Part shown: positions 1-18,507 of the stretch, piece by piece | How the letters are laid out: every line of letters starts with the position of its first letter | Numbering within the stretch: position 1 is the first letter of the stretch | From: a virus | Taxonomy: Duplodnaviria; Heunggongvirae; Uroviricota; Caudoviricetes | Length of the DNA stretch: 18,507 nt | IMG/VR virus record: IMGVR_UViG_2778261154_000007 | Location: 1-18,507 of that record | Strand: one strand, 5' to 3' | Made by a program: the position numbers and the translations under genes | The notes under the pieces: generated by a model | What the model saw: the letters and a program-made list of their open reading frames with translations, nothing else | What the model was told of the DNA's origin: nothing | Databases searched by the model: none

Positions 1-159
1 CCACGGGAATATCTGCGGCAGCGGGCTTGTAATGGGTTAAGTGATAACAGATGTCTGGAAATATAGGGGCAAATCCATCCGCGTGCTGATGTCGATTATC
101 TGTTTGCGCAGGTAATCGTTCATGAGCAACGTGTCGATACCACGCCTAACTGCGGCAAT

Positions 160-927
160 ATGCTGTCTGGTGTTGGGGCATTCGCCATTGAAAATGGTTT
201 GATTGCAGCGACTTCGCCAGTTACTCGCGTACGTATCCGCAACGTCAATACGGGTACGTTCATCGAAGCTGATGTGCAAACGCCAAATGGTGTTGTCGAG
301 TACGAGGGTAGCGCCAGAATTGACGGCGTACCGGGTACTGCCGCACCGGTTGCGCTCACTTTCCTGAATGCCGCTGGAACCAAAACCGGAAAAGTTTTCC
401 CGACTGATAATCAGATTGATTATTTTGACGATGTCCCGGTGACCTGTATCGATATGGCGATGCCAGTCGTCATTATTCCGGCTGAATATCTGGGAAAAAC
501 AGGTTATGAATTACCGGCGGAACTGGATGCCGACAAAGCATTATTAGCCCGCATTGAATCTATCCGTCTACAAGCGGGTAAAGCAATGGGCTTAGGTGAT
601 GTCAGTAATATGGTTATCCCTAAACCTGTGCTTATTTCTCCAGCGCAGAAAGGCGGGGCAATTAATGTGCGTTATTTTATGCCGCATTCTTGCCATCGCG
701 CGCTGGCGATAACCGGTGCTATTGCTATTTCCAGTAGTTGTGCATTGGAAGGCACCGTCACCCGACAAATCGTCCCTTCTGTAGGATACGGCAATATCAA
801 TATTGAACACCCCAGTGGTGCGCTCGACGTTCATTTAAGTAATGAAGGTCAGGATGCCACGACGTTACGCGCATCTGTTATTCGGACGACCAGAAAAATA
901 TTTTCCGGTGAAGTTTATCTTCCCTGA
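160..927 (+). CDS. ybhH: PrpF/AcnD-accessory family isomerase-like protein, 3' portion (ybhH-like); possibly disrupted upstream
   Basis: Track ORF 255 aa. Frame 1 is open from 67 and translates to DVDYLFAQV...NCGNMLSGVGAFA, resembling a PrpF-family motif, but an in-frame TAG lies at 64-66 and all three frames contain stops within 1-66. Gene order ybhH-ybhI-ybhJ-ybhC next to lambda attB supports the identity. Confidence 0.55.
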   Translation: MLSGVGAFAIENGLIAATSPVTRVRIRNVNTGTFIEADVQTPNGVVEYEGSARIDGVPGTAAPVALTFLNAAGTKTGKVFPTDNQIDYFDDVPVTCIDMAMPVVIIPAEYLGKTGYELPAELDADKALLARIESIRLQAGKAMGLGDVSNMVIPKPVLISPAQKGGAINVRYFMPHSCHRALAITGAIAISSSCALEGTVTRQIVPSVGYGNINIEHPSGALDVHLSNEGQDATTLRASVIRTTRKIFSGEVYLP

Positions 928-1002
928 AAAAATTCGTTGTCAGGATAAGGACAATCAATAAAGGACTTCTGTATGAGTCATACAGAAAGAACAGGATTTT
1001 AA

Positions 1003-2436
1003 ATGAATAAGAAATCGTTATGGAAGCTAATTCTGATATTAGCGATCCCATGTATTATTGGCTTTATGCCAGCTCCGGCAGGATTAAGCGAACTGGCGTG
1101 GGTGCTTTTTGGTATTTACCTGGCGGCCATTGTGGGGCTGGTTATCAAGCCTTTCCCGGAACCTGTCGTACTGTTAATTGCCGTTGCTGCCTCAATGGTG
1201 GTGGTCGGTAACTTATCCGACGGTGCGTTTAAAACCACCGCCGTATTAAGCGGTTACTCTTCAGGTACCACCTGGCTGGTGTTCTCGGCGTTTACCTTAA
1301 GCGCCGCATTTGTGACCACCGGTTTAGGTAAACGTATTGCCTATCTGCTGATTGGTAAAATCGGTAACACCACGCTGGGTCTGGGTTACGTTACGGTATT
1401 CCTCGATCTGGTACTGGCTCCGGCAACACCGTCTAACACCGCGCGTGCGGGCGGCATTGTGTTACCGATCATCAACAGCGTGGCGGTGGCTTTGGGGTCC
1501 GAACCGGAAAAAAGTCCGCGTCGTGTCGGACATTACCTGATGATGTCCATTTACATGGTCACCAAAACCACCAGCTATATGTTCTTTACCGCAATGGCGG
1601 GGAACATTCTGGCGCTGAAAATGATCAACGACATTCTGCACCTGCAAATTAGCTGGGGTGGATGGGCGCTGGCAGCCGGATTGCCGGGCATCATTATGCT
1701 GCTGGTCACCCCGCTGGTGATTTACACCATGTATCCACCAGAAATTAAGAAGGTGGATAACAAAACCATCGCTAAAGCGGGCCTTGCCGAACTAGGACCG
1801 ATGAAAATCCGCGAAAAAATGCTGCTCGGTGTCTTTGTGCTGGCGCTGCTGGGCTGGATTTTCAGTAAGTCTCTGGGGGTTGATGAATCCACCGTGGCAA
1901 TCGTTGTTATGGCAACCATGCTGCTGCTGGGTATCGTTACCTGGGAAGACGTGGTTAAAAATAAAGGCGGCTGGAATACCTTAATCTGGTACGGCGGTAT
2001 TATCGGCTTAAGCTCCTTATTATCGAAAGTTAAATTCTTCGAATGGTTAGCTGAAGTCTTTAAAAATAACCTGGCATTTGATGGTCACGGTAACGTTGCT
2101 TTCTTCGTTATTATTTTCCTCAGCATTATCGTGCGTTATTTCTTCGCTTCCGGTAGTGCCTATATCGTTGCTATGTTACCGGTATTTGCCATGCTGGCGA
2201 ACGTCTCCGGCGCACCGTTAATGTTAACCGCGCTGGCACTGTTGTTCTCCAACTCCTATGGCGGCATGGTTACTCACTATGGCGGCGCGGCAGGTCCGGT
2301 CATCTTTGGCGTGGGTTATAACGATATTAAATCCTGGTGGTTGGTCGGTGCGGTACTGACGATATTAACCTTCCTGGTGCATATCACCCTCGGCGTGTGG
2401 TGGTGGAATATGCTGATCGGCTGGAACATGCTGTAA
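1003..2436 (+). CDS. ybhI: DASS-family (divalent anion:sodium symporter-like) inner membrane transporter
   Basis: 477-aa ORF, highly hydrophobic with many predicted TM helices; position between ybhH-like and ybhJ-like genes. Confidence 0.8.
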   Translation: MNKKSLWKLILILAIPCIIGFMPAPAGLSELAWVLFGIYLAAIVGLVIKPFPEPVVLLIAVAASMVVVGNLSDGAFKTTAVLSGYSSGTTWLVFSAFTLSAAFVTTGLGKRIAYLLIGKIGNTTLGLGYVTVFLDLVLAPATPSNTARAGGIVLPIINSVAVALGSEPEKSPRRVGHYLMMSIYMVTKTTSYMFFTAMAGNILALKMINDILHLQISWGGWALAAGLPGIIMLLVTPLVIYTMYPPEIKKVDNKTIAKAGLAELGPMKIREKMLLGVFVLALLGWIFSKSLGVDESTVAIVVMATMLLLGIVTWEDVVKNKGGWNTLIWYGGIIGLSSLLSKVKFFEWLAEVFKNNLAFDGHGNVAFFVIIFLSIIVRYFFASGSAYIVAMLPVFAMLANVSGAPLMLTALALLFSNSYGGMVTHYGGAAGPVIFGVGYNDIKSWWLVGAVLTILTFLVHITLGVWWWNMLIGWNML

Positions 2437-2580
2437 ATATACTCGTCATACTTCAAGTTGCATGTGCTGCGTTTGCGTTCGCTCACCCCAGTCACTTACT
2501 TATGTAAGCTCCTGGGGATTCACTCACTTGTCGCCTTCCTGCAACTCGAATTATTTAGAGTATATCCATTTATTATCTTT

Positions 2581-2602
2581 CTGCGCACTTCACGGTGCGC
2601 AG
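2581..2602 (+). promoter_or_regulatory. Perfect 8-bp inverted repeat (CTGCGCAC-N6-GTGCGCAG) just upstream of the ybhJ-like start
   Basis: Read directly: ctgcgcac ttcacg gtgcgcag. No following T-tract, so more likely an operator or RNA structure than an intrinsic terminator. Confidence 0.3.
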
Positions 2603-2618
2603 ATATCTGGAGCATTTG

Positions 2619-4880
2619 ATGATCAAGTTATCTGAAAAAGGCGTGTTTCTCGCCAGTAATAACGAAATAATTGCCGAAGAACATTTCACCGGCGAAATTA
2701 AAAAAGAAGAAGCCAAAAAAGGCACTATTGCCTGGTCTATTCTCTCTTCTCATAATACGTCCGGAAATATGGATAAACTTAAAATTAAGTTTGATTCATT
2801 AGCCTCTCACGATATTACCTTTGTTGGTATTGTACAGACCGCTAAAGCGTCCGGAATGGAACGTTTCCCGCTGCCGTATGTGCTGACCAACTGCCATAAC
2901 TCACTCTGCGCCGTCGGCGGCACCATTAACGGTGATGACCATGTTTTTGGTTTATCGGCAGCTCAGCGTTATGGCGGTATTTTTGTGCCTCCGCATATTG
3001 CGGTCATCCATCAATATATGCGTGAGATGATGGCAGGCGGCGGCAAAATGATCCTCGGGTCAGACAGCCACACCCGTTACGGTGCATTAGGGACAATGGC
3101 AGTCGGTGAGGGCGGCGGTGAGTTGGTAAAACAGCTGCTTAATGACACCTGGGATATCGACTATCCGGGAGTTGTTGCGGTGCATCTGACCGGAAAACCA
3201 GCGCCGTATGTGGGGCCGCAGGATGTGGCGCTGGCTATCATCGGTGCCGTGTTCAAAAACGGCTACGTCAAAAACAAAGTGATGGAATTCGTAGGTCCCG
3301 GTGTTGCTGCGCTCTCTACCGATTTCCGTAACAGCGTTGACGTTATGACCACTGAAACGACCTGTTTAAGTTCTGTCTGGCAAACCGATGAAGAAGTCCA
3401 TAACTGGCTGGCGCTGCACGGTCGCGGCCAGGATTACTGCCAGCTTAACCCTCAACCGATGGCGTACTACGATGGCTGCATCAGCGTTGATTTAAGCGCC
3501 ATCAAACCAATGATTGCGCTGCCGTTCCACCCGAGCAACGTGTATGAAATCGACACACTGAACCAGAACCTGACCGACATTCTGCGTGAGATTGAAATTG
3601 AGTCCGAACGCGTGGCGCACGGTAAAGCCAAACTCTCGCTGCTGGATAAAGTGGAAAATGGTCGCCTGAAAGTGCAGCAGGGGATTATCGCGGGCTGTTC
3701 TGGCGGTAACTACGAAAACGTCATCGCGGCGGCGAATGCACTGCGCGGTCAATCCTGTGGCAATGACACCTTCTCGCTGGCAGTTTACCCGTCATCACAG
3801 CCGGTGTTTATGGATCTCGCCAAAAAAGGTGTGGTAGCAGATTTGATTGGCGCAGGCGCAATCATCAGAACCGCGTTCTGCGGCCCATGCTTTGGCGCGG
3901 GCGATACGCCAATCAACAACGGATTAAGTATTCGCCACACCACGCGCAACTTCCCGAACCGCGAAGGCTCTAAGCCAGCTAATGGGCAGATGTCAGCGGT
4001 GGCGTTGATGGACGCTCGTTCTATCGCTGCGACTGCGGCAAACGGTGGCTATTTAACCTCTGCCAGCGAACTTGATTGCTGGGACAACGTGCCGGAGTAC
4101 GCCTTCGATGTAACGCCGTATAAAAACCGTGTTTATCAGGGCTTTGTGAAAGGGGCAACTCAGCAACCGCTGATTTACGGACCGAACATTAAAGACTGGC
4201 CGGAATTGGGTGCGCTGACTGACAATATCGTCCTGAAAGTGTGCTCGAAGATCCTCGACGAAGTGACCACCACCGACGAACTGATTCCTTCCGGTGAAAC
4301 CTCTTCTTATCGTTCAAATCCGATTGGTCTGGCGGAGTTTACCCTGTCACGCCGCGATCCCGGTTATGTTGGCAGAAGTAAAGCGACTGCTGAGCTGGAA
4401 AATCAGCGTCTGGCGGGGAATGTCAGCGAGCTGACAGAGGTGTTTGCGCGCATTAAGCAGATTGCTGGTCAGGAGCATATTGATCCGCTGCAAACTGAAA
4501 TTGGCAGCATGGTATATGCGGTGAAACCAGGCGATGGTTCTGCGCGTGAACAGGCGGCGAGCTGCCAGCGTGTGATTGGCGGTCTGGCGAATATTGCCGA
4601 AGAGTACGCGACTAAACGCTACCGTTCTAACGTCATCAACTGGGGGATGTTACCGCTGCAGATGGCGGAAGTGCCAACCTTTGAAGTGGGGGATTACATT
4701 TACATCCCTGGCATTAAAGCGGCGCTGGATAATCCGGGTACGACGTTTAAAGGTTATGTGATCCATGAAGATGCGCCGGTAACGGAAATTACGCTCTATA
4801 TGGAAAGTCTGACTGCTGAAGAGCGCGAGATTATCAAGGCGGGTAGTTTGATTAACTTCAATAAAAACCGTCAGATGTAA
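2619..4880 (+). CDS. ybhJ: Aconitase-family hydratase/dehydratase (753 aa)
   Basis: Track ORF begins at GTG 2595, but ATG 2619 is preceded by GGAG (2608-2611) at good spacing and gives 753 aa. Glycine- and cysteine-containing motifs (GSDSHT, GCSGGN, CGPCFG) are typical of aconitase-family enzymes. Confidence 0.75.
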
Positions 4881-4892
4881 AAAGCGCCATGT

Positions 4893-5006
<114 letters not shown>

Positions 5007-5020
5007 ATAGTTAATTGCTC

Positions 5021-6304
5021 TTACTTCTTCGCCTCTGCAACCACTTTACTACCCACGCCGCGGTTATTGTATTCCCACATGCGGTTGTAGTTAGTGTCAT
5101 TCAGATTGCGCTGTATTTCGTCGTTATCATCTACGCTGCCGGTATTACCCGCAAACGGACGATTAGAGATCACCGCATCGGCCCACGGTTTAGCCGTGTT
5201 AAAACCTTCGTTGATGGCGCTATCACGGATCACCACCTGACCGTTGGTATTGGCATCAACATCCAGCGAGCGGCCCAGTTGCGCCACACCATCACCGAAA
5301 GCATTGAAACGGCTGTTTACGGCGAGGAAACCGTAGTAAATGTTGGACAGCGTAGCCGGTGCAAACACATACGCTTCTTGCTGAGTACGTGAGTTCACCA
5401 CGCGGAATTCGGTGTTATCGAACACCACTGCGCCGCGACCAGAAACGATATCCACATCCCCTTCAATGTAGCTGTTGGTCACCAGCGTACGCGGCTGACG
5501 ATTCGTTTCCAGACGGTTCTGCACACCGCTGTTGGTGACAAAGAAGGTGTTCTGACGACCGAGAATGTTAACGTTGTTAATCTGTACCTGGTCACCATCA
5601 GTACGCAGTGCCACCGCCGGATGGTTACCTGCATCTACGCTATCGCCCAGCGTGTTTTCGATGGTCAGATTTTGCAGTTGCAGGCCATTGTTTTGTGACC
5701 AGAAGACCGCAGAGCAGAGAACACCGATACTGTCGCTGCGTTTGCTCTGGCAGCTATCGTACATATACCACGCTGGTTTACCTGGCATATATTTGCCGCG
5801 CGGGTTGACGTCGTGACGCCAGTCGGCAGGGCTCATGCCACCATCAAGGGAAAGCCCAATCTTCACATCAATCGGTTTTTCACCTGTACCGTACAGAGTA
5901 ATTCCACCCGGAGCGGCAGGGACATATACCGTTCCCTGATACTCACCAGGCATCACGGCAATATACTGGCGCTTGTTGGTACGCTTGATAATTGCCGCAT
6001 CTACCGCCGCCTGAATCGTGGTATGCGTTACACCTTGAGTGCCCGCCGGGCCGACAACAAAGTCAGGTTGCGCAGGCAGGGTAATCGGGGAAGGATTCCA
6101 CGCTGCAGCACCTGGTGTCAGGGATGCAAAATAGTGTTGAGCATCGAAATTCTGCGCTTCTTTTGCCGACAGAATCGGGCGAGAAGAGGTACCAGGCGCG
6201 GTTTGATCAGAAGGACGTTGATCGGGCGGGGTTGAGCTACAGGCGGTCAGCGTCACGCCAAAAGCCAATGCCAGCGCCAGACGGGAAACTGAAAATGTGT
6301 TCAC
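5021..6304 (-). CDS. ybhC: Outer-membrane lipoprotein of the pectinesterase-like / acyl-CoA thioesterase family (427 aa)
   Basis: N-terminal lipoprotein signal with lipobox LTAC (MNTFSVSRLALALAFGVTLTACSS); 427 aa; immediately adjacent to the lambda attB core, as expected for ybhC. Confidence 0.8.
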   Translation of the reverse strand: MNTFSVSRLALALAFGVTLTACSSTPPDQRPSDQTAPGTSSRPILSAKEAQNFDAQHYFASLTPGAAAWNPSPITLPAQPDFVVGPAGTQGVTHTTIQAAVDAAIIKRTNKRQYIAVMPGEYQGTVYVPAAPGGITLYGTGEKPIDVKIGLSLDGGMSPADWRHDVNPRGKYMPGKPAWYMYDSCQSKRSDSIGVLCSAVFWSQNNGLQLQNLTIENTLGDSVDAGNHPAVALRTDGDQVQINNVNILGRQNTFFVTNSGVQNRLETNRQPRTLVTNSYIEGDVDIVSGRGAVVFDNTEFRVVNSRTQQEAYVFAPATLSNIYYGFLAVNSRFNAFGDGVAQLGRSLDVDANTNGQVVIRDSAINEGFNTAKPWADAVISNRPFAGNTGSVDDNDEIQRNLNDTNYNRMWEYNNRGVGSKVVAEAKK

Positions 6305-6340
6305 AGGTTGCTCCGGGCTATGAAATAGAAAAATGAATCC

Positions 6341-6438
6341 GTTGAAGCCTGCTTTTTTATACTAAGTTGGCATTATAAAAAAGCATTGCTTATCAATTTG
6401 TTGCAACGAACAGGTCATTATCAGTCAAAATAAAATCA
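6341..6438. other. Prophage left attachment site attL (host B arm, core GCTTTTTTATACTAA at 6351-6365, phage P' arm with Int arm-type/IHF region)
   Basis: The 15-bp lambda att core is read directly. Downstream sequence gttggcattataaaaaagcattgcttatcaatttgttgcaacgaacaggtcattatcagtcaaaataaaatcattatttg matches the lambda attP P' arm as recalled. Confidence 0.85.
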
Positions 6439-7509
6439 TTATTTGATTTCAATTTTGTCCCACTCCCTGCCTCTGTCATCACGATACTGTGATGCCATGG
6501 TGTCCGACTTGTGCCCGAGAAGATGTTGAGCAAACTTATCGCTTATCTGCTTCTCATAGAGTCTTGCAGACAAACTGCGCAACTCGTGAAAGGTAGGTGG
6601 ATCCCCTTCGAAGGAAAGACCTGATGCTTTTCGTGCGCGCATAAAATACCTTGATACTGTGCCGGATGAAAGCGGTTCACGACGAGTAGATGCAATTATG
6701 GTTTCTCCGCCAAGAATCTCTTTGCATTTATCAAGTGTTTCCTTCATTGATATCCCGAGAGCATCAACATGCAATGTTGTAGGGATGGCAATTTTTACGC
6801 CTGTTTTGCTTTGCTCGACATAAAGATATCCATCTACGATATCAGACCACTTCATTTCGCATAAATCACCAACTCGTTGCCCGGTAACAACAGCCAGTTC
6901 CATTGCAAGTCTGAGCCAACATGGTGATGATTCTGCTGCTTGATAAATTTTCAGGTATTCGTCAGCCGTAAGTCTTGATCTCCTTACCTCTGATTTTGCT
7001 GCGCGAGTGGCAGCGACCGGGTTTGTTGTTATATGGCCTTCAGCTATTGCCTCTCGGAATGCATCGCTCAGTGTTGATCTGATTAACTTGGCTGATGCCG
7101 CCTTGCCCTCGTCTATGTATCCATTGAGCATTGCCGCAATTTCTTTTGTGGTGATGTCTTCAAGTGGAGCATCAGGCAGCCCCCTCCTTATTGCTTTAAT
7201 TTTGCTCATGTAATTTATGAGTGTCTTCTGCTTGATTCCTCTGCTGGCGAGGATTTTTTCGTAGCGATCAAGCCATGAATGTAACGTAACAGAATTATCA
7301 CTGTTGATTCTCGCTGTCAGAGGCTTGTGTTTGTGTCCTGAAAATAACTCAATGTTGGCCTGTATAGCTTCAGTGATTGCGATTCGCCTGTCTCGGCCTA
7401 ATCCAAACTCTTTACCCGTCCTTGGGTCCCTGTAGCAGTAATATCCATTGTTTCTTATATAAAGGTTAGGGGGTAAATCCCGGCGCTCATGACTTCGCCT
7501 TCTTCCCAT
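6439..7509 (-). CDS. int: Lambda-type tyrosine integrase Int (356 aa)
   Basis: Translation MGRRRSHERRDLPPNLYIRNNGYYCYRDPRTGKEFGLGRDRR... matches lambda Int over its length; 356 aa; adjacent to attL. Confidence 0.95.
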   Translation of the reverse strand: MGRRRSHERRDLPPNLYIRNNGYYCYRDPRTGKEFGLGRDRRIAITEAIQANIELFSGHKHKPLTARINSDNSVTLHSWLDRYEKILASRGIKQKTLINYMSKIKAIRRGLPDAPLEDITTKEIAAMLNGYIDEGKAASAKLIRSTLSDAFREAIAEGHITTNPVAATRAAKSEVRRSRLTADEYLKIYQAAESSPCWLRLAMELAVVTGQRVGDLCEMKWSDIVDGYLYVEQSKTGVKIAIPTTLHVDALGISMKETLDKCKEILGGETIIASTRREPLSSGTVSRYFMRARKASGLSFEGDPPTFHELRSLSARLYEKQISDKFAQHLLGHKSDTMASQYRDDRGREWDKIEIK

Positions 7510-7705
7510 TTCTGATCCTCTTCAAAAGGCTACCTGTTACTGGTCGATTTAAGTCAACCTTTACCGCTGATTCGTGGAACAAATACTCTCTTCCATCCTT
7601 AACCGGAGGAGGGAATATCCTGCACTCGCGTACCCATCGACGAACTGTTTCAAGGCTCCTTGGGCGTCGCTGGCGTGCGTTCCACTCCTGAAGTGTCAAG
7701 TACAT
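7487..7705 (-). CDS. xis: Excisionase Xis (72 aa)
   Basis: Translation MYLTLQEWNARQRRPRSLETVRRWVRECRIFPPPVKDGREYLFHESAVKVDLNRPVTGSLLKRIRNGKKAKS matches lambda Xis; 23-nt overlap with int as in lambda. Confidence 0.95.
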   Translation of the reverse strand: MYLTLQEWNARQRRPRSLETVRRWVRECRIFPPPVKDGREYLFHESAVKVDLNRPVTGSLLKRIRNGKKAKS

Positions 7706-7759
7706 CGCAAAGTCTCCGCAATTACTCGCAAGGGAGCGAGTATTGGTTTATTTTCTCCA

Positions 7760-7783
7760 ACAAAAAAGGAGCCGAAGCTCCTT
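7760..7783 (-). terminator. Candidate rho-independent terminator downstream of the 207-aa AntA-like gene
   Basis: On the minus strand: GGAGCTTCGGCTCC hairpin (plus 7768-7781) followed by TTTTTTG. Confidence 0.5.
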
Positions 7784-7789
7784 TGATGA

Positions 7790-8413
7790 TTAAAATTCGA
7801 ATTGTCTCGCCCGAAGGCTTTTCAGCATTGGTTTTGCCCGTTCGAAAAGGGCGCTTGCTTGGTCAAGTCGTGTCGCCTCCCTTAGCAGTACATCTCTGTT
7901 TTTCGTCACCGTGTAAAAAGTTTCAAACGCGATGTCATACAGCTTGCTCGTGTATGATGAGTTCAGTTCCTTCAATATCGGGTACAGACGTTTGCAGATG
8001 TCCTGCGCATTCTCCATCTGTACCTGCATATAGCAAAGGAGGATGATTTCTTCGTCTGTGAATTGCTGCGCTGGTTGCATGCTGCGAAGTTTCTTTTCGC
8101 ACTCGATGAAGTATCGGCGTATCTGGCGGCCTTTTTCGTTACGCTCGACCATCGCCGTTTCTTTGGCTGTATCGAGGGTGAGGTGATAGTCTTTGCTACG
8201 GCGATCGCCTCCTCGACCTTTGATTTCCCGATTTGGGGAAACCAAAATATAGTCCTGATTTTCAACGAAACCATATTCAGCAATGCGTTCTGTAATCCAC
8301 GATGCAAAGCGTTTACCTACCCCAAGAAAAGTATGTAAATCACGGGCATTAACGAGAAGAGTTGTTTCGTTGGATATAGTGCCGTTGAATACGGGGATGA
8401 GTTGACTGGTCAT
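7790..8413 (-). CDS. Phage antirepressor-like protein (AntA/AntB N-terminal domain-like), 207 aa
   Basis: N-terminal segment ISNETTLLVNARDLHTFLGVGKRFASWITERIAEYGFVENQDYI resembles AntA/AntB-type antirepressor domains; located in the b2-proximal accessory region next to xis. Confidence 0.55.
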   Translation of the reverse strand: MTSQLIPVFNGTISNETTLLVNARDLHTFLGVGKRFASWITERIAEYGFVENQDYILVSPNREIKGRGGDRRSKDYHLTLDTAKETAMVERNEKGRQIRRYFIECEKKLRSMQPAQQFTDEEIILLCYMQVQMENAQDICKRLYPILKELNSSYTSKLYDIAFETFYTVTKNRDVLLREATRLDQASALFERAKPMLKSLRARQFEF

Positions 8414-8734
8414 TTTTATGTCCTTTGCATTTGTTCAGATAGCCCTGTGTTCAGCAGGGCGGTCAGGTACTTGAACACCGTGCAAAGTCGGCCCGTATCC
8501 TTAACCTTTCGGCTGTTTTTCGGTATACGCGCTACCCGACCATATCTGAAAAATGGACATAAAAAATCCGCATGACTGACGGGTGCGGTTTCCGCTTTGC
8601 AAGGTGTGTTCAGCACCATGAAGCGGAATATAGCCCCGTTAATGCGGTGTTGTCAAATCATGTAGGCCTTATCTTGCTGTAAGCCGCGCCATTCGGGCTT
8701 TTCCCCACATTTGGGGAAAACTATCTTGTCAAAA

Positions 8735-9517
8735 TCATGCAGCCTTTCGCCCTCCTTCGATGAGTTCCTCTATTTTGTGCACTCCAGCCTCGTTGTACCG
8801 AAATGTTTCAACCTGCTTGTCATTGTGCGCCGATTTGTCGATGAACCACTTCCCGTACTTTTCTGTTTTGAGCATGTAGGTGTTGGCTATGCGTCCTACC
8901 TTGTTGGCTGAAATACCGTAGCGCTGGCCGACTTCCGTAGCAGAGTAGTAGTGCTCTGAGATAGCTGGCAGAGGTACAACATCGCGACCAACAATCGGGT
9001 TGAACACTCCAGCTACTGCTGCCTGCTTTGATTCTGAGGACAGATTCGGGAACATATTCACCAGTCGATCCGCCACGTTCAAAGCTATTTCCATGGCTCG
9101 CGCACGGTCTAGGCTACTTTCTGGTTGCGGTACTGGTTGAGGATGGTTGGCAACCTTTTCGCGCTGATTGAAGTAGCCGTCCTCCAGTTTTTCGAACACG
9201 TCCCATGCCTGATCCGTTTCGAGCATCTTCGCGTGACGGGCGGCTCCGCGCTCTGTCCAGAGGATGAGGTGGCGTGCATTTGGGGCAATTTTCACAAAGT
9301 AGTTTAAAGCTACTTTGTGTTTTAGCGCGCGCAGCTCGTCACCAACGACCTTGTAGAAGTGTACCCCCTCAACAAAGCGCGACTTGTTTTCATGATGGTT
9401 TTGCCGGATGCGCACAACATCCGTTCCGTACAACTGCGCCAATAGTTCGCTGGTGATGACGTTGGTTTGTTTGTAGGTGATTGGTGAAAGTGTTTCAACA
9501 GAAATTTGAGCATTCAT
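8735..9517 (-). CDS. Phage regulatory/antirepressor-family protein (ORF6N/Rha-like N-terminal domain), 260 aa
   Basis: N-terminal TSELLAQLYGTDVVRIRQNHHENKSRFVEGVHFYKV resembles ORF6N/Rha-type domains; the C-terminal half is unrelated. Confidence 0.5.
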   Translation of the reverse strand: MNAQISVETLSPITYKQTNVITSELLAQLYGTDVVRIRQNHHENKSRFVEGVHFYKVVGDELRALKHKVALNYFVKIAPNARHLILWTERGAARHAKMLETDQAWDVFEKLEDGYFNQREKVANHPQPVPQPESSLDRARAMEIALNVADRLVNMFPNLSSESKQAAVAGVFNPIVGRDVVPLPAISEHYYSATEVGQRYGISANKVGRIANTYMLKTEKYGKWFIDKSAHNDKQVETFRYNEAGVHKIEELIEGGRKAA

Positions 9518-9641
9518 AGCGTCCTCACATTGGCTTTTGCATTGAAGAAAGCTTGACGGTGAACTCGCCGTAACGAGTTCAGATAAAAGAAATCCCCGCG
9601 AGTGCGAGGATTGTTATTTACCTTTGACGGCAAGTTGCAGG

Positions 9642-10172
9642 TTAGCCACGGTTAACCTCCTGCGGCGGTTCTGGTAGCTGCATCCAGTGGGTTACCTCTT
9701 TGAGATACAGGTCTTCGCCATCACCGTCATCCCAAGTGGGATTGCCATCATTAAACCAGTCGCCATATACGCCGACCTGAGTGTTGGGGATGTTTGGTGG
9801 GTAGTTGTTTTTAAAGTCAGCTGCTAACACATAGCATTGTCGCTCTCCCATTTCTGGCATTCGCTCACTACAGCTTATCCAGGCATCCGGAGTTACCGGC
9901 ACTGGCTGGGCGGTATAAAGCGGTGTTATATCTGCCCGAAAATTACATGCTTTATGCAGCCGCACCCACCGTTCGACTTCTGCTTTGTCAGAATACATAC
10001 CAGTGAACGTGTTATATTCACGGTCAATTTGCGTGAAGGTTACCTTCCACGCCACCGGCTCTGCTGTCAGCGATGCCAGAGCAATTTCATAAGCACGGCG
10101 TTCAACATTGTCTCGCACATCCAAACTGCTGATACGCTCTTTGATTTCTTTAATCAGTTCTTTGTCGTTCAC
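9642..10172 (-). CDS. DUF551-like phage protein, 176 aa (GTG start)
   Basis: C-terminal W-rich segment WISCSERMPE...VTHWMQLPEPP resembles the DUF551 domain common in lambdoid early-left regions. Confidence 0.5.
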   Translation of the reverse strand: MNDKELIKEIKERISSLDVRDNVERRAYEIALASLTAEPVAWKVTFTQIDREYNTFTGMYSDKAEVERWVRLHKACNFRADITPLYTAQPVPVTPDAWISCSERMPEMGERQCYVLAADFKNNYPPNIPNTQVGVYGDWFNDGNPTWDDGDGEDLYLKEVTHWMQLPEPPQEVNRG

Positions 10173-10252
10173 TTATGCCTCCGATTCCCGGATGTCACCC
10201 AAATCAACGCTACAATGCCAACCAGTGCAACGAGCGCAAAACTATCAAGCAT
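10169..10252 (-). CDS. Putative 27-aa hydrophobic peptide ([27 protein letters not shown])
   Basis: ATG preceded by AAGAGG; single predicted TM helix; its TGA overlaps the GTG start of the downstream gene (GTGA) and its ATG overlaps the stop of the upstream gene. Confidence 0.3.
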   Translation of the reverse strand: MLDSFALVALVGIVALIWVTSGNRRHK

Positions 10253-10748
10253 CTCCAACCTCTTTAACGGTAACTGTCTGTGCCTCCAGTTCTGCTATGC
10301 GCTTTTCTGAGGCTTCAAGTAACGCCTGCTTATCGCGTAGCGCTTCTTCCAGTTCAGCAACATGGCATTCACTATCAATAAGGTTGTTCTCTGCTGCTTC
10401 CAGCTCAACACGCAACTTCCCTACCGTTAGCGCAATTTCCTCGTTCTCCTGATCGCGGCTTTTGATGTATTGCAGGTTTCTTTCCCGTTCATCCAGTAGT
10501 GCCAGCGCAACATTTGGATTAAAAGCAGCAATAAATTCAGCGTTTGCATAAGCCTGAACATCTGTTTCAACCAGGCAGTTAACATGACATTCCGCAATCA
10601 CACCACCGGGTTCTCCTTTCCATTTTTGACAAACAAAAACTCCTGTTATATTCCCATGCTGATTGCCCGATGTATGCCCTACGATGTAGCTCCCTTTCGT
10701 TGCCTTTTCTGCCGCATCACGCAGTGCCTGGTAATTAATTTTGCTCAC
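10245..10748 (-). CDS. Ead/Ea22-like phage protein with C-terminal coiled coil
   Basis: Start placed at internal GTG 10748, preceded by AAAGGAGG at 6 nt, rather than the track GTG at 10769. Sequence [18 protein letters not shown]... resembles ead/Ea22-like family; C-terminal heptad-rich region. Confidence 0.5.
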
Positions 10749-10912
10749 TGTTTGCCTCCTTTGCGCCACATCGCATTCAGATATTTGTTTTGATTTACTG
10801 ACGGAAAAGAATTTCTCTTAAGCAATTCCTCTCTCGATGGCATTGGCTTTACGCGTTGGCGAATAATCATTTCTGCCGGAAGAATGCCGGGATTGTATGC
10901 AAGTCCTCTCAT
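10745..10912 (-). CDS. Putative 55-aa small ORF, translationally coupled at both ends
   Basis: ATG overlaps the upstream stop (ATGA) and its TGA overlaps the downstream GTG start (GTGA); the Ea22-like RBS AGGAGG lies inside it. Confidence 0.3.
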
Positions 10913-11199
10913 GATTTACTCTCCACGAACTGGTCAACGGCCATGCTAAGTGACACACCTAAAGTCTCGATATGCTGCTGAATATCCTGTAGCGTCCGCG
11001 CCTGAGATAACAGAATTTCACGGTTGCATAACTCTTTAACCAGATGCTCAAACTTGCTGTAATAACCGATACGGCTTAGTGTTTCTTTCCCTGCATTCTC
11101 ACCTTCTTTGATAATTCCTCTTTCACTAAGAATCAGGTCGTGTTTGGTTCCGGTAATAACGTATTTTCCGAGGTCGATGTTTAGCTTCATTGTTTTCAT
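10909..11199 (-). CDS. Hypothetical phage protein (96 aa)
   Basis: Start moved to ATG at 11199 ([11 protein letters not shown]...), preceded by GAGGAA at 6 nt; the longer track ORF lacks an RBS. Confidence 0.45.
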
Positions 11200-11209
11200 T
11201 GTTAATTCC

Positions 11210-11503
11210 TCAGTCATTACTGATAGCGCCATAGCGTGAGCGGTAATTACGCAGGCGCGGGTCAATTTCAGGGAAGTGGGTATATGTGGCTTTGCGGAAT
11301 GGTCGGATTGATGTCTGGTAAATTCGCTCTCGTTCTTCTTTCTCTGCAAGCCATATACAGTGGCGAAATTCCTTTTCCTCTTTCGTTTCCTGCGGTAGCG
11401 ACATTATCCGATCGTAGTTTTTTCTGAATTTATCCAGCACCTCCGATACGGAATTGCCGGAACAGCGGCGCGGGTCATCCGCACCATACAGAGGCGCTGG
11501 CAT
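11210..11503 (-). CDS. Hypothetical phage protein (97 aa), basic
   Basis: ORF in operon context between the Sak4 module and downstream small genes; weak RBS, start uncertain. Confidence 0.4.
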   Translation of the reverse strand: MPAPLYGADDPRRCSGNSVSEVLDKFRKNYDRIMSLPQETKEEKEFRHCIWLAEKEERERIYQTSIRPFRKATYTHFPEIDPRLRNYRSRYGAISND

Positions 11504-11526
11504 AATGGGAGCCTTATTTTCAGTAA

Positions 11527-12114
11527 TCAGAAAGGAGGGTAATCGTTCTGGCTGTAACCATAATCATCTGCATGATTCTGGCTTACGTTTTTAGCGCGAT
11601 TGTCTTTATCTTTGAGGCTGGCAACCATGTTGGCGATAGTTTCTGGTTGCTTGCCTTCCGACTTTTCTTTAAGGGTTTGACCTGTTTGTGCAATAAACGG
11701 GATGCGTATTTCCATCTGGTAGCTGTCTGCGCCAGTCTTTTTGTTTGTGGTTAATACTTTCTGGAGCACTAACCCGATTTTCTTTCCATGAAATTCAGGA
11801 GCAACAAATTTACTGGCGGAAACCATATGTTGCGTTAACTGCTTAATCCCAACACACCCCATCATGGCATGAACGACGTTTGCACCAAACTTGTTTTCCG
11901 TTCCGTCATTTTTCTGAACACAAACGCTAAGATATTGGATTTTACGTCCGTCGTCGGATTCGCCAGAAAGCTCAATAAATTTTGCGCCTTTTTCTGATTG
12001 CTTTAGTTCTGCTTCAGTAATGGTAATGATATGAGCGCCAGTTTCGTTAATAAAACCACCTTGCCCTGCGGTCAGTGCTGCTTCTTCGTTATAAGTAAAA
12101 ATCACGTTGCTCAT
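11527..12114 (-). CDS. Sak4-associated phage protein (possibly DUF669-family recombination accessory protein), 195 aa
   Basis: Start overlaps the Sak4-like stop by 4 nt (translational coupling); the position and size fit the partner gene of Sak4-type modules. Confidence 0.5.
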   Translation of the reverse strand: MSNVIFTYNEEAALTAGQGGFINETGAHIITITEAELKQSEKGAKFIELSGESDDGRKIQYLSVCVQKNDGTENKFGANVVHAMMGCVGIKQLTQHMVSASKFVAPEFHGKKIGLVLQKVLTTNKKTGADSYQMEIRIPFIAQTGQTLKEKSEGKQPETIANMVASLKDKDNRAKNVSQNHADDYGYSQNDYPPF

Positions 12115-12791
12115 GCGGCGTTTTCCTTAATTTGATGAACATTATTGATGCCGTAGTAATCACAAACAGTGGCATCGACGAAAGAGAGATCGTTATCAAT
12201 CTCATTGGAGTCAAACATTCCCATTGGGGATTTAACAGTGTCTGCACCGTTGTTTTTCGTGGTGAAAAAGAACTGGTCATCACGGGTAAGGGTGCGAAGA
12301 ACTATAGTAAACATGCCTTCGACAGTGATTTTCTCGTCCAGCATTTTTCCTATAGTTTTCATTTTCACGCGCCCCATAGGGGTTTCTTCGGTGTGCGCAA
12401 GAAAATAGACTCTCAGGTCATCTGGCGCATCCTGTGCAGCCTTAATCACCTCCCATGCGTGGCGGCCTATCTCAGTAAATTTATCAAACGATTTTTCTTC
12501 TGAGCGGCGCATAAACTCATTGCTCATCACATACTGGAAGTCATCAACAATAACGATTCTTTTCCCGTATTCGTGAGCACGCTTAATTACGGCAACTATT
12601 ACGTCCCATTTATCAGTGGTAACTACGGTTCCTTTTTTTGCTCTGGCATCCCATGCCAGCCAGTCTTTTGATTTAAATGGCAGCGGCTTGCCTATTGGTT
12701 TTATAAGTATTGCTTCCTCTGGATTGATATTTCTCATGCTGGTTGATTTTCCGGTGCCAGACTCACCGAGTATTAATGTCGCAGTTCCCAT
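12111..12791 (-). CDS. Sak4-like RecA-fold P-loop ATPase (phage single-strand annealing/recombination protein), 226 aa
   Basis: N-terminal Walker A GESGTGKS and Walker B-like hhhhDD (RIVIVDD); size and position in the early-left operon where lambda carries exo/bet. Confidence 0.7.
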   Translation of the reverse strand: MGTATLILGESGTGKSTSMRNINPEEAILIKPIGKPLPFKSKDWLAWDARAKKGTVVTTDKWDVIVAVIKRAHEYGKRIVIVDDFQYVMSNEFMRRSEEKSFDKFTEIGRHAWEVIKAAQDAPDDLRVYFLAHTEETPMGRVKMKTIGKMLDEKITVEGMFTIVLRTLTRDDQFFFTTKNNGADTVKSPMGMFDSNEIDNDLSFVDATVCDYYGINNVHQIKENAA

Positions 12792-12799
12792 AATTTGCC

Positions 12800-12988
12800 T
12801 CAGAATGGTAATTCGGATGGGGAGGAAAGAAACTCGCGCTCATTCATGCGCTCTCTTTGTGCCTGCCATAAACAAAGTTGTTTCTTTGATTTATCTCCCG
12901 CTTTACGCCAGTAACGAGCCTCAGCAATGTGATATTCTCTTTTTAATCGACTTAACTCTGGAGTTTTCGCCAGCTCTACCGGAATCAT
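12800..12988 (-). CDS. Hypothetical small phage protein (62 aa)
   Basis: Start set to second ATG (MIPVELAK...), which is preceded by GGAGG at 5 nt; overlaps the end of the kil-like ORF. Confidence 0.35.
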   Translation of the reverse strand: MIPVELAKTPELSRLKREYHIAEARYWRKAGDKSKKQLCLWQAQRERMNEREFLSSPSELPF

Positions 12989-13098
12989 TTTGACCTCCAT
13001 TTTTTATAGGCTTCGACGGCTTCACGAAACATCTTTTCATCGCCAATAAAAGTGGCGATAGTGAATTTAGTCTGGATAGCCATAAGTGTTTTATCCAT
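12985..13098 (-). CDS. kil: Kil-like small protein (37 aa) at the kil position downstream of cIII
   Basis: ATG overlaps the cIII stop region; translation MDKTLMAIQTKFTIATFIGDEKMFREAVEAYKKWRSK; position and overlap as for lambda kil. Not in the track as a separate ORF (below 60 aa). Confidence 0.45.
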   Translation of the reverse strand: MDKTLMAIQTKFTIATFIGDEKMFREAVEAYKKWRSK

Positions 13099-13231
13099 TT
13101 TTGGGAACTCCTGGCTGATTAAGTACGTCGATGAGTCGTTTCCATCCGTCACGTAATTTACGGGTGATTCGTTCAAGTAAAGATTCGGAAGGGCAGCCAG
13201 CAACAGGCCACCCTGCAATGGCATATTGCAT
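13091..13231 (-). CDS. cIII: cIII (FtsH inhibitor / CII stabiliser), 46 aa
   Basis: Manual translation of the minus strand: MQYAIAGWPVAGCPSESLLERITRKLRDGWKRLIDVLNQPGVPKNG, matching lambda CIII through its conserved central helix; RBS AGGAG upstream. Not in the track (below 60 aa). Confidence 0.8.
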   Translation of the reverse strand: MQYAIAGWPVAGCPSESLLERITRKLRDGWKRLIDVLNQPGVPKNG

Positions 13232-13264
13232 GGTGTGCTCCTTATTTACGCTTTAAATTGCTCC

Positions 13265-13292
13265 GTGTATTCACTCGTTGGAATGAATACAC
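13265..13292 (-). promoter_or_regulatory. 9-bp stem hairpin (GTGTATTCA-N10-TGAATACAC) in the leader upstream of cIII
   Basis: Read directly; no T-tract follows on either strand, so not an intrinsic terminator. Lies between the 207-aa gene stop and the cIII RBS. Confidence 0.35.
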
Positions 13293-13336
13293 AGTGCAGT
13301 GTTTATTCTGTTGTTTATGCCAAAAATAAAGACCAA

Positions 13337-13960
13337 CTATGCGGCCTCGGAAGGAAGTCCAATCATCTTATTCAAATCTTCTACCCGTAAAGCAGGAAGT
13401 GCTGTACTTGCTTTATCTGCTTCTTTTGGTAGCAATTCTTTGCTTTCAGGCCAAACTTCAATAAGTCGCTTAACTGTTGTGACTGAGTTCAAAGCAGCCC
13501 ATACATTTGATTCGATATCCTTTTTCCTGGCTTTAAGTTTTTGTTGCAATGCGCAGATTTCATCAAACCTTTTTGTTATTTCGTGTTCTGCGCTAAACAT
13601 GCATTTATCTCTGGTCGGAGTAGGGAGCAATATATCTTCGCCGTTGCCGTCTTTCCCATATGAATACCATCCAACCCTTCTGCCAGATACAGTCAGATAA
13701 ATTGAAGTAGAACGAACATCGCATGAGTAAAATGAACATCCCATCTTTTCAAGTTCTTCACTTATAGCTACCAACTTGGATGATAACTGATCCACTTCCT
13801 CAGTTTTCTTCTTCCCGCCAAACGCAACAACTCTGGCGTCAAGTGCAAGCTGGTTCTTTAGCTTTGTTACTTCTTCAAGTTCAGTGAACACCCCGGACTT
13901 AATTAAAGCGTTGCGTGCTATTACTTCTTTTATTCTCGTTGTTAAGCGGATTGATGACAT
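13337..13960 (-). CDS. Hypothetical protein of unknown function (207 aa) in the N-cIII accessory slot
   Basis: Start moved to ATG 13960 (MSSIRLTT...), preceded by GAGG; no TM segments, predicted helical/coiled regions; no motif I recognise. Confidence 0.55.
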   Translation of the reverse strand: MSSIRLTTRIKEVIARNALIKSGVFTELEEVTKLKNQLALDARVVAFGGKKKTEEVDQLSSKLVAISEELEKMGCSFYSCDVRSTSIYLTVSGRRVGWYSYGKDGNGEDILLPTPTRDKCMFSAEHEITKRFDEICALQQKLKARKKDIESNVWAALNSVTTVKRLIEVWPESKELLPKEADKASTALPALRVEDLNKMIGLPSEAA

Positions 13961-13971
13961 ATTAATTCCTC

Positions 13972-14298
13972 TCAAATAAGTGGTTTGCTGCCTGATTTCA
14001 TTTTCTGGCGACCAACACAAGTCACACCCATTTCACTGCGTGGCTTGCTGTACCATGTGCGCTGATTCTTGCGCTCAATACGTTGCAGGTTGCTTTCAAT
14101 CTGTTCGTGGTATTCAGCCAGCACCGTAAGGTCTATCGGATTCAGTGCGCTTTCTACTCGTGATTTCGGTTTGCGATTCAGCGAGAGAATAGGGCGGTTA
14201 ACTGGTTTTGCGCTTACCCCAACCAACAGGGGATTTGCTGCTTTCCATTTAGCCTGTTTCTCTGCGCGACGTTCGCGGCGGCGTGTTTGTACATCCAT
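13972..14298 (-). CDS. N: Antitermination protein N (108 aa) with arginine-rich motif
   Basis: Translation from ATG 14298 (RBS AGGAG): MDVQTRRRERRAEKQAKWKAANPLLVGVSAKPVNRPILSLNRKPKSRVESALNPIDLTVLAEYHEQIESNLQRIERKNQRTWYSKP... matches lambda N; the track ORF extends spuriously upstream. Confidence 0.9.
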   Translation of the reverse strand: MDVQTRRRERRAEKQAKWKAANPLLVGVSAKPVNRPILSLNRKPKSRVESALNPIDLTVLAEYHEQIESNLQRIERKNQRTWYSKPRSEMGVTCVGRQKMKSGSKPLI

Positions 14299-14455
14299 CT
14301 GGATTCTCCTGTCAGTTAGCTTTGGTTGTGTGTGGGAGTCGTAGTCCTGAACGAAAACACCCCGCAATGGCACATTGGCAGCTAATCCGGATTCGCACTT
14401 CCGGCCAATGCTTCGTTTCGTATCACACACACCAAAGCCTTCTGCTTTGAATGCT

Positions 14456-14485
14456 GCCCTTCTTCAGGGCTTAATTTTTAAGAGC
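14456..14485 (-). promoter_or_regulatory. nutL (boxB GCCCTGAAGAAGGGC; boxA-like TGCTCTTA)
   Basis: Minus-strand sequence gctcttaaaaattaagccctgaagaagggc; boxB is a perfect hairpin identical to lambda nutL boxB. Confidence 0.8.
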
Positions 14486-14518
14486 ATCACCTTTATGGTG
14501 GTCAGTGCGTCCTGTTGA

Positions 14519-14590
14519 TGTGCTTAGCATCACCGCCAGTGGTATTTATGTCAACACCGCCAGAGATAATTTATCACCGCAGATGGTTAT
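14519..14590 (-). promoter_or_regulatory. pL promoter with oL1-oL2-oL3 operators (lambda immunity specificity)
   Basis: Three 17-bp sites: cATCACCGCCAGTGGTA (14528-14544), CAACACCGCCAGAGATA (14552-14568), TATCACCGCAGATGGTT (14572-14588); -35 TTGACA and -10 GATGCT on the minus strand with 17-bp spacing. Confidence 0.8.
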
Positions 14591-14737
14591 CTGTATGTTT
14601 TTTATATAGATTTATTTTTTGCCGGGGTGTGTTGCTGGGGTTGGTGATCGAGAGATCAGAATTGCACTGTTTAGTGAGTTGTATCTATTAATTTTAAAAT
14701 AAATACAATTGGTTATGTATTTTTTTGGGGGCGTGAG

Positions 14738-14765
14738 GCAAAGAAAACCCGGCGCTGAGGCCGGG
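14738..14765 (-). terminator. Candidate intrinsic terminator downstream of the rexB-like gene (tIMM-like)
   Basis: Hairpin CCCGGC-GCTGAG-GCCGGG (14748-14765) followed on the minus strand by GTTTTCTTTG. Confidence 0.5.
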
Positions 14766-14768
14766 TTG

Positions 14769-15206
14769 CTATTTGTTTGAGAATTTTAGAAGTTGAAAAA
14801 GTATGATGCTTATATGCATCATTGATGAAGCTGACAGGCCGATCGATAAGGATGGCAACAAGGCAATTGGTTGCTTACTGGTGGCCATTAAAAACAAACC
14901 CATAAAAAAAACAATGCCAAGTTCCGCAAAGGTCAGTGCATACAGAATGATGACAGATGTCATATATCCGTAAGCCTTTACTTTTTGCATGTTTTTTCCT
15001 CTGATGCCGATGACGAATGTCAACGCGGCAATGAGTATTGCGATAGTAGTCCCTGCATATGAAGATATAGCTGCGCCCAGCGCGTCTCTGTGCTCGGTGA
15101 ACGAAATTGATGAGGCAACGCTACGGAAAATGCAGTAGACGACAATAGTTAAAAGTATTGGTAAAACGAATAGCAATACGCCGGGAACGATCCTGTGCTC
15201 TCTCAT
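14769..15206 (-). CDS. rexB: RexB-like integral membrane protein (145 aa, four predicted TM helices)
   Basis: Occupies the rexB position (between pL/oL and rexA, same strand as cI). Four hydrophobic segments (LLFVLPILLTIVVYCIF; TTIAILIAALTFVIGI; YMTSVIILYALTFAELGIVFFMGLFLMA; LSIGLSASSMMHISIILFQLL). Size is close to lambda RexB (about 144 aa). Confidence 0.6.
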   Translation of the reverse strand: MREHRIVPGVLLFVLPILLTIVVYCIFRSVASSISFTEHRDALGAAISSYAGTTIAILIAALTFVIGIRGKNMQKVKAYGYMTSVIILYALTFAELGIVFFMGLFLMATSKQPIALLPSLSIGLSASSMMHISIILFQLLKFSNK

Positions 15207-15236
15207 GCTTCCTCCATCACCCTTAGGTATTCACTC

Positions 15237-16067
15237 TTACTCGTCTTCACAAAAATCTTTATAACTTTTCGTTATGACATTTTTCATTCTTATATAGCAA
15301 ATTTCCATTTCCTCGGCAATTTCTTCATTTGTCGATTTGTAAATGTTGGCGCTGATATGCCCCTTGCTTGAAAGGTAGTAGTCAGTTAACAAATCAGCTG
15401 CGTACTCCTTTGCTTTAAGGTGTATGTCGCTATGAGAATCATCGGCATTACGAATCAGTTCCTTTGACATGTTGCTAATATTTCTCATTCTTTTGGGTTT
15501 TATTGTTATTTCTATACCTTCAAGAAGCTCTTCTTCGATAGTTTCTATCCCGGCGGCCCTCAGTAGAGGAGAAAAAAGCTTGGAGCCAGACTCAACTCTT
15601 AAGGTTGTTCTACCGATGAACTCCATGTCGAGAGCATCATCTCTGGTTACGTCTCTCATCAGAGGTTCTAAACATAGTTTGAATGGATTTGTTATGTTCA
15701 ATTTATTAGATAAGTAAATTTCAAGCTCACGAATTCTTGGCCCGTGTTGAGTGCAGGCGTAACCAACGATGCCATCCTTGATCAACAGGAATGATGGAAA
15801 TGCTAGCGTTTCGTCACTACCTAATACGTTTTTAATTTCATCGACTGATAGTGTGGTTTTATTGACCCTTTTAACCAAGTCTGAGTCGTATGTTTTTGTT
15901 ATTAAATAACATTCTCTGCTGATGTGATGAGCGAATATAAAGTAATCATCAATCTCTAAGGCATTATTTTTTGCTTTGATTACCTGTTCGGATAAGCCTG
16001 ACACCAAATCAATAGGGAAACGTTCCTTACCGTTTTGTTGATAGAAAGCGTAAAAATTAAGTTTCAT
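15237..16067 (-). CDS. rexA: RexA-like soluble protein (276 aa), partner of the membrane protein
   Basis: Occupies the rexA position immediately downstream of cI on the same strand. Size is close to lambda RexA (about 279 aa); conserved-looking blocks FPSFLL, LEPLMRDVTRDD, FIGRTTLRVE, YYLSSKGH, EEIAEEMEICYIRMK. Appears much more divergent from lambda than the flanking cI and N. Confidence 0.6.
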   Translation of the reverse strand: MKLNFYAFYQQNGKERFPIDLVSGLSEQVIKAKNNALEIDDYFIFAHHISRECYLITKTYDSDLVKRVNKTTLSVDEIKNVLGSDETLAFPSFLLIKDGIVGYACTQHGPRIRELEIYLSNKLNITNPFKLCLEPLMRDVTRDDALDMEFIGRTTLRVESGSKLFSPLLRAAGIETIEEELLEGIEITIKPKRMRNISNMSKELIRNADDSHSDIHLKAKEYAADLLTDYYLSSKGHISANIYKSTNEEIAEEMEICYIRMKNVITKSYKDFCEDE

Positions 16068-16198
16068 ATATCAATCCGTTATATCTGGCGTAAGTCATCA
16101 TATCGTTAAAGTACATAAAATTTCTTTTTGCGTTGATGTAATGAATGGCAGCTTGAAAACCTGCTGGTAATCCTACGCCCGGAGCACTTTTCCATCCA

Positions 16199-16915
<717 letters not shown>

Positions 16916-16919
16916 TTAA

Positions 16920-17000
16920 ATCTATCACCGCAAGGGATAAATATCTAACACCGTGCGTGTTGACCATTTTACCTCTAGCGGTGATAATGGTTGCATGTAC
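16920..17000. promoter_or_regulatory. oR3-oR2-oR1 operators with divergent pRM and pR promoters
   Basis: TATCACCGCAAGGGATA (oR3, 16923-16939), TAACACCGTGCGTGTTG (oR2, 16946-16962), TACCTCTAGCGGTGATA (oR1, 16970-16986); pR -35 TTGACC and -10 GATAAT; cro RBS TAAGGAGG. Confidence 0.85.
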
Positions 17001-17003
17001 TAA

Positions 17004-17213
<210 letters not shown>

Positions 17214-17224
17214 ATAACCCCGCT

Positions 17225-17300
17225 CTTACACATTCCAGCCCTGAAAAAGGGCATCAAATTAAACCACACCTATGGTGTATGTATTTATTTGCATGCATTC
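17225..17300 (+). promoter_or_regulatory. nutR (boxA CGCTCTTAC, boxB GCCCTGAAAAAGGGC) followed by the tR1 region
   Basis: ccccgctcttacacattccagccctgaaaaagggc read directly; boxB is a perfect hairpin. Confidence 0.75.
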
Positions 17301-17331
17301 AATCAATTGTTATCTAAGGAAATACTTACAT

Positions 17332-17628
17332 ATGGTTCGTGCAAACAAACGCAACGAGGCTCTACGAATCGAGAGTGCGTTGCTTAACAAAATCGCAATG
17401 CTTGGAACTGAGAAGACAGCGGAAGCTGTGGGAGTTGATAAGTCGCAGATCAGCAGGTGGAAGAGGGATTGGATTCCAAAGTTCTCAATGCTGCTTGCTG
17501 TTCTTGAATGGGGCGTCGTTGACGACGATATGGCTCGATTGGCACGACAAGTTGCTTCGATTCTCACCAATAAAAAACGCCCGGTGTGCAAGACCGAGCG
17601 TTCTGATCAAATACAGATGGAATTCTGA
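17332..17628 (+). CDS. cII: CII transcriptional activator (98 aa)
   Basis: Start at ATG 17332 (RBS TAAGGA), not the track start 17272; MVRANKRNEALRIESALLNKIAMLGTEKTAEAVGVDKSQISRWKRDWIPKFSMLLAVLEWGVVDDDMARLARQVA... matches lambda CII. Confidence 0.9.
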   Translation: MVRANKRNEALRIESALLNKIAMLGTEKTAEAVGVDKSQISRWKRDWIPKFSMLLAVLEWGVVDDDMARLARQVASILTNKKRPVCKTERSDQIQMEF

Positions 17629-17660
17629 GGGAATTACTGGATCAATCCACAGGAGTCATT

Positions 17661-18419
17661 ATGACAAATACAGCAAAAATACTCAACTTCGGCAGAGGTA
17701 ACTTTGCCGAACAGGAGCTAAGAGTGGCTGATATCGATGATGGTTACACCAGATTCGCTAACGAGCTGCTGGAAGCTATCGCAAGTGCCGATTTAACCGC
17801 TCGCCAGTTGAAAGTTATGCTGGCCTACGTCCGGAAAACATATGGATTCAATAAGAAAACAGATCGAATAGCCGATGAGCAAATTGCTCAGTTAACAGGA
17901 CTATCAAGGCAGAATGTTAACAAGGCTAAAAAAGAACTGATTTCAATGAATTGCCTGTTTATGGATGGAAATCAAATCGGTGTAAACAGGGAGGTATCTG
18001 CGTGGCAATTCAGCAAGTGTCTCCAAGTTAGCAACTTTGTCTCGAAGTTAGAGACAAAAAATGTCTCCAAATTAGAGACACTCAATGTCTCGAAGTTAGA
18101 GACACACAAAAGACATTCTTTAAAGACAAAAGAAAATATTAATAAACCCCCTATATCCCCCAAAAAAGTTTCTCAGAAGTTCGACCCGCTAGAAACAGAG
18201 TTGCCTGATTGGTTATCAGCAGAAACATGGTTGTCGTGGGTTACCTATCGCAAGGAGATAGGTAAGTCGATCAAGTCTAAGCAAAGCGTCACTCAGGCTA
18301 TCAACGTTCTAAGCAGAAGTCTGGAGAAGGGATATACACCTGAAGAAATTATAAACCAGAGCATCGCCAGTGGTTGGCAGGGGATTTTTGAGCCCAAGAC
18401 TCCAAAGGGGAAATCTTGA
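17661..18419 (+). CDS. O: Replication initiator O-like protein (252 aa) with lambda-like N terminus and divergent iteron-binding and C-terminal regions
   Basis: N terminus MTNTAKILNFGRGNFAEQE resembles lambda O; 33-nt spacing from cII as in lambda; the gene contains the iteron array; shorter than lambda O (about 299 aa as I recall). Confidence 0.75.
   Translation: MTNTAKILNFGRGNFAEQELRVADIDDGYTRFANELLEAIASADLTARQLKVMLAYVRKTYGFNKKTDRIADEQIAQLTGLSRQNVNKAKKELISMNCLFMDGNQIGVNREVSAWQFSKCLQVSNFVSKLETKNVSKLETLNVSKLETHKRHSLKTKENINKPPISPKKVSQKFDPLETELPDWLSAETWLSWVTYRKEIGKSIKSKQSVTQAINVLSRSLEKGYTPEEIINQSIASGWQGIFEPKTPKGKS
18018..18150. repeat. Replication origin iterons inside O: four ~19-bp repeats TGTCTC(C/G)AA(G/A)TTAGAGACA plus an AT-rich tract
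   Basis: Repeats at 18018-18035 (degenerate), 18038-18056, 18062-18080, 18086-18104 with 24-bp periodicity; each is an inverted repeat TGTCTC...GAGACA; AT-rich 18120-18145. Confidence 0.7.
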
Positions 18420-18507
18420 ACCGCCCCGGGTTTCCTGGAGAGTGTTTTATCTGTGAACTCAGGCTGCCAGATCATCGTTTCCGATGGAAGCATAATAAGC
18501 TTTTTCT

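Follow-up and report, generated by a model that had tools for sequence, protein, structure and literature searches.

In the immI loci of phages P1 and P7, one strand carries in order a sigma-70 promoter, a first pair of target sites (a1/b1), a hairpin followed by a U-run, the c4 RNA, a second pair of target sites (a2/b2), a ribosome-binding site and a gene named as an antirepressor. In P1, c4 RNA is cut from the leader by RNase P. This RNA is approximately 80 nt long and consists of several helices that expose two segments; both segments are complementary to the targets, the second of which lies over the ribosome-binding site. The annotated c4 RNA of P1 targets the transcript in which it is contained, and its binding to a2/b2 represses translation of icd-ant, where icd is a coupling ORF between the RNA and ant. 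The ant gene of P22 is under different immI elements. In the IsrK/orf45/anrP region of Gifsy-1, the cassette promoter gives rise to a short RNA that terminates and, after it, to a read-through mRNA for an antirepressor-like protein; translation of this mRNA also depends on RNA-RNA pairing: IsrK activates translation of the downstream antirepressor-like gene anrP in trans (PMC4825925). In phage phi24B, Ant is described as having a C-terminus in common with P22 Ant, and its gene lies near int and xis. A pR' reporter served to examine an ant deletion, and a role for Ant in promoting efficient induction is proposed there (PMC3064807).

A further small RNA, sRNA-Xcc1, was first described in an integron cassette of Xanthomonas campestris. 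It is treated in the literature as trans-acting and linked to virulence, with no known target (PMC2996969, PMC12189769). In Xanthomonas integron cassettes sRNA-Xcc1 is co-oriented with symE and lies upstream of it (10.1101/2025.06.18.660453), and in an APSE phage it stands upstream of an ORF6N gene (10.1101/2020.03.17.996009).

The DNA analyzed here (the window) comprises the 18,507 nucleotides of a viral record assigned to Caudoviricetes and belongs to a lambda-immunity prophage integrated beside ybhC. Two minus-strand genes, A and B, lie within the exo-xis part of its pL operon; xis (7487–7705; Pfam Exc, E 3.9e-41) and int (6439–7509) follow directly after gene A. An initial annotation, made from the sequence alone, had described these genes as adjacent antirepressor-type genes next to xis in the b2-proximal region. 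The position by xis agrees with our analysis, "b2-proximal" is imprecise, and lambda, which was said to have nothing comparable here, does not align across the stretch. As antirepressor-like genes the two are real but unremarkable, and the link between them is loose. The region is most informative in the 321-bp gap that separates them, where the initial annotation missed a regulatory RNA cassette. This cassette is most likely a switch through which the antirepressor gene next to xis stays silent in a lysogen. Read along the minus strand, the gap contains a promoter, a leader hairpin, a hairpin with a U-run, a structured RNA and the ribosome-binding site of gene A. The relevant features, listed in this direction, are as follows; the limits of both ORFs are exactly those of the initial annotation.

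9591–9612, minus strand: terminator-like hairpin with T-run, bordering the gene B module on its upstream side
8727–9614, minus strand: 888-bp insertion/deletion module comprising gene B plus its upstream hairpin
8735–9517, minus strand: gene B, ORF of 260 aa
8627–8656, minus strand: predicted sigma-70 promoter (TTGACA, 18-nt spacer, TATATT; 11 of 12 consensus positions)
8595–8613, minus strand: target copies in the leader (a1-like CUGAACA, 8607–8613; b1-like UGCAAAG, 8595–8601)
8561–8588, minus strand: terminator-like hairpin CCGCA...UGCGG and U-run, from sequence and fold
8453–8541, minus strand: structured small RNA, Rfam sRNA-Xcc1 (RF02221)
8448–8454, minus strand: second copy of CUGAACA, in the loop of a hairpin at 8442–8460
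8432–8438, minus strand: a2-like target CUGAACA, complementary to the RNA junction GGUGUUCA
8423–8429, minus strand: b2-like target UGCAAAG, exact complement of the RNA loop CUUUGCA
8421–8425, minus strand: Shine-Dalgarno sequence AAGGA, overlapped by UGCAAAG, 8 nt upstream of the gene A ATG (8413)
7790–8413, minus strand: gene A, ORF of 207 aa
7765–7784, minus strand: terminator-like hairpin and T-run after gene A and before xis (8-bp stem, AAAGGAGCTTCGGCTCCTTT then TTTGTTGG)

Domain annotation, which the initial annotation had proposed as a check, confirmed the antirepressor-type N-terminal domains of both proteins and assigned neither of them to an unrelated family, the outcome named as refutation. 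Residues 21–92 of gene A belong to Pfam AntA (PF08346; E 3.6e-27, 95.2 bits, cut-off 27) and residues 115–178 to P22_AR_C (PF10548; E 1.2e-9, 38.5 bits, cut-off 22.4), both above the curated gathering cut-off. The latter domain is named after the P22 antirepressor, and the likeness of gene A to P22 Ant is known here by this domain match. PHROGs places gene A in the "anti-repressor" family phrog_377 (E 1.7e-94), and its C-terminal 106 residues are 78–92% identical to homologues in 933W, VT2-Sakai and other Stx phages. Searches of PDB sequences and NCBIfam returned nothing useful, leaving gene A without a solved relative by sequence; its structure model (mean pLDDT 43) was not used.

The N-terminus of gene B (residues 12–98) belongs to Pfam ORF6N (PF10543; E 7.4e-20, 71.5 bits, cut-off 27.8, profile positions 3–86 of 86). 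The label "ORF6N/Rha-like" given to this gene is therefore correct in its first part and not supported in its second, as gene B has no match at E ≤ 0.1 to Phage_pRha (PF09669), Bro-N (PF02498) or KilA-C (PF03374). PHROGs assigns the protein to a second "anti-repressor" family, phrog_1726. A Pfam search with residues ~125–260 found no family, and the PHROGs matches of this C-terminal half are exclusively to families of unknown function. An AlphaFold model (mean pLDDT 74.5) consists of the ORF6N N-terminus, a disordered linker of ~20 residues and an unclassified C-terminal domain, the last ~70 residues of which are modelled as a helix-turn-helix and a beta-hairpin. A fold search returned weak matches to the winged helices of BldC, RacA, MerR and Xis and nothing at E ≤ 0.001, which leaves the winged-helix reading suggestive. 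Judged from the model, the C-terminus is probably a winged helix, and a role as DNA-binding regulator is more likely for gene B than one as partner of gene A.

Comparison of the two proteins by BLASTP gave a best E of 0.066, and a clean profile-profile comparison recovered solely a 44-column linker match (67% probability). The N-terminal domains are therefore two different Pfam families with no detectable mutual homology, and the C-terminal halves are unrelated, as the initial annotation had supposed. An earlier profile match between genes A and B at 100% probability proved to be an artefact of two ORF6N + P22_AR_C proteins common to both alignments. BLASTP of P1 Ant1 against gene A or gene B returned nothing useful.

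The idea that the genes form a pair did not survive. At least 80% of the region 7400–9700, which holds both genes, is covered in 3 of 5426 complete E. coli genomes, and phage Stx2a_WGPS6 has a similar gene pair. In four loci (L006, L060, L017 and L036) the sequence corresponding to window 9695–9615 joins that of window 8726–8644 with ~6 nt in between; the 888-bp module is missing, and these otherwise identical loci keep the same gene A cassette. At locus L030, gene B adjoins a different cassette type. Since the gene B segment is absent from otherwise identical loci, genes A and B are not a fixed pair. No promoter-like site was found between the hairpin at 9591–9612 and gene B, and the region upstream of gene B shows no co-variation with the RNA loop. 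Near the ribosome-binding site of gene B we noted TGCAAAAG as a candidate for RNA control; as the same sequence is kept in L030 despite a different RNA loop, we treat it as chance. On this sequence comparison, gene B appears to be outside the control of the RNA. We read it as a gene that was acquired separately, depends on pL and carries an ORF6N domain. SOS control of either gene, as in Gifsy-type prophages, was also considered and rejected: a search for the LexA box CTGTN8ACAG with up to one mismatch found no site in 8414–8734 or 9518–9641, and the same pattern gave 7 sites in the window versus 5.7 expected. The CI protein of the prophage carries an S24 self-cleavage domain, which makes an antirepressor dispensable for SOS induction.

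The cassette promoter is the sole promoter-like site in 7400–10300, and transcription is expected to start near 8620. Its −35 element TTGACA is kept in nearly all cassette variants read, including that of 933W. The spacer contains a lambda operator half-site, CAACACCGC, which we discarded as a sign of CI control because the window holds 79 near-matches. The hairpin and U-run at 8561–8588 are kept in all cassette types, and the P1 immI leader has the same hairpin and U-run in the corresponding position. With a stem of 5 bp and a loop of 11 nt, the strength of this hairpin as a terminator is uncertain. The leader (8561–8620) has no match at E < 5 to Rfam isrK (RF01394) or c4-a1b1 (RF03163). In position and content (target copies, then hairpin and U-run) it resembles the leaders of loci that do match these families. 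At its other end the cassette is closed as its own transcription unit by the putative terminator at 7765–7784. In the RefSeq E. coli genomes listed, no annotated feature corresponds to the RNA cassette.

The RNA at 8453–8541 is a full-length member of the sRNA-Xcc1 family (68.3 bits, gathering score 53, E 1e-11, model positions 1–87 of 87, not truncated); a covariance model built in this study gives it 44.4 bits. Its closing helix pairs 8533–8541 with 8461–8469. Two segments are exposed: the loop CUUUGCA (b', 8481–8487) and the single-stranded junction GGUGUUCA (a', 8472–8479). An alignment by MAFFT and RNAalifold contained register shifts that hid the closing helix, and was replaced by a covariance-model alignment in which the structure is named explicitly. 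Across the four helices the covariation score is 0.553, compared to 0.164 in shuffled alignments (reached in 0 of 500 shuffles) and 0.07–0.15 with the partners slid. Paired cells amount to 85.3% versus 62.2% in shuffles; helix 1 is out of register in 45% of the aligned RNAs, which lowers the paired percentage of this helix to 73.8%.

Evidence for a function of this RNA comes from the comparison of its exposed segments with the sites around gene A. At least 12 loop variants occur across relatives, and they change together with both target sites; in L007, for example, the loop is CUUUCGA and the target UCGAAAG. Upstream of AntA homologues, a perfect complement of the loop is present at the ribosome-binding site in 11 of 12 specificity types, and at the leader in all 12; the exception, L046, has a partial match at the ribosome-binding site. 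Over these 12 types, the longest loop complement at the ribosome-binding site is 7.25 for cognate and 3.99 for non-cognate combinations (permutation p ≤ 1e-5), and at the leader 7.5 and 5.2 (p ≤ 1e-5). The junction and its a2 target also co-vary: among 57 distinct RNAs the cognate value is 5.74 and the non-cognate value 4.02 (permutation p ≤ 5e-5), and the leader sites co-vary across the same 57 RNAs (p ≤ 5e-5), a set that was pre-selected for a complement as far as the b-site statistics are concerned. In an independent motif scan, 96 unique RNAs were scored, and 73 of them are followed by a complement of the loop of 6 nt or more; in most of these 73 it lies 25–35 nt past the RNA, 6–11 nt ahead of a start codon. 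For 45 representatives of the proteins encoded downstream, there are 40 Pfam matches to antirepressor-type N-terminal modules (KilA-N 11, Rha 7, AntA 7, P22_AR_N 5, Bro-N 5, ORF6N 5). Based on these data we consider it highly probable that the pairing between RNA and target is a real regulatory interaction that controls gene A, which is most likely the payload of the RNA-controlled cassette. The duplex of the loop region with the leader is predicted to be more stable (−23.8 kcal/mol) than that with the ribosome-binding site (−15.2), and the leader copies are probably a decoy or an alternative pairing partner for the RNA. In all cassettes that we compared by eye (three same-genome pairs and two tandem pairs only) the addresses appeared to differ.

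How may this cassette work? We envisage a self-contained cassette of the P1/P7 immI kind that sits within the pL operon and has gene A as its payload. In the lysogen, the near-consensus promoter (8656–8627) would fire and most transcripts would end at the hairpin and U-run (8588–8561), giving a leader RNA of ~60 nt that carries the target copies. Read-through transcripts would contain the structured RNA of 81–89 nt (8541–8453) and the gene A mRNA. The loop CUUUGCA can pair with UGCAAAG over the Shine-Dalgarno sequence and the junction GGUGUUCA with CUGAACA just upstream, contacts for which both complementarity and co-variation were observed. By analogy with c4 of P1, this pairing would block ribosome binding and keep Ant off. 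The leader copy, as the better predicted partner, is probably a decoy that can release repression, an effect reported for Gifsy-1 IsrK. Once the prophage is induced, antitermination by N would let pL transcripts run through the cassette, so that target would outnumber the RNA and Ant could be made. Ant may then inactivate CI-type repressors of its own or of co-resident prophages and so reinforce induction. This last step is the weakest: it draws on what the protein families are called, on Ant of P22 and on the ant knock-out of phi24B (PMC3064807), and a CI-type repressor as the target of Ant is a possibility to which we give somewhat less than even chances. With so many loop and target variants, a cassette would not respond to the RNA from the cassette of a different phage. 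As a whole, repression of Ant translation by a c4-like antisense RNA strikes us as a likely mechanism.

The window shares with P1/P7 immI the order of elements on one strand, including the CCGCA...UGCGG hairpin and U-run, an RNA of ~80 nt with several helices and two exposed segments, complementarity of these segments to two targets, which in the window is kept by compensatory change, with the second target over the ribosome-binding site, and an RNA that targets its own transcript. The RNA itself is sRNA-Xcc1 in the window and C4 in P1/P7: a search of 7600–9800 against Rfam C4 (RF01695, clan CL00128) gave no match at E < 5, whereas a search of this type does identify C4 in P1 and in the close AntA homologue L071. 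With no Rfam C4, isrK or c4-a1b1 match, we describe the RNA as c4-like in layout and not as a homologue of c4. Unlike P1 immI, the window has no icd-like coupling ORF between RNA and ant; there is no room for one, since the target and Shine-Dalgarno sequence lie 8 nt upstream of the start codon. The payloads also differ, with AntA + P22_AR_C in the window and a KilA-C Ant without sequence similarity in P1, as does the setting, an integrated lambda-immunity prophage with the cassette in the pL operon by xis and at least 12 specificity types. The Gifsy-1 system differs in that its short RNA activates through an upstream ORF and in that PMC4825925 describes no c4-like repressor RNA; the leader of the window, for its part, has no Rfam isrK match. 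Other loci indicate that the RNAs are interchangeable. L071 has isrK and C4 RNAs in place of Xcc1, P1 carries c4-a1b1 and C4 RNAs, and 933W has Xcc1 directly upstream of ant in the same cassette. At L071, L127 and L147, isrK matches lie 20–30 nt upstream of C4 matches, which means that IsrK takes the position of the window leader (8620–8561). If the proposed mechanism holds, it suggests that the Rfam families C4, isrK and sRNA-Xcc1 are parts or variants of one kind of module.

The main alternative is that the leader acts only in cis, with alternative structures in a single transcript setting translation or mRNA processing of gene A and with neither a diffusible repressor nor immunity-like specificity. 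The minimum-free-energy fold of 8400–8625 (z = −2.98) contains a long stem flanking the RNA that also sequesters the Shine-Dalgarno sequence and could suffice for repression without action in trans, and co-variation of loop and site is equally expected from pairing in cis. However, this long stem was seen only in the RNA subtype of the window, whereas the more frequent subtype folds the sequence past the U-run into a hairpin of its own. The annotation of P1/P7, which share the layout, has c4 as an antisense RNA with binding sites on the icd-ant mRNA, IsrK works in trans (PMC4825925), and 6–8 exposed loop nucleotides on a conserved scaffold are typical of kissing contacts in trans. We regard purely cis action as unlikely, and lean slightly toward an RNA that acts in trans with immunity-like specificity. 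A cassette of toxin/antitoxin or defence type, in which the RNA is a labile antidote to harmful effectors and its loss leads to prophage escape or abortive infection, seems less probable still; host shut-off by an infecting phage would be one example of such a loss. The same RNA family does occur upstream of the toxin gene symE in Xanthomonas (10.1101/2025.06.18.660453), P1 immI includes the cell-division inhibitor icd, and the cassettes are autonomous, with their own promoter and terminator, and found in tandem arrays, but nearly all payloads (the 40 matches among 45 representatives) are of antirepressor type and not known toxins.

Two further readings were weighed. According to the initial annotation, two antirepressor genes work as a pair and are simply expressed from pL without dedicated control. 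Their family domains, adjacency and common orientation, and the similar pair in Stx2a_WGPS6, speak for this view, which is nevertheless very improbable given that gene B sits on an indel absent from loci with the same cassette, that the combination is so rare (3 of 5426 genomes), and that the gap contains a promoter and a covarying RNA targeting only gene A. We give even less credence to an sRNA for host (virulence) mRNAs, as in Xanthomonas or Xylella, whose place upstream of gene A is incidental. The sRNA-Xcc1 literature does describe a trans-acting, virulence-linked sRNA (PMC2996969, PMC12189769), whereas the evidence presented here points to control of the adjacent downstream gene: a host target would hold the loop constant, yet the variable loop tracks the ribosome-binding site and leader of the adjacent gene in every lineage examined.

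Both proteins were already correctly named by standard pipelines; this analysis adds the RNA cassette between them. If repression by a c4-like RNA is indeed its mechanism, an antisense RNA of the P1 type with a programmable address silences antirepressor genes in many lambdoid phages, including the classic Shiga-toxin phage 933W. Spontaneous induction, cross-talk between prophages that share a host, and toxin release could then be approached through a concrete element that can be mutated, and sRNA-Xcc1, an Rfam family that has lacked known targets since 2010–2011, would gain a plausible function. In a broader and decidedly speculative extension, which we hold to be doubtful, lambdoid and Stx prophages including 933W would possess an unrecognised second, RNA-encoded layer of immunity, a three-part switch in which the leader RNA serves as decoy, a c4-like RNA as repressor and the antirepressor mRNA as the third component. 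An address of 6–8 nt, in dozens of mutually blind specificities, would set co-induction in polylysogens and hence Shiga-toxin output, and sRNA-Xcc1 would be a general scaffold that also gates toxins such as SymE in integron cassettes.

The gene-level content of the interval 7790–9517 is correctly described by the initial annotation, yet ordinary. Both minus-strand ORFs are present. According to Pfam, gene A (7790–8413) carries AntA and P22_AR_C domains and gene B (8735–9517) an ORF6N domain, whereas the earlier label "Rha-like" was not confirmed; PHROGs places both in "anti-repressor" families. The C-terminal halves are indeed unrelated: BLASTP did not connect A with B, and the profile comparison free of sequences common to both alignments returned a short linker match only. 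Searches of NCBIfam and the PDB sequence library matched neither gene, and the C-terminal half of gene B has no Pfam family. The region's real content is an autonomous cassette in the 321-bp gap between the genes, with gene A as its payload, unannotated in the E. coli genomes checked. Its c4-like RNA of the Rfam family sRNA-Xcc1 addresses the ribosome-binding site of the AntA-type gene, with a decoy-like leader upstream and a highly variable address.

Positions 1–6350 are chromosomal (ybhH, ybhI, ybhJ, ybhC), followed by a prophage at the lambda attachment site in which every early-left gene lies on the minus strand:

16199–16912, minus: cI (HTH_3 and Peptidase_S24)
early-left genes, minus: rexA and rexB
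13972–14430, minus: ORF with the N36 peptide of N
13337–14020, minus: Nmad5 (nucleotide modification associated domain 5) gene (Pfam E 5.4e-71)
early-left genes, minus: kil
13186–13244, minus: lambda cIII thermoregulator RNA element (Rfam RF01804, 88.5 bits)
12111–12791, minus: AAA_24-domain gene
11210–11503, minus: P22 Abc2-like anti-RecBCD gene
10245–10769, minus: Ead/Ea22 gene
9642–10172, minus: DUF551 gene
8735–9517, minus: gene B
7790–8413, minus: gene A
7487–7705, minus: xis
6439–7509, minus: int

This order places genes A and B in the exo–xis stretch of the pL operon and not, as had been proposed, on the b2 flank. Lambda aligns with the window over int–xis and the immunity region but not across the stretch holding both genes. 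Among complete genomes, E. coli FDAARGOS_943 and FDAARGOS_944 come closest, with 98.1% identity across 7400–9700, the former being 100% identical across the intergenic gap. The Nmad5 gene follows the N-containing ORF and precedes the cIII thermoregulator RNA within the pL operon; lambda is not known to have such a gene at the corresponding place. On the minus strand of 11210–12791, the Abc2-like gene, a 195-aa ORF without assigned family and the AAA_24 gene stand where lambda has exo, bet and gam. FDAARGOS_944, the closest E. coli relative of the prophage, does carry exo, bet and gam.

The cassette contains the following elements:

8656–8627, minus: promoter TTGACA–18 nt–TATATT (11 of 12 consensus positions)
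8607–8613, minus: leader target CUGAACA
8595–8601, minus: leader target UGCAAAG
8588–8561, minus: CCGCA...UGCGG hairpin, then a U-run
8541–8453, minus: structured RNA, sRNA-Xcc1 (Rfam full model, 68.3 bits against a gathering score of 53)
8481–8487, minus: loop CUUUGCA of the last RNA hairpin, complement of UGCAAAG
8472–8479, minus: RNA junction GGUGUUCA after the loop, complement of (C)UGAACA(C)
8442–8460, minus: small hairpin with loop CUGAACA
8432–8438, minus: second CUGAACA
8423–8429, minus: UGCAAAG overlapping the Shine-Dalgarno AAGGA, 8 nt before the gene A ATG
7784–7765, minus: terminator-like hairpin past gene A

The promoter is the sole promoter-like site in 7400–10300. With its own promoter and a terminator-like hairpin past gene A, the cassette is a complete transcription unit within the pL operon. 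No family matches a 67-codon ORF that spans the RNA (8416–8619). For the 23-nt loop region, the predicted duplex energy is −15.2 kcal/mol when paired to the ribosome-binding region, against −23.8 kcal/mol for pairing to the leader. In this RNA subtype (8400–8625, minus), the segment AUGUCC...UUCAGAUAU, immediately 5' to the RNA, base-pairs with AUAUCUGAA...GGACAU, which surrounds the Shine-Dalgarno, giving a long stem that encloses the whole RNA (z = −2.98). This stem is kept in two related loci (L007 and L075), and three sequences are too few for a co-variation test.

The fold was evaluated on 105 matches aligned to a covariance model; a four-helix structure was defined from this alignment and then scored. 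Paired cells amount to 85.3%, versus 62.2% after shuffling and 37–54% with partners slid by 1–3 columns; the covariation score is 0.553, versus 0.164 for shuffled (none of 500 reaching the observed value) and 0.07–0.15 for slid alignments. The alignment was fitted to a partial model and this favours helices 2–4, helix 1 being absent from that model. Among 57 one-register sequences, nearly all positions of helices 1, 2 and 4 are paired in 55–57 and show three to six pair types. Among inspected sequences, the closing helix is often preceded by UAUG or AAUG and is directly followed by a short C-rich tail whose last bases are CCA or CCC (columns 97–100 of the RNA alignment A4). This resembles the 3' end recognised by RNase P in tRNA and P1 c4 precursors.

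The address changes together with its targets. In 80 viral loci encoding relatives of gene A (47 distinct upstream regions, 12 loop sequences), the same 6–8 nt are perfectly complementary to both the Shine-Dalgarno-abutting site and the leader site for 11 of the 12 loops, as in CUUUCGA/UCGAAAG, CUUGCUG/CAGCAAG, CUGUUUGU/ACAAACAG and CCUAUAUU/AAUAUAGG. The longest complement is 7.25 for cognate and 3.99 for non-cognate combinations at the ribosome-binding site, and 7.5 and 5.2 at the leader (permutation p <= 1e-5 for each). Viral contigs were also scanned independently for the conserved RNA core, which yielded 120 loci with 98 unique RNAs, 96 of them scorable. In about three quarters (73/96), a complement of the loop measuring 6 nt or more lies downstream of the RNA, mostly 25–35 nt past it and 6–11 nt before a start codon; a second copy usually lies 70–120 nt upstream. 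For 57 distinct RNAs of this set, the junction varies in step with the bases immediately 5' of the first target, and so do both RNA segments with the leader (p <= 5e-5); a pre-selected subset underlies the b-site figures, whereas the a-site and leader tests are independent of that selection.

The annotated immI region of P1 shows the same succession of elements: promoters, a1 and b1, a CCGCA...UGCGG hairpin with U-run, c4 RNA, a2, b2, icd and ant. In both systems, b' precedes a' in the RNA and a precedes b in the targets; b2 lies at the icd ribosome-binding site, as UGCAAAG lies at the gene A Shine-Dalgarno. P1 has a C1 operator at the c4 promoter; the promoter spacer here (8644–8652, minus) holds CAACACCGC. 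The same 9-mer recurs at 14552–14560, adjoining perfect matches to the lambda operator half-site consensus (14572–14580) and near-matches (14528–14536). Since the window contains 79 near-matches, CAACACCGC by itself is no evidence for CI control of the cassette promoter.

Pfam gives 40 matches to N-terminal modules from the shuffled "antirepressor" set (KilA-N 11, Rha 7, AntA 7, P22_AR_N 5, Bro-N 5, ORF6N 5) in 45 representative proteins whose genes directly follow such RNAs. The protein families of genes A and B are thus both regular payloads of the RNA, although here only gene A is one. Rfam scans of selected loci found c4-a1b1 and C4 in P1, isrK and C4 instead of Xcc1 before a close AntA homologue (L071), and sRNA-Xcc1 directly upstream of ant in 933W and Stx2a_WGPS6. 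In 933W, the attR core and ant flank a cassette of this kind (L204, 3597–3850, minus; address CUUAUUUG/CAAAUAAG), which lies at the prophage end opposite int and for which the RefSeq record annotates only the protein. Because isrK matches lie 20–30 nt upstream of C4 matches, IsrK corresponds in position to the leader element. Cassettes also occur in tandem (L127, 2422–3753; L147, 2349–3141; L093, 6652–7268; L046, 2337–2958), those of L127 and L147 being of both kinds; isrK + C4 and sRNA-Xcc1 units succeed each other within 0.3–1.2 kb, sometimes with a truncated AntA ORF between them. This arrangement suggests that cassettes recombine at the conserved RNA scaffold.

Genes A and B, presented earlier as a pair, are separable. 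BLASTN against related viral loci showed that in four of them (L006, L060, L017, L036) the end of the DUF551 region (window 9695–9615) abuts window 8726–8644, so that 8727–9614 (888 bp) is an indel containing gene B together with its upstream terminator-like hairpin. L006 lacks gene B but carries the same RNA and gene A cassette; in L030, a cassette of a different type follows gene B. At least 80% of 7400–9700, which holds both genes, is covered in only 3 of 5426 complete E. coli genomes, in contrast to 78 that cover the entire gap; gene A homologues occur on thousands of contigs. No promoter-like site was found upstream of gene B in the scan of 7400–10300, and this gene is probably expressed only via antiterminated pL transcription. 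We also considered whether the RNA could target gene B through UGCAAAAG (9545–9552, minus; about 20 nt before the start and one base off the RNA target). This sequence is unchanged in L030 despite a different RNA address, and the resemblance is therefore probably due to chance.

The predicted structure of gene B (mean pLDDT 74.5) comprises an N-terminal domain (residues 1–115), a disordered linker (119–134) and a helical C-terminal domain ending in a helix-turn-helix and β-hairpin (~190–259). Its best fold matches are DNA-binding winged helices of the BldC/RacA/MerR/Xis kind, at non-significant E values (0.13–1); the model for gene A was unusable. The C-terminal domain of gene B is elsewhere joined to a Bro-N module (P0008), and P22_AR_C of gene A is joined to ORF6N in P0021 and other common E. 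coli proteins. Such fusions are the domain shuffling to be expected for these families. In P0038 (254 aa, compared with L083 3689–4732), a P1 Ant-like N-terminus ("TIDSQALLKMVNEARRLCGE") precedes the C-terminal domain of gene B, which replaces the KilA-C domain of P1-type Ant.

In the papers found, sRNA-Xcc1 is regarded as a trans-acting, virulence-linked sRNA (PMC2996969, PMC12189769). Two papers mention, without accounting for it, that the RNA precedes an ORF6N gene in an APSE phage (10.1101/2020.03.17.996009) and symE in integron cassettes of Xanthomonas (10.1101/2025.06.18.660453). The c4 and c4-a1b1 motifs are among those that Weinberg et al. list for Proteobacteria and phages (PMC2864571). 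We found no paper linking sRNA-Xcc1 to c4-type control in an incomplete literature search, which does not prove absence. The phi24B Ant has its C-terminus in common with P22 Ant, and its expression in lysogens is weak; deletion of ant left superinfection unchanged, and from pR' reporter assays the authors proposed that Ant promotes efficient induction (PMC3064807). The Gifsy-1 RNA IsrK is short and terminated, its read-through form encodes the antirepressor-like AnrP, and IsrK activates AnrP translation in trans (PMC4825925), which fits a decoy role for the leader. The analysis establishes the anatomy, the families of the RNA and the proteins, the RNA fold and the three-way co-variation. By analogy with P1 c4, the RNA would repress translation of gene A, presumably in trans; the leader may function as its decoy, and repression would be released after induction, allowing Ant to act on its target; binding of a repressor by gene A or gene B is putative.

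Follow-up and report, generated by a model that had tools for sequence, protein, structure and literature searches.

A probable c4-type RNA control cassette with an sRNA-Xcc1 family RNA upstream of an AntA-type antirepressor gene in a lambdoid prophage

The 320-bp spacer between an AntA-type antirepressor gene and an ORF6N-domain protein gene in this Caudoviricetes sequence, in which RefSeq annotates no feature, is probably a self-contained RNA control cassette for the downstream antirepressor gene, built to the c4 (immI) design of phages P1 and P7. On the minus strand of the window (the complete 18,507-nt stretch of DNA analyzed here) the spacer carries, in order, a promoter (8656..8627), an 89-nt RNA (8541..8453) and the start codon of the antirepressor gene, ant (8413). 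Two short segments of the RNA, a' and b', are complementary to target sites that flank it on the same strand (Table 1), and across related cassettes these segments and their targets change together.

Table 1. Features of the spacer and its flanking genes; positions are those of the window.
Feature	Position	Strand	Basis or remark
ORF6N-domain protein gene	8735-9517	-	Pfam; other flank of the spacer
antA/antB-type relic, 18 codons (FSPNVGKSPNGAAYSKIR)	8667..8720	-	outside the switch; contains the palindrome 8699-8720
-35 hexamer TTGACA	8651..8656	-	consensus scan
-10 hexamer TATATT	8627..8632	-	consensus scan
a1 hairpin GGUG-CUGAACA-CACC	8603..8617	-	loop displays target a1 CUGAACA, 8613..8607
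b1 target UGCAAAG	8595..8601	-	complement of the RNA P3 loop
Leader terminator-like hairpin and U-run	8561..8588	-	CCGCA-N11-UGCGG 8588..8568, then A and U6 8566..8561
Anti-Shine-Dalgarno strand UUUUUAUGUCCAUUUUUCAGAUA	8543..8565	-	predicted pairing with 8441..8413; inverted repeats
c4-like structured RNA, 89 nt	8453..8541	-	Rfam RF02221 (sRNA-Xcc1)
b' antisense segment CUUUGCA	8481..8487	-	P3 loop
a' antisense segment GUGUUCA	8472..8478	-	P3-P1 junction; first two bases overlap the P3 stem
a2 hairpin GCCCUG-CUGAACA-CAGGGC	8442..8460	-	second a-site copy in the loop
Composite target CUGAACA (8438..8432)-AA-UGCAAAG (8429..8423)	8421..8438	-	b2 overlaps the AntA Shine-Dalgarno
AntA/AntB + P22_AR_C antirepressor-like gene, 207 aa	7790..8413	-	AUG 8413..8411; Pfam AntA 3.6e-27, P22_AR_C 1.2e-09

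The 89-nt RNA was placed in RF02221 by a cmscan search, its score of 68.3 bits (E = 8.6e-11) exceeding the gathering score of 53 and its match running full-length over model positions 1-87. The original prediction had offered a small structured RNA as one reading of the spacer and proposed covariance-model analysis across homologs; the family match and the covariation of helices P1 and P3 bear out that reading. The RNA consists of helix P1 (8541..8533 with 8469..8461), a long P2 hairpin, a P3 hairpin and a 3' tail, GCCC, and fits the RF02221 three-way junction with an unpaired P3-P1 junction; two pairs are non-standard, both in P3. Changes on both sides of the P3 pairs were found in 9-18 of 42 sequences. 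Alignment of 42 RNAs with MAFFT and RNAalifold misaligned the P1 strands and recovered only the tip of P2 and P3, and P1 was assessed by script: 101 RNAs contained 41 distinct, fully paired versions of this helix, and only 4.4% of mismatched strand combinations paired fully. Directly after the closing stem P1, R-CC was present in 97 of the 101 RNAs; ARAGORN called no tRNA or tmRNA. Folding of the 89-nt RNA in isolation showed no unusual stability (z = -1.04) and gave a minimum-free-energy structure that departs from that of Rfam and does not reproduce P1. The Rfam C4 model (RF01695, gathering score 45 bits) had no match in 8300-8850 at E <= 10; L002 and L003 do have true C4 matches, which precede other antirepressor-like genes.

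All targets of the RNA in the window lie on the same strand, with three copies of the site complementary to a' and two of the site complementary to b'; two a-b pairs form composites at 8613..8595 and 8438..8423. The second of the b sites (b2, 8429..8423) overlaps AAGGA at 8425..8421, 7 nt ahead of the AntA AUG. The 18.5-kb window contains the combination CTGAACA-N0-8-TGCAAAG in two places only, each in the spacer and on the minus strand, and none of 200 dinucleotide-preserving shuffles contained any match to it. CTGAACA alone was mildly enriched in the window (6 observed, 2.5 expected), and its three minus-strand copies are all inside the spacer. The predicted duplex of an RNA probe with the leader (-24.8 kcal/mol) was reached by 2 of 1000 shuffles, and the energy of the duplex with the downstream target, reached by 126 of 1000, was not significant alone. 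When all translation starts of the window were scanned by energy, ant was not top-ranked and the ORF6N 5' UTR was average; energy-based target prediction does not discriminate and was dropped.

The motifs listed in the original prediction all exist in the sequence, including the perfect palindrome GCCCTG-N7-CAGGGC at 8442-8460 and the direct repeat TGTGTTCAGCA at 8446-8456 and 8605-8615. Most of its coordinates stand as well; TGAACAC, however, occupies 8472-8478 rather than 8471-8477, and CCGCATGACTGACGGGTGCGG 8568-8588 rather than 8566-8586. The sequence further contains a third copy of TGTTCAG (8432-8438), a second repeat family (CTTTGCA at 8423-8429 and 8595-8601, inverted as TGCAAAG at 8481-8487) and a 14-nt inverted repeat (8413-8426 with 8552-8565), all three absent from that prediction. 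The hairpin TTCCCCA-CATT-TGGGGAA (8701-8718), whose palindrome runs on to 8699-8720, had been counted among the regulatory elements; it is probably not regulatory, because it sits inside an 18-codon relic of antA/antB-type coding sequence. The relic shares 98% identity over 49 nt with the interior of a CDS annotated as antA/AntB in ETEC H10407, and most of about 600 partial matches in E. coli span the relic stretch only.

Comparison with related cassettes showed that the complementarity between RNA and flanks is maintained while its sequence changes. Among 88 non-redundant RNAs, an exact complement of at least 7 nt to the P3 loop was found upstream in 66% of cognate and 6.5% of non-cognate combinations, and downstream in 52% and 3.9%, respectively. 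An exact antisense copy of the b1 7-mer was present within the RNA for 64 of 70 non-redundant leaders; 51 of the 70 also had an exact copy at b2, against matches in 5 of 2030 non-cognate pairings. The distance from the end of b2 to the start codon was 8-11 nt in 49 of the 51 cassettes with this three-way match. There are 19 distinct b 7-mers, or specificities, and near-identical E. coli cassettes keep a and have b swapped at all three places (UGCAAAG, UCGAAAG, AUACAAG, CAGCAAG or UACAAAG). The a and b motifs vary independently, each always together with its own antisense copy. Other cassettes show covariation of the a1 loop and the junction segment of the RNA, as in L002 (CUCAAAA and UUUUGAG), and have loop-displayed a sites equivalent to a2 downstream of the RNA.

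The downstream genes are nearly all of AntA, KilA-N, Bro-N, P22_AR or Rha types; domains found in 77 scanned downstream ORFs were P22_AR_C (24), KilA-N (19), Bro-N (17), P22_AR_N (11), AntA (11), Rha (9) and ORF6N (7). In phages P13374, 2851, phiSTEC1589 and Aaphi23 an RF02221 member immediately precedes an ant, antB or Rha gene, and many Stx2a-converting phages carry a 98%-identical copy of the cassette; none was found near int in phage 933W. A cassette of this type also lies upstream of an Ant gene near rutG in EHEC EDL933. An 89-nt sRNA-Xcc1 has been reported in this strain at very high abundance (RPKM of about 25,600), its ribosome coverage value being 0.02 (PMC5331693). The EDL933 cassette is tied to the published expression coordinates by proximity only, the two assemblies being different and offset by about 2.6 kb.

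The cassette promoter, TTGACA-N18-TATATT, is a near-consensus sigma-70 promoter that matches 11 of 12 consensus positions; related cassettes have a TTGACA-type promoter in the same position. No LexA box (CTGT-N8-ACAG) was seen by eye at the promoter, and its spacing predicts a transcription start near 8620. The terminator-like hairpin that follows a1 and b1 has stems that covary between cassettes (CCGCA/UGCGG, CCAAC/GUUGG, CCAC/GUGG), a conserved loop, CCCGNCAG, and a U-run kept in 70 leaders. A simple terminator scan admitting loops of 3-8 nt did not call this hairpin, which has a 5-bp stem, because its loop measures 11 nt. To judge from the sequence, a leader RNA would end at the hairpin with a length of about 55-60 nt, and read-through would give the RNA together with the ant mRNA. 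The isrK model (RF01394, gathering score 50 bits) yielded no match to the leader (8620..8561) at E <= 10.

Several further pairings in the leader region were considered. A strand just beyond the U-run (8565..8543) is predicted to form a duplex of -20.3 kcal/mol with the Shine-Dalgarno region (8441..8413), and the fold of the 221-nt transcript segment had z = -3.67; these models hint at anti-Shine-Dalgarno pairing. As a family-wide feature the helix was rejected, cognate and non-cognate duplex energies being alike (p = 0.24), and it is a feature of this sub-lineage only. An antiterminator, in which GCGG-AAA-CCGC would compete with the terminator and RNA binding at b1 would reach into GCGG, was likewise rejected as a general mechanism, because the CGG after b1 is constant while P3 and the terminator stems vary, and because some terminators lack CCGC. 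A candidate pairing of the terminator loop with the 5' strand of helix P1 was also set aside, its complementarity being inconsistent across subfamilies.

Taken as a c4-type switch, the cassette would work as follows. Minus-strand transcription would start from the promoter near 8620 and in some cases end at the hairpin and U-run of the leader (8588..8561), yielding a short leader RNA with a1 and b1. The remaining transcripts would read through the three-way-junction RNA into the ant mRNA, and the 89-nt RNA would probably be excised from this read-through transcript, its tRNA-like closing stem and the R-CC behind it being what would be expected of an RNase P substrate like c4. The b' segment in the P3 loop and the a' segment in the junction would then pair with CUGAACA...UGCAAAG on ant transcripts, with first contact made at the CUGAACA displayed in the a2 hairpin loop. 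In the final state b' would cover UGCAAAG over the Shine-Dalgarno, so that AntA translation would be blocked. The identical a1-b1 sites of the leader may act as a built-in decoy or feedback element that titrates the RNA or couples its binding to termination. The net sign in vivo could be more complex than repression, since the equivalent locus of Gifsy-1 works via short-leader activation (PMC4825925).

The alternatives closest to this model share its pairing and differ in the step that is controlled. The RNA may act mainly on transcription, in a P4-type mode: its pairing with a1-b1 in the nascent leader and/or with a2-b2 would make transcripts end more often, either at the leader hairpin with its U-run or through Rho, creating a feedback loop that limits synthesis of the RNA itself and transcription of ant. 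In every cassette a1-b1 lies immediately 5' of the conserved terminator-like hairpin, and the P4 CI RNA acts in this manner through seqA and seqC (summarized in PMC4825925, PMC3632133). However, b2 sits on the Shine-Dalgarno at a narrow distance (8-11 nt) from the start codon, which speaks for translation as the target, and no covarying pairing links RNA binding to terminator formation, the CGG after b1 being constant while the P3 stems differ. A transcriptional main effect is thus possible but doubtful, and it and the translational mechanism are not mutually exclusive. It is also conceivable that the regulator of physiological importance is the short terminated leader, which would act in trans, titrating the c4-like RNA and/or opening the anti-Shine-Dalgarno:Shine-Dalgarno helix of the read-through transcript and so turning AntA translation on, in the manner of short IsrK with orf45-anrP of Gifsy-1. 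The layout of promoter, terminated leader, processed RNA and antirepressor gene is shared with Gifsy-1, the leader contains perfect mimics of the mRNA target, and in this sub-lineage the predicted helix would sequester the Shine-Dalgarno of the read-through transcript. Yet the leader is not matched by the isrK model, the helix is not conserved across the family, and a conserved orf45-like ORF is absent, so that we regard this role as unlikely; it would add to the antisense model rather than replace it.

Other readings dispense with a local antisense switch altogether. The first of the two options in the original prediction was operators for a dedicated repressor. Taken as sites for a DNA-binding repressor of ant, this would suit palindromes and repeated heptamers near a gene start. 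Phage P22 offers a precedent, as two protein repressors, Mnt and Arc, control its ant gene. Nevertheless, every copy of GTGTTCA/TGAACAC lies downstream of the promoter in transcribed sequence, in one orientation within an unpaired segment of a conserved structured RNA and in the other within hairpin loops and beside the ribosome-binding site. The stems around the a loops differ (GGUG/CACC and GCCCUG/CAGGGC) while the loop is the same, as expected of RNA hairpins and not of DNA sites. The independent variation of a and b, each with its antisense copy, also runs against operators: RNA segment and target copies change together, which RNA-RNA pairing predicts and a protein operator does not, and we therefore consider operators extremely improbable. 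A purely trans-acting sRNA for host genes, lying beside ant incidentally, would agree with the literature on sRNA-Xcc1 of Xanthomonas and Xylella, which treats it as trans-acting and virulence-linked (PMC2996969, PMC12189769). It is nonetheless very improbable here, given the covariation of flanking complementary sites at three places and over 19 specificities and the near-universal linkage to antirepressor, KilA or Bro genes; no better target was found in the window. Additional host targets of the RNA are possible. The original prediction also saw no convincing ORF in the spacer, and we agree. The one candidate, a 67-aa ORF (8416-8619, minus strand) that might encode a small protein translationally coupled to AntA, ends 2 nt ahead of the AntA start codon, and orf45 has been reported at the equivalent place in Gifsy-1. 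We give it next to no credence, as it has no Pfam match, its AUG lies at or ahead of the predicted transcription start, and in close relatives the start is AAG or CAG or the frame is shifted by indels in the P3 loop.

On the antisense reading, the cassette adds a new case to a type of switch already known, with the architecture of P1/P7 c4, N15 CB, P4 CI and Gifsy-1 IsrK-STnc1160 on a different RNA family. In temperate phages, antisense control of an antirepressor is also known from P22, where the sar RNA (immI) limits antirepressor synthesis. Sar, transcribed from the opposite strand of arc-ant, has full complementarity to its target; the RNA described here, in contrast, lies on the same strand and pairs via two short segments. 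The closest counterpart is c4 (P1/P7 immI; RF01695), which pairs around a ribosome-binding site and so keeps ant from being expressed (PMC12197685, PMC8201110), and IsrK-C4 type systems have been described for P4, P1, P7 and N15 (PMC3632133). Both c4 and the present RNA are small three-way-junction RNAs encoded just upstream of an antirepressor gene and on its strand, within a transcription unit (here a predicted one) that also takes in the gene. They share two exposed antisense segments, site pairs upstream (a1, b1) and downstream (a2, b2), a b2 on a ribosome-binding site, and R-CC directly behind the closing stem, as RNase P substrates have it; in both, specificity differs between related phages through matched changes of RNA and target, here judged by sequence. 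They differ in family, the present RNA belonging to RF02221 and having no RF01695 match even at E <= 10 (Rfam assigns RF02221 to no clan and C4 to clan CL00128), and in form, with a closing stem of 9 bp against about 17 in c4 and a long P2 with a conserved internal loop. An extra a site in a hairpin loop follows the RNA here, and the icd-like coupled ORF of phage P1 is absent between RNA and ant, b2 covering ant's own Shine-Dalgarno. Moreover, the cassette is carried by a lambdoid prophage that has a CI-type repressor, not by a P1 plasmid prophage, and no C1-type operator was identified.

The isrK-orf45/STnc1160-anrP locus of Gifsy-1 in Salmonella (PMC4825925) has the parts predicted here: a promoter, a short leader RNA ending at an intrinsic terminator that some transcripts pass, a stable RNA made by processing, and an antirepressor-like gene. 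Leader and processed RNA are complementary in both loci, and for both the read-through mRNA is predicted to be translationally silent. The likeness is one of position and architecture only, as the leader has no isrK model match and the RNA is of Xcc1 type and not C4 type; short IsrK was shown to activate through translation of orf45 (PMC4825925), whereas no conserved ORF is found here. Likened here by architecture, P4 CI (seqA/seqC) and N15 CB are also processed small RNAs that recognize repeated complementary sites flanking their own gene in the same transcript and control lytic or anti-immunity functions, in the case of N15 CB antirepressor genes (cited in PMC3632133). P4 CI differs in that it causes premature transcription termination and controls replication genes. 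The sRNA-Xcc1 of Xanthomonas campestris belongs to the same covariance-model family (RF02221), but has been described as an integron-cassette, trans-acting RNA controlled by HrpG/HrpX with no cis targets reported (PMC2996969, PMC12189769), whereas in the window and in about 100 phage cassettes it is accompanied by flanking complementary sites and an antirepressor-type gene. In the literature searched, sRNA-Xcc1 is described only as a trans-acting sRNA of Xanthomonas.

The known principles are unchanged by these findings, the c4-type mechanism class having been known since the work on P1 c4 in 1990. The c4-type reading explains a 320-bp stretch that had been left unannotated. We further consider it rather likely that the whole sRNA-Xcc1 family is a second large lineage of c4-type phage immunity RNAs, with its own conserved leader class and dozens of interchangeable a'/b' codes, gating antirepressor, KilA-N, Bro-N and Rha genes in phages of gamma- and beta-proteobacteria; the leader class would also drive other three-way-junction RNAs that have no Rfam family (L142, L153, L154, L220). 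If this is true, the assignment of host targets and virulence roles to the sRNA-Xcc1 homologs of Xanthomonas and Xylella would need revisiting, and the findings suggest that sRNA-Xcc1 annotations made by pipelines are markers of phage antirepressor control. The cassettes also offer natural, orthogonal RNA-target pairs. Antirepressors decide prophage silence, and the cassette resides in lambdoid prophages of E. coli, among them Stx2a-converting phages, in which induction drives toxin production. Because the b code can be read from sequence, it would predict cross-immunity between such prophages at a second layer of immunity.

The spacer between the AntA and ORF6N-domain genes (8414-8734), for which the RefSeq annotation has zero features, is likely to be a cassette of the c4 type, in which an antisense RNA would control an antirepressor gene. 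The original prediction had read its palindromes and recurring GTGTTCA motif as operators or a small structured RNA, and all motifs listed there were found in the sequence, two with corrected coordinates (TGAACAC, 8472-8478; hairpin CCGCATGACTGACGGGTGCGG, 8568-8588). The structured RNA half of that reading was borne out by an 89-nt RNA that is a member of Rfam sRNA-Xcc1, matching RF02221 over the full model (68.3 bits, gathering score 53, E = 8.6e-11). According to the model it folds into a three-way junction: P1 is the 9-bp closing stem, P2 is long, P3 is a hairpin, and the junction between P3 and P1 is unpaired. Among related sequences, 9-18 of 42 had both partners of P3 pairs altered, and P1 was formed by 41 distinct fully paired helices among 101 RNAs, where mismatched strand combinations paired fully in 4.4%; a CC directly followed P1 in 97 of the 101. 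On its own the RNA showed no unusual stability, and the fold of minimum free energy departed from the model. Neither the Rfam C4 nor the isrK model matched the cassette at E <= 10, so the RNA is not a C4 member and its leader not an isrK member.

The recurring GTGTTCA motif proved to be one antisense segment of this RNA (a') together with three target copies. One copy is displayed in the loop of the stem formed by palindrome 8442-8460 and another in the loop of a small hairpin (8603-8617); the third (TGTTCAG, 8432-8438) went beyond the original list. Also missing from that list were another family of repeats (CTTTGCA, 8423-8429 and 8595-8601), whose inverted copy at 8481-8487 is the antisense segment b', and a 14-nt inverted repeat joining 8413-8426 with 8552-8565. 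Targets occur in the leader (a1, b1) and 3' of the RNA (a2, b2). The composite CTGAACA-N0-8-TGCAAAG had exactly two occurrences in 18.5 kb, both in the spacer on the minus strand, and was matched in 0 of 200 shuffles. Duplex energies by themselves did not single out the ant target. The window cassette has an anti-Shine-Dalgarno helix of -20.3 kcal/mol (221-nt fold, z = -3.67), and a strong helix of this kind was not family-wide among related cassettes. A 67-aa ORF in the spacer was not conserved.

Features of the spacer and its two flanking genes
Feature	Position	Strand	Remarks
ORF6N-domain gene, 260 aa	8735-9517	minus	flanks spacer
antA/antB-type relic, 18 codons, FSPNVGKSPNGAAYSKIR	8667-8720	minus	contains palindrome TTTTCCCCACATTTGGGGAAAA
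Putative promoter TTGACA-N18-TATATT	8656..8627	minus	11/12 consensus matches
Leader hairpin GGUG-CUGAACA-CACC	8617..8603	minus	a1 in loop
b1 site UGCAAAG	8601..8595	minus	leader
Leader hairpin CCGCA-N11-UGCGG	8588..8568	minus	followed by A + U6
89-nt RNA	8541..8453	minus	Rfam RF02221 (sRNA-Xcc1), full-model match
b' CUUUGCA	8487..8481	minus	P3 loop
a' GUGUUCA	8478..8472	minus	P3-P1 junction
Hairpin GCCCUG-CUGAACA-CAGGGC	8460..8442	minus	a2 in loop
CUGAACA-AA-UGCAAAG	8438..8423	minus	b2 part overlaps AntA Shine-Dalgarno
Shine-Dalgarno AAGGA of AntA gene	8425..8421	minus	overlapped by b2
AntA + P22_AR_C gene, 207 aa	7790-8413	minus	flanks spacer; AUG at 8413

The same RNA family was found directly upstream of antirepressor-type genes, at differing genome positions, in phages P13374, 2851, phiSTEC1589-Stx1c and Aaphi23 (an Aggregatibacter phage), and by eye each of these four cassettes had its own a'/b' with matching flanking sites. 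Two pattern scans of viral contigs yielded ~240 loci. A set of 88 non-redundant RNAs, parsed by script, was scored for exact complements of at least 7 nt. For the P3 loop, complements were present in 66% of cognate upstream flanks against 6.5% of non-cognate ones, and in 52% against 3.9% downstream; the junction gave 56% against 12% upstream and 69% against 15% downstream. Most b1 sites in this set were 60-120 nt 5' of the RNA, a1 stood another ~12 nt upstream, and b2 lay ~26-35 nt 3' of the RNA. When the leader 7-mer preceding a conserved CGG was instead used as anchor in 70 non-redundant cassettes, 64 carried its exact antisense copy in the RNA and 51 an exact recurrence downstream as well, with b2 ending 8-11 nt before a start codon in 49 of the latter. 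The leader 7-mers were of 19 different kinds, and non-cognate combinations matched in only 5 of 2030 cases. Among close relatives of the window cassette, a (CUGAACA) is constant and b is swapped in all three places (UGCAAAG, UCGAAAG, AUACAAG, CAGCAAG, UACAAAG, CUAGAAG, UCGUAGG).

Domain scans of 77 downstream ORFs returned overwhelmingly antirepressor, KilA-N or Bro-N types (P22_AR_C 24, KilA-N 19, Bro-N 17, P22_AR_N 11, AntA 11, Rha 9, ORF6N 7). One locus (L127) has b1, b' and b2 that are mutually mismatched and so appears to be a hybrid or recombinant. Another (L199) retains promoter, leader and RNA intact, followed by unrelated sequence, and is thus severed from its target gene. At four loci (L142, L153, L154, L220) the same leader class precedes other three-way-junction RNAs, each with its own b'/b1 complementarity, and then a gene start. 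Those of L142, L153 and L220 had no Rfam family match at E <= 0.1 in a scan without L154, and the four RNAs possibly represent uncatalogued c4-like families.

In phages P1 and P7, c4 is a processed antisense RNA from the ant operon whose two loops pair with sites flanking or covering a ribosome-binding site and prevent antirepressor synthesis, and heteroimmunity reflects matched changes in c4 RNA and its sites (PMC12197685; PMC8201110). Since the anatomy of the window cassette is that of P1/P7 c4, we propose that part of the transcript from the predicted promoter would stop at the second leader hairpin and part would read through. The 89-nt RNA would be released from the transcripts that read through, and its end, which is tRNA-like, suggests RNase P, as for c4; pairing of a' and b' with a2 and b2 would then block AntA translation, and the leader a1-b1 copy could serve as a decoy or feedback site. 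In contrast to P1, the window cassette lacks an icd-like ORF, has b2 directly on the ant Shine-Dalgarno and displays an extra a site in a loop; its RNA would work in the manner of c4 and belongs to a different family.

Two other modes of control may operate, both compatible with an antisense block. The leader hairpin with its U-run may allow termination control in the style of P4 CI RNA; a terminator scan did not call this hairpin, which has an 11-nt loop. In the other mode, the short leader may activate the gene in the manner of IsrK, as demonstrated at the Gifsy-1 isrK-orf45/STnc1160-anrP locus (PMC4825925). Barquist et al. (PMC3632133) placed the systems of P4, P1, P7 and N15 together under the type 'IsrK-C4' and pointed out that lambdoid prophages have similar elements. 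True isrK + C4 pairs are present in P13374 and phiSTEC1589, upstream of a different antirepressor-like gene and in tandem with the Xcc1-type cassette. In these tandems (P13374 locus, 1908-3014; phiSTEC1589-Stx1c locus, 2057-3171) isrK + C4 precede an antirepressor-like/regulatory gene and the Xcc1-type cassette precedes the next gene (antB2 or Rha). The CGG that always follows b1 and the loop CCCGNCAG of the terminator-like leader hairpin are conserved in the window (8561-8595), in comparison loci L002 and L005 and in many of L098-L236, even between cassettes that share neither the stem of this hairpin nor P1 nor P3. No pairing partner was found for either, and their conservation is not accounted for by the antisense model.

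The hairpin at 8701-8718, one of the motifs in the original prediction, is probably not regulatory: it lies inside the antA/antB relic, and the transcribed strand offers it no U-run. Along 49 nt the relic (8667-8720) is 98% identical to part of the interior of a CDS annotated as antA/AntB in ETEC H10407. In most of the ~600 E. coli genomes with partial matches, this piece alone is covered, and the window AntA protein has an alignment gap exactly at its position; it is probably not regulatory sequence. A CATGATTTGACAA-like sequence is duplicated at 8650-8662 and 8727-8739 (repeats D1 and D5), one copy across the ORF6N stop codon and the other across the -35 element of the predicted promoter, and has the appearance of a recombination joint on either side of the relic.

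The window is a lambdoid prophage adjoining ybhC with its early-left operon on the minus strand; the already known lambda cIII thermoregulator (13186-13244, minus strand; Rfam RF01804, 88.5 bits) orients the map. E. coli FDAARGOS_943 has a copy with 100% identity, whose annotation includes int, xis, cIII, kil, N, a LexA-family (CI-like) repressor, cro and cII. At that locus (7110-9000) the spacer is 100% identical and IS600 splits the AntA gene, so the cassette is retained beside a dead target. Upstream of the ORF6N gene, the spacer at 9518-9641 (minus strand) contains a hairpin that resembles a terminator and has a U-rich tail, a 7-bp hairpin (GAACUCG-N6-CGAGUUC) and two sequences, CUGAAC and UGCAAA, that match the a and b sites at 6/7 positions; these matches are probably due to chance, since its duplex energy with the 89-nt RNA is only average (-13.9 kcal/mol).

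One family member is known to be expressed: in EHEC EDL933 an sRNA-Xcc1 of 89 nt ranks with the most abundant small RNAs, and its ribosome coverage value is 0.02 (PMC5331693). A prophage remnant adjoining rutG in this strain (NZ_CP008957.1, ~1,394,600-1,394,900, minus strand) carries an sRNA-Xcc1-type cassette (b = CAAAUAAG) upstream of an Ant gene that is similar to the window AntA at the N-terminus. Matched to the published coordinates only by proximity, its RNA is probably the abundant species of that RNA-seq/Ribo-seq study. As in the phage tandems, C4, isrK and sRNA-Xcc1 stand in succession in an annotation published for Xylella fastidiosa De Donno, which is based on Rfam. In the papers searchable, a set outside which the original 2011 paper falls, sRNA-Xcc1 appears only as a trans-acting virulence-linked sRNA of Xanthomonas/Xylella or as an annotation-pipeline entry, and none links it to c4. 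Reading sRNA-Xcc1 as a c4-like immunity RNA would be a modest insight at the level of the family.

Follow-up and report, generated by a model that had tools for sequence, protein, structure and literature searches.

Two very small ORFs, of 27 and 55 aa, lie in a chain of overlapping genes in the 18,507-nt stretch of DNA analyzed here (the window), and the question is whether they are genuine genes that annotation overlooks or frames that are open for other reasons. The initial annotation had described both as members of a coupled chain, and they were found as described, with all ORFs of the chain on the minus strand and all positions matching exactly. The element that hosts both ORFs is a lambda-like prophage integrated adjoining ybhC, and the chain belongs to its PL (early-left, exo-xis/ea) operon.

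The early-left operon and the 55-aa ORF

The upstream neighbor of the 55-aa ORF is the DUF5405 gene (positions 10909-11199, minus strand), a homolog of Sf6 gp24 that encodes 96 aa from the ATG at 11199, whereas PGAP places its start at 11190. This gene matched Pfam PF17399 (E = 2.6e-5) and phrog_154 (E = 4e-32) and is annotated in Sf6 and in E. coli VL40. It shares an ATGA overlap with the 55-aa ORF (10745-10912, minus strand), which in turn shares a GTGA overlap with the Ea22-like gene (GTG at 10748, stop at 10245). A further GTGA overlap joins the 27-aa ORF (ATG at 10252, stop at 10169) to the DUF551 gene (GTG at 10172, extending to 9642). The starts and stops of the chain had all been taken to overlap as ATGA or GTGA; this was correct for these junctions but not for that between the Ea22-like gene and the 27-aa ORF, where the overlap is 8 nt long, ATGCTTGA. 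In the PGAP-annotated operon of VL40, overlaps of 4-8 nt were found at most junctions from kil to DUF551, and coupled overlaps are the normal, routine layout of the PL early-left operon. The GTG of the Ea22-like gene is preceded by a Shine-Dalgarno-like GGAGG at a spacing of 6 nt. A hairpin with a T-run (9591-9612, minus strand), located 30 nt past the DUF551 stop, possibly marks the end of this stretch of the operon; it resembles a terminator in a consensus scan only, and such hairpins were no more numerous than in shuffled sequence.

The 55-aa ORF, which had been proposed as a novel micro-ORF, proved to belong to the known DUF2737 family. It matched Pfam PF10930 (DUF2737) over profile positions 1-51 of 53 with an E value of 9e-32 and 109.2 bits, the cut-off being 25, and it matched phrog_1117 with an E value of 1.3e-37. 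Its homologs include Sf6 gp23 and HkaI of HK620. PGAP already annotates it (WP_001214453.1), and the exact protein is named DUF2737 on at least 1000 contigs. The gene order abc2, DUF5405, DUF2737 and then Ea22 is that of Sf6 (genes 25-24-23) and of VL40. The ORF is thus an ordinary phage gene of a catalogued family, and nothing sets it apart from the other members; a search of the literature on DUF2737 function returned nothing informative.

Anatomy and distribution of the 27-aa ORF

The 27-aa micro-ORF (10169-10252, minus strand) begins with the ATG at 10252 and encodes a peptide with a predicted single transmembrane (TM) helix at approximately residues 4-21 and a basic C-terminal tail. The plausible Shine-Dalgarno sequence attributed to it was identified as AAGAGGT (10258-10264, minus strand), 5 nt upstream of the ATG, that is, a ribosome binding site at the proper spacing for a coding gene. 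At the other end of the ORF, codons 24-25 (CGG AGG, Arg-Arg) contain the GGAGG Shine-Dalgarno sequence of the DUF551 gene (10178-10182, minus strand), which lies 5 nt before its GTG. The basic tail of the peptide is therefore partly a by-product of the signal for the next gene. More generally, the last five codons hold both the Shine-Dalgarno sequence and the start of that gene, and constraint there has another cause than the peptide.

The 17-residue Kyte-Doolittle mean of the peptide reached 2.51, a value attained by 2 of the 215 small ORFs (20-60 aa) of the window, the 27-aa ORF itself included; the hydrophobic core is short, at 16-19 residues. The codon-usage score of the ORF exceeded that of 98% of off-frame windows and lay among the values obtained for real genes. 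Filling a gap of 73 nt is nothing unusual for an ORF, but in hydropathy and codon usage this one stands out from most chance frames.

The suggestion that annotation had missed both small ORFs held for the 27-aa ORF, which has never been called, and not for the 55-aa ORF. The exact 27-aa sequence was absent among 15 billion predicted proteins, and no Pfam, PHROG or NCBIfam model matched it. The segment of approximately 110 nt that contains the ORF was present in 5 of 5426 complete E. coli genomes and absent from the phage and plasmid records searched. For its 41-aa stop-to-stop frame, no protein with common words was found among 5.8 billion proteins, and a HMMER search of the frame against 1.84 billion representative proteins gave zero matches. 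Because neither collection contained a match, the idea that the ORF is a piece of a larger membrane protein was dropped.

A source for this orphan DNA and further copies were also sought, and phages, plasmids and other E. coli genomes yielded no source. Among GTDB species representatives the ORF was not found, the sole yield being a chance TM helix in Roseibium, and a metagenome scan returned two contigs with an identical micro-ORF; both scans used patterns that the second allele described below (locus L239) does not fit. Degenerate-codon scans of IMG/VR for further alleles always returned the same 6 loci with 2 alleles, and a protein search with the N-terminus MNDKELIK of the downstream gene added a single copy, again of the window allele. 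Since all 20 of the window-allele copies examined were identical, they carry no within-allele information. Locus L007 was rejected as an independent context for the ORF; its differing upstream sequence is an IS insertion into Ea22.

The second allele and the shared module

At locus L239, in an unrelated phiP27-like prophage, a diverged allele of the 27-aa ORF was found in an identical layout: its start overlaps a short Ea22-like gene (85 aa) by 8 nt, and its stop forms a GTGA overlap with a gene beginning MNDKELIK. Comparison of the alleles revealed 10 changes in 84 nt (3, 1 and 6 at the first, second and third codon positions), of which 6 are synonymous and 4 nonsynonymous. All changes within the helix, V14L, I17F and W18L, exchange one hydrophobic residue for another. 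The L239 allele retains the AAGAGGT Shine-Dalgarno sequence, the start, the stop, the frame and the hydrophobic helix, and in the Shine-Dalgarno region of the DUF551 gene, where it reads TGG AGA, GGAG is kept. When the same 10 changes were read in the other two frames, the ratios of synonymous to nonsynonymous changes were 1:9 and 0:10.

For the 27-aa ORF, dN/dS (Nei-Gojobori) was 0.18, and the adjacent gene gave 0.16 over its first 43 codons; the Fisher P was 0.015. When 10 substitutions were placed at random by simulation, at least 6 were synonymous and the ORF stayed intact with a probability of 0.013. These values rest on 10 substitutions, because only two alleles exist. Conservation of the frame in related prophages, with synonymous and nonsynonymous changes told apart, had been named beforehand as a check on the ORF, and in this one diverged allele the frame proved intact with 6 versus 4 changes. 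A preserved frame, start and stop together with a synonymous excess are general marks of a coding gene, found here in a small sample of two alleles. The proposal of a single-helix membrane peptide is supported by the same comparison, and the 27-aa ORF is probably a genuine, translationally coupled gene for a small inner-membrane peptide.

The ORF lies within a segment (10070-10278, minus strand) approximately 87% identical to L239 12212-12420. This shared module comprises the tail of the Ea22-like gene, the micro-ORF, and the GTG-AAC start variant and conserved N-terminus (MNDKELIKEIKERISSLDVRDN..) of the next gene. The Ea22-like gene (10245-10748, minus strand; 167 aa from the GTG at 10748), the immediate neighbor of the micro-ORF, has the N-terminal and coiled-coil parts of the Ea22 domain scheme but not its lambda-type C-terminal domain (PMC10834534). 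It matched positions 1-139 of 139 of the Pfam Ead_Ea22 profile (E = 3e-38), and PGAP labels it a pseudogene with the C-terminus missing. Its homology to other phages stops near 10275-10290 (at 10290 for the Ea22 of BP-4795), and its final codons, approximately 10 in number (..VTVKEVGDA*), are part of the module. The lambda/E212 Ea22 C-terminal domain gave no DNA alignment with 10169-10280. At the protein level, the Ea22 frame scored 27 against this domain versus approximately 20 +/- 4 for shuffles of another frame of the segment, a marginal local score driven only by VKEVG against VREVG. The view of this stretch as a decayed C-terminal domain of the lambda type was not adopted.

On the other side, the DUF551 gene (9642-10172, minus strand; 176 aa) is chimeric. 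According to blastn boundaries, it consists of a shared N-terminus (10047-10167), a unique middle and a DUF551 C-terminal domain (9652-9899; Pfam DUF551, E = 2e-19). In VL40, PGAP annotates it as two separate features, and the exact 176-aa protein was present in 510 blocks of the assembly collection. In IMG/VR, the GTG-AAC start variant of this gene had the micro-ORF upstream in 6 of 6 cases and never occurred without it, while the other 119 sampled contexts of the gene begin with ATG-ACC-ACT-TTT-ACC (MTTFT). The last 10 or so Ea22 codons, the micro-ORF and the start variant travel together as a compact module.

The same arrangement might also arise if recombination had joined an Ea22 gene that had lost its C-terminal domain to a downstream gene with a replaced 5' end, the 27-aa ORF being a fortuitous frame at the joint. 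The apparent conservation would then stem from the recent divergence of two copies and from the constrained, overlapping Shine-Dalgarno and start signals. The ORF does sit where phage homology breaks, between the Ea22 end at approximately 10275-10290 and the shared N-terminus from 10167, and the canonical MTTFT start is replaced. Both flanks are flagged as partial by PGAP, and its pseudogene label for the neighboring Ea22 would allow the region to be viewed as one in decay. The sequence is an orphan without homologs, and a stop-free frame of 27 codons has a chance probability of approximately 0.27 per frame. However, the joint also occurs with an intact ORF in the second prophage, where the Ea22-like gene and the body of the downstream gene are not those of the window, and therefore it is a transmitted module and not a one-off scar. 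In addition, the substitution pattern fits coding in the micro-ORF frame only, and such extreme hydropathy is rare in spurious ORFs. A fortuitous frame is accordingly considered unlikely.

It was also considered whether only the act of translation matters, the ORF carrying coupled ribosomes over the 73-nt gap between the Ea22 stop and the DUF551 start and yielding a functionless peptide. Coupling is the rule in this operon, both ends of the micro-ORF overlap the stop or start of a neighbor, and the downstream Shine-Dalgarno sequence inside the ORF would be unfolded by a ribosome translating from upstream. For such a role, however, an open frame alone suffices, and the synonymous excess and the kept hydrophobic helix are left unexplained; moreover, the DUF551 gene has its own strong GGAGG at 5-nt spacing. 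This explanation appears quite improbable.

Predicted expression of the peptide and its relation to known small proteins

If the 27-aa ORF is a genuine membrane peptide gene, it would be transcribed only following induction or infection, as part of the N-antiterminated PL transcript. Its translation would start from its own Shine-Dalgarno sequence and/or be carried out by ribosomes terminating at the Ea22 stop, which is located 5 nt downstream of the micro-ORF ATG. Termination at the TGA within GTGA would then pass ribosomes to the DUF551 gene. The positive-inside rule predicts that the inserted peptide keeps its basic tail cytoplasmic and its short N-terminus outside. Judging from other proteins of at most 30 aa, it would most likely bind a larger membrane protein and not act as an enzyme; larger membrane partners are the usual targets of small membrane proteins (reviewed in PMC12648545). 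There is precedent for such a gene in related operons, where equivalent slots are filled by other tiny single-TM ORFs, including the WPEAF family discussed below. For lambda, a statement in PMC4195576 that cites Liu et al. 2013 mentions previously unappreciated ORFs revealed through ribosome profiling.

The initial annotation had likened the peptide to small phage toxins, and a type I toxin, that is, a membrane-depolarizing toxic peptide checked by an antisense RNA, would be a different kind of gene. Such toxins stay below 60 aa and combine a single TM helix with a tail that is short and charged (PMC12648545). The 27-aa peptide resembles Hok, Ldr, TisB, Ibs, ShoB, DinQ and ZorO in length and in one-helix hydrophobic architecture. 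Unlike them, it lies embedded and coupled in a long operon instead of standing alone behind a structured 5' UTR, and it shows no similarity to the known toxin families. The antisense RNA, own promoter and structured leader of these systems were not detected at the ORF. The window contained no Rfam toxin or antitoxin family, and zero sigma-70-like promoters were found on either strand of 9400-11600, where 3.1 were expected by chance, by a consensus scan that weak promoters could escape. The folding of 10150-10300 was no better than that of shuffles (z = -0.16). The toxin analogy was not upheld, and a type I toxin is very improbable here. A structured RNA, riboswitch or sRNA at the site was likewise rejected, as there was no Rfam match there and no excess folding.

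The helix could in principle anchor the C-terminus of the Ea22-like protein in the membrane, joined to it through a +1 ribosomal frameshift at GCU-UGA, or it could have been separated from that protein by an ancestral indel. The micro-ORF frame is indeed shifted by +1 from that of Ea22, both alleles share the GCT TGA TAG context, and in the window an SD-like GGAG stands 2 nt before GCU, in loose resemblance to the prfB frameshift site. Yet tRNA re-pairing from GCU to CUU would be poor, GGAG is not kept in L239, which has ACAA there, and the micro-ORF has its own conserved ATG and Shine-Dalgarno sequence. With the fused protein also absent among 5.8 billion proteins, this arrangement is hardly credible.

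As a putative coupled membrane peptide gene, the 27-aa ORF resembles those of the known bacterial small single-TM proteins, which have at most 50 aa and short termini, are missed by pipelines and are often recognized via a Shine-Dalgarno sequence and a conserved frame (Weaver et al. 2019, bioRxiv 10.1101/511675; PMC12648545). It differs from them in being phage-borne, in a PL operon and overlapped at both ends, and profile searches gave no sequence relationship to any described small-membrane-protein family. The lambda and Stx exo-xis small ORFs (orf60a, orf61, orf63, orf73, ea8.5 and ea22; PMC4195576, PMC7093339) share its operon and its position class, from the recombination genes to xis, and are early-expressed, highly mosaic accessory genes. 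However, they encode annotated, soluble proteins of 60-180 aa, and none is a TM peptide of fewer than 30 aa.

The probable 27-aa gene adds modestly to a known class of genes and is not a new kind of system. The result is modest when taken alone, given that the 55-aa ORF is known, coupled overlaps are routine and the distribution of the 27-aa ORF is narrow. If the peptide is made, it would be a phage membrane micro-protein that no pipeline has called and whose exact sequence is absent among 15 billion predicted proteins. Small genes of the exo-xis/ea region are known to influence the choice between lysis and lysogeny in lambda and Stx phages. Considered alongside the much commoner WPEAF family, the 27-aa ORF suggests gaps of approximately 70-90 nt between ea genes as candidate micro-genes. 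Tentatively, lambdoid early-left operons might harbor an overlooked set of membrane peptides with a single pass and at most 30 aa, nearly all unannotated, that fill coupled slots between ea genes and act as early effectors on host membrane proteins. Such a repertoire would include the MLDSF peptide of the window, the WPEAF family and others of 29 and 43 aa, and it could influence the lysis-lysogeny decision, exclusion or host physiology.

The WPEAF family itself is a larger, largely unannotated family of micro-proteins (22-29 aa), found in related prophages in approximately 9% of complete E. coli genomes. Membership of the 27-aa peptide in this family was rejected, since an HMM built from 14 variants gave it 2.1 bits, ranking it at approximately 460 of 5000 shuffles. 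The two share a single TM helix, the same operon and the role of a coupled slot-filler (with an ATGA overlap in the WPEAF family), but the WPEAF slot lies downstream of DUF551, and 19 peptide variants were found versus 2 for the window peptide. The family is conserved, and its defining N-terminal motif is M-x-WPEAF-xx-VGVA. It extends to Stx phages such as BP-4795 and 933W-like phages, and in BP-4795 its member is located between DUF551 and DUF4222.

Operon setting of the two small ORFs

Host genes encoding PrpF-like, Na/sulfate symporter family, aconitase-family and pectinesterase-like YbhC proteins occupied positions 1-6400 of the window and were followed by the left arm of a lambdoid prophage on the (-) strand: int (6439-7509), xis, an AntA-like gene, an ORF6N gene and the early-left operon. 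The ybhC-like and ybhJ/I/H-like host genes adjoined the integration genes (6439-7705), which encoded a lambda-type Int with an arm-binding domain and Xis; we take this to be the classical lambda attB neighbourhood. Read from PL, the operon (-) comprised N, Nmad5-like, cIII, kil, ATPase, DUF669, abc2, DUF5405, DUF2737, Ea22-like and DUF551 genes, and it was followed by an immunity region with rexB/rexA-like genes, cI, cro and cII. The Lambda_thermo cIII thermoregulator RNA element found upstream of cIII (13186-13244 (-), 88.5 bits) is expected in a lambdoid prophage. Between the AntA-like and ORF6N genes, a match to Rfam sRNA-Xcc1 (8453-8541 (-), 68 bits; gathering score 53) lay inside or overlapping a 67-aa ORF (8416-8619) that had no Pfam match.

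The 27-aa ORF (10169-10252 (-)) and the 55-aa ORF (10745-10912 (-)) were located in the exo-xis/ea part of the operon. The TGA of the DUF5405 gene (11199-10909 (-)) overlapped the ATG of the 55-aa ORF as ATGA. The TGA of the latter overlapped the GTG of the Ea22-like gene (10748-10245 (-)) as GTGA, with GGAGG 6 nt upstream of that GTG. The Ea22-like TGA (10247-10245) lay 5 nt downstream of the ATG of the 27-aa ORF (10252), whose TGA (10171-10169) overlapped the DUF551 GTG (10172) as GTGA; these two starts were preceded at 5 nt by AAGAGGT and GGAGG, respectively. The ORFs and overlaps were therefore as described in the initial annotation, except that the Ea22-like/27-aa junction was an 8-nt overlap, ATGCTTGA, and not ATGA. 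Because genes called by PGAP in a prophage of 99.9% identity overlap by 4-8 nt at most junctions of the operon, the proposed "chain of coupling" is ordinary for this operon.

It had also been claimed that both small ORFs are missed by standard annotation, which was true of the 27-aa ORF but not of the 55-aa ORF. The latter is already known as a DUF2737 family member: it scored 109 bits against Pfam DUF2737 (cut-off 25), matched phrog_1117 and has a PGAP entry (WP_001214453.1), and an identical protein named "DUF2737 family protein" occurred on at least 1000 contigs. Its counterpart is Sf6 gene 23, called similar to HK620 HkaI in the Sf6 record. Only passing mention of DUF2737 was found in the literature.

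Distribution and flanks of the 27-aa ORF

PGAP left the gap containing the 27-aa ORF empty in every annotated genome examined, and the gene calls of the assembly collection skipped it. Both the 27-aa and 29-aa versions of the protein were absent from 15 billion proteins, no Pfam, PHROG or NCBIfam model matched the ORF, and searches of 5.8 billion and of 1.84 billion proteins gave no relative of its 41-aa stop-to-stop frame. Of 5426 complete E. coli genomes, only five carried window DNA 10150-10290, each at 100% identity; the 50,697 phage records and 72,556 plasmids searched lacked it. Degenerate-codon scans returned five identical IMG/VR copies, two identical metagenome copies (flanks 97.9% identical to the window) and, among GTDB species representatives, a chance match only. 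All 20 copies of the window allele examined were identical. The exact 176-aa downstream (DUF551) protein occurred in 510 blocks of the assembly collection; HE616528.1, among the chromosomes carrying it, is presumably Shigella sonnei 53G, and the one contig found with its truncated variant P0005 was labelled Shigella flexneri. In other module-carrying genomes (L007, L241 and others), IS2/IS600 insertions truncate Ea22.

The Ea22-like gene was homologous to BP-4795 Ea22 as far as 10290, and a KRIAELE motif (KRIAKLE in lambda Ea22) was common to it and the E212 Ea22-like gene to ~10275. The protein contained a complete Pfam Ead_Ea22 domain but, unlike lambda Ea22, lacked the C-terminal domain (PMC10834534), and is therefore labelled a pseudogene by PGAP. 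From 10167 downwards began widely shared "boundary" DNA (..DKELIKEIKERISSLDVRDN..), which recurs in >200 phage records and in about 2900 E. coli genomes. This mosaic sequence encodes the N-terminus of the DUF551 protein (40 codons, 10047-10167 (-), ..DKELIKEIKERISSLDVRDNVERRAYEIALASL..) and stands at the head of many ea-region genes that are otherwise unrelated and are annotated as Ea22, EaA, DUF551, YfdT and even "valyl-tRNA synthetase". Such genes nearly always start with MTTFT, with minor variants (119 IMG/VR contexts, 36 distinct upstream sequences), usually encoded by ATG-ACC-ACT-TTT-ACC; the window has GTG-AAC instead. The 176-aa DUF551 protein (9642-10172 (-)) was a three-part chimera of boundary N-terminus, unique middle and BP-4795-like DUF551 domain, and in a genome with 99.9% identity PGAP divided the same uninterrupted ORF between a "pseudogene" fragment and a shorter CDS. 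Given the homology breaks on either side, the replaced start codons and the pseudogene label, an artefact of the recombination junction at this stage looked as likely as a gene.

Second allele and coding evidence

When only the N-terminal codons of the 27-aa ORF were scanned for, a single further locus appeared: L239, an enterobacterial prophage of phiP27-like type whose identity to known E. coli phages is only about 80-89%. It carried a 27-aa version of the ORF in exactly matching arrangement: the Ea22-like gene upstream was a different one, short (85 aa) and ending in ..VTIKEVTNA*, and its stop shared the same 8-nt overlap with the ATG, AAGAGGT lay 5 nt upstream of the ATG, and a GTGA overlap led into the MNDKELIKEIKERIGSLDV.. 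gene, whose 140-aa body differed from that of the window DUF551 chimera. Window positions of about 10070-10278 were 87% identical to L239. Since the layout was the same and the neighbour genes were different, this segment is a transmitted module and not a one-off scar, and a fortuitous frame at a recombination joint became rather unlikely. In IMG/VR, the GTG-AAC start variant had the micro-ORF upstream in 6/6 cases and never occurred without it. The two very different Ea22-like genes (window 10245-10748, 167 aa; L239 11988-12245, 85 aa) end alike in VT[VI]KEV[GT][DN]A*, a tail that replaces the lambda-type C-terminal domain and is followed in both by the micro-ORF, raising the possibility that tail and peptide work together.

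The alleles differed at 10/84 nt (3, 1 and 6 at the successive codon positions). Six changes were synonymous; of the four non-synonymous ones, three kept a hydrophobic residue (V14L, I17F, W18L) and one fell in the tail (R24W). Read in the two alternative frames, the same changes were 1 synonymous/9 non-synonymous and 0/10. The frame, whose conservation the initial annotation had proposed to check, was kept in a second prophage, with a Nei-Gojobori dN/dS of 0.18 (dS 0.39, dN 0.07; only two alleles and ten substitutions), compared with 0.16 (dS 0.47, dN 0.08) over codons 1-43 of the bona fide gene next to it. Fisher's test gave P = 0.015 for the synonymous excess; when 10 substitutions were drawn at random with the observed transition/transversion mix, at least 6 synonymous ones with the ORF intact came up with a probability of 0.013. 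A relay serving translation only, with a peptide that itself has no role, leaves this bias unexplained and is considered improbable. Weaker support came from hydropathy, which was as high in only 2/215 small ORFs of the window, this one included, and from codon usage, where a log-likelihood of 0.07 per codon exceeded that of 98% of off-frame windows and fell at the 11th percentile among windows of real genes.

A further caveat to the selection test is that the SD and start of the DUF551 gene fall within the last five codons. The reported basic tail is present as Arg-Arg, but is partly imposed, because its CGG-AGG codons hold the downstream GGAGG; the L239 counterpart is TGG-AGA.

Predicted action and comparable ORFs

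The 27-aa ORF would be transcribed from PL only; no promoter-like sites were found on either strand in 9400-11600. Its translation would begin at its own SD, through reinitiation by ribosomes that terminate at the Ea22 stop, or in both ways. In lambda, ribosome profiling has brought to light ORFs that had not been appreciated before (Liu et al. 2013, cited in PMC4195576). Fusion to Ea22 by a +1 frameshift, for which there is no slippery site and the putative stimulator is not conserved, is the least probable alternative. By the positive-inside rule, the peptide is predicted to insert in the inner membrane with its N-terminus out and C-terminus in. The toxin-like role suggested initially, in the form of a type I toxin, is very improbable, as no antisense RNA, own promoter, structured leader or family match was found. 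By analogy, the peptide may act on a larger membrane protein, the commonest mode among bacterial membrane proteins of up to 50 aa (PMC12648545). Thus, the initial observation was partly confirmed and its interpretation partly supported: the 27-aa ORF probably adds a new, narrowly distributed member to the small membrane proteins that escape annotation, a class already known.

Other tiny TM ORFs filled inter-gene slots of this operon in related prophages. The clearest case, the WPEAF family (M-x-WPEAF-xx-VGVA-[TM helix]-..RWG, 22-29 aa), shows that micro-genes are real in this operon setting. Its ORF overlaps the DUF551 stop as ATGA and precedes the DUF4222 start, as in BP-4795 (L002, NC_004813.1, 914-1000 (-)) and L239 (12742-12828), and also in L023 and L119. 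The family had 111 IMG/VR occurrences (19 peptide and 26 DNA variants), and its DNA was present in 487/5426 complete E. coli genomes, with no annotation at the site among the 12 matches listed; elsewhere only sporadic "hypothetical protein" entries were found. It matched nothing in Pfam, NCBIfam or PHROG, and nothing on it was found in the literature. The WPEAF ORF is absent from the window, and the 27-aa peptide has no detectable membership of the family.

In another locus, L032, a 43-aa hydrophobic ORF, MRMFNNLPGTGFFVVFGVICAVIGWAVIESILWLLSFIHITIG (5430-5561 (+)), fills the same slot as the 27-aa ORF, immediately upstream of an MTTFTDKELIK gene. Its exact sequence was absent from the 15-billion protein collection, and its upstream context was repeated in L058 and L120. 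A 29-aa ORF in L115, MMPPVKVVIITLVMIVIARIMSGEIVWIW, is similar in kind.

Follow-up and report, generated by a model that had tools for sequence, protein, structure and literature searches.

Evidence for an HK620-type Sak4 recombination module in the place of Red in a lambda-like prophage

Which recombination system stands in the left operon of a lambda-like prophage that lacks Red, and does the lack of Gam leave the DNA of such a phage exposed to the host RecBCD enzyme? The question is raised by a stretch of viral DNA of 18,507 nucleotides, analysed here at its full length and called the window, for which the initial annotation described a P-loop ATPase of 226 residues and a coupled partner of 195 residues in the position where lambda encodes exo, bet and gam. 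Both ORFs, their 4-nt overlap, the Walker A motif GESGTGKS and the Walker B motif IVIVDD were recovered where that annotation had placed them (Table 1). Combining homology searches, comparison of gene neighbourhoods and published experiments, we conclude that positions 11210-12988 of the minus strand very probably constitute an HK620-type Rec module, hkaM-sak4-ssb-abc2, in a lambda-like prophage inserted at att-lambda beside ybhC; transcription of the module presumably starts at pL and relies on N antitermination. The locus is already known and the near-identical Sak4/SSB pair of HK620 has been characterised, and what the window presents is an ordinary module swap with nothing new in it.

A four-gene module in the slot of Red

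The backbone of the prophage, of which the window shows just the left arm, is of the lambda type, with int/xis at att-lambda, a lambda-like N and a Rex immunity region. A megablast search of positions 11150-13250 against the phage collection aligned this segment with positions 4147-6202 of HK620 (NC_002730) over 2056 bp at 97.6% DNA identity, and the matched region of HK620 covers hkaJ, hkaK, hkaL, hkaM, kil and cIII. The order and the spacing of hkaM-sak4-ssb-abc2 are the same as in HK620, and the proteins are identical to those of HK620 at 99.6% (Sak4), 96.9% (SSB), 96.9% (Abc2) and 98.4% (HkaM) of their residues. Because abc2 lies 23 nt downstream of ssb and hkaM 8 nt upstream of sak4, the unit consists of four genes and not of the pair alone; the module swap that had been proposed inside a lambda-type left operon was confirmed in its location, the gam-bet-exo slot, and had to be enlarged in its content. 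The PHROG and Pfam assignments of the module proteins agree with each other, and NCBIfam returned no match for any of six module and flanking proteins. The first gene of the module encodes an orphan protein which differs from HkaM by the single change V56S, matches phrog_1723 (E 2e-33) and has no match in Pfam or NCBIfam; HkaM itself has been described as an orphan without homology to the Arf protein of P22 (PMC5928155). An Nmad5 gene is found upstream, and a DUF5405 gene downstream where HK620 has hkaH. At least 80% of the length of the 2.1-kb segment is covered in 64 phage records, including many of Stx-converting phages, and in 180 of the 5426 complete E. coli genomes.

Table 1. Positions of the module, its motifs and the surrounding features in the window
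Feature	Position	Strand	Description
host ybhC	5021-6304		host gene
lambda-like stretch	6351-7732		attL/int/xis, 98.3%
int	6439-7509		lambda-type
lambda-like stretch	10392-10510		within ea22
HK620-like mosaic segment	11196..13248		reaches from just beyond abc2 to shortly before cIII begins; blastn 97.6% to HK620 4147-6202
abc2 (hkaJ)	11210..11503	-	97 aa, anti-RecBCD protein 2
ssb (hkaK, SSB_HK620, 'SSB-2')	11527..12114	-	195 aa, single-strand DNA-binding protein, cognate Sak4 partner
SSB tail NDYPPF	11530..11547	-	C-terminal, identical to HK620 tail
ATGA junction	12111..12114	-	sak4 TGA and ssb ATG overlap by 4 nt
sak4 (hkaL)	12111..12791	-	226 aa, P-loop protein
Walker B IVIVDD	12540..12557	-	Sak4 residues 79-84, read from sequence
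Walker A GESGTGKS	12744..12767	-	Sak4 residues 9-16, read from sequence
hkaM	12800..12988	-	62 aa, orphan, first module gene, sits where P22 has arf
kil	12985-13098		upstream of module in transcription direction
lambda-like stretch	12996-13248		kil-cIII, 96.4%; sole lambda-like part of the HK620-like segment
cIII	13091-13231		upstream of module; N further upstream
lambda-like stretch	13257-13340
lambda-like stretch	13997-14848		N, nutL, pL, 89%

The absence of the lambda recombination genes, which had been noted from the ORF list, was confirmed by two kinds of searches. When lambda Exo, Bet and Gam were compared by tblastn with all six frames of the window, the best E values were 1.1, 0.20 and 0.11, respectively, and Pfam scans of all substantial left-operon ORFs between int and N detected neither Exo (PF09588-type), RecT/Bet, Erf nor Gam (PF06064), so that these searches found no homologue of exo or bet elsewhere in the operon either. 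The boundaries of the replacement were located by a blastn comparison of the window with positions 27500-36000 of lambda, which gave similarity in five places (Table 1). Leftwards of 12996, homology to lambda resumes only inside ea22. In lambda, gam overlaps the end of kil, and position 12996 is where gam begins in that phage. Since the homology to lambda ends there, the gam-bet-exo block has been replaced from position 12995 leftwards and the boundary of the swap is the kil/gam junction. A scan of positions 10700-14700 gave no promoter-like site, a result which fits read-through transcription from pL; the same scan revealed on the minus strand terminator-like sites at 13348-13329 and 12203-12186, neither of them obviously meaningful.

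A module found in a prophage may also be an unexpressed relic of a defective element that has no present function. The window does begin with the end of an IS2 element and a truncated ybhH, the copy of the same prophage in strain VL40, where a NinB gene is present, has been broken up by IS elements, and the left arm alone is visible here. Against these signs of decay stand the four ORFs of the module, which are intact and whose products share 97-99.6% of their residues with the proteins of a viable phage, and the genes int, xis, N, cI, cro, cII and O, which are intact in the window too. We consider a decayed relic very improbable and reject this explanation on that evidence.

The Sak4 ATPase and its SSB partner

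The assignment of the P-loop protein to the Sak4 type, proposed in the initial annotation, is now well founded. The protein matches phrog_2872 'Sak4-like ssDNA annealing protein' with an E value of 3.9e-108 over profile positions 1-218 of 219, and it shares 225 of its 226 residues with HkaL of HK620, the only change being E43D. It is 100% identical to Sak4 of phage JEP4, and 99.1% identical, among the matches listed, to the proteins of Stx1a- and Stx2a-converting phages, two groups which make up 58 matching records. Aligned with 10 Sak4 homologues of distant phages (27-71% identical), it shows residues S11, G14 and K15 of Walker A and D83 of Walker B to be invariant, with G9, G12 and D84 nearly so. 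The length of 226 residues fits a RecA/Rad51 protein reduced to its core. The family of Sak4 phage recombinases, as Lopes et al. reportedly described it in 2010, has just such a core-only RecA/Rad51 fold, without the N- or C-terminal domains of RecA. Biochemically, Sak4 has been defined as an ATP-dependent single-strand annealing protein made of the RecA core only (PMC5928155).

Structural searches with the protein itself gave little. Its single-sequence AlphaFold model had a pLDDT of 44.7, too poor for use; a sequence search of the PDB returned no match, and a PDB search with a profile built on its phage homologues returned generic P-loop proteins at non-significant E values of 0.013 or worse. 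An hhalign comparison of the Sak4 profile with E. coli RecA reached a probability of 10% and aligned the region from Walker A to Walker B alone. The RecA-like fold would thus be attributed to this Sak4 by analogy, on the basis of PMC5928155 and of Lopes 2010.

These structural results, together with the Pfam matches, which lie just above threshold and concern two broad models (AAA_24, 30.2 bits; AAA_22, 27.7 bits), are what could be put forward for a generic ATPase, of replication, packaging or other function, with an unrelated gene as neighbour. Such a reading has to face the 99.6% identity to a protein for which ATP-dependent annealing and recombineering activity were shown, the location of the gene between kil and abc2, within the slot of the Rec module, and a pairing with an SSB gene that is kept across phyla; we give it hardly any weight and reject it. 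A role in a defence system is not indicated for either protein, since PADLOC gave for Sak4 a trivial P-loop match to mad8 (E 2.3e-05) with no stretch passing alone, and nothing for the SSB.

The partner, for which a DUF669 or SSB-like identity had been guessed, turned out to be the cognate SSB. It matches phrog_743 'single strand DNA binding protein' (E 1.5e-65) and differs from HkaK of HK620 by 6 substitutions, none of which falls in the NDYPPF tail; its C-terminus, ...ADDYGYSQNDYPPF, is the same as that of HK620. The two PHROG matches and the DNA identity to HK620 establish that the pair are not chance ORFs. In the copy of Pfam used, hmmscan returned no family for the SSB, and no match to DUF669 even at E values up to 10, whereas RefSeq names the gene at the identical position 'DUF669 domain-containing', and HkaK has been equated with DUF669 in the literature (PMC5928155). 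This mismatch is a discrepancy between annotation sources, and the identity with HkaK is not weakened by it. As to an OB-fold or a kinship with bacterial SSB, the single-sequence AlphaFold model of the SSB was unusable, with a pLDDT of 34.5, and the PDB contained no match to this protein by sequence search or by a profile of its phage homologues.

The two genes overlap by an ATGA in which the stop codon of sak4 and the start codon of ssb are fused, the sequence of the junction on the minus strand being ...GCCGCATGAGC...; the same overlap is found in HK620 (hkaL 5065-5745, hkaK 4481-5068) and in Hafnia phage Meifeng, and it suggests that sak4 and ssb are translationally coupled. The association is also found at larger distances. 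The comparison covered nine remote sak4 loci with 24-70% identity, which belong to phages of Hafnia, Acinetobacter, Pseudomonas, Shewanella, Aeromonas, Anaerostipes, Fusobacterium, Dinoroseobacter and Bacteroides. With the exception of the Fusobacterium and Bacteroides phages, which leaves seven loci, the gene directly 3' of sak4 encodes a product of about 200-270 aa that can be aligned with the SSB of the window (19-52% identical). An acidic motif ending in PF was found at or beside the C-terminus in five of these seven other partners (DDLPF, DDIPFD, SDLPF, EEIPFN), and the partner in Hafnia phage Meifeng carries the looser DENFF. Reportedly, about 80% of sak4 genes have an ssb-like neighbour.

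The recombineering test that the initial annotation had called for has already been published (Hutinet et al. 2018, PMC5928155), with the HK620 proteins, from which the pair in the window differs at 1 and 6 positions. Purified HK620 Sak4 was found to bind ssDNA and to anneal complementary strands, and it did so with ATP only (PMC5928155). In oligonucleotide recombineering, sak4 alone increased recombination 15-fold, and sak4 together with ssb, or the whole module, about 210-fold, while nothing was added by ssb alone or by abc2 with sak4 (PMC5928155). The role of the tail was shown by the mutant SSB Delta6, from which the last six residues, NDYPPF, had been removed: recombineering fell about 10-fold and the binding of Sak4 to SSB-coated ssDNA was abolished (PMC5928155). 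The same study found that HK620 Sak4 neither performs strand exchange in vitro nor helps RecA, and that Sak4 and SSB together gave only a low level of recombination after conjugation (PMC5928155).

Abc2 and the host RecBCD enzyme

The gene immediately downstream of the pair, missed in the initial annotation, bears directly on the second half of our question, as no Gam-like RecBCD inhibitor had been seen in the window. Its product matches Pfam PF11043 'Bacteriophage P22 anti-RecBCD protein 2' over the whole profile (positions 1-97 of 97; E 6.1e-64; 212.7 bits for a cutoff of 25) and phrog_656 'abc2 anti-RecBCD' (E 2.6e-55), and it differs from HkaJ of HK620 by two substitutions and a deletion of one residue. 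A search of the PDB matched it with the P22 Abc2 protein seen on RecBCD (8B1T chain A; 8B1U) at an E value of 2.2e-58 and about 92% identity, the latter figure representing 89 of 97 residues counted on the printed alignment. P68, the residue of Abc2 that is engaged by the host PpiB (PMC9836394), is conserved. Structural work located the binding site of Abc2 on RecC and indicated that RecBCD is co-opted rather than blocked; the authors, Wilkinson et al., support in this way the model of Murphy, in which RecBCD, hijacked by Abc2, supplies the phage recombinase with ssDNA (PMC9836394). The near-same Abc2 accompanies Erf, a Rad52-like protein, in P22, and Sak4, described as RecA-like, with a dedicated SSB here.

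The presence of abc2 directly downstream removes the basis of the reading that this phage has no countermeasure to RecBCD and of the consequences that had been drawn from the lack of Gam. A two-gene system of Sak4 and partner, in which linear DNA would be exposed to RecBCD or Chi-dependent, is in agreement with the negative tblastn and Pfam searches for Gam, but it is refuted by a full-length abc2 in the same operon, sits badly with a prophage part that contains no Chi, and receives practically no credence from us. That the prophage portion of the window has no Chi site also fits the Chi avoidance reported for phages that encode Abc2, though weakly, since just 0.44 site is expected in the whole window.

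From these elements, a scenario in four steps can be proposed for the module. Abc2 would bind RecC of the host RecBCD, so that the enzyme would ignore Chi and become an end-resecting nuclease and helicase of the phage. The phage SSB would then coat the resulting ssDNA, or that of replication forks. Its NDYPPF tail would recruit Sak4, with ATP held by Walker A and Walker B, to the coated ssDNA, and complementary strands would be annealed. The outcome would be recombination of the phage, probably with formation of concatemers for packaging. The absence of both a phage exonuclease and Gam would be explained by resection being carried out by the Abc2-modified RecBCD (PMC5928155, PMC12315714), and the Rec modules of P22 and HK620 were both described as lacking a nuclease by Zheng et al. 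2025 (PMC12315714). Coating by the SSB and recruitment of Sak4 were shown for proteins 97-99.6% identical to those considered here (PMC5928155), and binding of Abc2 to RecC for a protein about 92% identical (PMC9836394); by analogy, the same properties may be expected of the proteins of the window. The passage of DNA from Abc2-modified RecBCD to Sak4 and its SSB is what we infer from this arrangement. Against the scenario stand the low recombination after conjugation, the lack of strand exchange in vitro and the null result with abc2 and sak4 in the oligonucleotide assay; as that assay requires no end resection, its null result does not bear on this hand-off.

A more speculative possibility, which we regard as rather unlikely, is that Abc2 acts as an adaptor indifferent to the recombinase, delivering the ssDNA unwound by RecBCD not to the annealing protein but to the SSB of the phage or an accessory protein such as HkaM. 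The published assay with abc2 and sak4 could not detect such a role. If Abc2 did act in this way, the module would constitute a natural test case for reprogramming RecBCD to load a protein other than RecA.

Comparison with known recombination modules

The window is a clean case of lambdoid mosaicism, in which a lambda-type backbone of int, xis, N, kil and cIII carries an HK620-type Rec module in the place of Red. Swaps of this kind have already been catalogued: Bobay et al. 2013 classed lambdoid phages by their recombinase, Sak4 included, and by their RecBCD inhibitor, Gam or Abc2 (PMC3784561), and Zheng et al. 2025 described 34 combinations of sequence types and 13 functional types of Rec modules, between which shuffling is frequent (PMC12315714). 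The value of the present case lies mainly in its correct annotation. It also illustrates that a phage without Gam may still have an anti-RecBCD function, and that Abc2, GamL and MuGam need to be checked before conclusions are drawn about RecBCD.

The closest relative is the Rec module of HK620 itself (NC_002730 4161-5942; Hutinet et al. 2018, PMC5928155), which has the same four genes in the same order, the same ATGA overlap, the same Walker motifs and the same NDYPPF tail. The same module is also carried by HK629, JEP4, APC_JM3.2, TL-2011a and many Stx1a- and Stx2a-converting phages. What differs is the surrounding genome, which is of the lambda type here, whereas HK620 is a P22-like podovirus. 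The arf-erf-abc1-abc2 module of P22 occupies the same position in the pL operon, encodes an Abc2 about 92% identical and no phage exonuclease, and likewise co-opts RecBCD (PMC9836394, PMC5928155). Its annealing protein is Erf, which has a Rad52-like fold, in the place of Sak4, and neither its Abc1 nor its Arf is related to HkaK or HkaM (PMC5928155).

The gam-bet-exo genes of lambda Red and the present module have no sequence similarity, and yet both stand in the same slot right after kil, both combine single-strand annealing with neutralisation of RecBCD, and both work in oligonucleotide recombineering. They reach this end by different means: lambda supplies a 5'-3' exonuclease of its own and uses Gam to block RecBCD completely, whereas the HK620-type module encodes no nuclease and redirects RecBCD through Abc2, and, unlike that of Red, its annealing protein is an ATP-dependent P-loop protein that needs a dedicated SSB.

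The prophage in VL40 and the host flank

The same prophage is found in E. coli strain VL40 (NZ_CM177011), to which positions 2659-18416 of the window align with 99.9% identity. In that strain, copies of IS2 and IS600 split and invert the prophage, and the replication gene O is broken, whereas in the window the order is un-rearranged and O is intact. On the host side, the first 77 nucleotides (1-77) match at 100% a VL40 sequence lying inside a partial IS2 transposase annotation, and the adjoining host gene ybhH lacks about the first 95 positions of the PrpF-family profile; an IS appears to have truncated ybhH.

Features discussed in the text, with strand and supporting match or label
Feature	Position	Strand	Match or label
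ybhH (PrpF family), host gene	160-927	+	profile match minus about the first 95 positions
Chi octamer, host part	1568-1575	-	
Antirepressor-like gene	7790-8413	-	AntA + P22_AR_C
Antirepressor-like gene, ORF6N-domain protein	8735-9517	-	ORF6N domain
DUF5405 protein	10909-11190	-	phrog_154, 'replication initiation protein'
SSB (HkaK-like, 195 aa)	11527-12114	-	
HkaM (62 aa)	12800-12988	-	phrog_1723, 'recombinase'
Nmad5-family gene	13337-14020 (13337-13960 with RefSeq-style start)	-	PF18757, E 5e-71
rexB	14769-15206	-	PADLOC RexB model, E 4.1e-54
rexA	15237-16067	-	PADLOC RexA model, E 1.4e-116
cI, S24/LexA-type	16199-16912	-	
O	17661-18419		

Chi sites and annotation labels around the Rec module

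Phages encoding Abc2, the anti-RecBCD protein of the Rec module, have been reported to avoid Chi. The Chi octamer GCTGGTGG does not occur in the approximately 12 kb of prophage DNA (6351-18507), its single copy lying in the host part. This fits the reported avoidance; with an expectation of just 0.44 sites for the whole window, however, the absence lacks significance.

The PHROG labels of HkaM and of the DUF5405 protein, for which no experimental backing was found, look like position-based annotation drift; Hutinet et al. (PMC5928155) described HkaM as an orphan of unknown function. Sources also disagree on the SSB: RefSeq and Hutinet et al. (PMC5928155) name it DUF669, a family of which the current Pfam copy gives no match to this protein even at E up to 10, and in the literature one paper considers it a distant SSB homologue and another denies that it is homologous to bacterial SSB.

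Accessory genes and the comparison with lambda

Between xis and the ea22/DUF551 region lie two antirepressor-like genes (7790-9517, -), and the ORF6N protein encoded by the second gave weak PADLOC matches to PDC-S05, a candidate defence family (E 1.4e-06).

The interval between N and cIII, which in lambda holds ral and ea10, is occupied here by a gene matching 'nucleotide modification associated domain 5'. Its product shares 95% identity with a hypothetical protein of phage mEp235 and has relatives at 25-43% identity in Vibrio, Pseudomonas and Bordetella phages; none of the PADLOC models matched it. The immunity region (14769-16912, -) comprises rexB, rexA and cI, the two Rex proteins being strongly matched by their PADLOC models, and the Rex exclusion system is lambda-style and adjoins a Rec module that is non-lambda.

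Follow-up and report, generated by a model that had tools for sequence, protein, structure and literature searches.

The window, by which we mean the entire 18,507-nt stretch of viral DNA analyzed here, carries a single gene between those for antitermination protein N and cIII. The features of this locus and of its operon are as follows, with the basis of each assignment in parentheses.

13337..13960, minus strand: Nmad5-family coding sequence, 207 aa plus stop codon (ORF list, Pfam, PHROG, RefSeq, homologues)
13968..13971, minus strand: Shine-Dalgarno sequence GAGG, 7 nt 5′ of the ATG and abutting the N stop codon (reading of the sequence)
13972..14298, minus strand: antitermination protein N of the lambda type, directly upstream of the Nmad5 gene (Pfam N36, E = 1.1e-24)
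14456..14470, minus strand: nutL boxB, an exact match to GCCCTGAAGAAGGGC (motif match; lambda annotation and homology)
13091..13231, minus strand: cIII, the next gene downstream of the Nmad5 gene (ORF list, RefSeq, lambda alignment)
13257..13340, minus strand: 84-bp lambda-like segment, where the mosaic joins the Nmad5 insert on its left side (blastn against lambda)
11210..12791, minus strand: recombination module encoding a Sak4-like annealing ATPase, a DUF669 SSB-like protein, and the anti-RecBCD protein Abc2 (RefSeq, domain matches)

The longest ORF at the locus extends from a TTG codon over positions 13337..14020 of the minus strand, and an ATG at 13960 within it yields the 207-aa product. 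We take this ATG as the true start because of the spacing of the GAGG, the N-terminus M-S/T-x-R-L-T common to the homologues and the 207-aa product, and the coordinates of the RefSeq coding sequence WP_038341315.1 of Escherichia coli VL40, which is the 207-aa ATG version. Over positions 12900 to 14500, the window matches the sequence of E. coli VL40 (NZ_CM177011.1) with 100% identity. The stop codon of N, TGA at 13974..13972 on the minus strand, lies directly 5′ of the GAGG. The ORF boundaries given in the original prediction (13337 to 13960) therefore coincide with the RefSeq coding sequence, and its description of a good ribosome-binding site (GAGG at 13971..13968, 7 nt from the ATG) and of a soluble product also stands: the protein has a GRAVY of −0.30, a pI of 8.6, and a net charge of +2.6, which makes it mildly basic, and no hydrophobic 19-residue window or transmembrane segment was found in its 207 residues. 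The window contains no second copy of the gene.

The ORF is a real, conserved gene, far beyond what chance would produce. It is not a chance ORF because it matches Pfam PF18757 (Nmad5) with 239.8 bits (E = 3.9e-71; residues 4 to 203 on model positions 1 to 206; gathering cutoff of 27 bits) and PHROG 1965 (E = 1.6e-82), a profile built from its relatives retrieves 2,270 cluster representatives, and the ratio dN/dS is 0.24 to 0.30 among the 64 distinct alleles of 80 close prophage loci, indicating purifying selection. Internal stop codons interrupt the gene in just two of these 80 loci (L018 and L067). The possibility raised with the original prediction, that the ORF is a fused remnant of its neighbors, gives way to a full-length conserved Nmad5 gene.

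The profile matches identify the product as a full-length, single-domain member of PF18757, and nearly all of the top 150 Nmad5 representatives have lengths of approximately 190 to 230 aa, the few shorter ones being partial matches. It was previously described as an unknown protein with no recognizable motif, but RefSeq already lists the identical gene of E. coli VL40 as “Nmad5 family putative nucleotide modification protein.” This allele is present in 211 of 5,426 complete E. coli genomes, a patchy distribution, and the name was borne by all eight matches sampled across the ranking of the 211. The window protein has all the conserved positions of the family (InterPro IPR040835, “Nucleotide modification associated domain 5”) and shares its RefSeq name; however, that name derives from the gene neighborhood in some hypermodifying phages, and the locus in the window lacks such neighbors. 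The Nmad families were reportedly defined by Iyer and colleagues in 2013. A search of the NCBIfam HMMs with the protein returned no match, nor did the defense HMMs of PADLOC-DB v2, which strongly matched the neighboring RexA and RexB. The “NMAD” domain of the DefensePredictor paper was considered and is Nmad2 (PF18753), not Nmad5. In the literature on phages HK542, HK244, and mEp235 and on DUF2800/DUF2815, nothing was found on the Nmad5 gene. Public databases thus already list the gene together with its family and name, and it is not a new element; what is added here is the mosaic relationship to lambda at the nucleotide level, the lack of support for the modification label among lambdoid Nmad5 proteins, the repeated occurrence of SSB, polymerase, and recombination genes nearby, and the mapping of a Tmn-escape residue.

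Comparison with lambda delimits the insert. The kil-cIII segment of the window (12996 to 13248) is 96% identical to lambda 33228 to 33480, the 84-bp segment at 13257 to 13340 is 96% identical to lambda 34005 to 34087, just downstream of ral, and positions 13997 to 15065, which include N, nutL, oL/pL, and part of rexB, are 84% identical to lambda 35062 to 36121. The intervening 13341 to 13996 have no blastn similarity to lambda. From these junctions, the Nmad5 gene occupies the ral/orf28/sieB interval; relative to lambda, ral-orf28-sieB is replaced by the Nmad5 gene and ea10 is deleted. The proposal that the gene sits in the variable N-cIII slot that holds ral, sieB, and ea10 in lambda is thus upheld at nucleotide resolution. 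The lambda genes ral, orf28, sieB, and ea10 are positional counterparts in the same interval of the pL operon, but Nmad5 has no sequence similarity to Ral, SieB, or Ea10 by Pfam or blastn and is much larger than Ral. SieB is a membrane-associated exclusion protein, whereas Nmad5 has no membrane segment. A weak terminator-like hairpin (13329 to 13348, minus strand; seven pairs, three of them G-C, followed by a T-run) overlaps the stop codon of the Nmad5 gene, at the margin of the 84-bp segment common with the lambda DNA just downstream of ral.

A search of positions 12900 to 14800 revealed no sigma-70-like promoter, and for this reason expression from pL under N antitermination is the natural reading of the locus. 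The gene would accordingly be placed for early pL- and N-dependent transcription, as the original prediction had it, given the exact nutL boxB, the pL/oL homology, and the lack of a sigma-70-like promoter of its own. The nutR boxB is at 17238 to 17252. Past the Nmad5 gene, the operon continues with cIII, kil, and the genes for the Sak4-like annealing ATPase, the DUF669 SSB-like protein, and Abc2. This recombination module is operon context and at most supplies a candidate partner; it stands where lambda has exo/bet/gam, and its DUF669 protein ends in an SSB-type ...DYPPF tail.

Several other features of the element were recorded. RexA (276 aa) and RexB (145 aa) are encoded between cI and pL (14769 to 16067, minus strand) and are divergent, with PADLOC matches of E = 1.4e-116 and 4.1e-54, respectively. 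Positions 15066 to 16197, comprising rexA and part of rexB, have no blastn similarity to lambda, and the adjoining cI is 98% identical to that of lambda; RefSeq labels the RexB of the window “biopolymer transporter ExbB.” The host prophage, a lambdoid element with its integrase beside ybhC, is degraded and rearranged, interrupted by IS1A, fragments of IS2, and two IS600 copies and having truncated genes for TerL, Rha, AntA/B, and a replication initiator (L002, 1 to 23000). In its nin region, RefSeq annotates a RelE/ParE toxin with an HTH partner (approximately 2085 to 2712, plus strand) and, between NinB and NinE, a NUMOD4-domain protein (approximately 2927 to 3529, minus strand).

Close relatives with 95 to 97% nucleotide identity directly follow N in HK542 (HK542_033), HK244, mEp235, PhiR12, and many Stx1a- and Stx2a-converting phages, with no annotation beyond “hypothetical.” These orthologues occupy the same place directly after the antiterminator as the gene in the window, but most have a different N allele (in 62 of 80 loci, one of the Pfam N_peptide type) and different downstream cargo; HK542, for example, has the same Nmad5 gene with an Erf module, whereas the window has Sak4-like/DUF669/Abc2. 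The 80 loci are E. coli prophages (L009 to L088), in which the commonest gap between antiterminator and Nmad5 gene is 11 nt. In eight of them the upstream gene encodes a 112-aa arginine-rich protein, which we presume to be Nun-like. At least three antiterminator alleles (lambda N, N_peptide-type N, and the 112-aa protein) precede the same Nmad5 allele, and the junction between N and Nmad5 is therefore a recombination boundary. The variability previously ascribed to the slot is borne out by these differences in upstream N alleles and downstream cargo, and the locus shows the behavior of a hotspot. Because lambda lacks the gene and only 211 of the 5,426 E. coli genomes carry the allele, it is dispensable for lambdoid phages as a group.

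Conservation was measured over 76 and then 150 diverse members, the latter with 25 to 60% identity to the window protein. Among the 150, at least 90% conservation is found at R5, I14, A18, R43, G48, G93, T162, L166, W170, P171, E172, E175, L176, P178, P189, L196, N197, G201, and L202, and N197 is invariant; the family positions R5, R43, G48, G93, T162, L166, W170-P-E172, L176, P178, L196-N197, and G201 are all present in the window protein. Two motifs stand out: S-V-T-T-V-K-[KR]-L-L-E-x-W-P-E-A-x-E-L-L-P at residues 159 to 178 and, after a variable linker, L-P-A-x-x-V-x-D-L-N-x-x-I-G-L-P at residues 188 to 203. No conserved catalytic constellation of His, Asp, Cys, or Ser was found among the 150 members.

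An AlphaFold model computed from the 150-sequence alignment (pLDDT of 90.2, pTM of 0.80) predicts a confident bundle of long helices with a beta-hairpin for residues 1 to 178: helices at 8 to 22, 24 to 47, and 50 to 72, a hairpin at 86 to 100, a long helix at 127 to 158, and two short helices at 163 to 176. The tail, residues 179 to 207, has a pLDDT of 50 to 63 although it is the best-conserved part of the sequence. Such a combination would be the signature of a tethered interaction motif; the low confidence could instead reflect folding that depends on oligomerization. In the viral structure library BFVD, the model matched other Nmad5 models (E down to 1.3e-11, TM of 0.73), and the matches comprised just Nmad5 members or uncharacterized phage proteins, such as those of eiAU and PhiJL001 gp23. 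Among solved structures there was no similarity to the model and no enzyme-like fold, and a profile search of PDB sequences returned only coiled-coil noise (E > 0.3). A profile search for domain fusions with the C-terminal module alone retrieved only Nmad5 fragments. The profile HMM and structure-based searches proposed with the original prediction thus had different outcomes, the former finding the Nmad5 family and the latter no characterized analogue. Because the predicted fold is helical, the flexible tail is conserved, and both catalytic residues and an enzyme-like fold are lacking, the protein probably acts in binding or scaffolding, with a linear motif on a flexible tether, and not as an enzyme.

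The contexts of more distant members were compared at 77 diverse prophage and phage loci, at 26 to 44% identity to the window protein. The commonest arrangement consists of an uncharacterized 300-aa protein, a DUF2800 PD-(D/E)XK nuclease, an Enc34-type SSB, Nmad5, and a family-A DNA polymerase (PolA), with a VRR-NUC-like endonuclease and an SNF2 helicase farther along. This module is found at approximately 33 to 36 of the 77 loci, on a single strand downstream of an S24 repressor. The 300-aa protein (PHROG 6784, no Pfam match) always precedes DUF2800 in the module and is at position −3 to Nmad5 (loci within L093 to L167). At three loci (L136, L138, and L007) the module is intact and Nmad5 has been relocated to its front, right after the repressor, which speaks for a linkage that goes beyond inherited synteny. 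Other arrangements include ERF-YqaJ-HNH-SSB(PF00436)-Nmad5; DNA polymerase ... ThyX-Nmad5 ... AAA-SSB in the Schitovirus Shigella phage B2; lambdoid loci with an N-type antiterminator upstream and Gam downstream; and copies in the nin region that adjoin Lar-like, dATP/dGTP-pyrophosphohydrolase, DUF1367, and NinG genes. AAA_24, RusA, dUTPase, NrS-1-type primase-polymerase, and VapE are further neighbors. After dereplication, the DUF2800/Enc34 module is represented in 3 of the 13 clusters that Nmad5 forms at 50% identity and in 10 of the 25 formed at 80%. The association with replication and recombination modules is thus recurrent, not universal, and no phage gene family was common to every context compared.

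Virulent phages with Nmad5 include Schitoviridae, Yuavirus, and Dhillonvirus. The proteins of the M6-like Yuaviruses (SN1_019; PAE1 Orf51) belong to the same family and keep the C-terminal motifs, but their genes sit near PolA in a thymidine-hypermodification cassette that encodes thymidylate-synthase-like, kinase, radical SAM, and PLP enzymes and an aGPT-Pplase; none of the cassette genes is present in the window. Of the contexts compared, just those of the Yuaviruses place Nmad5 among enzymes of DNA base modification. The Dhillonvirus protein is homologous to that of the window in its N-terminal helix and C-terminal half, with approximately 30% identity, and differs in having a larger, insertion-rich middle (254 aa from the likely start). 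Its gene stands alone on the opposite strand among the head genes of a virulent phage, whereas that of the window belongs to a pL operon.

The only functional data found for Nmad5 come from the Dhillonviruses SM_S22 and SM_A8 (Yamashita et al. 2025, PMC11846954). Mutants escaping on E. coli that expresses Tmn carried nmad5 substitutions, K296E in SM_S22 and K216E in SM_A8, and reversion of the mutation restored sensitivity to Tmn (PMC11846954). Deletion of nmad5 did not permit escape, the wild-type gene gave the phages no protection from Tmn, and cloning of the gene failed, apparently because of toxicity (PMC11846954). The authors label nmad5 “a DNA modification enzyme” (PMC11846954), a label taken from the family name and not derived from an assay. 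In our alignment of SM_S22 (PP627283) CDS0006, K296 falls in the stretch T-D-K-K296-L-I-K-A-W-P-E and corresponds to R165 of the window protein; this column holds K or R in 116 of the 150 members. The sole genetically implicated residue thus lies in what is predicted to be the most conserved surface motif of the family. A placement of the escape lysine in the tail, at V-K-T-L-N, was ruled out by the same alignment.

The explanation that we favor, tentatively and with somewhat less than even confidence, is that Nmad5 is an early, nonenzymatic binding protein whose ligand is either DNA or a component of DNA metabolism that many Gram-negative hosts have in common. The protein would be made early from pL after N modifies the polymerase at nutL and, as a soluble helical bundle, would act by binding, most likely not as an enzyme. 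Its binding surface may comprise the conserved patch T162-x-K-K/R165-L-L-E-x-W170-P-E172-x-x-E-L-L-P178 and the flexibly tethered, near-invariant C-terminal peptide L188-P-A...D-L196-N197-x-x-I-G201-L-P203. The partner could be a replication or recombination factor, for example a host protein of the SSB, replisome, or nuclease type, or DNA, and binding would favor replication or recombination of phage DNA or protect it. A host or nucleic-acid ligand is suggested because the tail motif is near invariant even though the contexts have no phage protein family in common; the reported toxicity of the homologue is consistent with such a ligand. What is inferred here is that the protein binds and does not catalyze, which partner it has, that this partner comes from the host, and that the phage benefits. 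Small host-directed inhibitors are also encoded in the replication modules of some phages, as with the class II genes of T7, so genomic context cannot tell whether Nmad5 helps replication or acts against the host.

An anti-host role of a particular kind, in which Nmad5 is a dedicated anti-defense inhibitor that binds an immune or restriction component of the host early in infection, as Ral does from the same slot in lambda, appears unlikely. The position in the ral/sieB slot, the predicted early expression, the patchy occurrence among E. coli prophages amid variable neighboring cargo, and the proximity of nin-region paralogues to Lar-like restriction-alleviation genes all speak for it. A substitution that escapes Tmn where a deletion does not suggests a protein able to interfere with defense, and the apparent toxicity of the Dhillonvirus homologue adds weakly to this (PMC11846954). 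The same study, however, found that the wild-type gene gives no protection and that its deletion yields no escape (PMC11846954), and synteny is kept inside the core replication modules of many unrelated phages, which is unusual for such cargo. Moreover, a pI of 8.6 and a net charge of +2.6 argue against a DNA mimic of the Ocr/ArdA type, for which there was also no structural match, and the model has no similarity to structures of characterized inhibitors. The rex genes nearby and the replacement of the sieB interval by Nmad5 could likewise point to a superinfection exclusion or defense gene expressed from the prophage as a functional stand-in for sieB. This we regard as highly improbable: the gene is oriented with pL and has no promoter-like site of its own, its product has neither a transmembrane segment nor a PADLOC match, and the family is common in virulent phages (Schitoviridae, Yuavirus, and Dhillonvirus).

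Two further readings would place the protein in the DNA metabolism of the phage itself. Directly upstream of Nmad5 in several lineages are SSBs of two unrelated families (Enc34 type and PF00436), and the operon in the window encodes a Sak4-like protein along with the DUF669 SSB-like protein that ends in the ...DYPPF tail. These neighbors are what would be expected if Nmad5 were a structural or adaptor protein that binds a product of the phage itself, for instance an SSB or annealing protein, and not a host factor; but in HK542 the same gene accompanies an Erf module, and the near-invariant tail recurs across contexts that have no phage family in common, making such a partner distinctly unlikely. 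An accessory role in DNA base hypermodification, as the Pfam and RefSeq names imply, is improbable. It would fit the thymidine-hypermodification cassette of the M6-like Yuaviruses, the ThyX neighbor in the Schitovirus, and the dATP/dGTP pyrophosphohydrolase, dUTPase, or DCD-like neighbors at some loci, but neither the 29.6-kb annotated prophage region nor HK542 encodes a hydroxymethylase, 5-hmdU kinase, aGPT-Pplase, or glycosyltransferase, most Nmad5 contexts lack modification genes, and the family has no conserved catalytic residues or enzyme-like fold. The DNA of lambdoid coliphages is not known to be hypermodified, which also counts against this reading.

A more specific form of the favored explanation, an early binding protein, is speculative and, in our estimation, doubtful: Nmad5 may be a misnamed, widespread, nonenzymatic adaptor that docks onto a universal host replication or repair protein, with the docking or its consequence monitored by Tmn, a KAP NTPase. 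If so, docking through the invariant C-terminal peptide and the basic patch around K/R165 would aid phages with very different replisomes, and Nmad5 would represent a novel class of accessory factor for phage replication and, for Tmn, a defined trigger. The family comprises more than 2,000 sequence clusters, found in Stx-converting and other lambdoid prophages and in N4-like, YuA-like, and Dhillon-type phages, under a database name that is probably misleading. The mapping of the Tmn-escape residue to the conserved patch offers concrete mutants in lambdoid phages, which are genetically easy.

The numbering of the escape residues reflects a difference in annotated start codons. The nmad5 coding sequence of SM_S22 (L169, 5005 to 6009, minus strand; PP627283) is apparently annotated with a start 80 codons too early, as homology to the family begins at M81 (“MRLTKD...”) and the upstream extension overlaps the scaffold gene. 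The early start would therefore account for the description of nmad5 of SM_A8 as “N-terminally truncated” (K216 versus K296) in PMC11846954.

Follow-up and report, generated by a model that had tools for sequence, protein, structure and literature searches.

Close to the end of the 18,507-nucleotide stretch of DNA analyzed here (referred to as the window), an open reading frame (ORF) at positions 17661 to 18419 of the plus strand raises the question of whether it encodes a natural hybrid of the phage replication initiator O, in which an N terminus resembling that of lambda O is joined to a C terminus that differs from it and is shorter. The locus very probably corresponds to the replication initiator O of a lambda-immunity prophage, in the allele of the mEpX1/N7 type and with the origin inside the gene, that has been truncated by the insertion of an IS1203/IS629 element. 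The O allele, the arrangement of O with a DnaC-type gene, and IS1203/IS629 are all already known, and the locus contains nothing that is new in kind.

Identity of the O Gene

The ORF is genuine. Its ATG start codon is preceded by an AGGAG ribosome-binding site (RBS) and, as originally predicted, it encodes 252 amino acids. Residues 21 to 115 (17721 to 18005, plus strand) form the N-terminal origin-binding domain, which was identified as Phage_rep_O (PF04492) in a Pfam search of the window protein, with 124.2 bits against a cutoff of 28.7 and an E value of 3e-36. This score above the curated threshold places the protein among the lambdoid O-type initiators. The NCBIfam model TIGR01610 (phage_O_Nterm) identified the same domain with 108 bits against 45.5 in a search with the intact homolog rather than with the 252-residue form, and phrog_678 covers the protein of the intact homolog from end to end.

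The O-derived coding sequence (17661 to 18416, plus strand) represents codons 1 to 252 of a 281-codon allele, as shown by the match to phrog_678 and by comparison with annotated genes. Over nucleotides 1 to 756, the identity is 99.3% with the annotated O gene of mEpX1 (NC_019709 gp46) and 99.2% with that of N7 (MH717096 ORF41), and over nucleotides 49 to 756, it is 99.2% with the O gene of CurroJimenez_Bas106. The same allele is present in many E. coli prophages, and the proposed hybrid is thus a gene that had already been annotated. In its intact form, found in phages of the mEpX1 and N7 type, it comprises 846 nucleotides, encodes 281 amino acids, and overlaps at its end with the start of a gene for a DnaC-like helicase loader. 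The window gene is assigned to this allele because the two are nearly identical in the N-terminal domain, in the iterons, and in the C-terminal domain alike. The O genes of mEpX1, N7, and CurroJimenez_Bas106 have identical iterons, an identical A+T-rich tract and C-terminal domain, and the same place after cII; however, their products have 281 residues and their ends overlap the DnaC-like loader gene, whereas the window gene is cut by IS1203 after codon 252 and lacks both the full length and the terminal motif ENFxxKDYGxTExPxW.

The gene is preceded by lambda-type cI, cro, and cII. It is located directly after cII, as are initiators of PR operons, and the contig then ends in IS1203. The lambda-type cII gene (17332 to 17628, plus strand) was identified by gene calling and by the Pfam family Phage_CII (9672 to 9968 in locus L006), and an alignment matches it to the end of lambda cII.

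Truncation by an IS1203/IS629 Element

The final segment of the window, 18417 to 18507, is identical in 91 of 91 nucleotides to the terminal end of annotated IS1203 copies, including the terminal repeat TGAACCGCCCCGGG, and corresponds to the right end (IRR side) of IS1203/IS629, a member of the IS3 family, on the minus strand. The terminal inverted repeat and the adjoining sequence both agree with membership in IS1203/IS629; these 91 nucleotides are the end of the element, and its transposase genes and far end lie beyond the window. The complete IS1203 reference copy used for comparison (locus L004) has 1310 bp and a 3-bp target duplication (CTT). In this copy, the end that is seen in the window is distal to the transposase start, and the transposase reading frame would therefore run on the minus strand, outside the window. 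IS1203/IS629 is very common in E. coli, the same end having been matched in more than 4000 of the 5,426 complete genomes of this species.

The window and the intact alleles remain collinear up to 18416 (...GGGGAAATCT) in a three-way alignment, and the correspondence stops exactly there. Past this position, the intact alleles read CAACCGAGGCC... and the window reads TGAACCGCCCCGGGTTTCCTGG.... The stop codon of the 252-residue ORF, TGA at 18417, belongs to the IS, whose terminal inverted repeat begins with these three bases. The shorter C terminus, which the original prediction had regarded as a property of the allele, is therefore the result of a truncation by 29 codons: the native length of the protein is 281 amino acids, and the lost tail of 29 residues is QPRPQQRAMQENFTAKDYGQTEMPSWAQE. 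Very probably, IS1203/IS629 inserted after codon 252, an event that supplied the stop codon, removed the last 29 residues including the conserved terminal motif, and placed some 1.3 kb of IS sequence between O and whatever lay downstream. A target duplication of TCT (18414 to 18416) is expected at this insertion, and the far IS junction is predicted to read GGGGCGGTTCA-TCT-CAACCGAGGCCGCAG.

The window corresponds to one entire contig of a short-read draft assembly (NJNE01000084.1 of GCA_002467185.1, 18,507 bp), with IS sequence at both ends, and the exact O-IS junction was detected in none of the 5,426 complete E. coli RefSeq genomes. Such observations might point to an assembly artefact, namely, a chimeric contig end produced by repeat collapse, in which case O would be intact. 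We consider this very improbable, since the switch from O to IS sequence occurs precisely where the IS terminal repeat begins, which is what true transposition produces, and since the identical junction and the identical 252-residue product were found in an independent Logan assembly of another run, the protein being carried by 4 contigs. Furthermore, real insertions normally show up in short-read assemblies as contigs that break off within a multi-copy IS. A genuine insertion thus being preferred, the absence of its junction from the complete RefSeq E. coli genomes suggests that the event is probably confined to one lineage.

Also very improbable is a native, naturally short hybrid O of 252 residues with a distinct short C terminus, the next replication gene of which would lie just past the window. 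Although the frame remains open through codon 252 and is closed by a stop codon, and although the C-terminal half is truly unrelated to lambda O, intact alleles that are 99% identical continue for another 29 codons, and collinearity with them is lost at one base, which is the start of the 100%-identical IS1203 terminal repeat that contains the stop codon. In addition, all other members aligned have between 262 and 325 residues, as compared to 252.

The consequences of truncation by IS1203/IS629 can be assessed in the light of lambda O mutants. An allele of lambda O cut by a stop codon that causes the loss of the last 35 codons was found to be replication defective and non-complementing, and Oam205, in which the last 5 residues are removed, is a classical O-null amber mutant (PMC6022878). 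By analogy with these mutants, and given the conservation of the tail that was lost and the IS that separates O from the downstream region, the copy of the replication module in this genome is most likely defective. The origin itself is intact, and O and loader proteins supplied in trans by another prophage could still fire it. The host strain would thus carry a lambda-immunity prophage with a disabled replication module, which may be cryptic. For genome annotation, it matters that a frame which runs into the terminal repeat of an IS at the edge of a draft contig, and finds its stop codon there, can mimic a new short allele.

The 5' End of O and Its Mosaic Joints

The cII stop codon (17628) and the O start codon (17661) are separated by 32 nucleotides, exactly as in lambda (38653 and 38686), which agrees with the lambda-like spacing noted in the original prediction. 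The first 20 or so residues of O had also been described as lambda-like. Indeed, the first 17 residues agree with lambda O at 16 positions, the exception being residue 17 (E in the window, G in lambda), but the homology is not limited to this segment, since residues 1 to 115 share 60% sequence identity with lambda O in BLASTP. At the DNA level, sliding identity and a list of mismatches define a tract with 100% identity to lambda (17649 to 17709, plus strand) that comprises the RBS and nucleotides 1 to 49 of O. Identity to lambda DNA is about 60% by 17750 and 33 to 50% from 17887 onward, across the presumed recognition-helix region.

An oop-like antisense cassette was identified on the minus strand (17574 to 17686). 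It consists of a promoter, pO, with a -35 element TTGAGT at 17686 to 17681 and a -10 element CATAAT at 17663 to 17658, and of an intrinsic terminator with a 12-bp stem (17604 to 17574, minus strand) that is faced by pO. This promoter is the only sigma-70-like promoter found between 17200 and 18507. It is established that pO overlaps the N-terminal end of O (PMC6022878), and in the record of phage 434, the annotated oop RNA begins at the first base of O and extends into cII. At gathering thresholds, Rfam gave no hit to the oop RNA within the window, its only matches being Lambda_thermo and sRNA-Xcc1 at other positions. Because the lambda-identical tract holds the oop promoter arrangement, the lambda-identical 5' end of O is best read as a shared cII-oop-pO cassette rather than as a piece of lambda O function. 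The possibility that it represents a functional subdomain of lambda O was rejected, as the identical tract includes only the RBS and 49 nucleotides and coincides with the oop promoter.

The 5' mosaic joint is located at about 17710 to 17715, corresponding to approximately nucleotide 50 of O, where different 5' variants rejoin the common body of the gene at ...GGAGC(G/T)AAGAGTGGCTGATATCGATGATGG. This rejoining point is shared by three variants, namely, the lambda-like 5' end of the window, mEpX1, and N7, the GIY-YIG-associated variant of E. coli B1_2, and the variant of Hafnia phage Pocitis76. A second joint follows the origin: the O gene of Pocitis76 shares nucleotides 54 to 503 at 85.7% identity, whereas amino acid identity in the C-terminal domain amounts to only about 56%. 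The prediction of a gene that is mosaic relative to lambda, with its breakpoint inside O, is thus borne out, and so is the modular logic on which it was based. The O locus provides a clean example of three-part modularity, composed of the oop/pO cassette, an iteron-specific N-terminal domain, and a loader-specific C-terminal domain.

Several E. coli prophages were found to possess a gene for a 214-residue GIY-YIG nuclease between cII and the same O allele (in B1_2 at 1734 to 2378 of locus L005, and hits H36 to H39). This gene starts at the normal start of O, with the same RBS and ATGACA, and replaces the first 17 or so codons of O, which then begins with MSLAEVFYLPKSEPVEQE.... It looks like a free-standing insertion of the homing-endonuclease type at the 5' mosaic joint.

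Iterons, Origin, and Presumed Binding Specificity

Four palindromic iterons of about 19 bp had been proposed to lie within O. The repeats exist, and three of them are perfect, whereas the first copy is degenerate. In iteron 1 (TGTCTCCAAGTTAGCAACT, 18018 to 18036), the left arm is intact, whereas the right arm deviates at 3 positions. Iteron 2 (TGTCTCGAAGTTAGAGACA, 18038 to 18056), iteron 3 (TGTCTCCAAATTAGAGACA, 18062 to 18080), and iteron 4 (TGTCTCGAAGTTAGAGACA, 18086 to 18104) match TGTCTC-N7-GAGACA exactly and are 24 bp apart, and the 18.5-kb window contains no other exact match. Copies of the palindrome with 3 mismatches are by count not above chance in the 18.5-kb window (7 hits as compared to 5.7 expected); iteron 1 was included in the array because it is in register, 20 nucleotides upstream, and is 100% conserved in Pocitis76.

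The array is followed by an A+T-rich tract (18105 to 18165; GC content of 0.30 in windows covering 18080 to 18179), the presumed unwinding element, which encodes the interdomain linker and can be aligned with the A+T-rich region of lambda (CACAAAAGACA...AAAGA.AAAAGAAAA). An origin of palindromic iterons and an A+T-rich tract is thus found inside the coding sequence of the initiator itself, as in O-type initiators, and its layout matches that of the annotated lambda ori: both have four palindromic repeats of about 19 bp in the middle of the gene, a near-identical spacing (20/24/24 bp here and 20/24/23 bp in lambda), and a similar A+T-rich tract thereafter. In contrast, the sequence of the iterons differs, as had been recognized, with TGTCTC-N7-GAGACA in the window and TCCCTC-N6-GAGGGA (the ATCCCTCAAAACGAGGGA type) in lambda.

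Just as implausible as a natively short O is the view that the repeats merely encode a repeated linker peptide (NVSKLET, three times) and have no origin function, the origin being elsewhere. The repeats are indeed translated into 8 residues in tandem, but a repeated peptide would not need palindromic DNA, and every unit is a palindrome. Relatives keep the arms while spacer bases and encoded residues change, the position, number, spacing, and flanking A+T-rich tract of the repeats match the lambda ori, and the repeat sequence covaries with the DNA-binding region across alleles. Taking the repeats as iterons, the three full copies of Pocitis76 keep the TGTCTC and GAGACA arms, and the spacer bases change in two of them, altering the encoded peptide from KLET to KSET and SLET. 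The same arms recur with other spacers in the Morganella phage IME1369_01. Sequence comparison therefore indicates that the palindrome arms are under constraint at the DNA level.

Across the alleles compared, the repeat sequence tracks the helix-turn-helix region and not the C-terminal domain. Repeats with TGTCTC arms occur together with the helix region LSRQNVNKAK in the window, Pocitis76, and the Morganella phage; the helix region ILPHKCSAAK of Klebsiella GZ7 is accompanied by TTACCCG...CAGGTAA, LKVKHVSEAV of Gifsy-2 by TCCCCGAAAACGGGGA, and LPVKRCNEAK of lambda by TCCCTC...GAGGGA, the repeats of the latter two being both of the TCCC(C/T) type. It is established that different O-type proteins bind different iterons inside their own genes (PMC8022706), and lambda O was shown to consist of an N-terminal DNA-binding domain, a flexible linker, and a C-terminal P-binding domain (PMC6022878). 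The winged-helix domain of the window protein would form a specificity class of its own and presumably binds to the TGTCTC-N7-GAGACA palindromes located mid-gene. By analogy with lambda, O dimers would bind to each palindrome, the O-some assembled on the iterons would destabilize the A+T-rich tract, and the C-terminal domain would then bring in the complex of loader and DnaB. A literature search retrieved no biochemical study of the TGTCTC-N7-GAGACA origin class or of its O-DnaC-type interface, both of which have been sequenced and annotated; a report on the cotransfer of interdependent genes in lambdoid phages (PMC9836094) names mEpX1 and contains nothing on O, loaders, or iterons.

The C-Terminal Domain and Its Presumed Loader Partner

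The claim that the C terminus does not resemble lambda O was confirmed. BLASTP against lambda O detected no similarity beyond residue 115, and the tblastn matches to lambda, 434, and Stx phages cover residues 1 to 115 only. Full-length collinear identity to lambda O and its iterons, which would have contradicted the original prediction, was accordingly not observed. Residues 182 to 246 (18204 to 18398, plus strand) match phrog_18589 with an E value of 1.6e-53 and form a domain of the Gifsy/Rac-YdaU type that is presumed to recruit the loader; approximately the same residues also match the C-terminal part of phrog_678. Homologs of this domain were detected by tblastn in phages of Klebsiella, Hafnia, and Morganella, in Gifsy-1/2, and in ydaU of Rac, and W184, W193, G241, and P245 are among its conserved residues. 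Pfam has no family for this domain, for Rac YdaU, or for the tail. A PDB sequence search with the intact homolog gave no match below an E value of 0.2, and the single-sequence AlphaFold2 model of the 252-residue protein had a mean pLDDT of 43, with values of about 65 to 72 only for residues 173 to 237 (three helices), a quality insufficient for comparing folds.

The window protein has neither a C-terminal domain homologous to residues 160 to 299 or so of lambda O nor the lambda iteron sequence in its gene. As both features differ, the gene is not lambda O sensu stricto; judged from its sequence, it belongs to the Phage_rep_O initiators and is expected to work like lambda O. The resemblance to lambda O includes the gene position and the identical RBS and first 49 nucleotides with the oop promoter. 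The differences concern the presumed recognition region, the unrelated C-terminal domain, and the partner protein, which in the relatives is DnaC-like and not P.

In all nine relatives with this C-terminal domain that were inspected (mEpX1, N7, E. coli 10035776-3, Pocitis76, GZ7, ST11-VIM1phi8.2, IME1369_01, Gifsy-2, and Rac), the gene following O encodes an AAA+ loader of the DnaC/IstB type and not lambda P. The expectation that the downstream gene is probably not lambda P therefore holds for the relatives, but in the window, an IS lies directly downstream and no replication gene is present. Lambda-type, DnaC-type, and DnaB-type partners of O have all been documented in lambdoid prophages (PMC2669165). 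In the intact phages, the partner brought in by the C-terminal domain is presumably a DnaC-like AAA+ helicase loader, in place of lambda P.

Homologous C-terminal domains, with 39 to 48% amino acid sequence identity over about 85 residues, are also present in Gifsy-1/2, Rac (YdaU/YdaV), phiP27-type phages, and the O157 Sakai prophages Sp4, Sp10, and Sp12, where a DnaC/IstB-type AAA+ gene is located immediately downstream. These modules differ in having other iterons, such as that of Gifsy-2, and shorter loaders that lack a CEKHG...CPxC extension. Their extreme C-terminal tails differ as well, with ...P..IPxGFRG in the Gifsy/Rac type as compared to KDYGxTExPxW in the mEpX1 type. The alleles from E. 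coli, Hafnia, and Klebsiella all retain the tail motif ENFxxKDYGxTExPxW, even when they differ in the linker before it.

The DnaC-like loaders of this O class were observed to have an N-terminal extension of about 60 to 100 residues, with a zinc-ribbon-like CEKHG...(S/T)xCPxC motif (L001 6831 to 7739, L002 5831 to 6691, L008 2884 to 3732, L012 1836 to 2702, and L014 1854 to 2699). The short loaders of Gifsy-2, Rac (YdaV), and the Morganella phage have no such extension, and the O tails of these modules differ or are missing. The ENFxxKDYGxTExPxW tail is thus found in O of six out of six modules with a CEKHG...CPxC loader and in none of the three with short loaders, a pattern that is drawn from few related genomes and reflects co-occurrence, not contact. 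It is conceivable, but unlikely, that the tail of O serves as the docking site for loaders with the CEKHG extension, and that the truncated O would bind the origin without recruiting a loader. If so, the truncated protein might be dominant negative, occupy origins, and interfere with superinfecting phages of the same ori type.

Contig and Host Context

Positions 1 to 76 of the window match the end of an IS2 element with 100% identity (annotated as an IS3-like element IS2 family transposase). Both contig ends are thus inside insertion sequences, as is typically seen when an IS-rich E. coli/Shigella genome is assembled as a draft from short reads. The prophage adjoins the ybhC region of the host, and the host flank contains ybhH, ybhI, ybhJ, and ybhC, and many other E. 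coli genomes have an integrase gene beside ybhC; we take the host region that adjoins ybhC to be the lambda attachment region.

The search for the O-IS junction gave a single two-piece hit, in strain B1_2, which was discarded because O is intact there and the IS insertion that follows it is another one. In this strain (locus L005, 3344 to 4557), an intact copy of the O allele is followed, after about 135 bp, by a different IS3-family element. This element is directly followed by the portal gene, and the loader and the nin region have therefore been lost there. It is an independent case of IS-associated decay of the same replication module.

Further elements were observed in the remainder of the window. 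In the early-left region of the prophage, a match to the Rfam family sRNA-Xcc1 (RF02221) was found at 8453 to 8541 (minus strand), with 68 bits as compared to a gathering score of 53. The Rfam element Lambda_thermo, the cIII thermoregulator, was detected at 13186 to 13244 (minus strand) with 88.5 bits, which fits a cIII of the lambda type. Between N and cIII, a gene not present in lambda (13337 to 13960, minus strand) encodes a 207-residue protein of the Nmad5 family, with a putative function in nucleotide modification. Pfam also identified RexB (145 amino acids) and RexA (276 amino acids) at 14769 to 16067 (minus strand), beside a near-lambda cI. Both proteins look clearly diverged from those of lambda, which suggests a variant rex exclusion cassette under lambda immunity.
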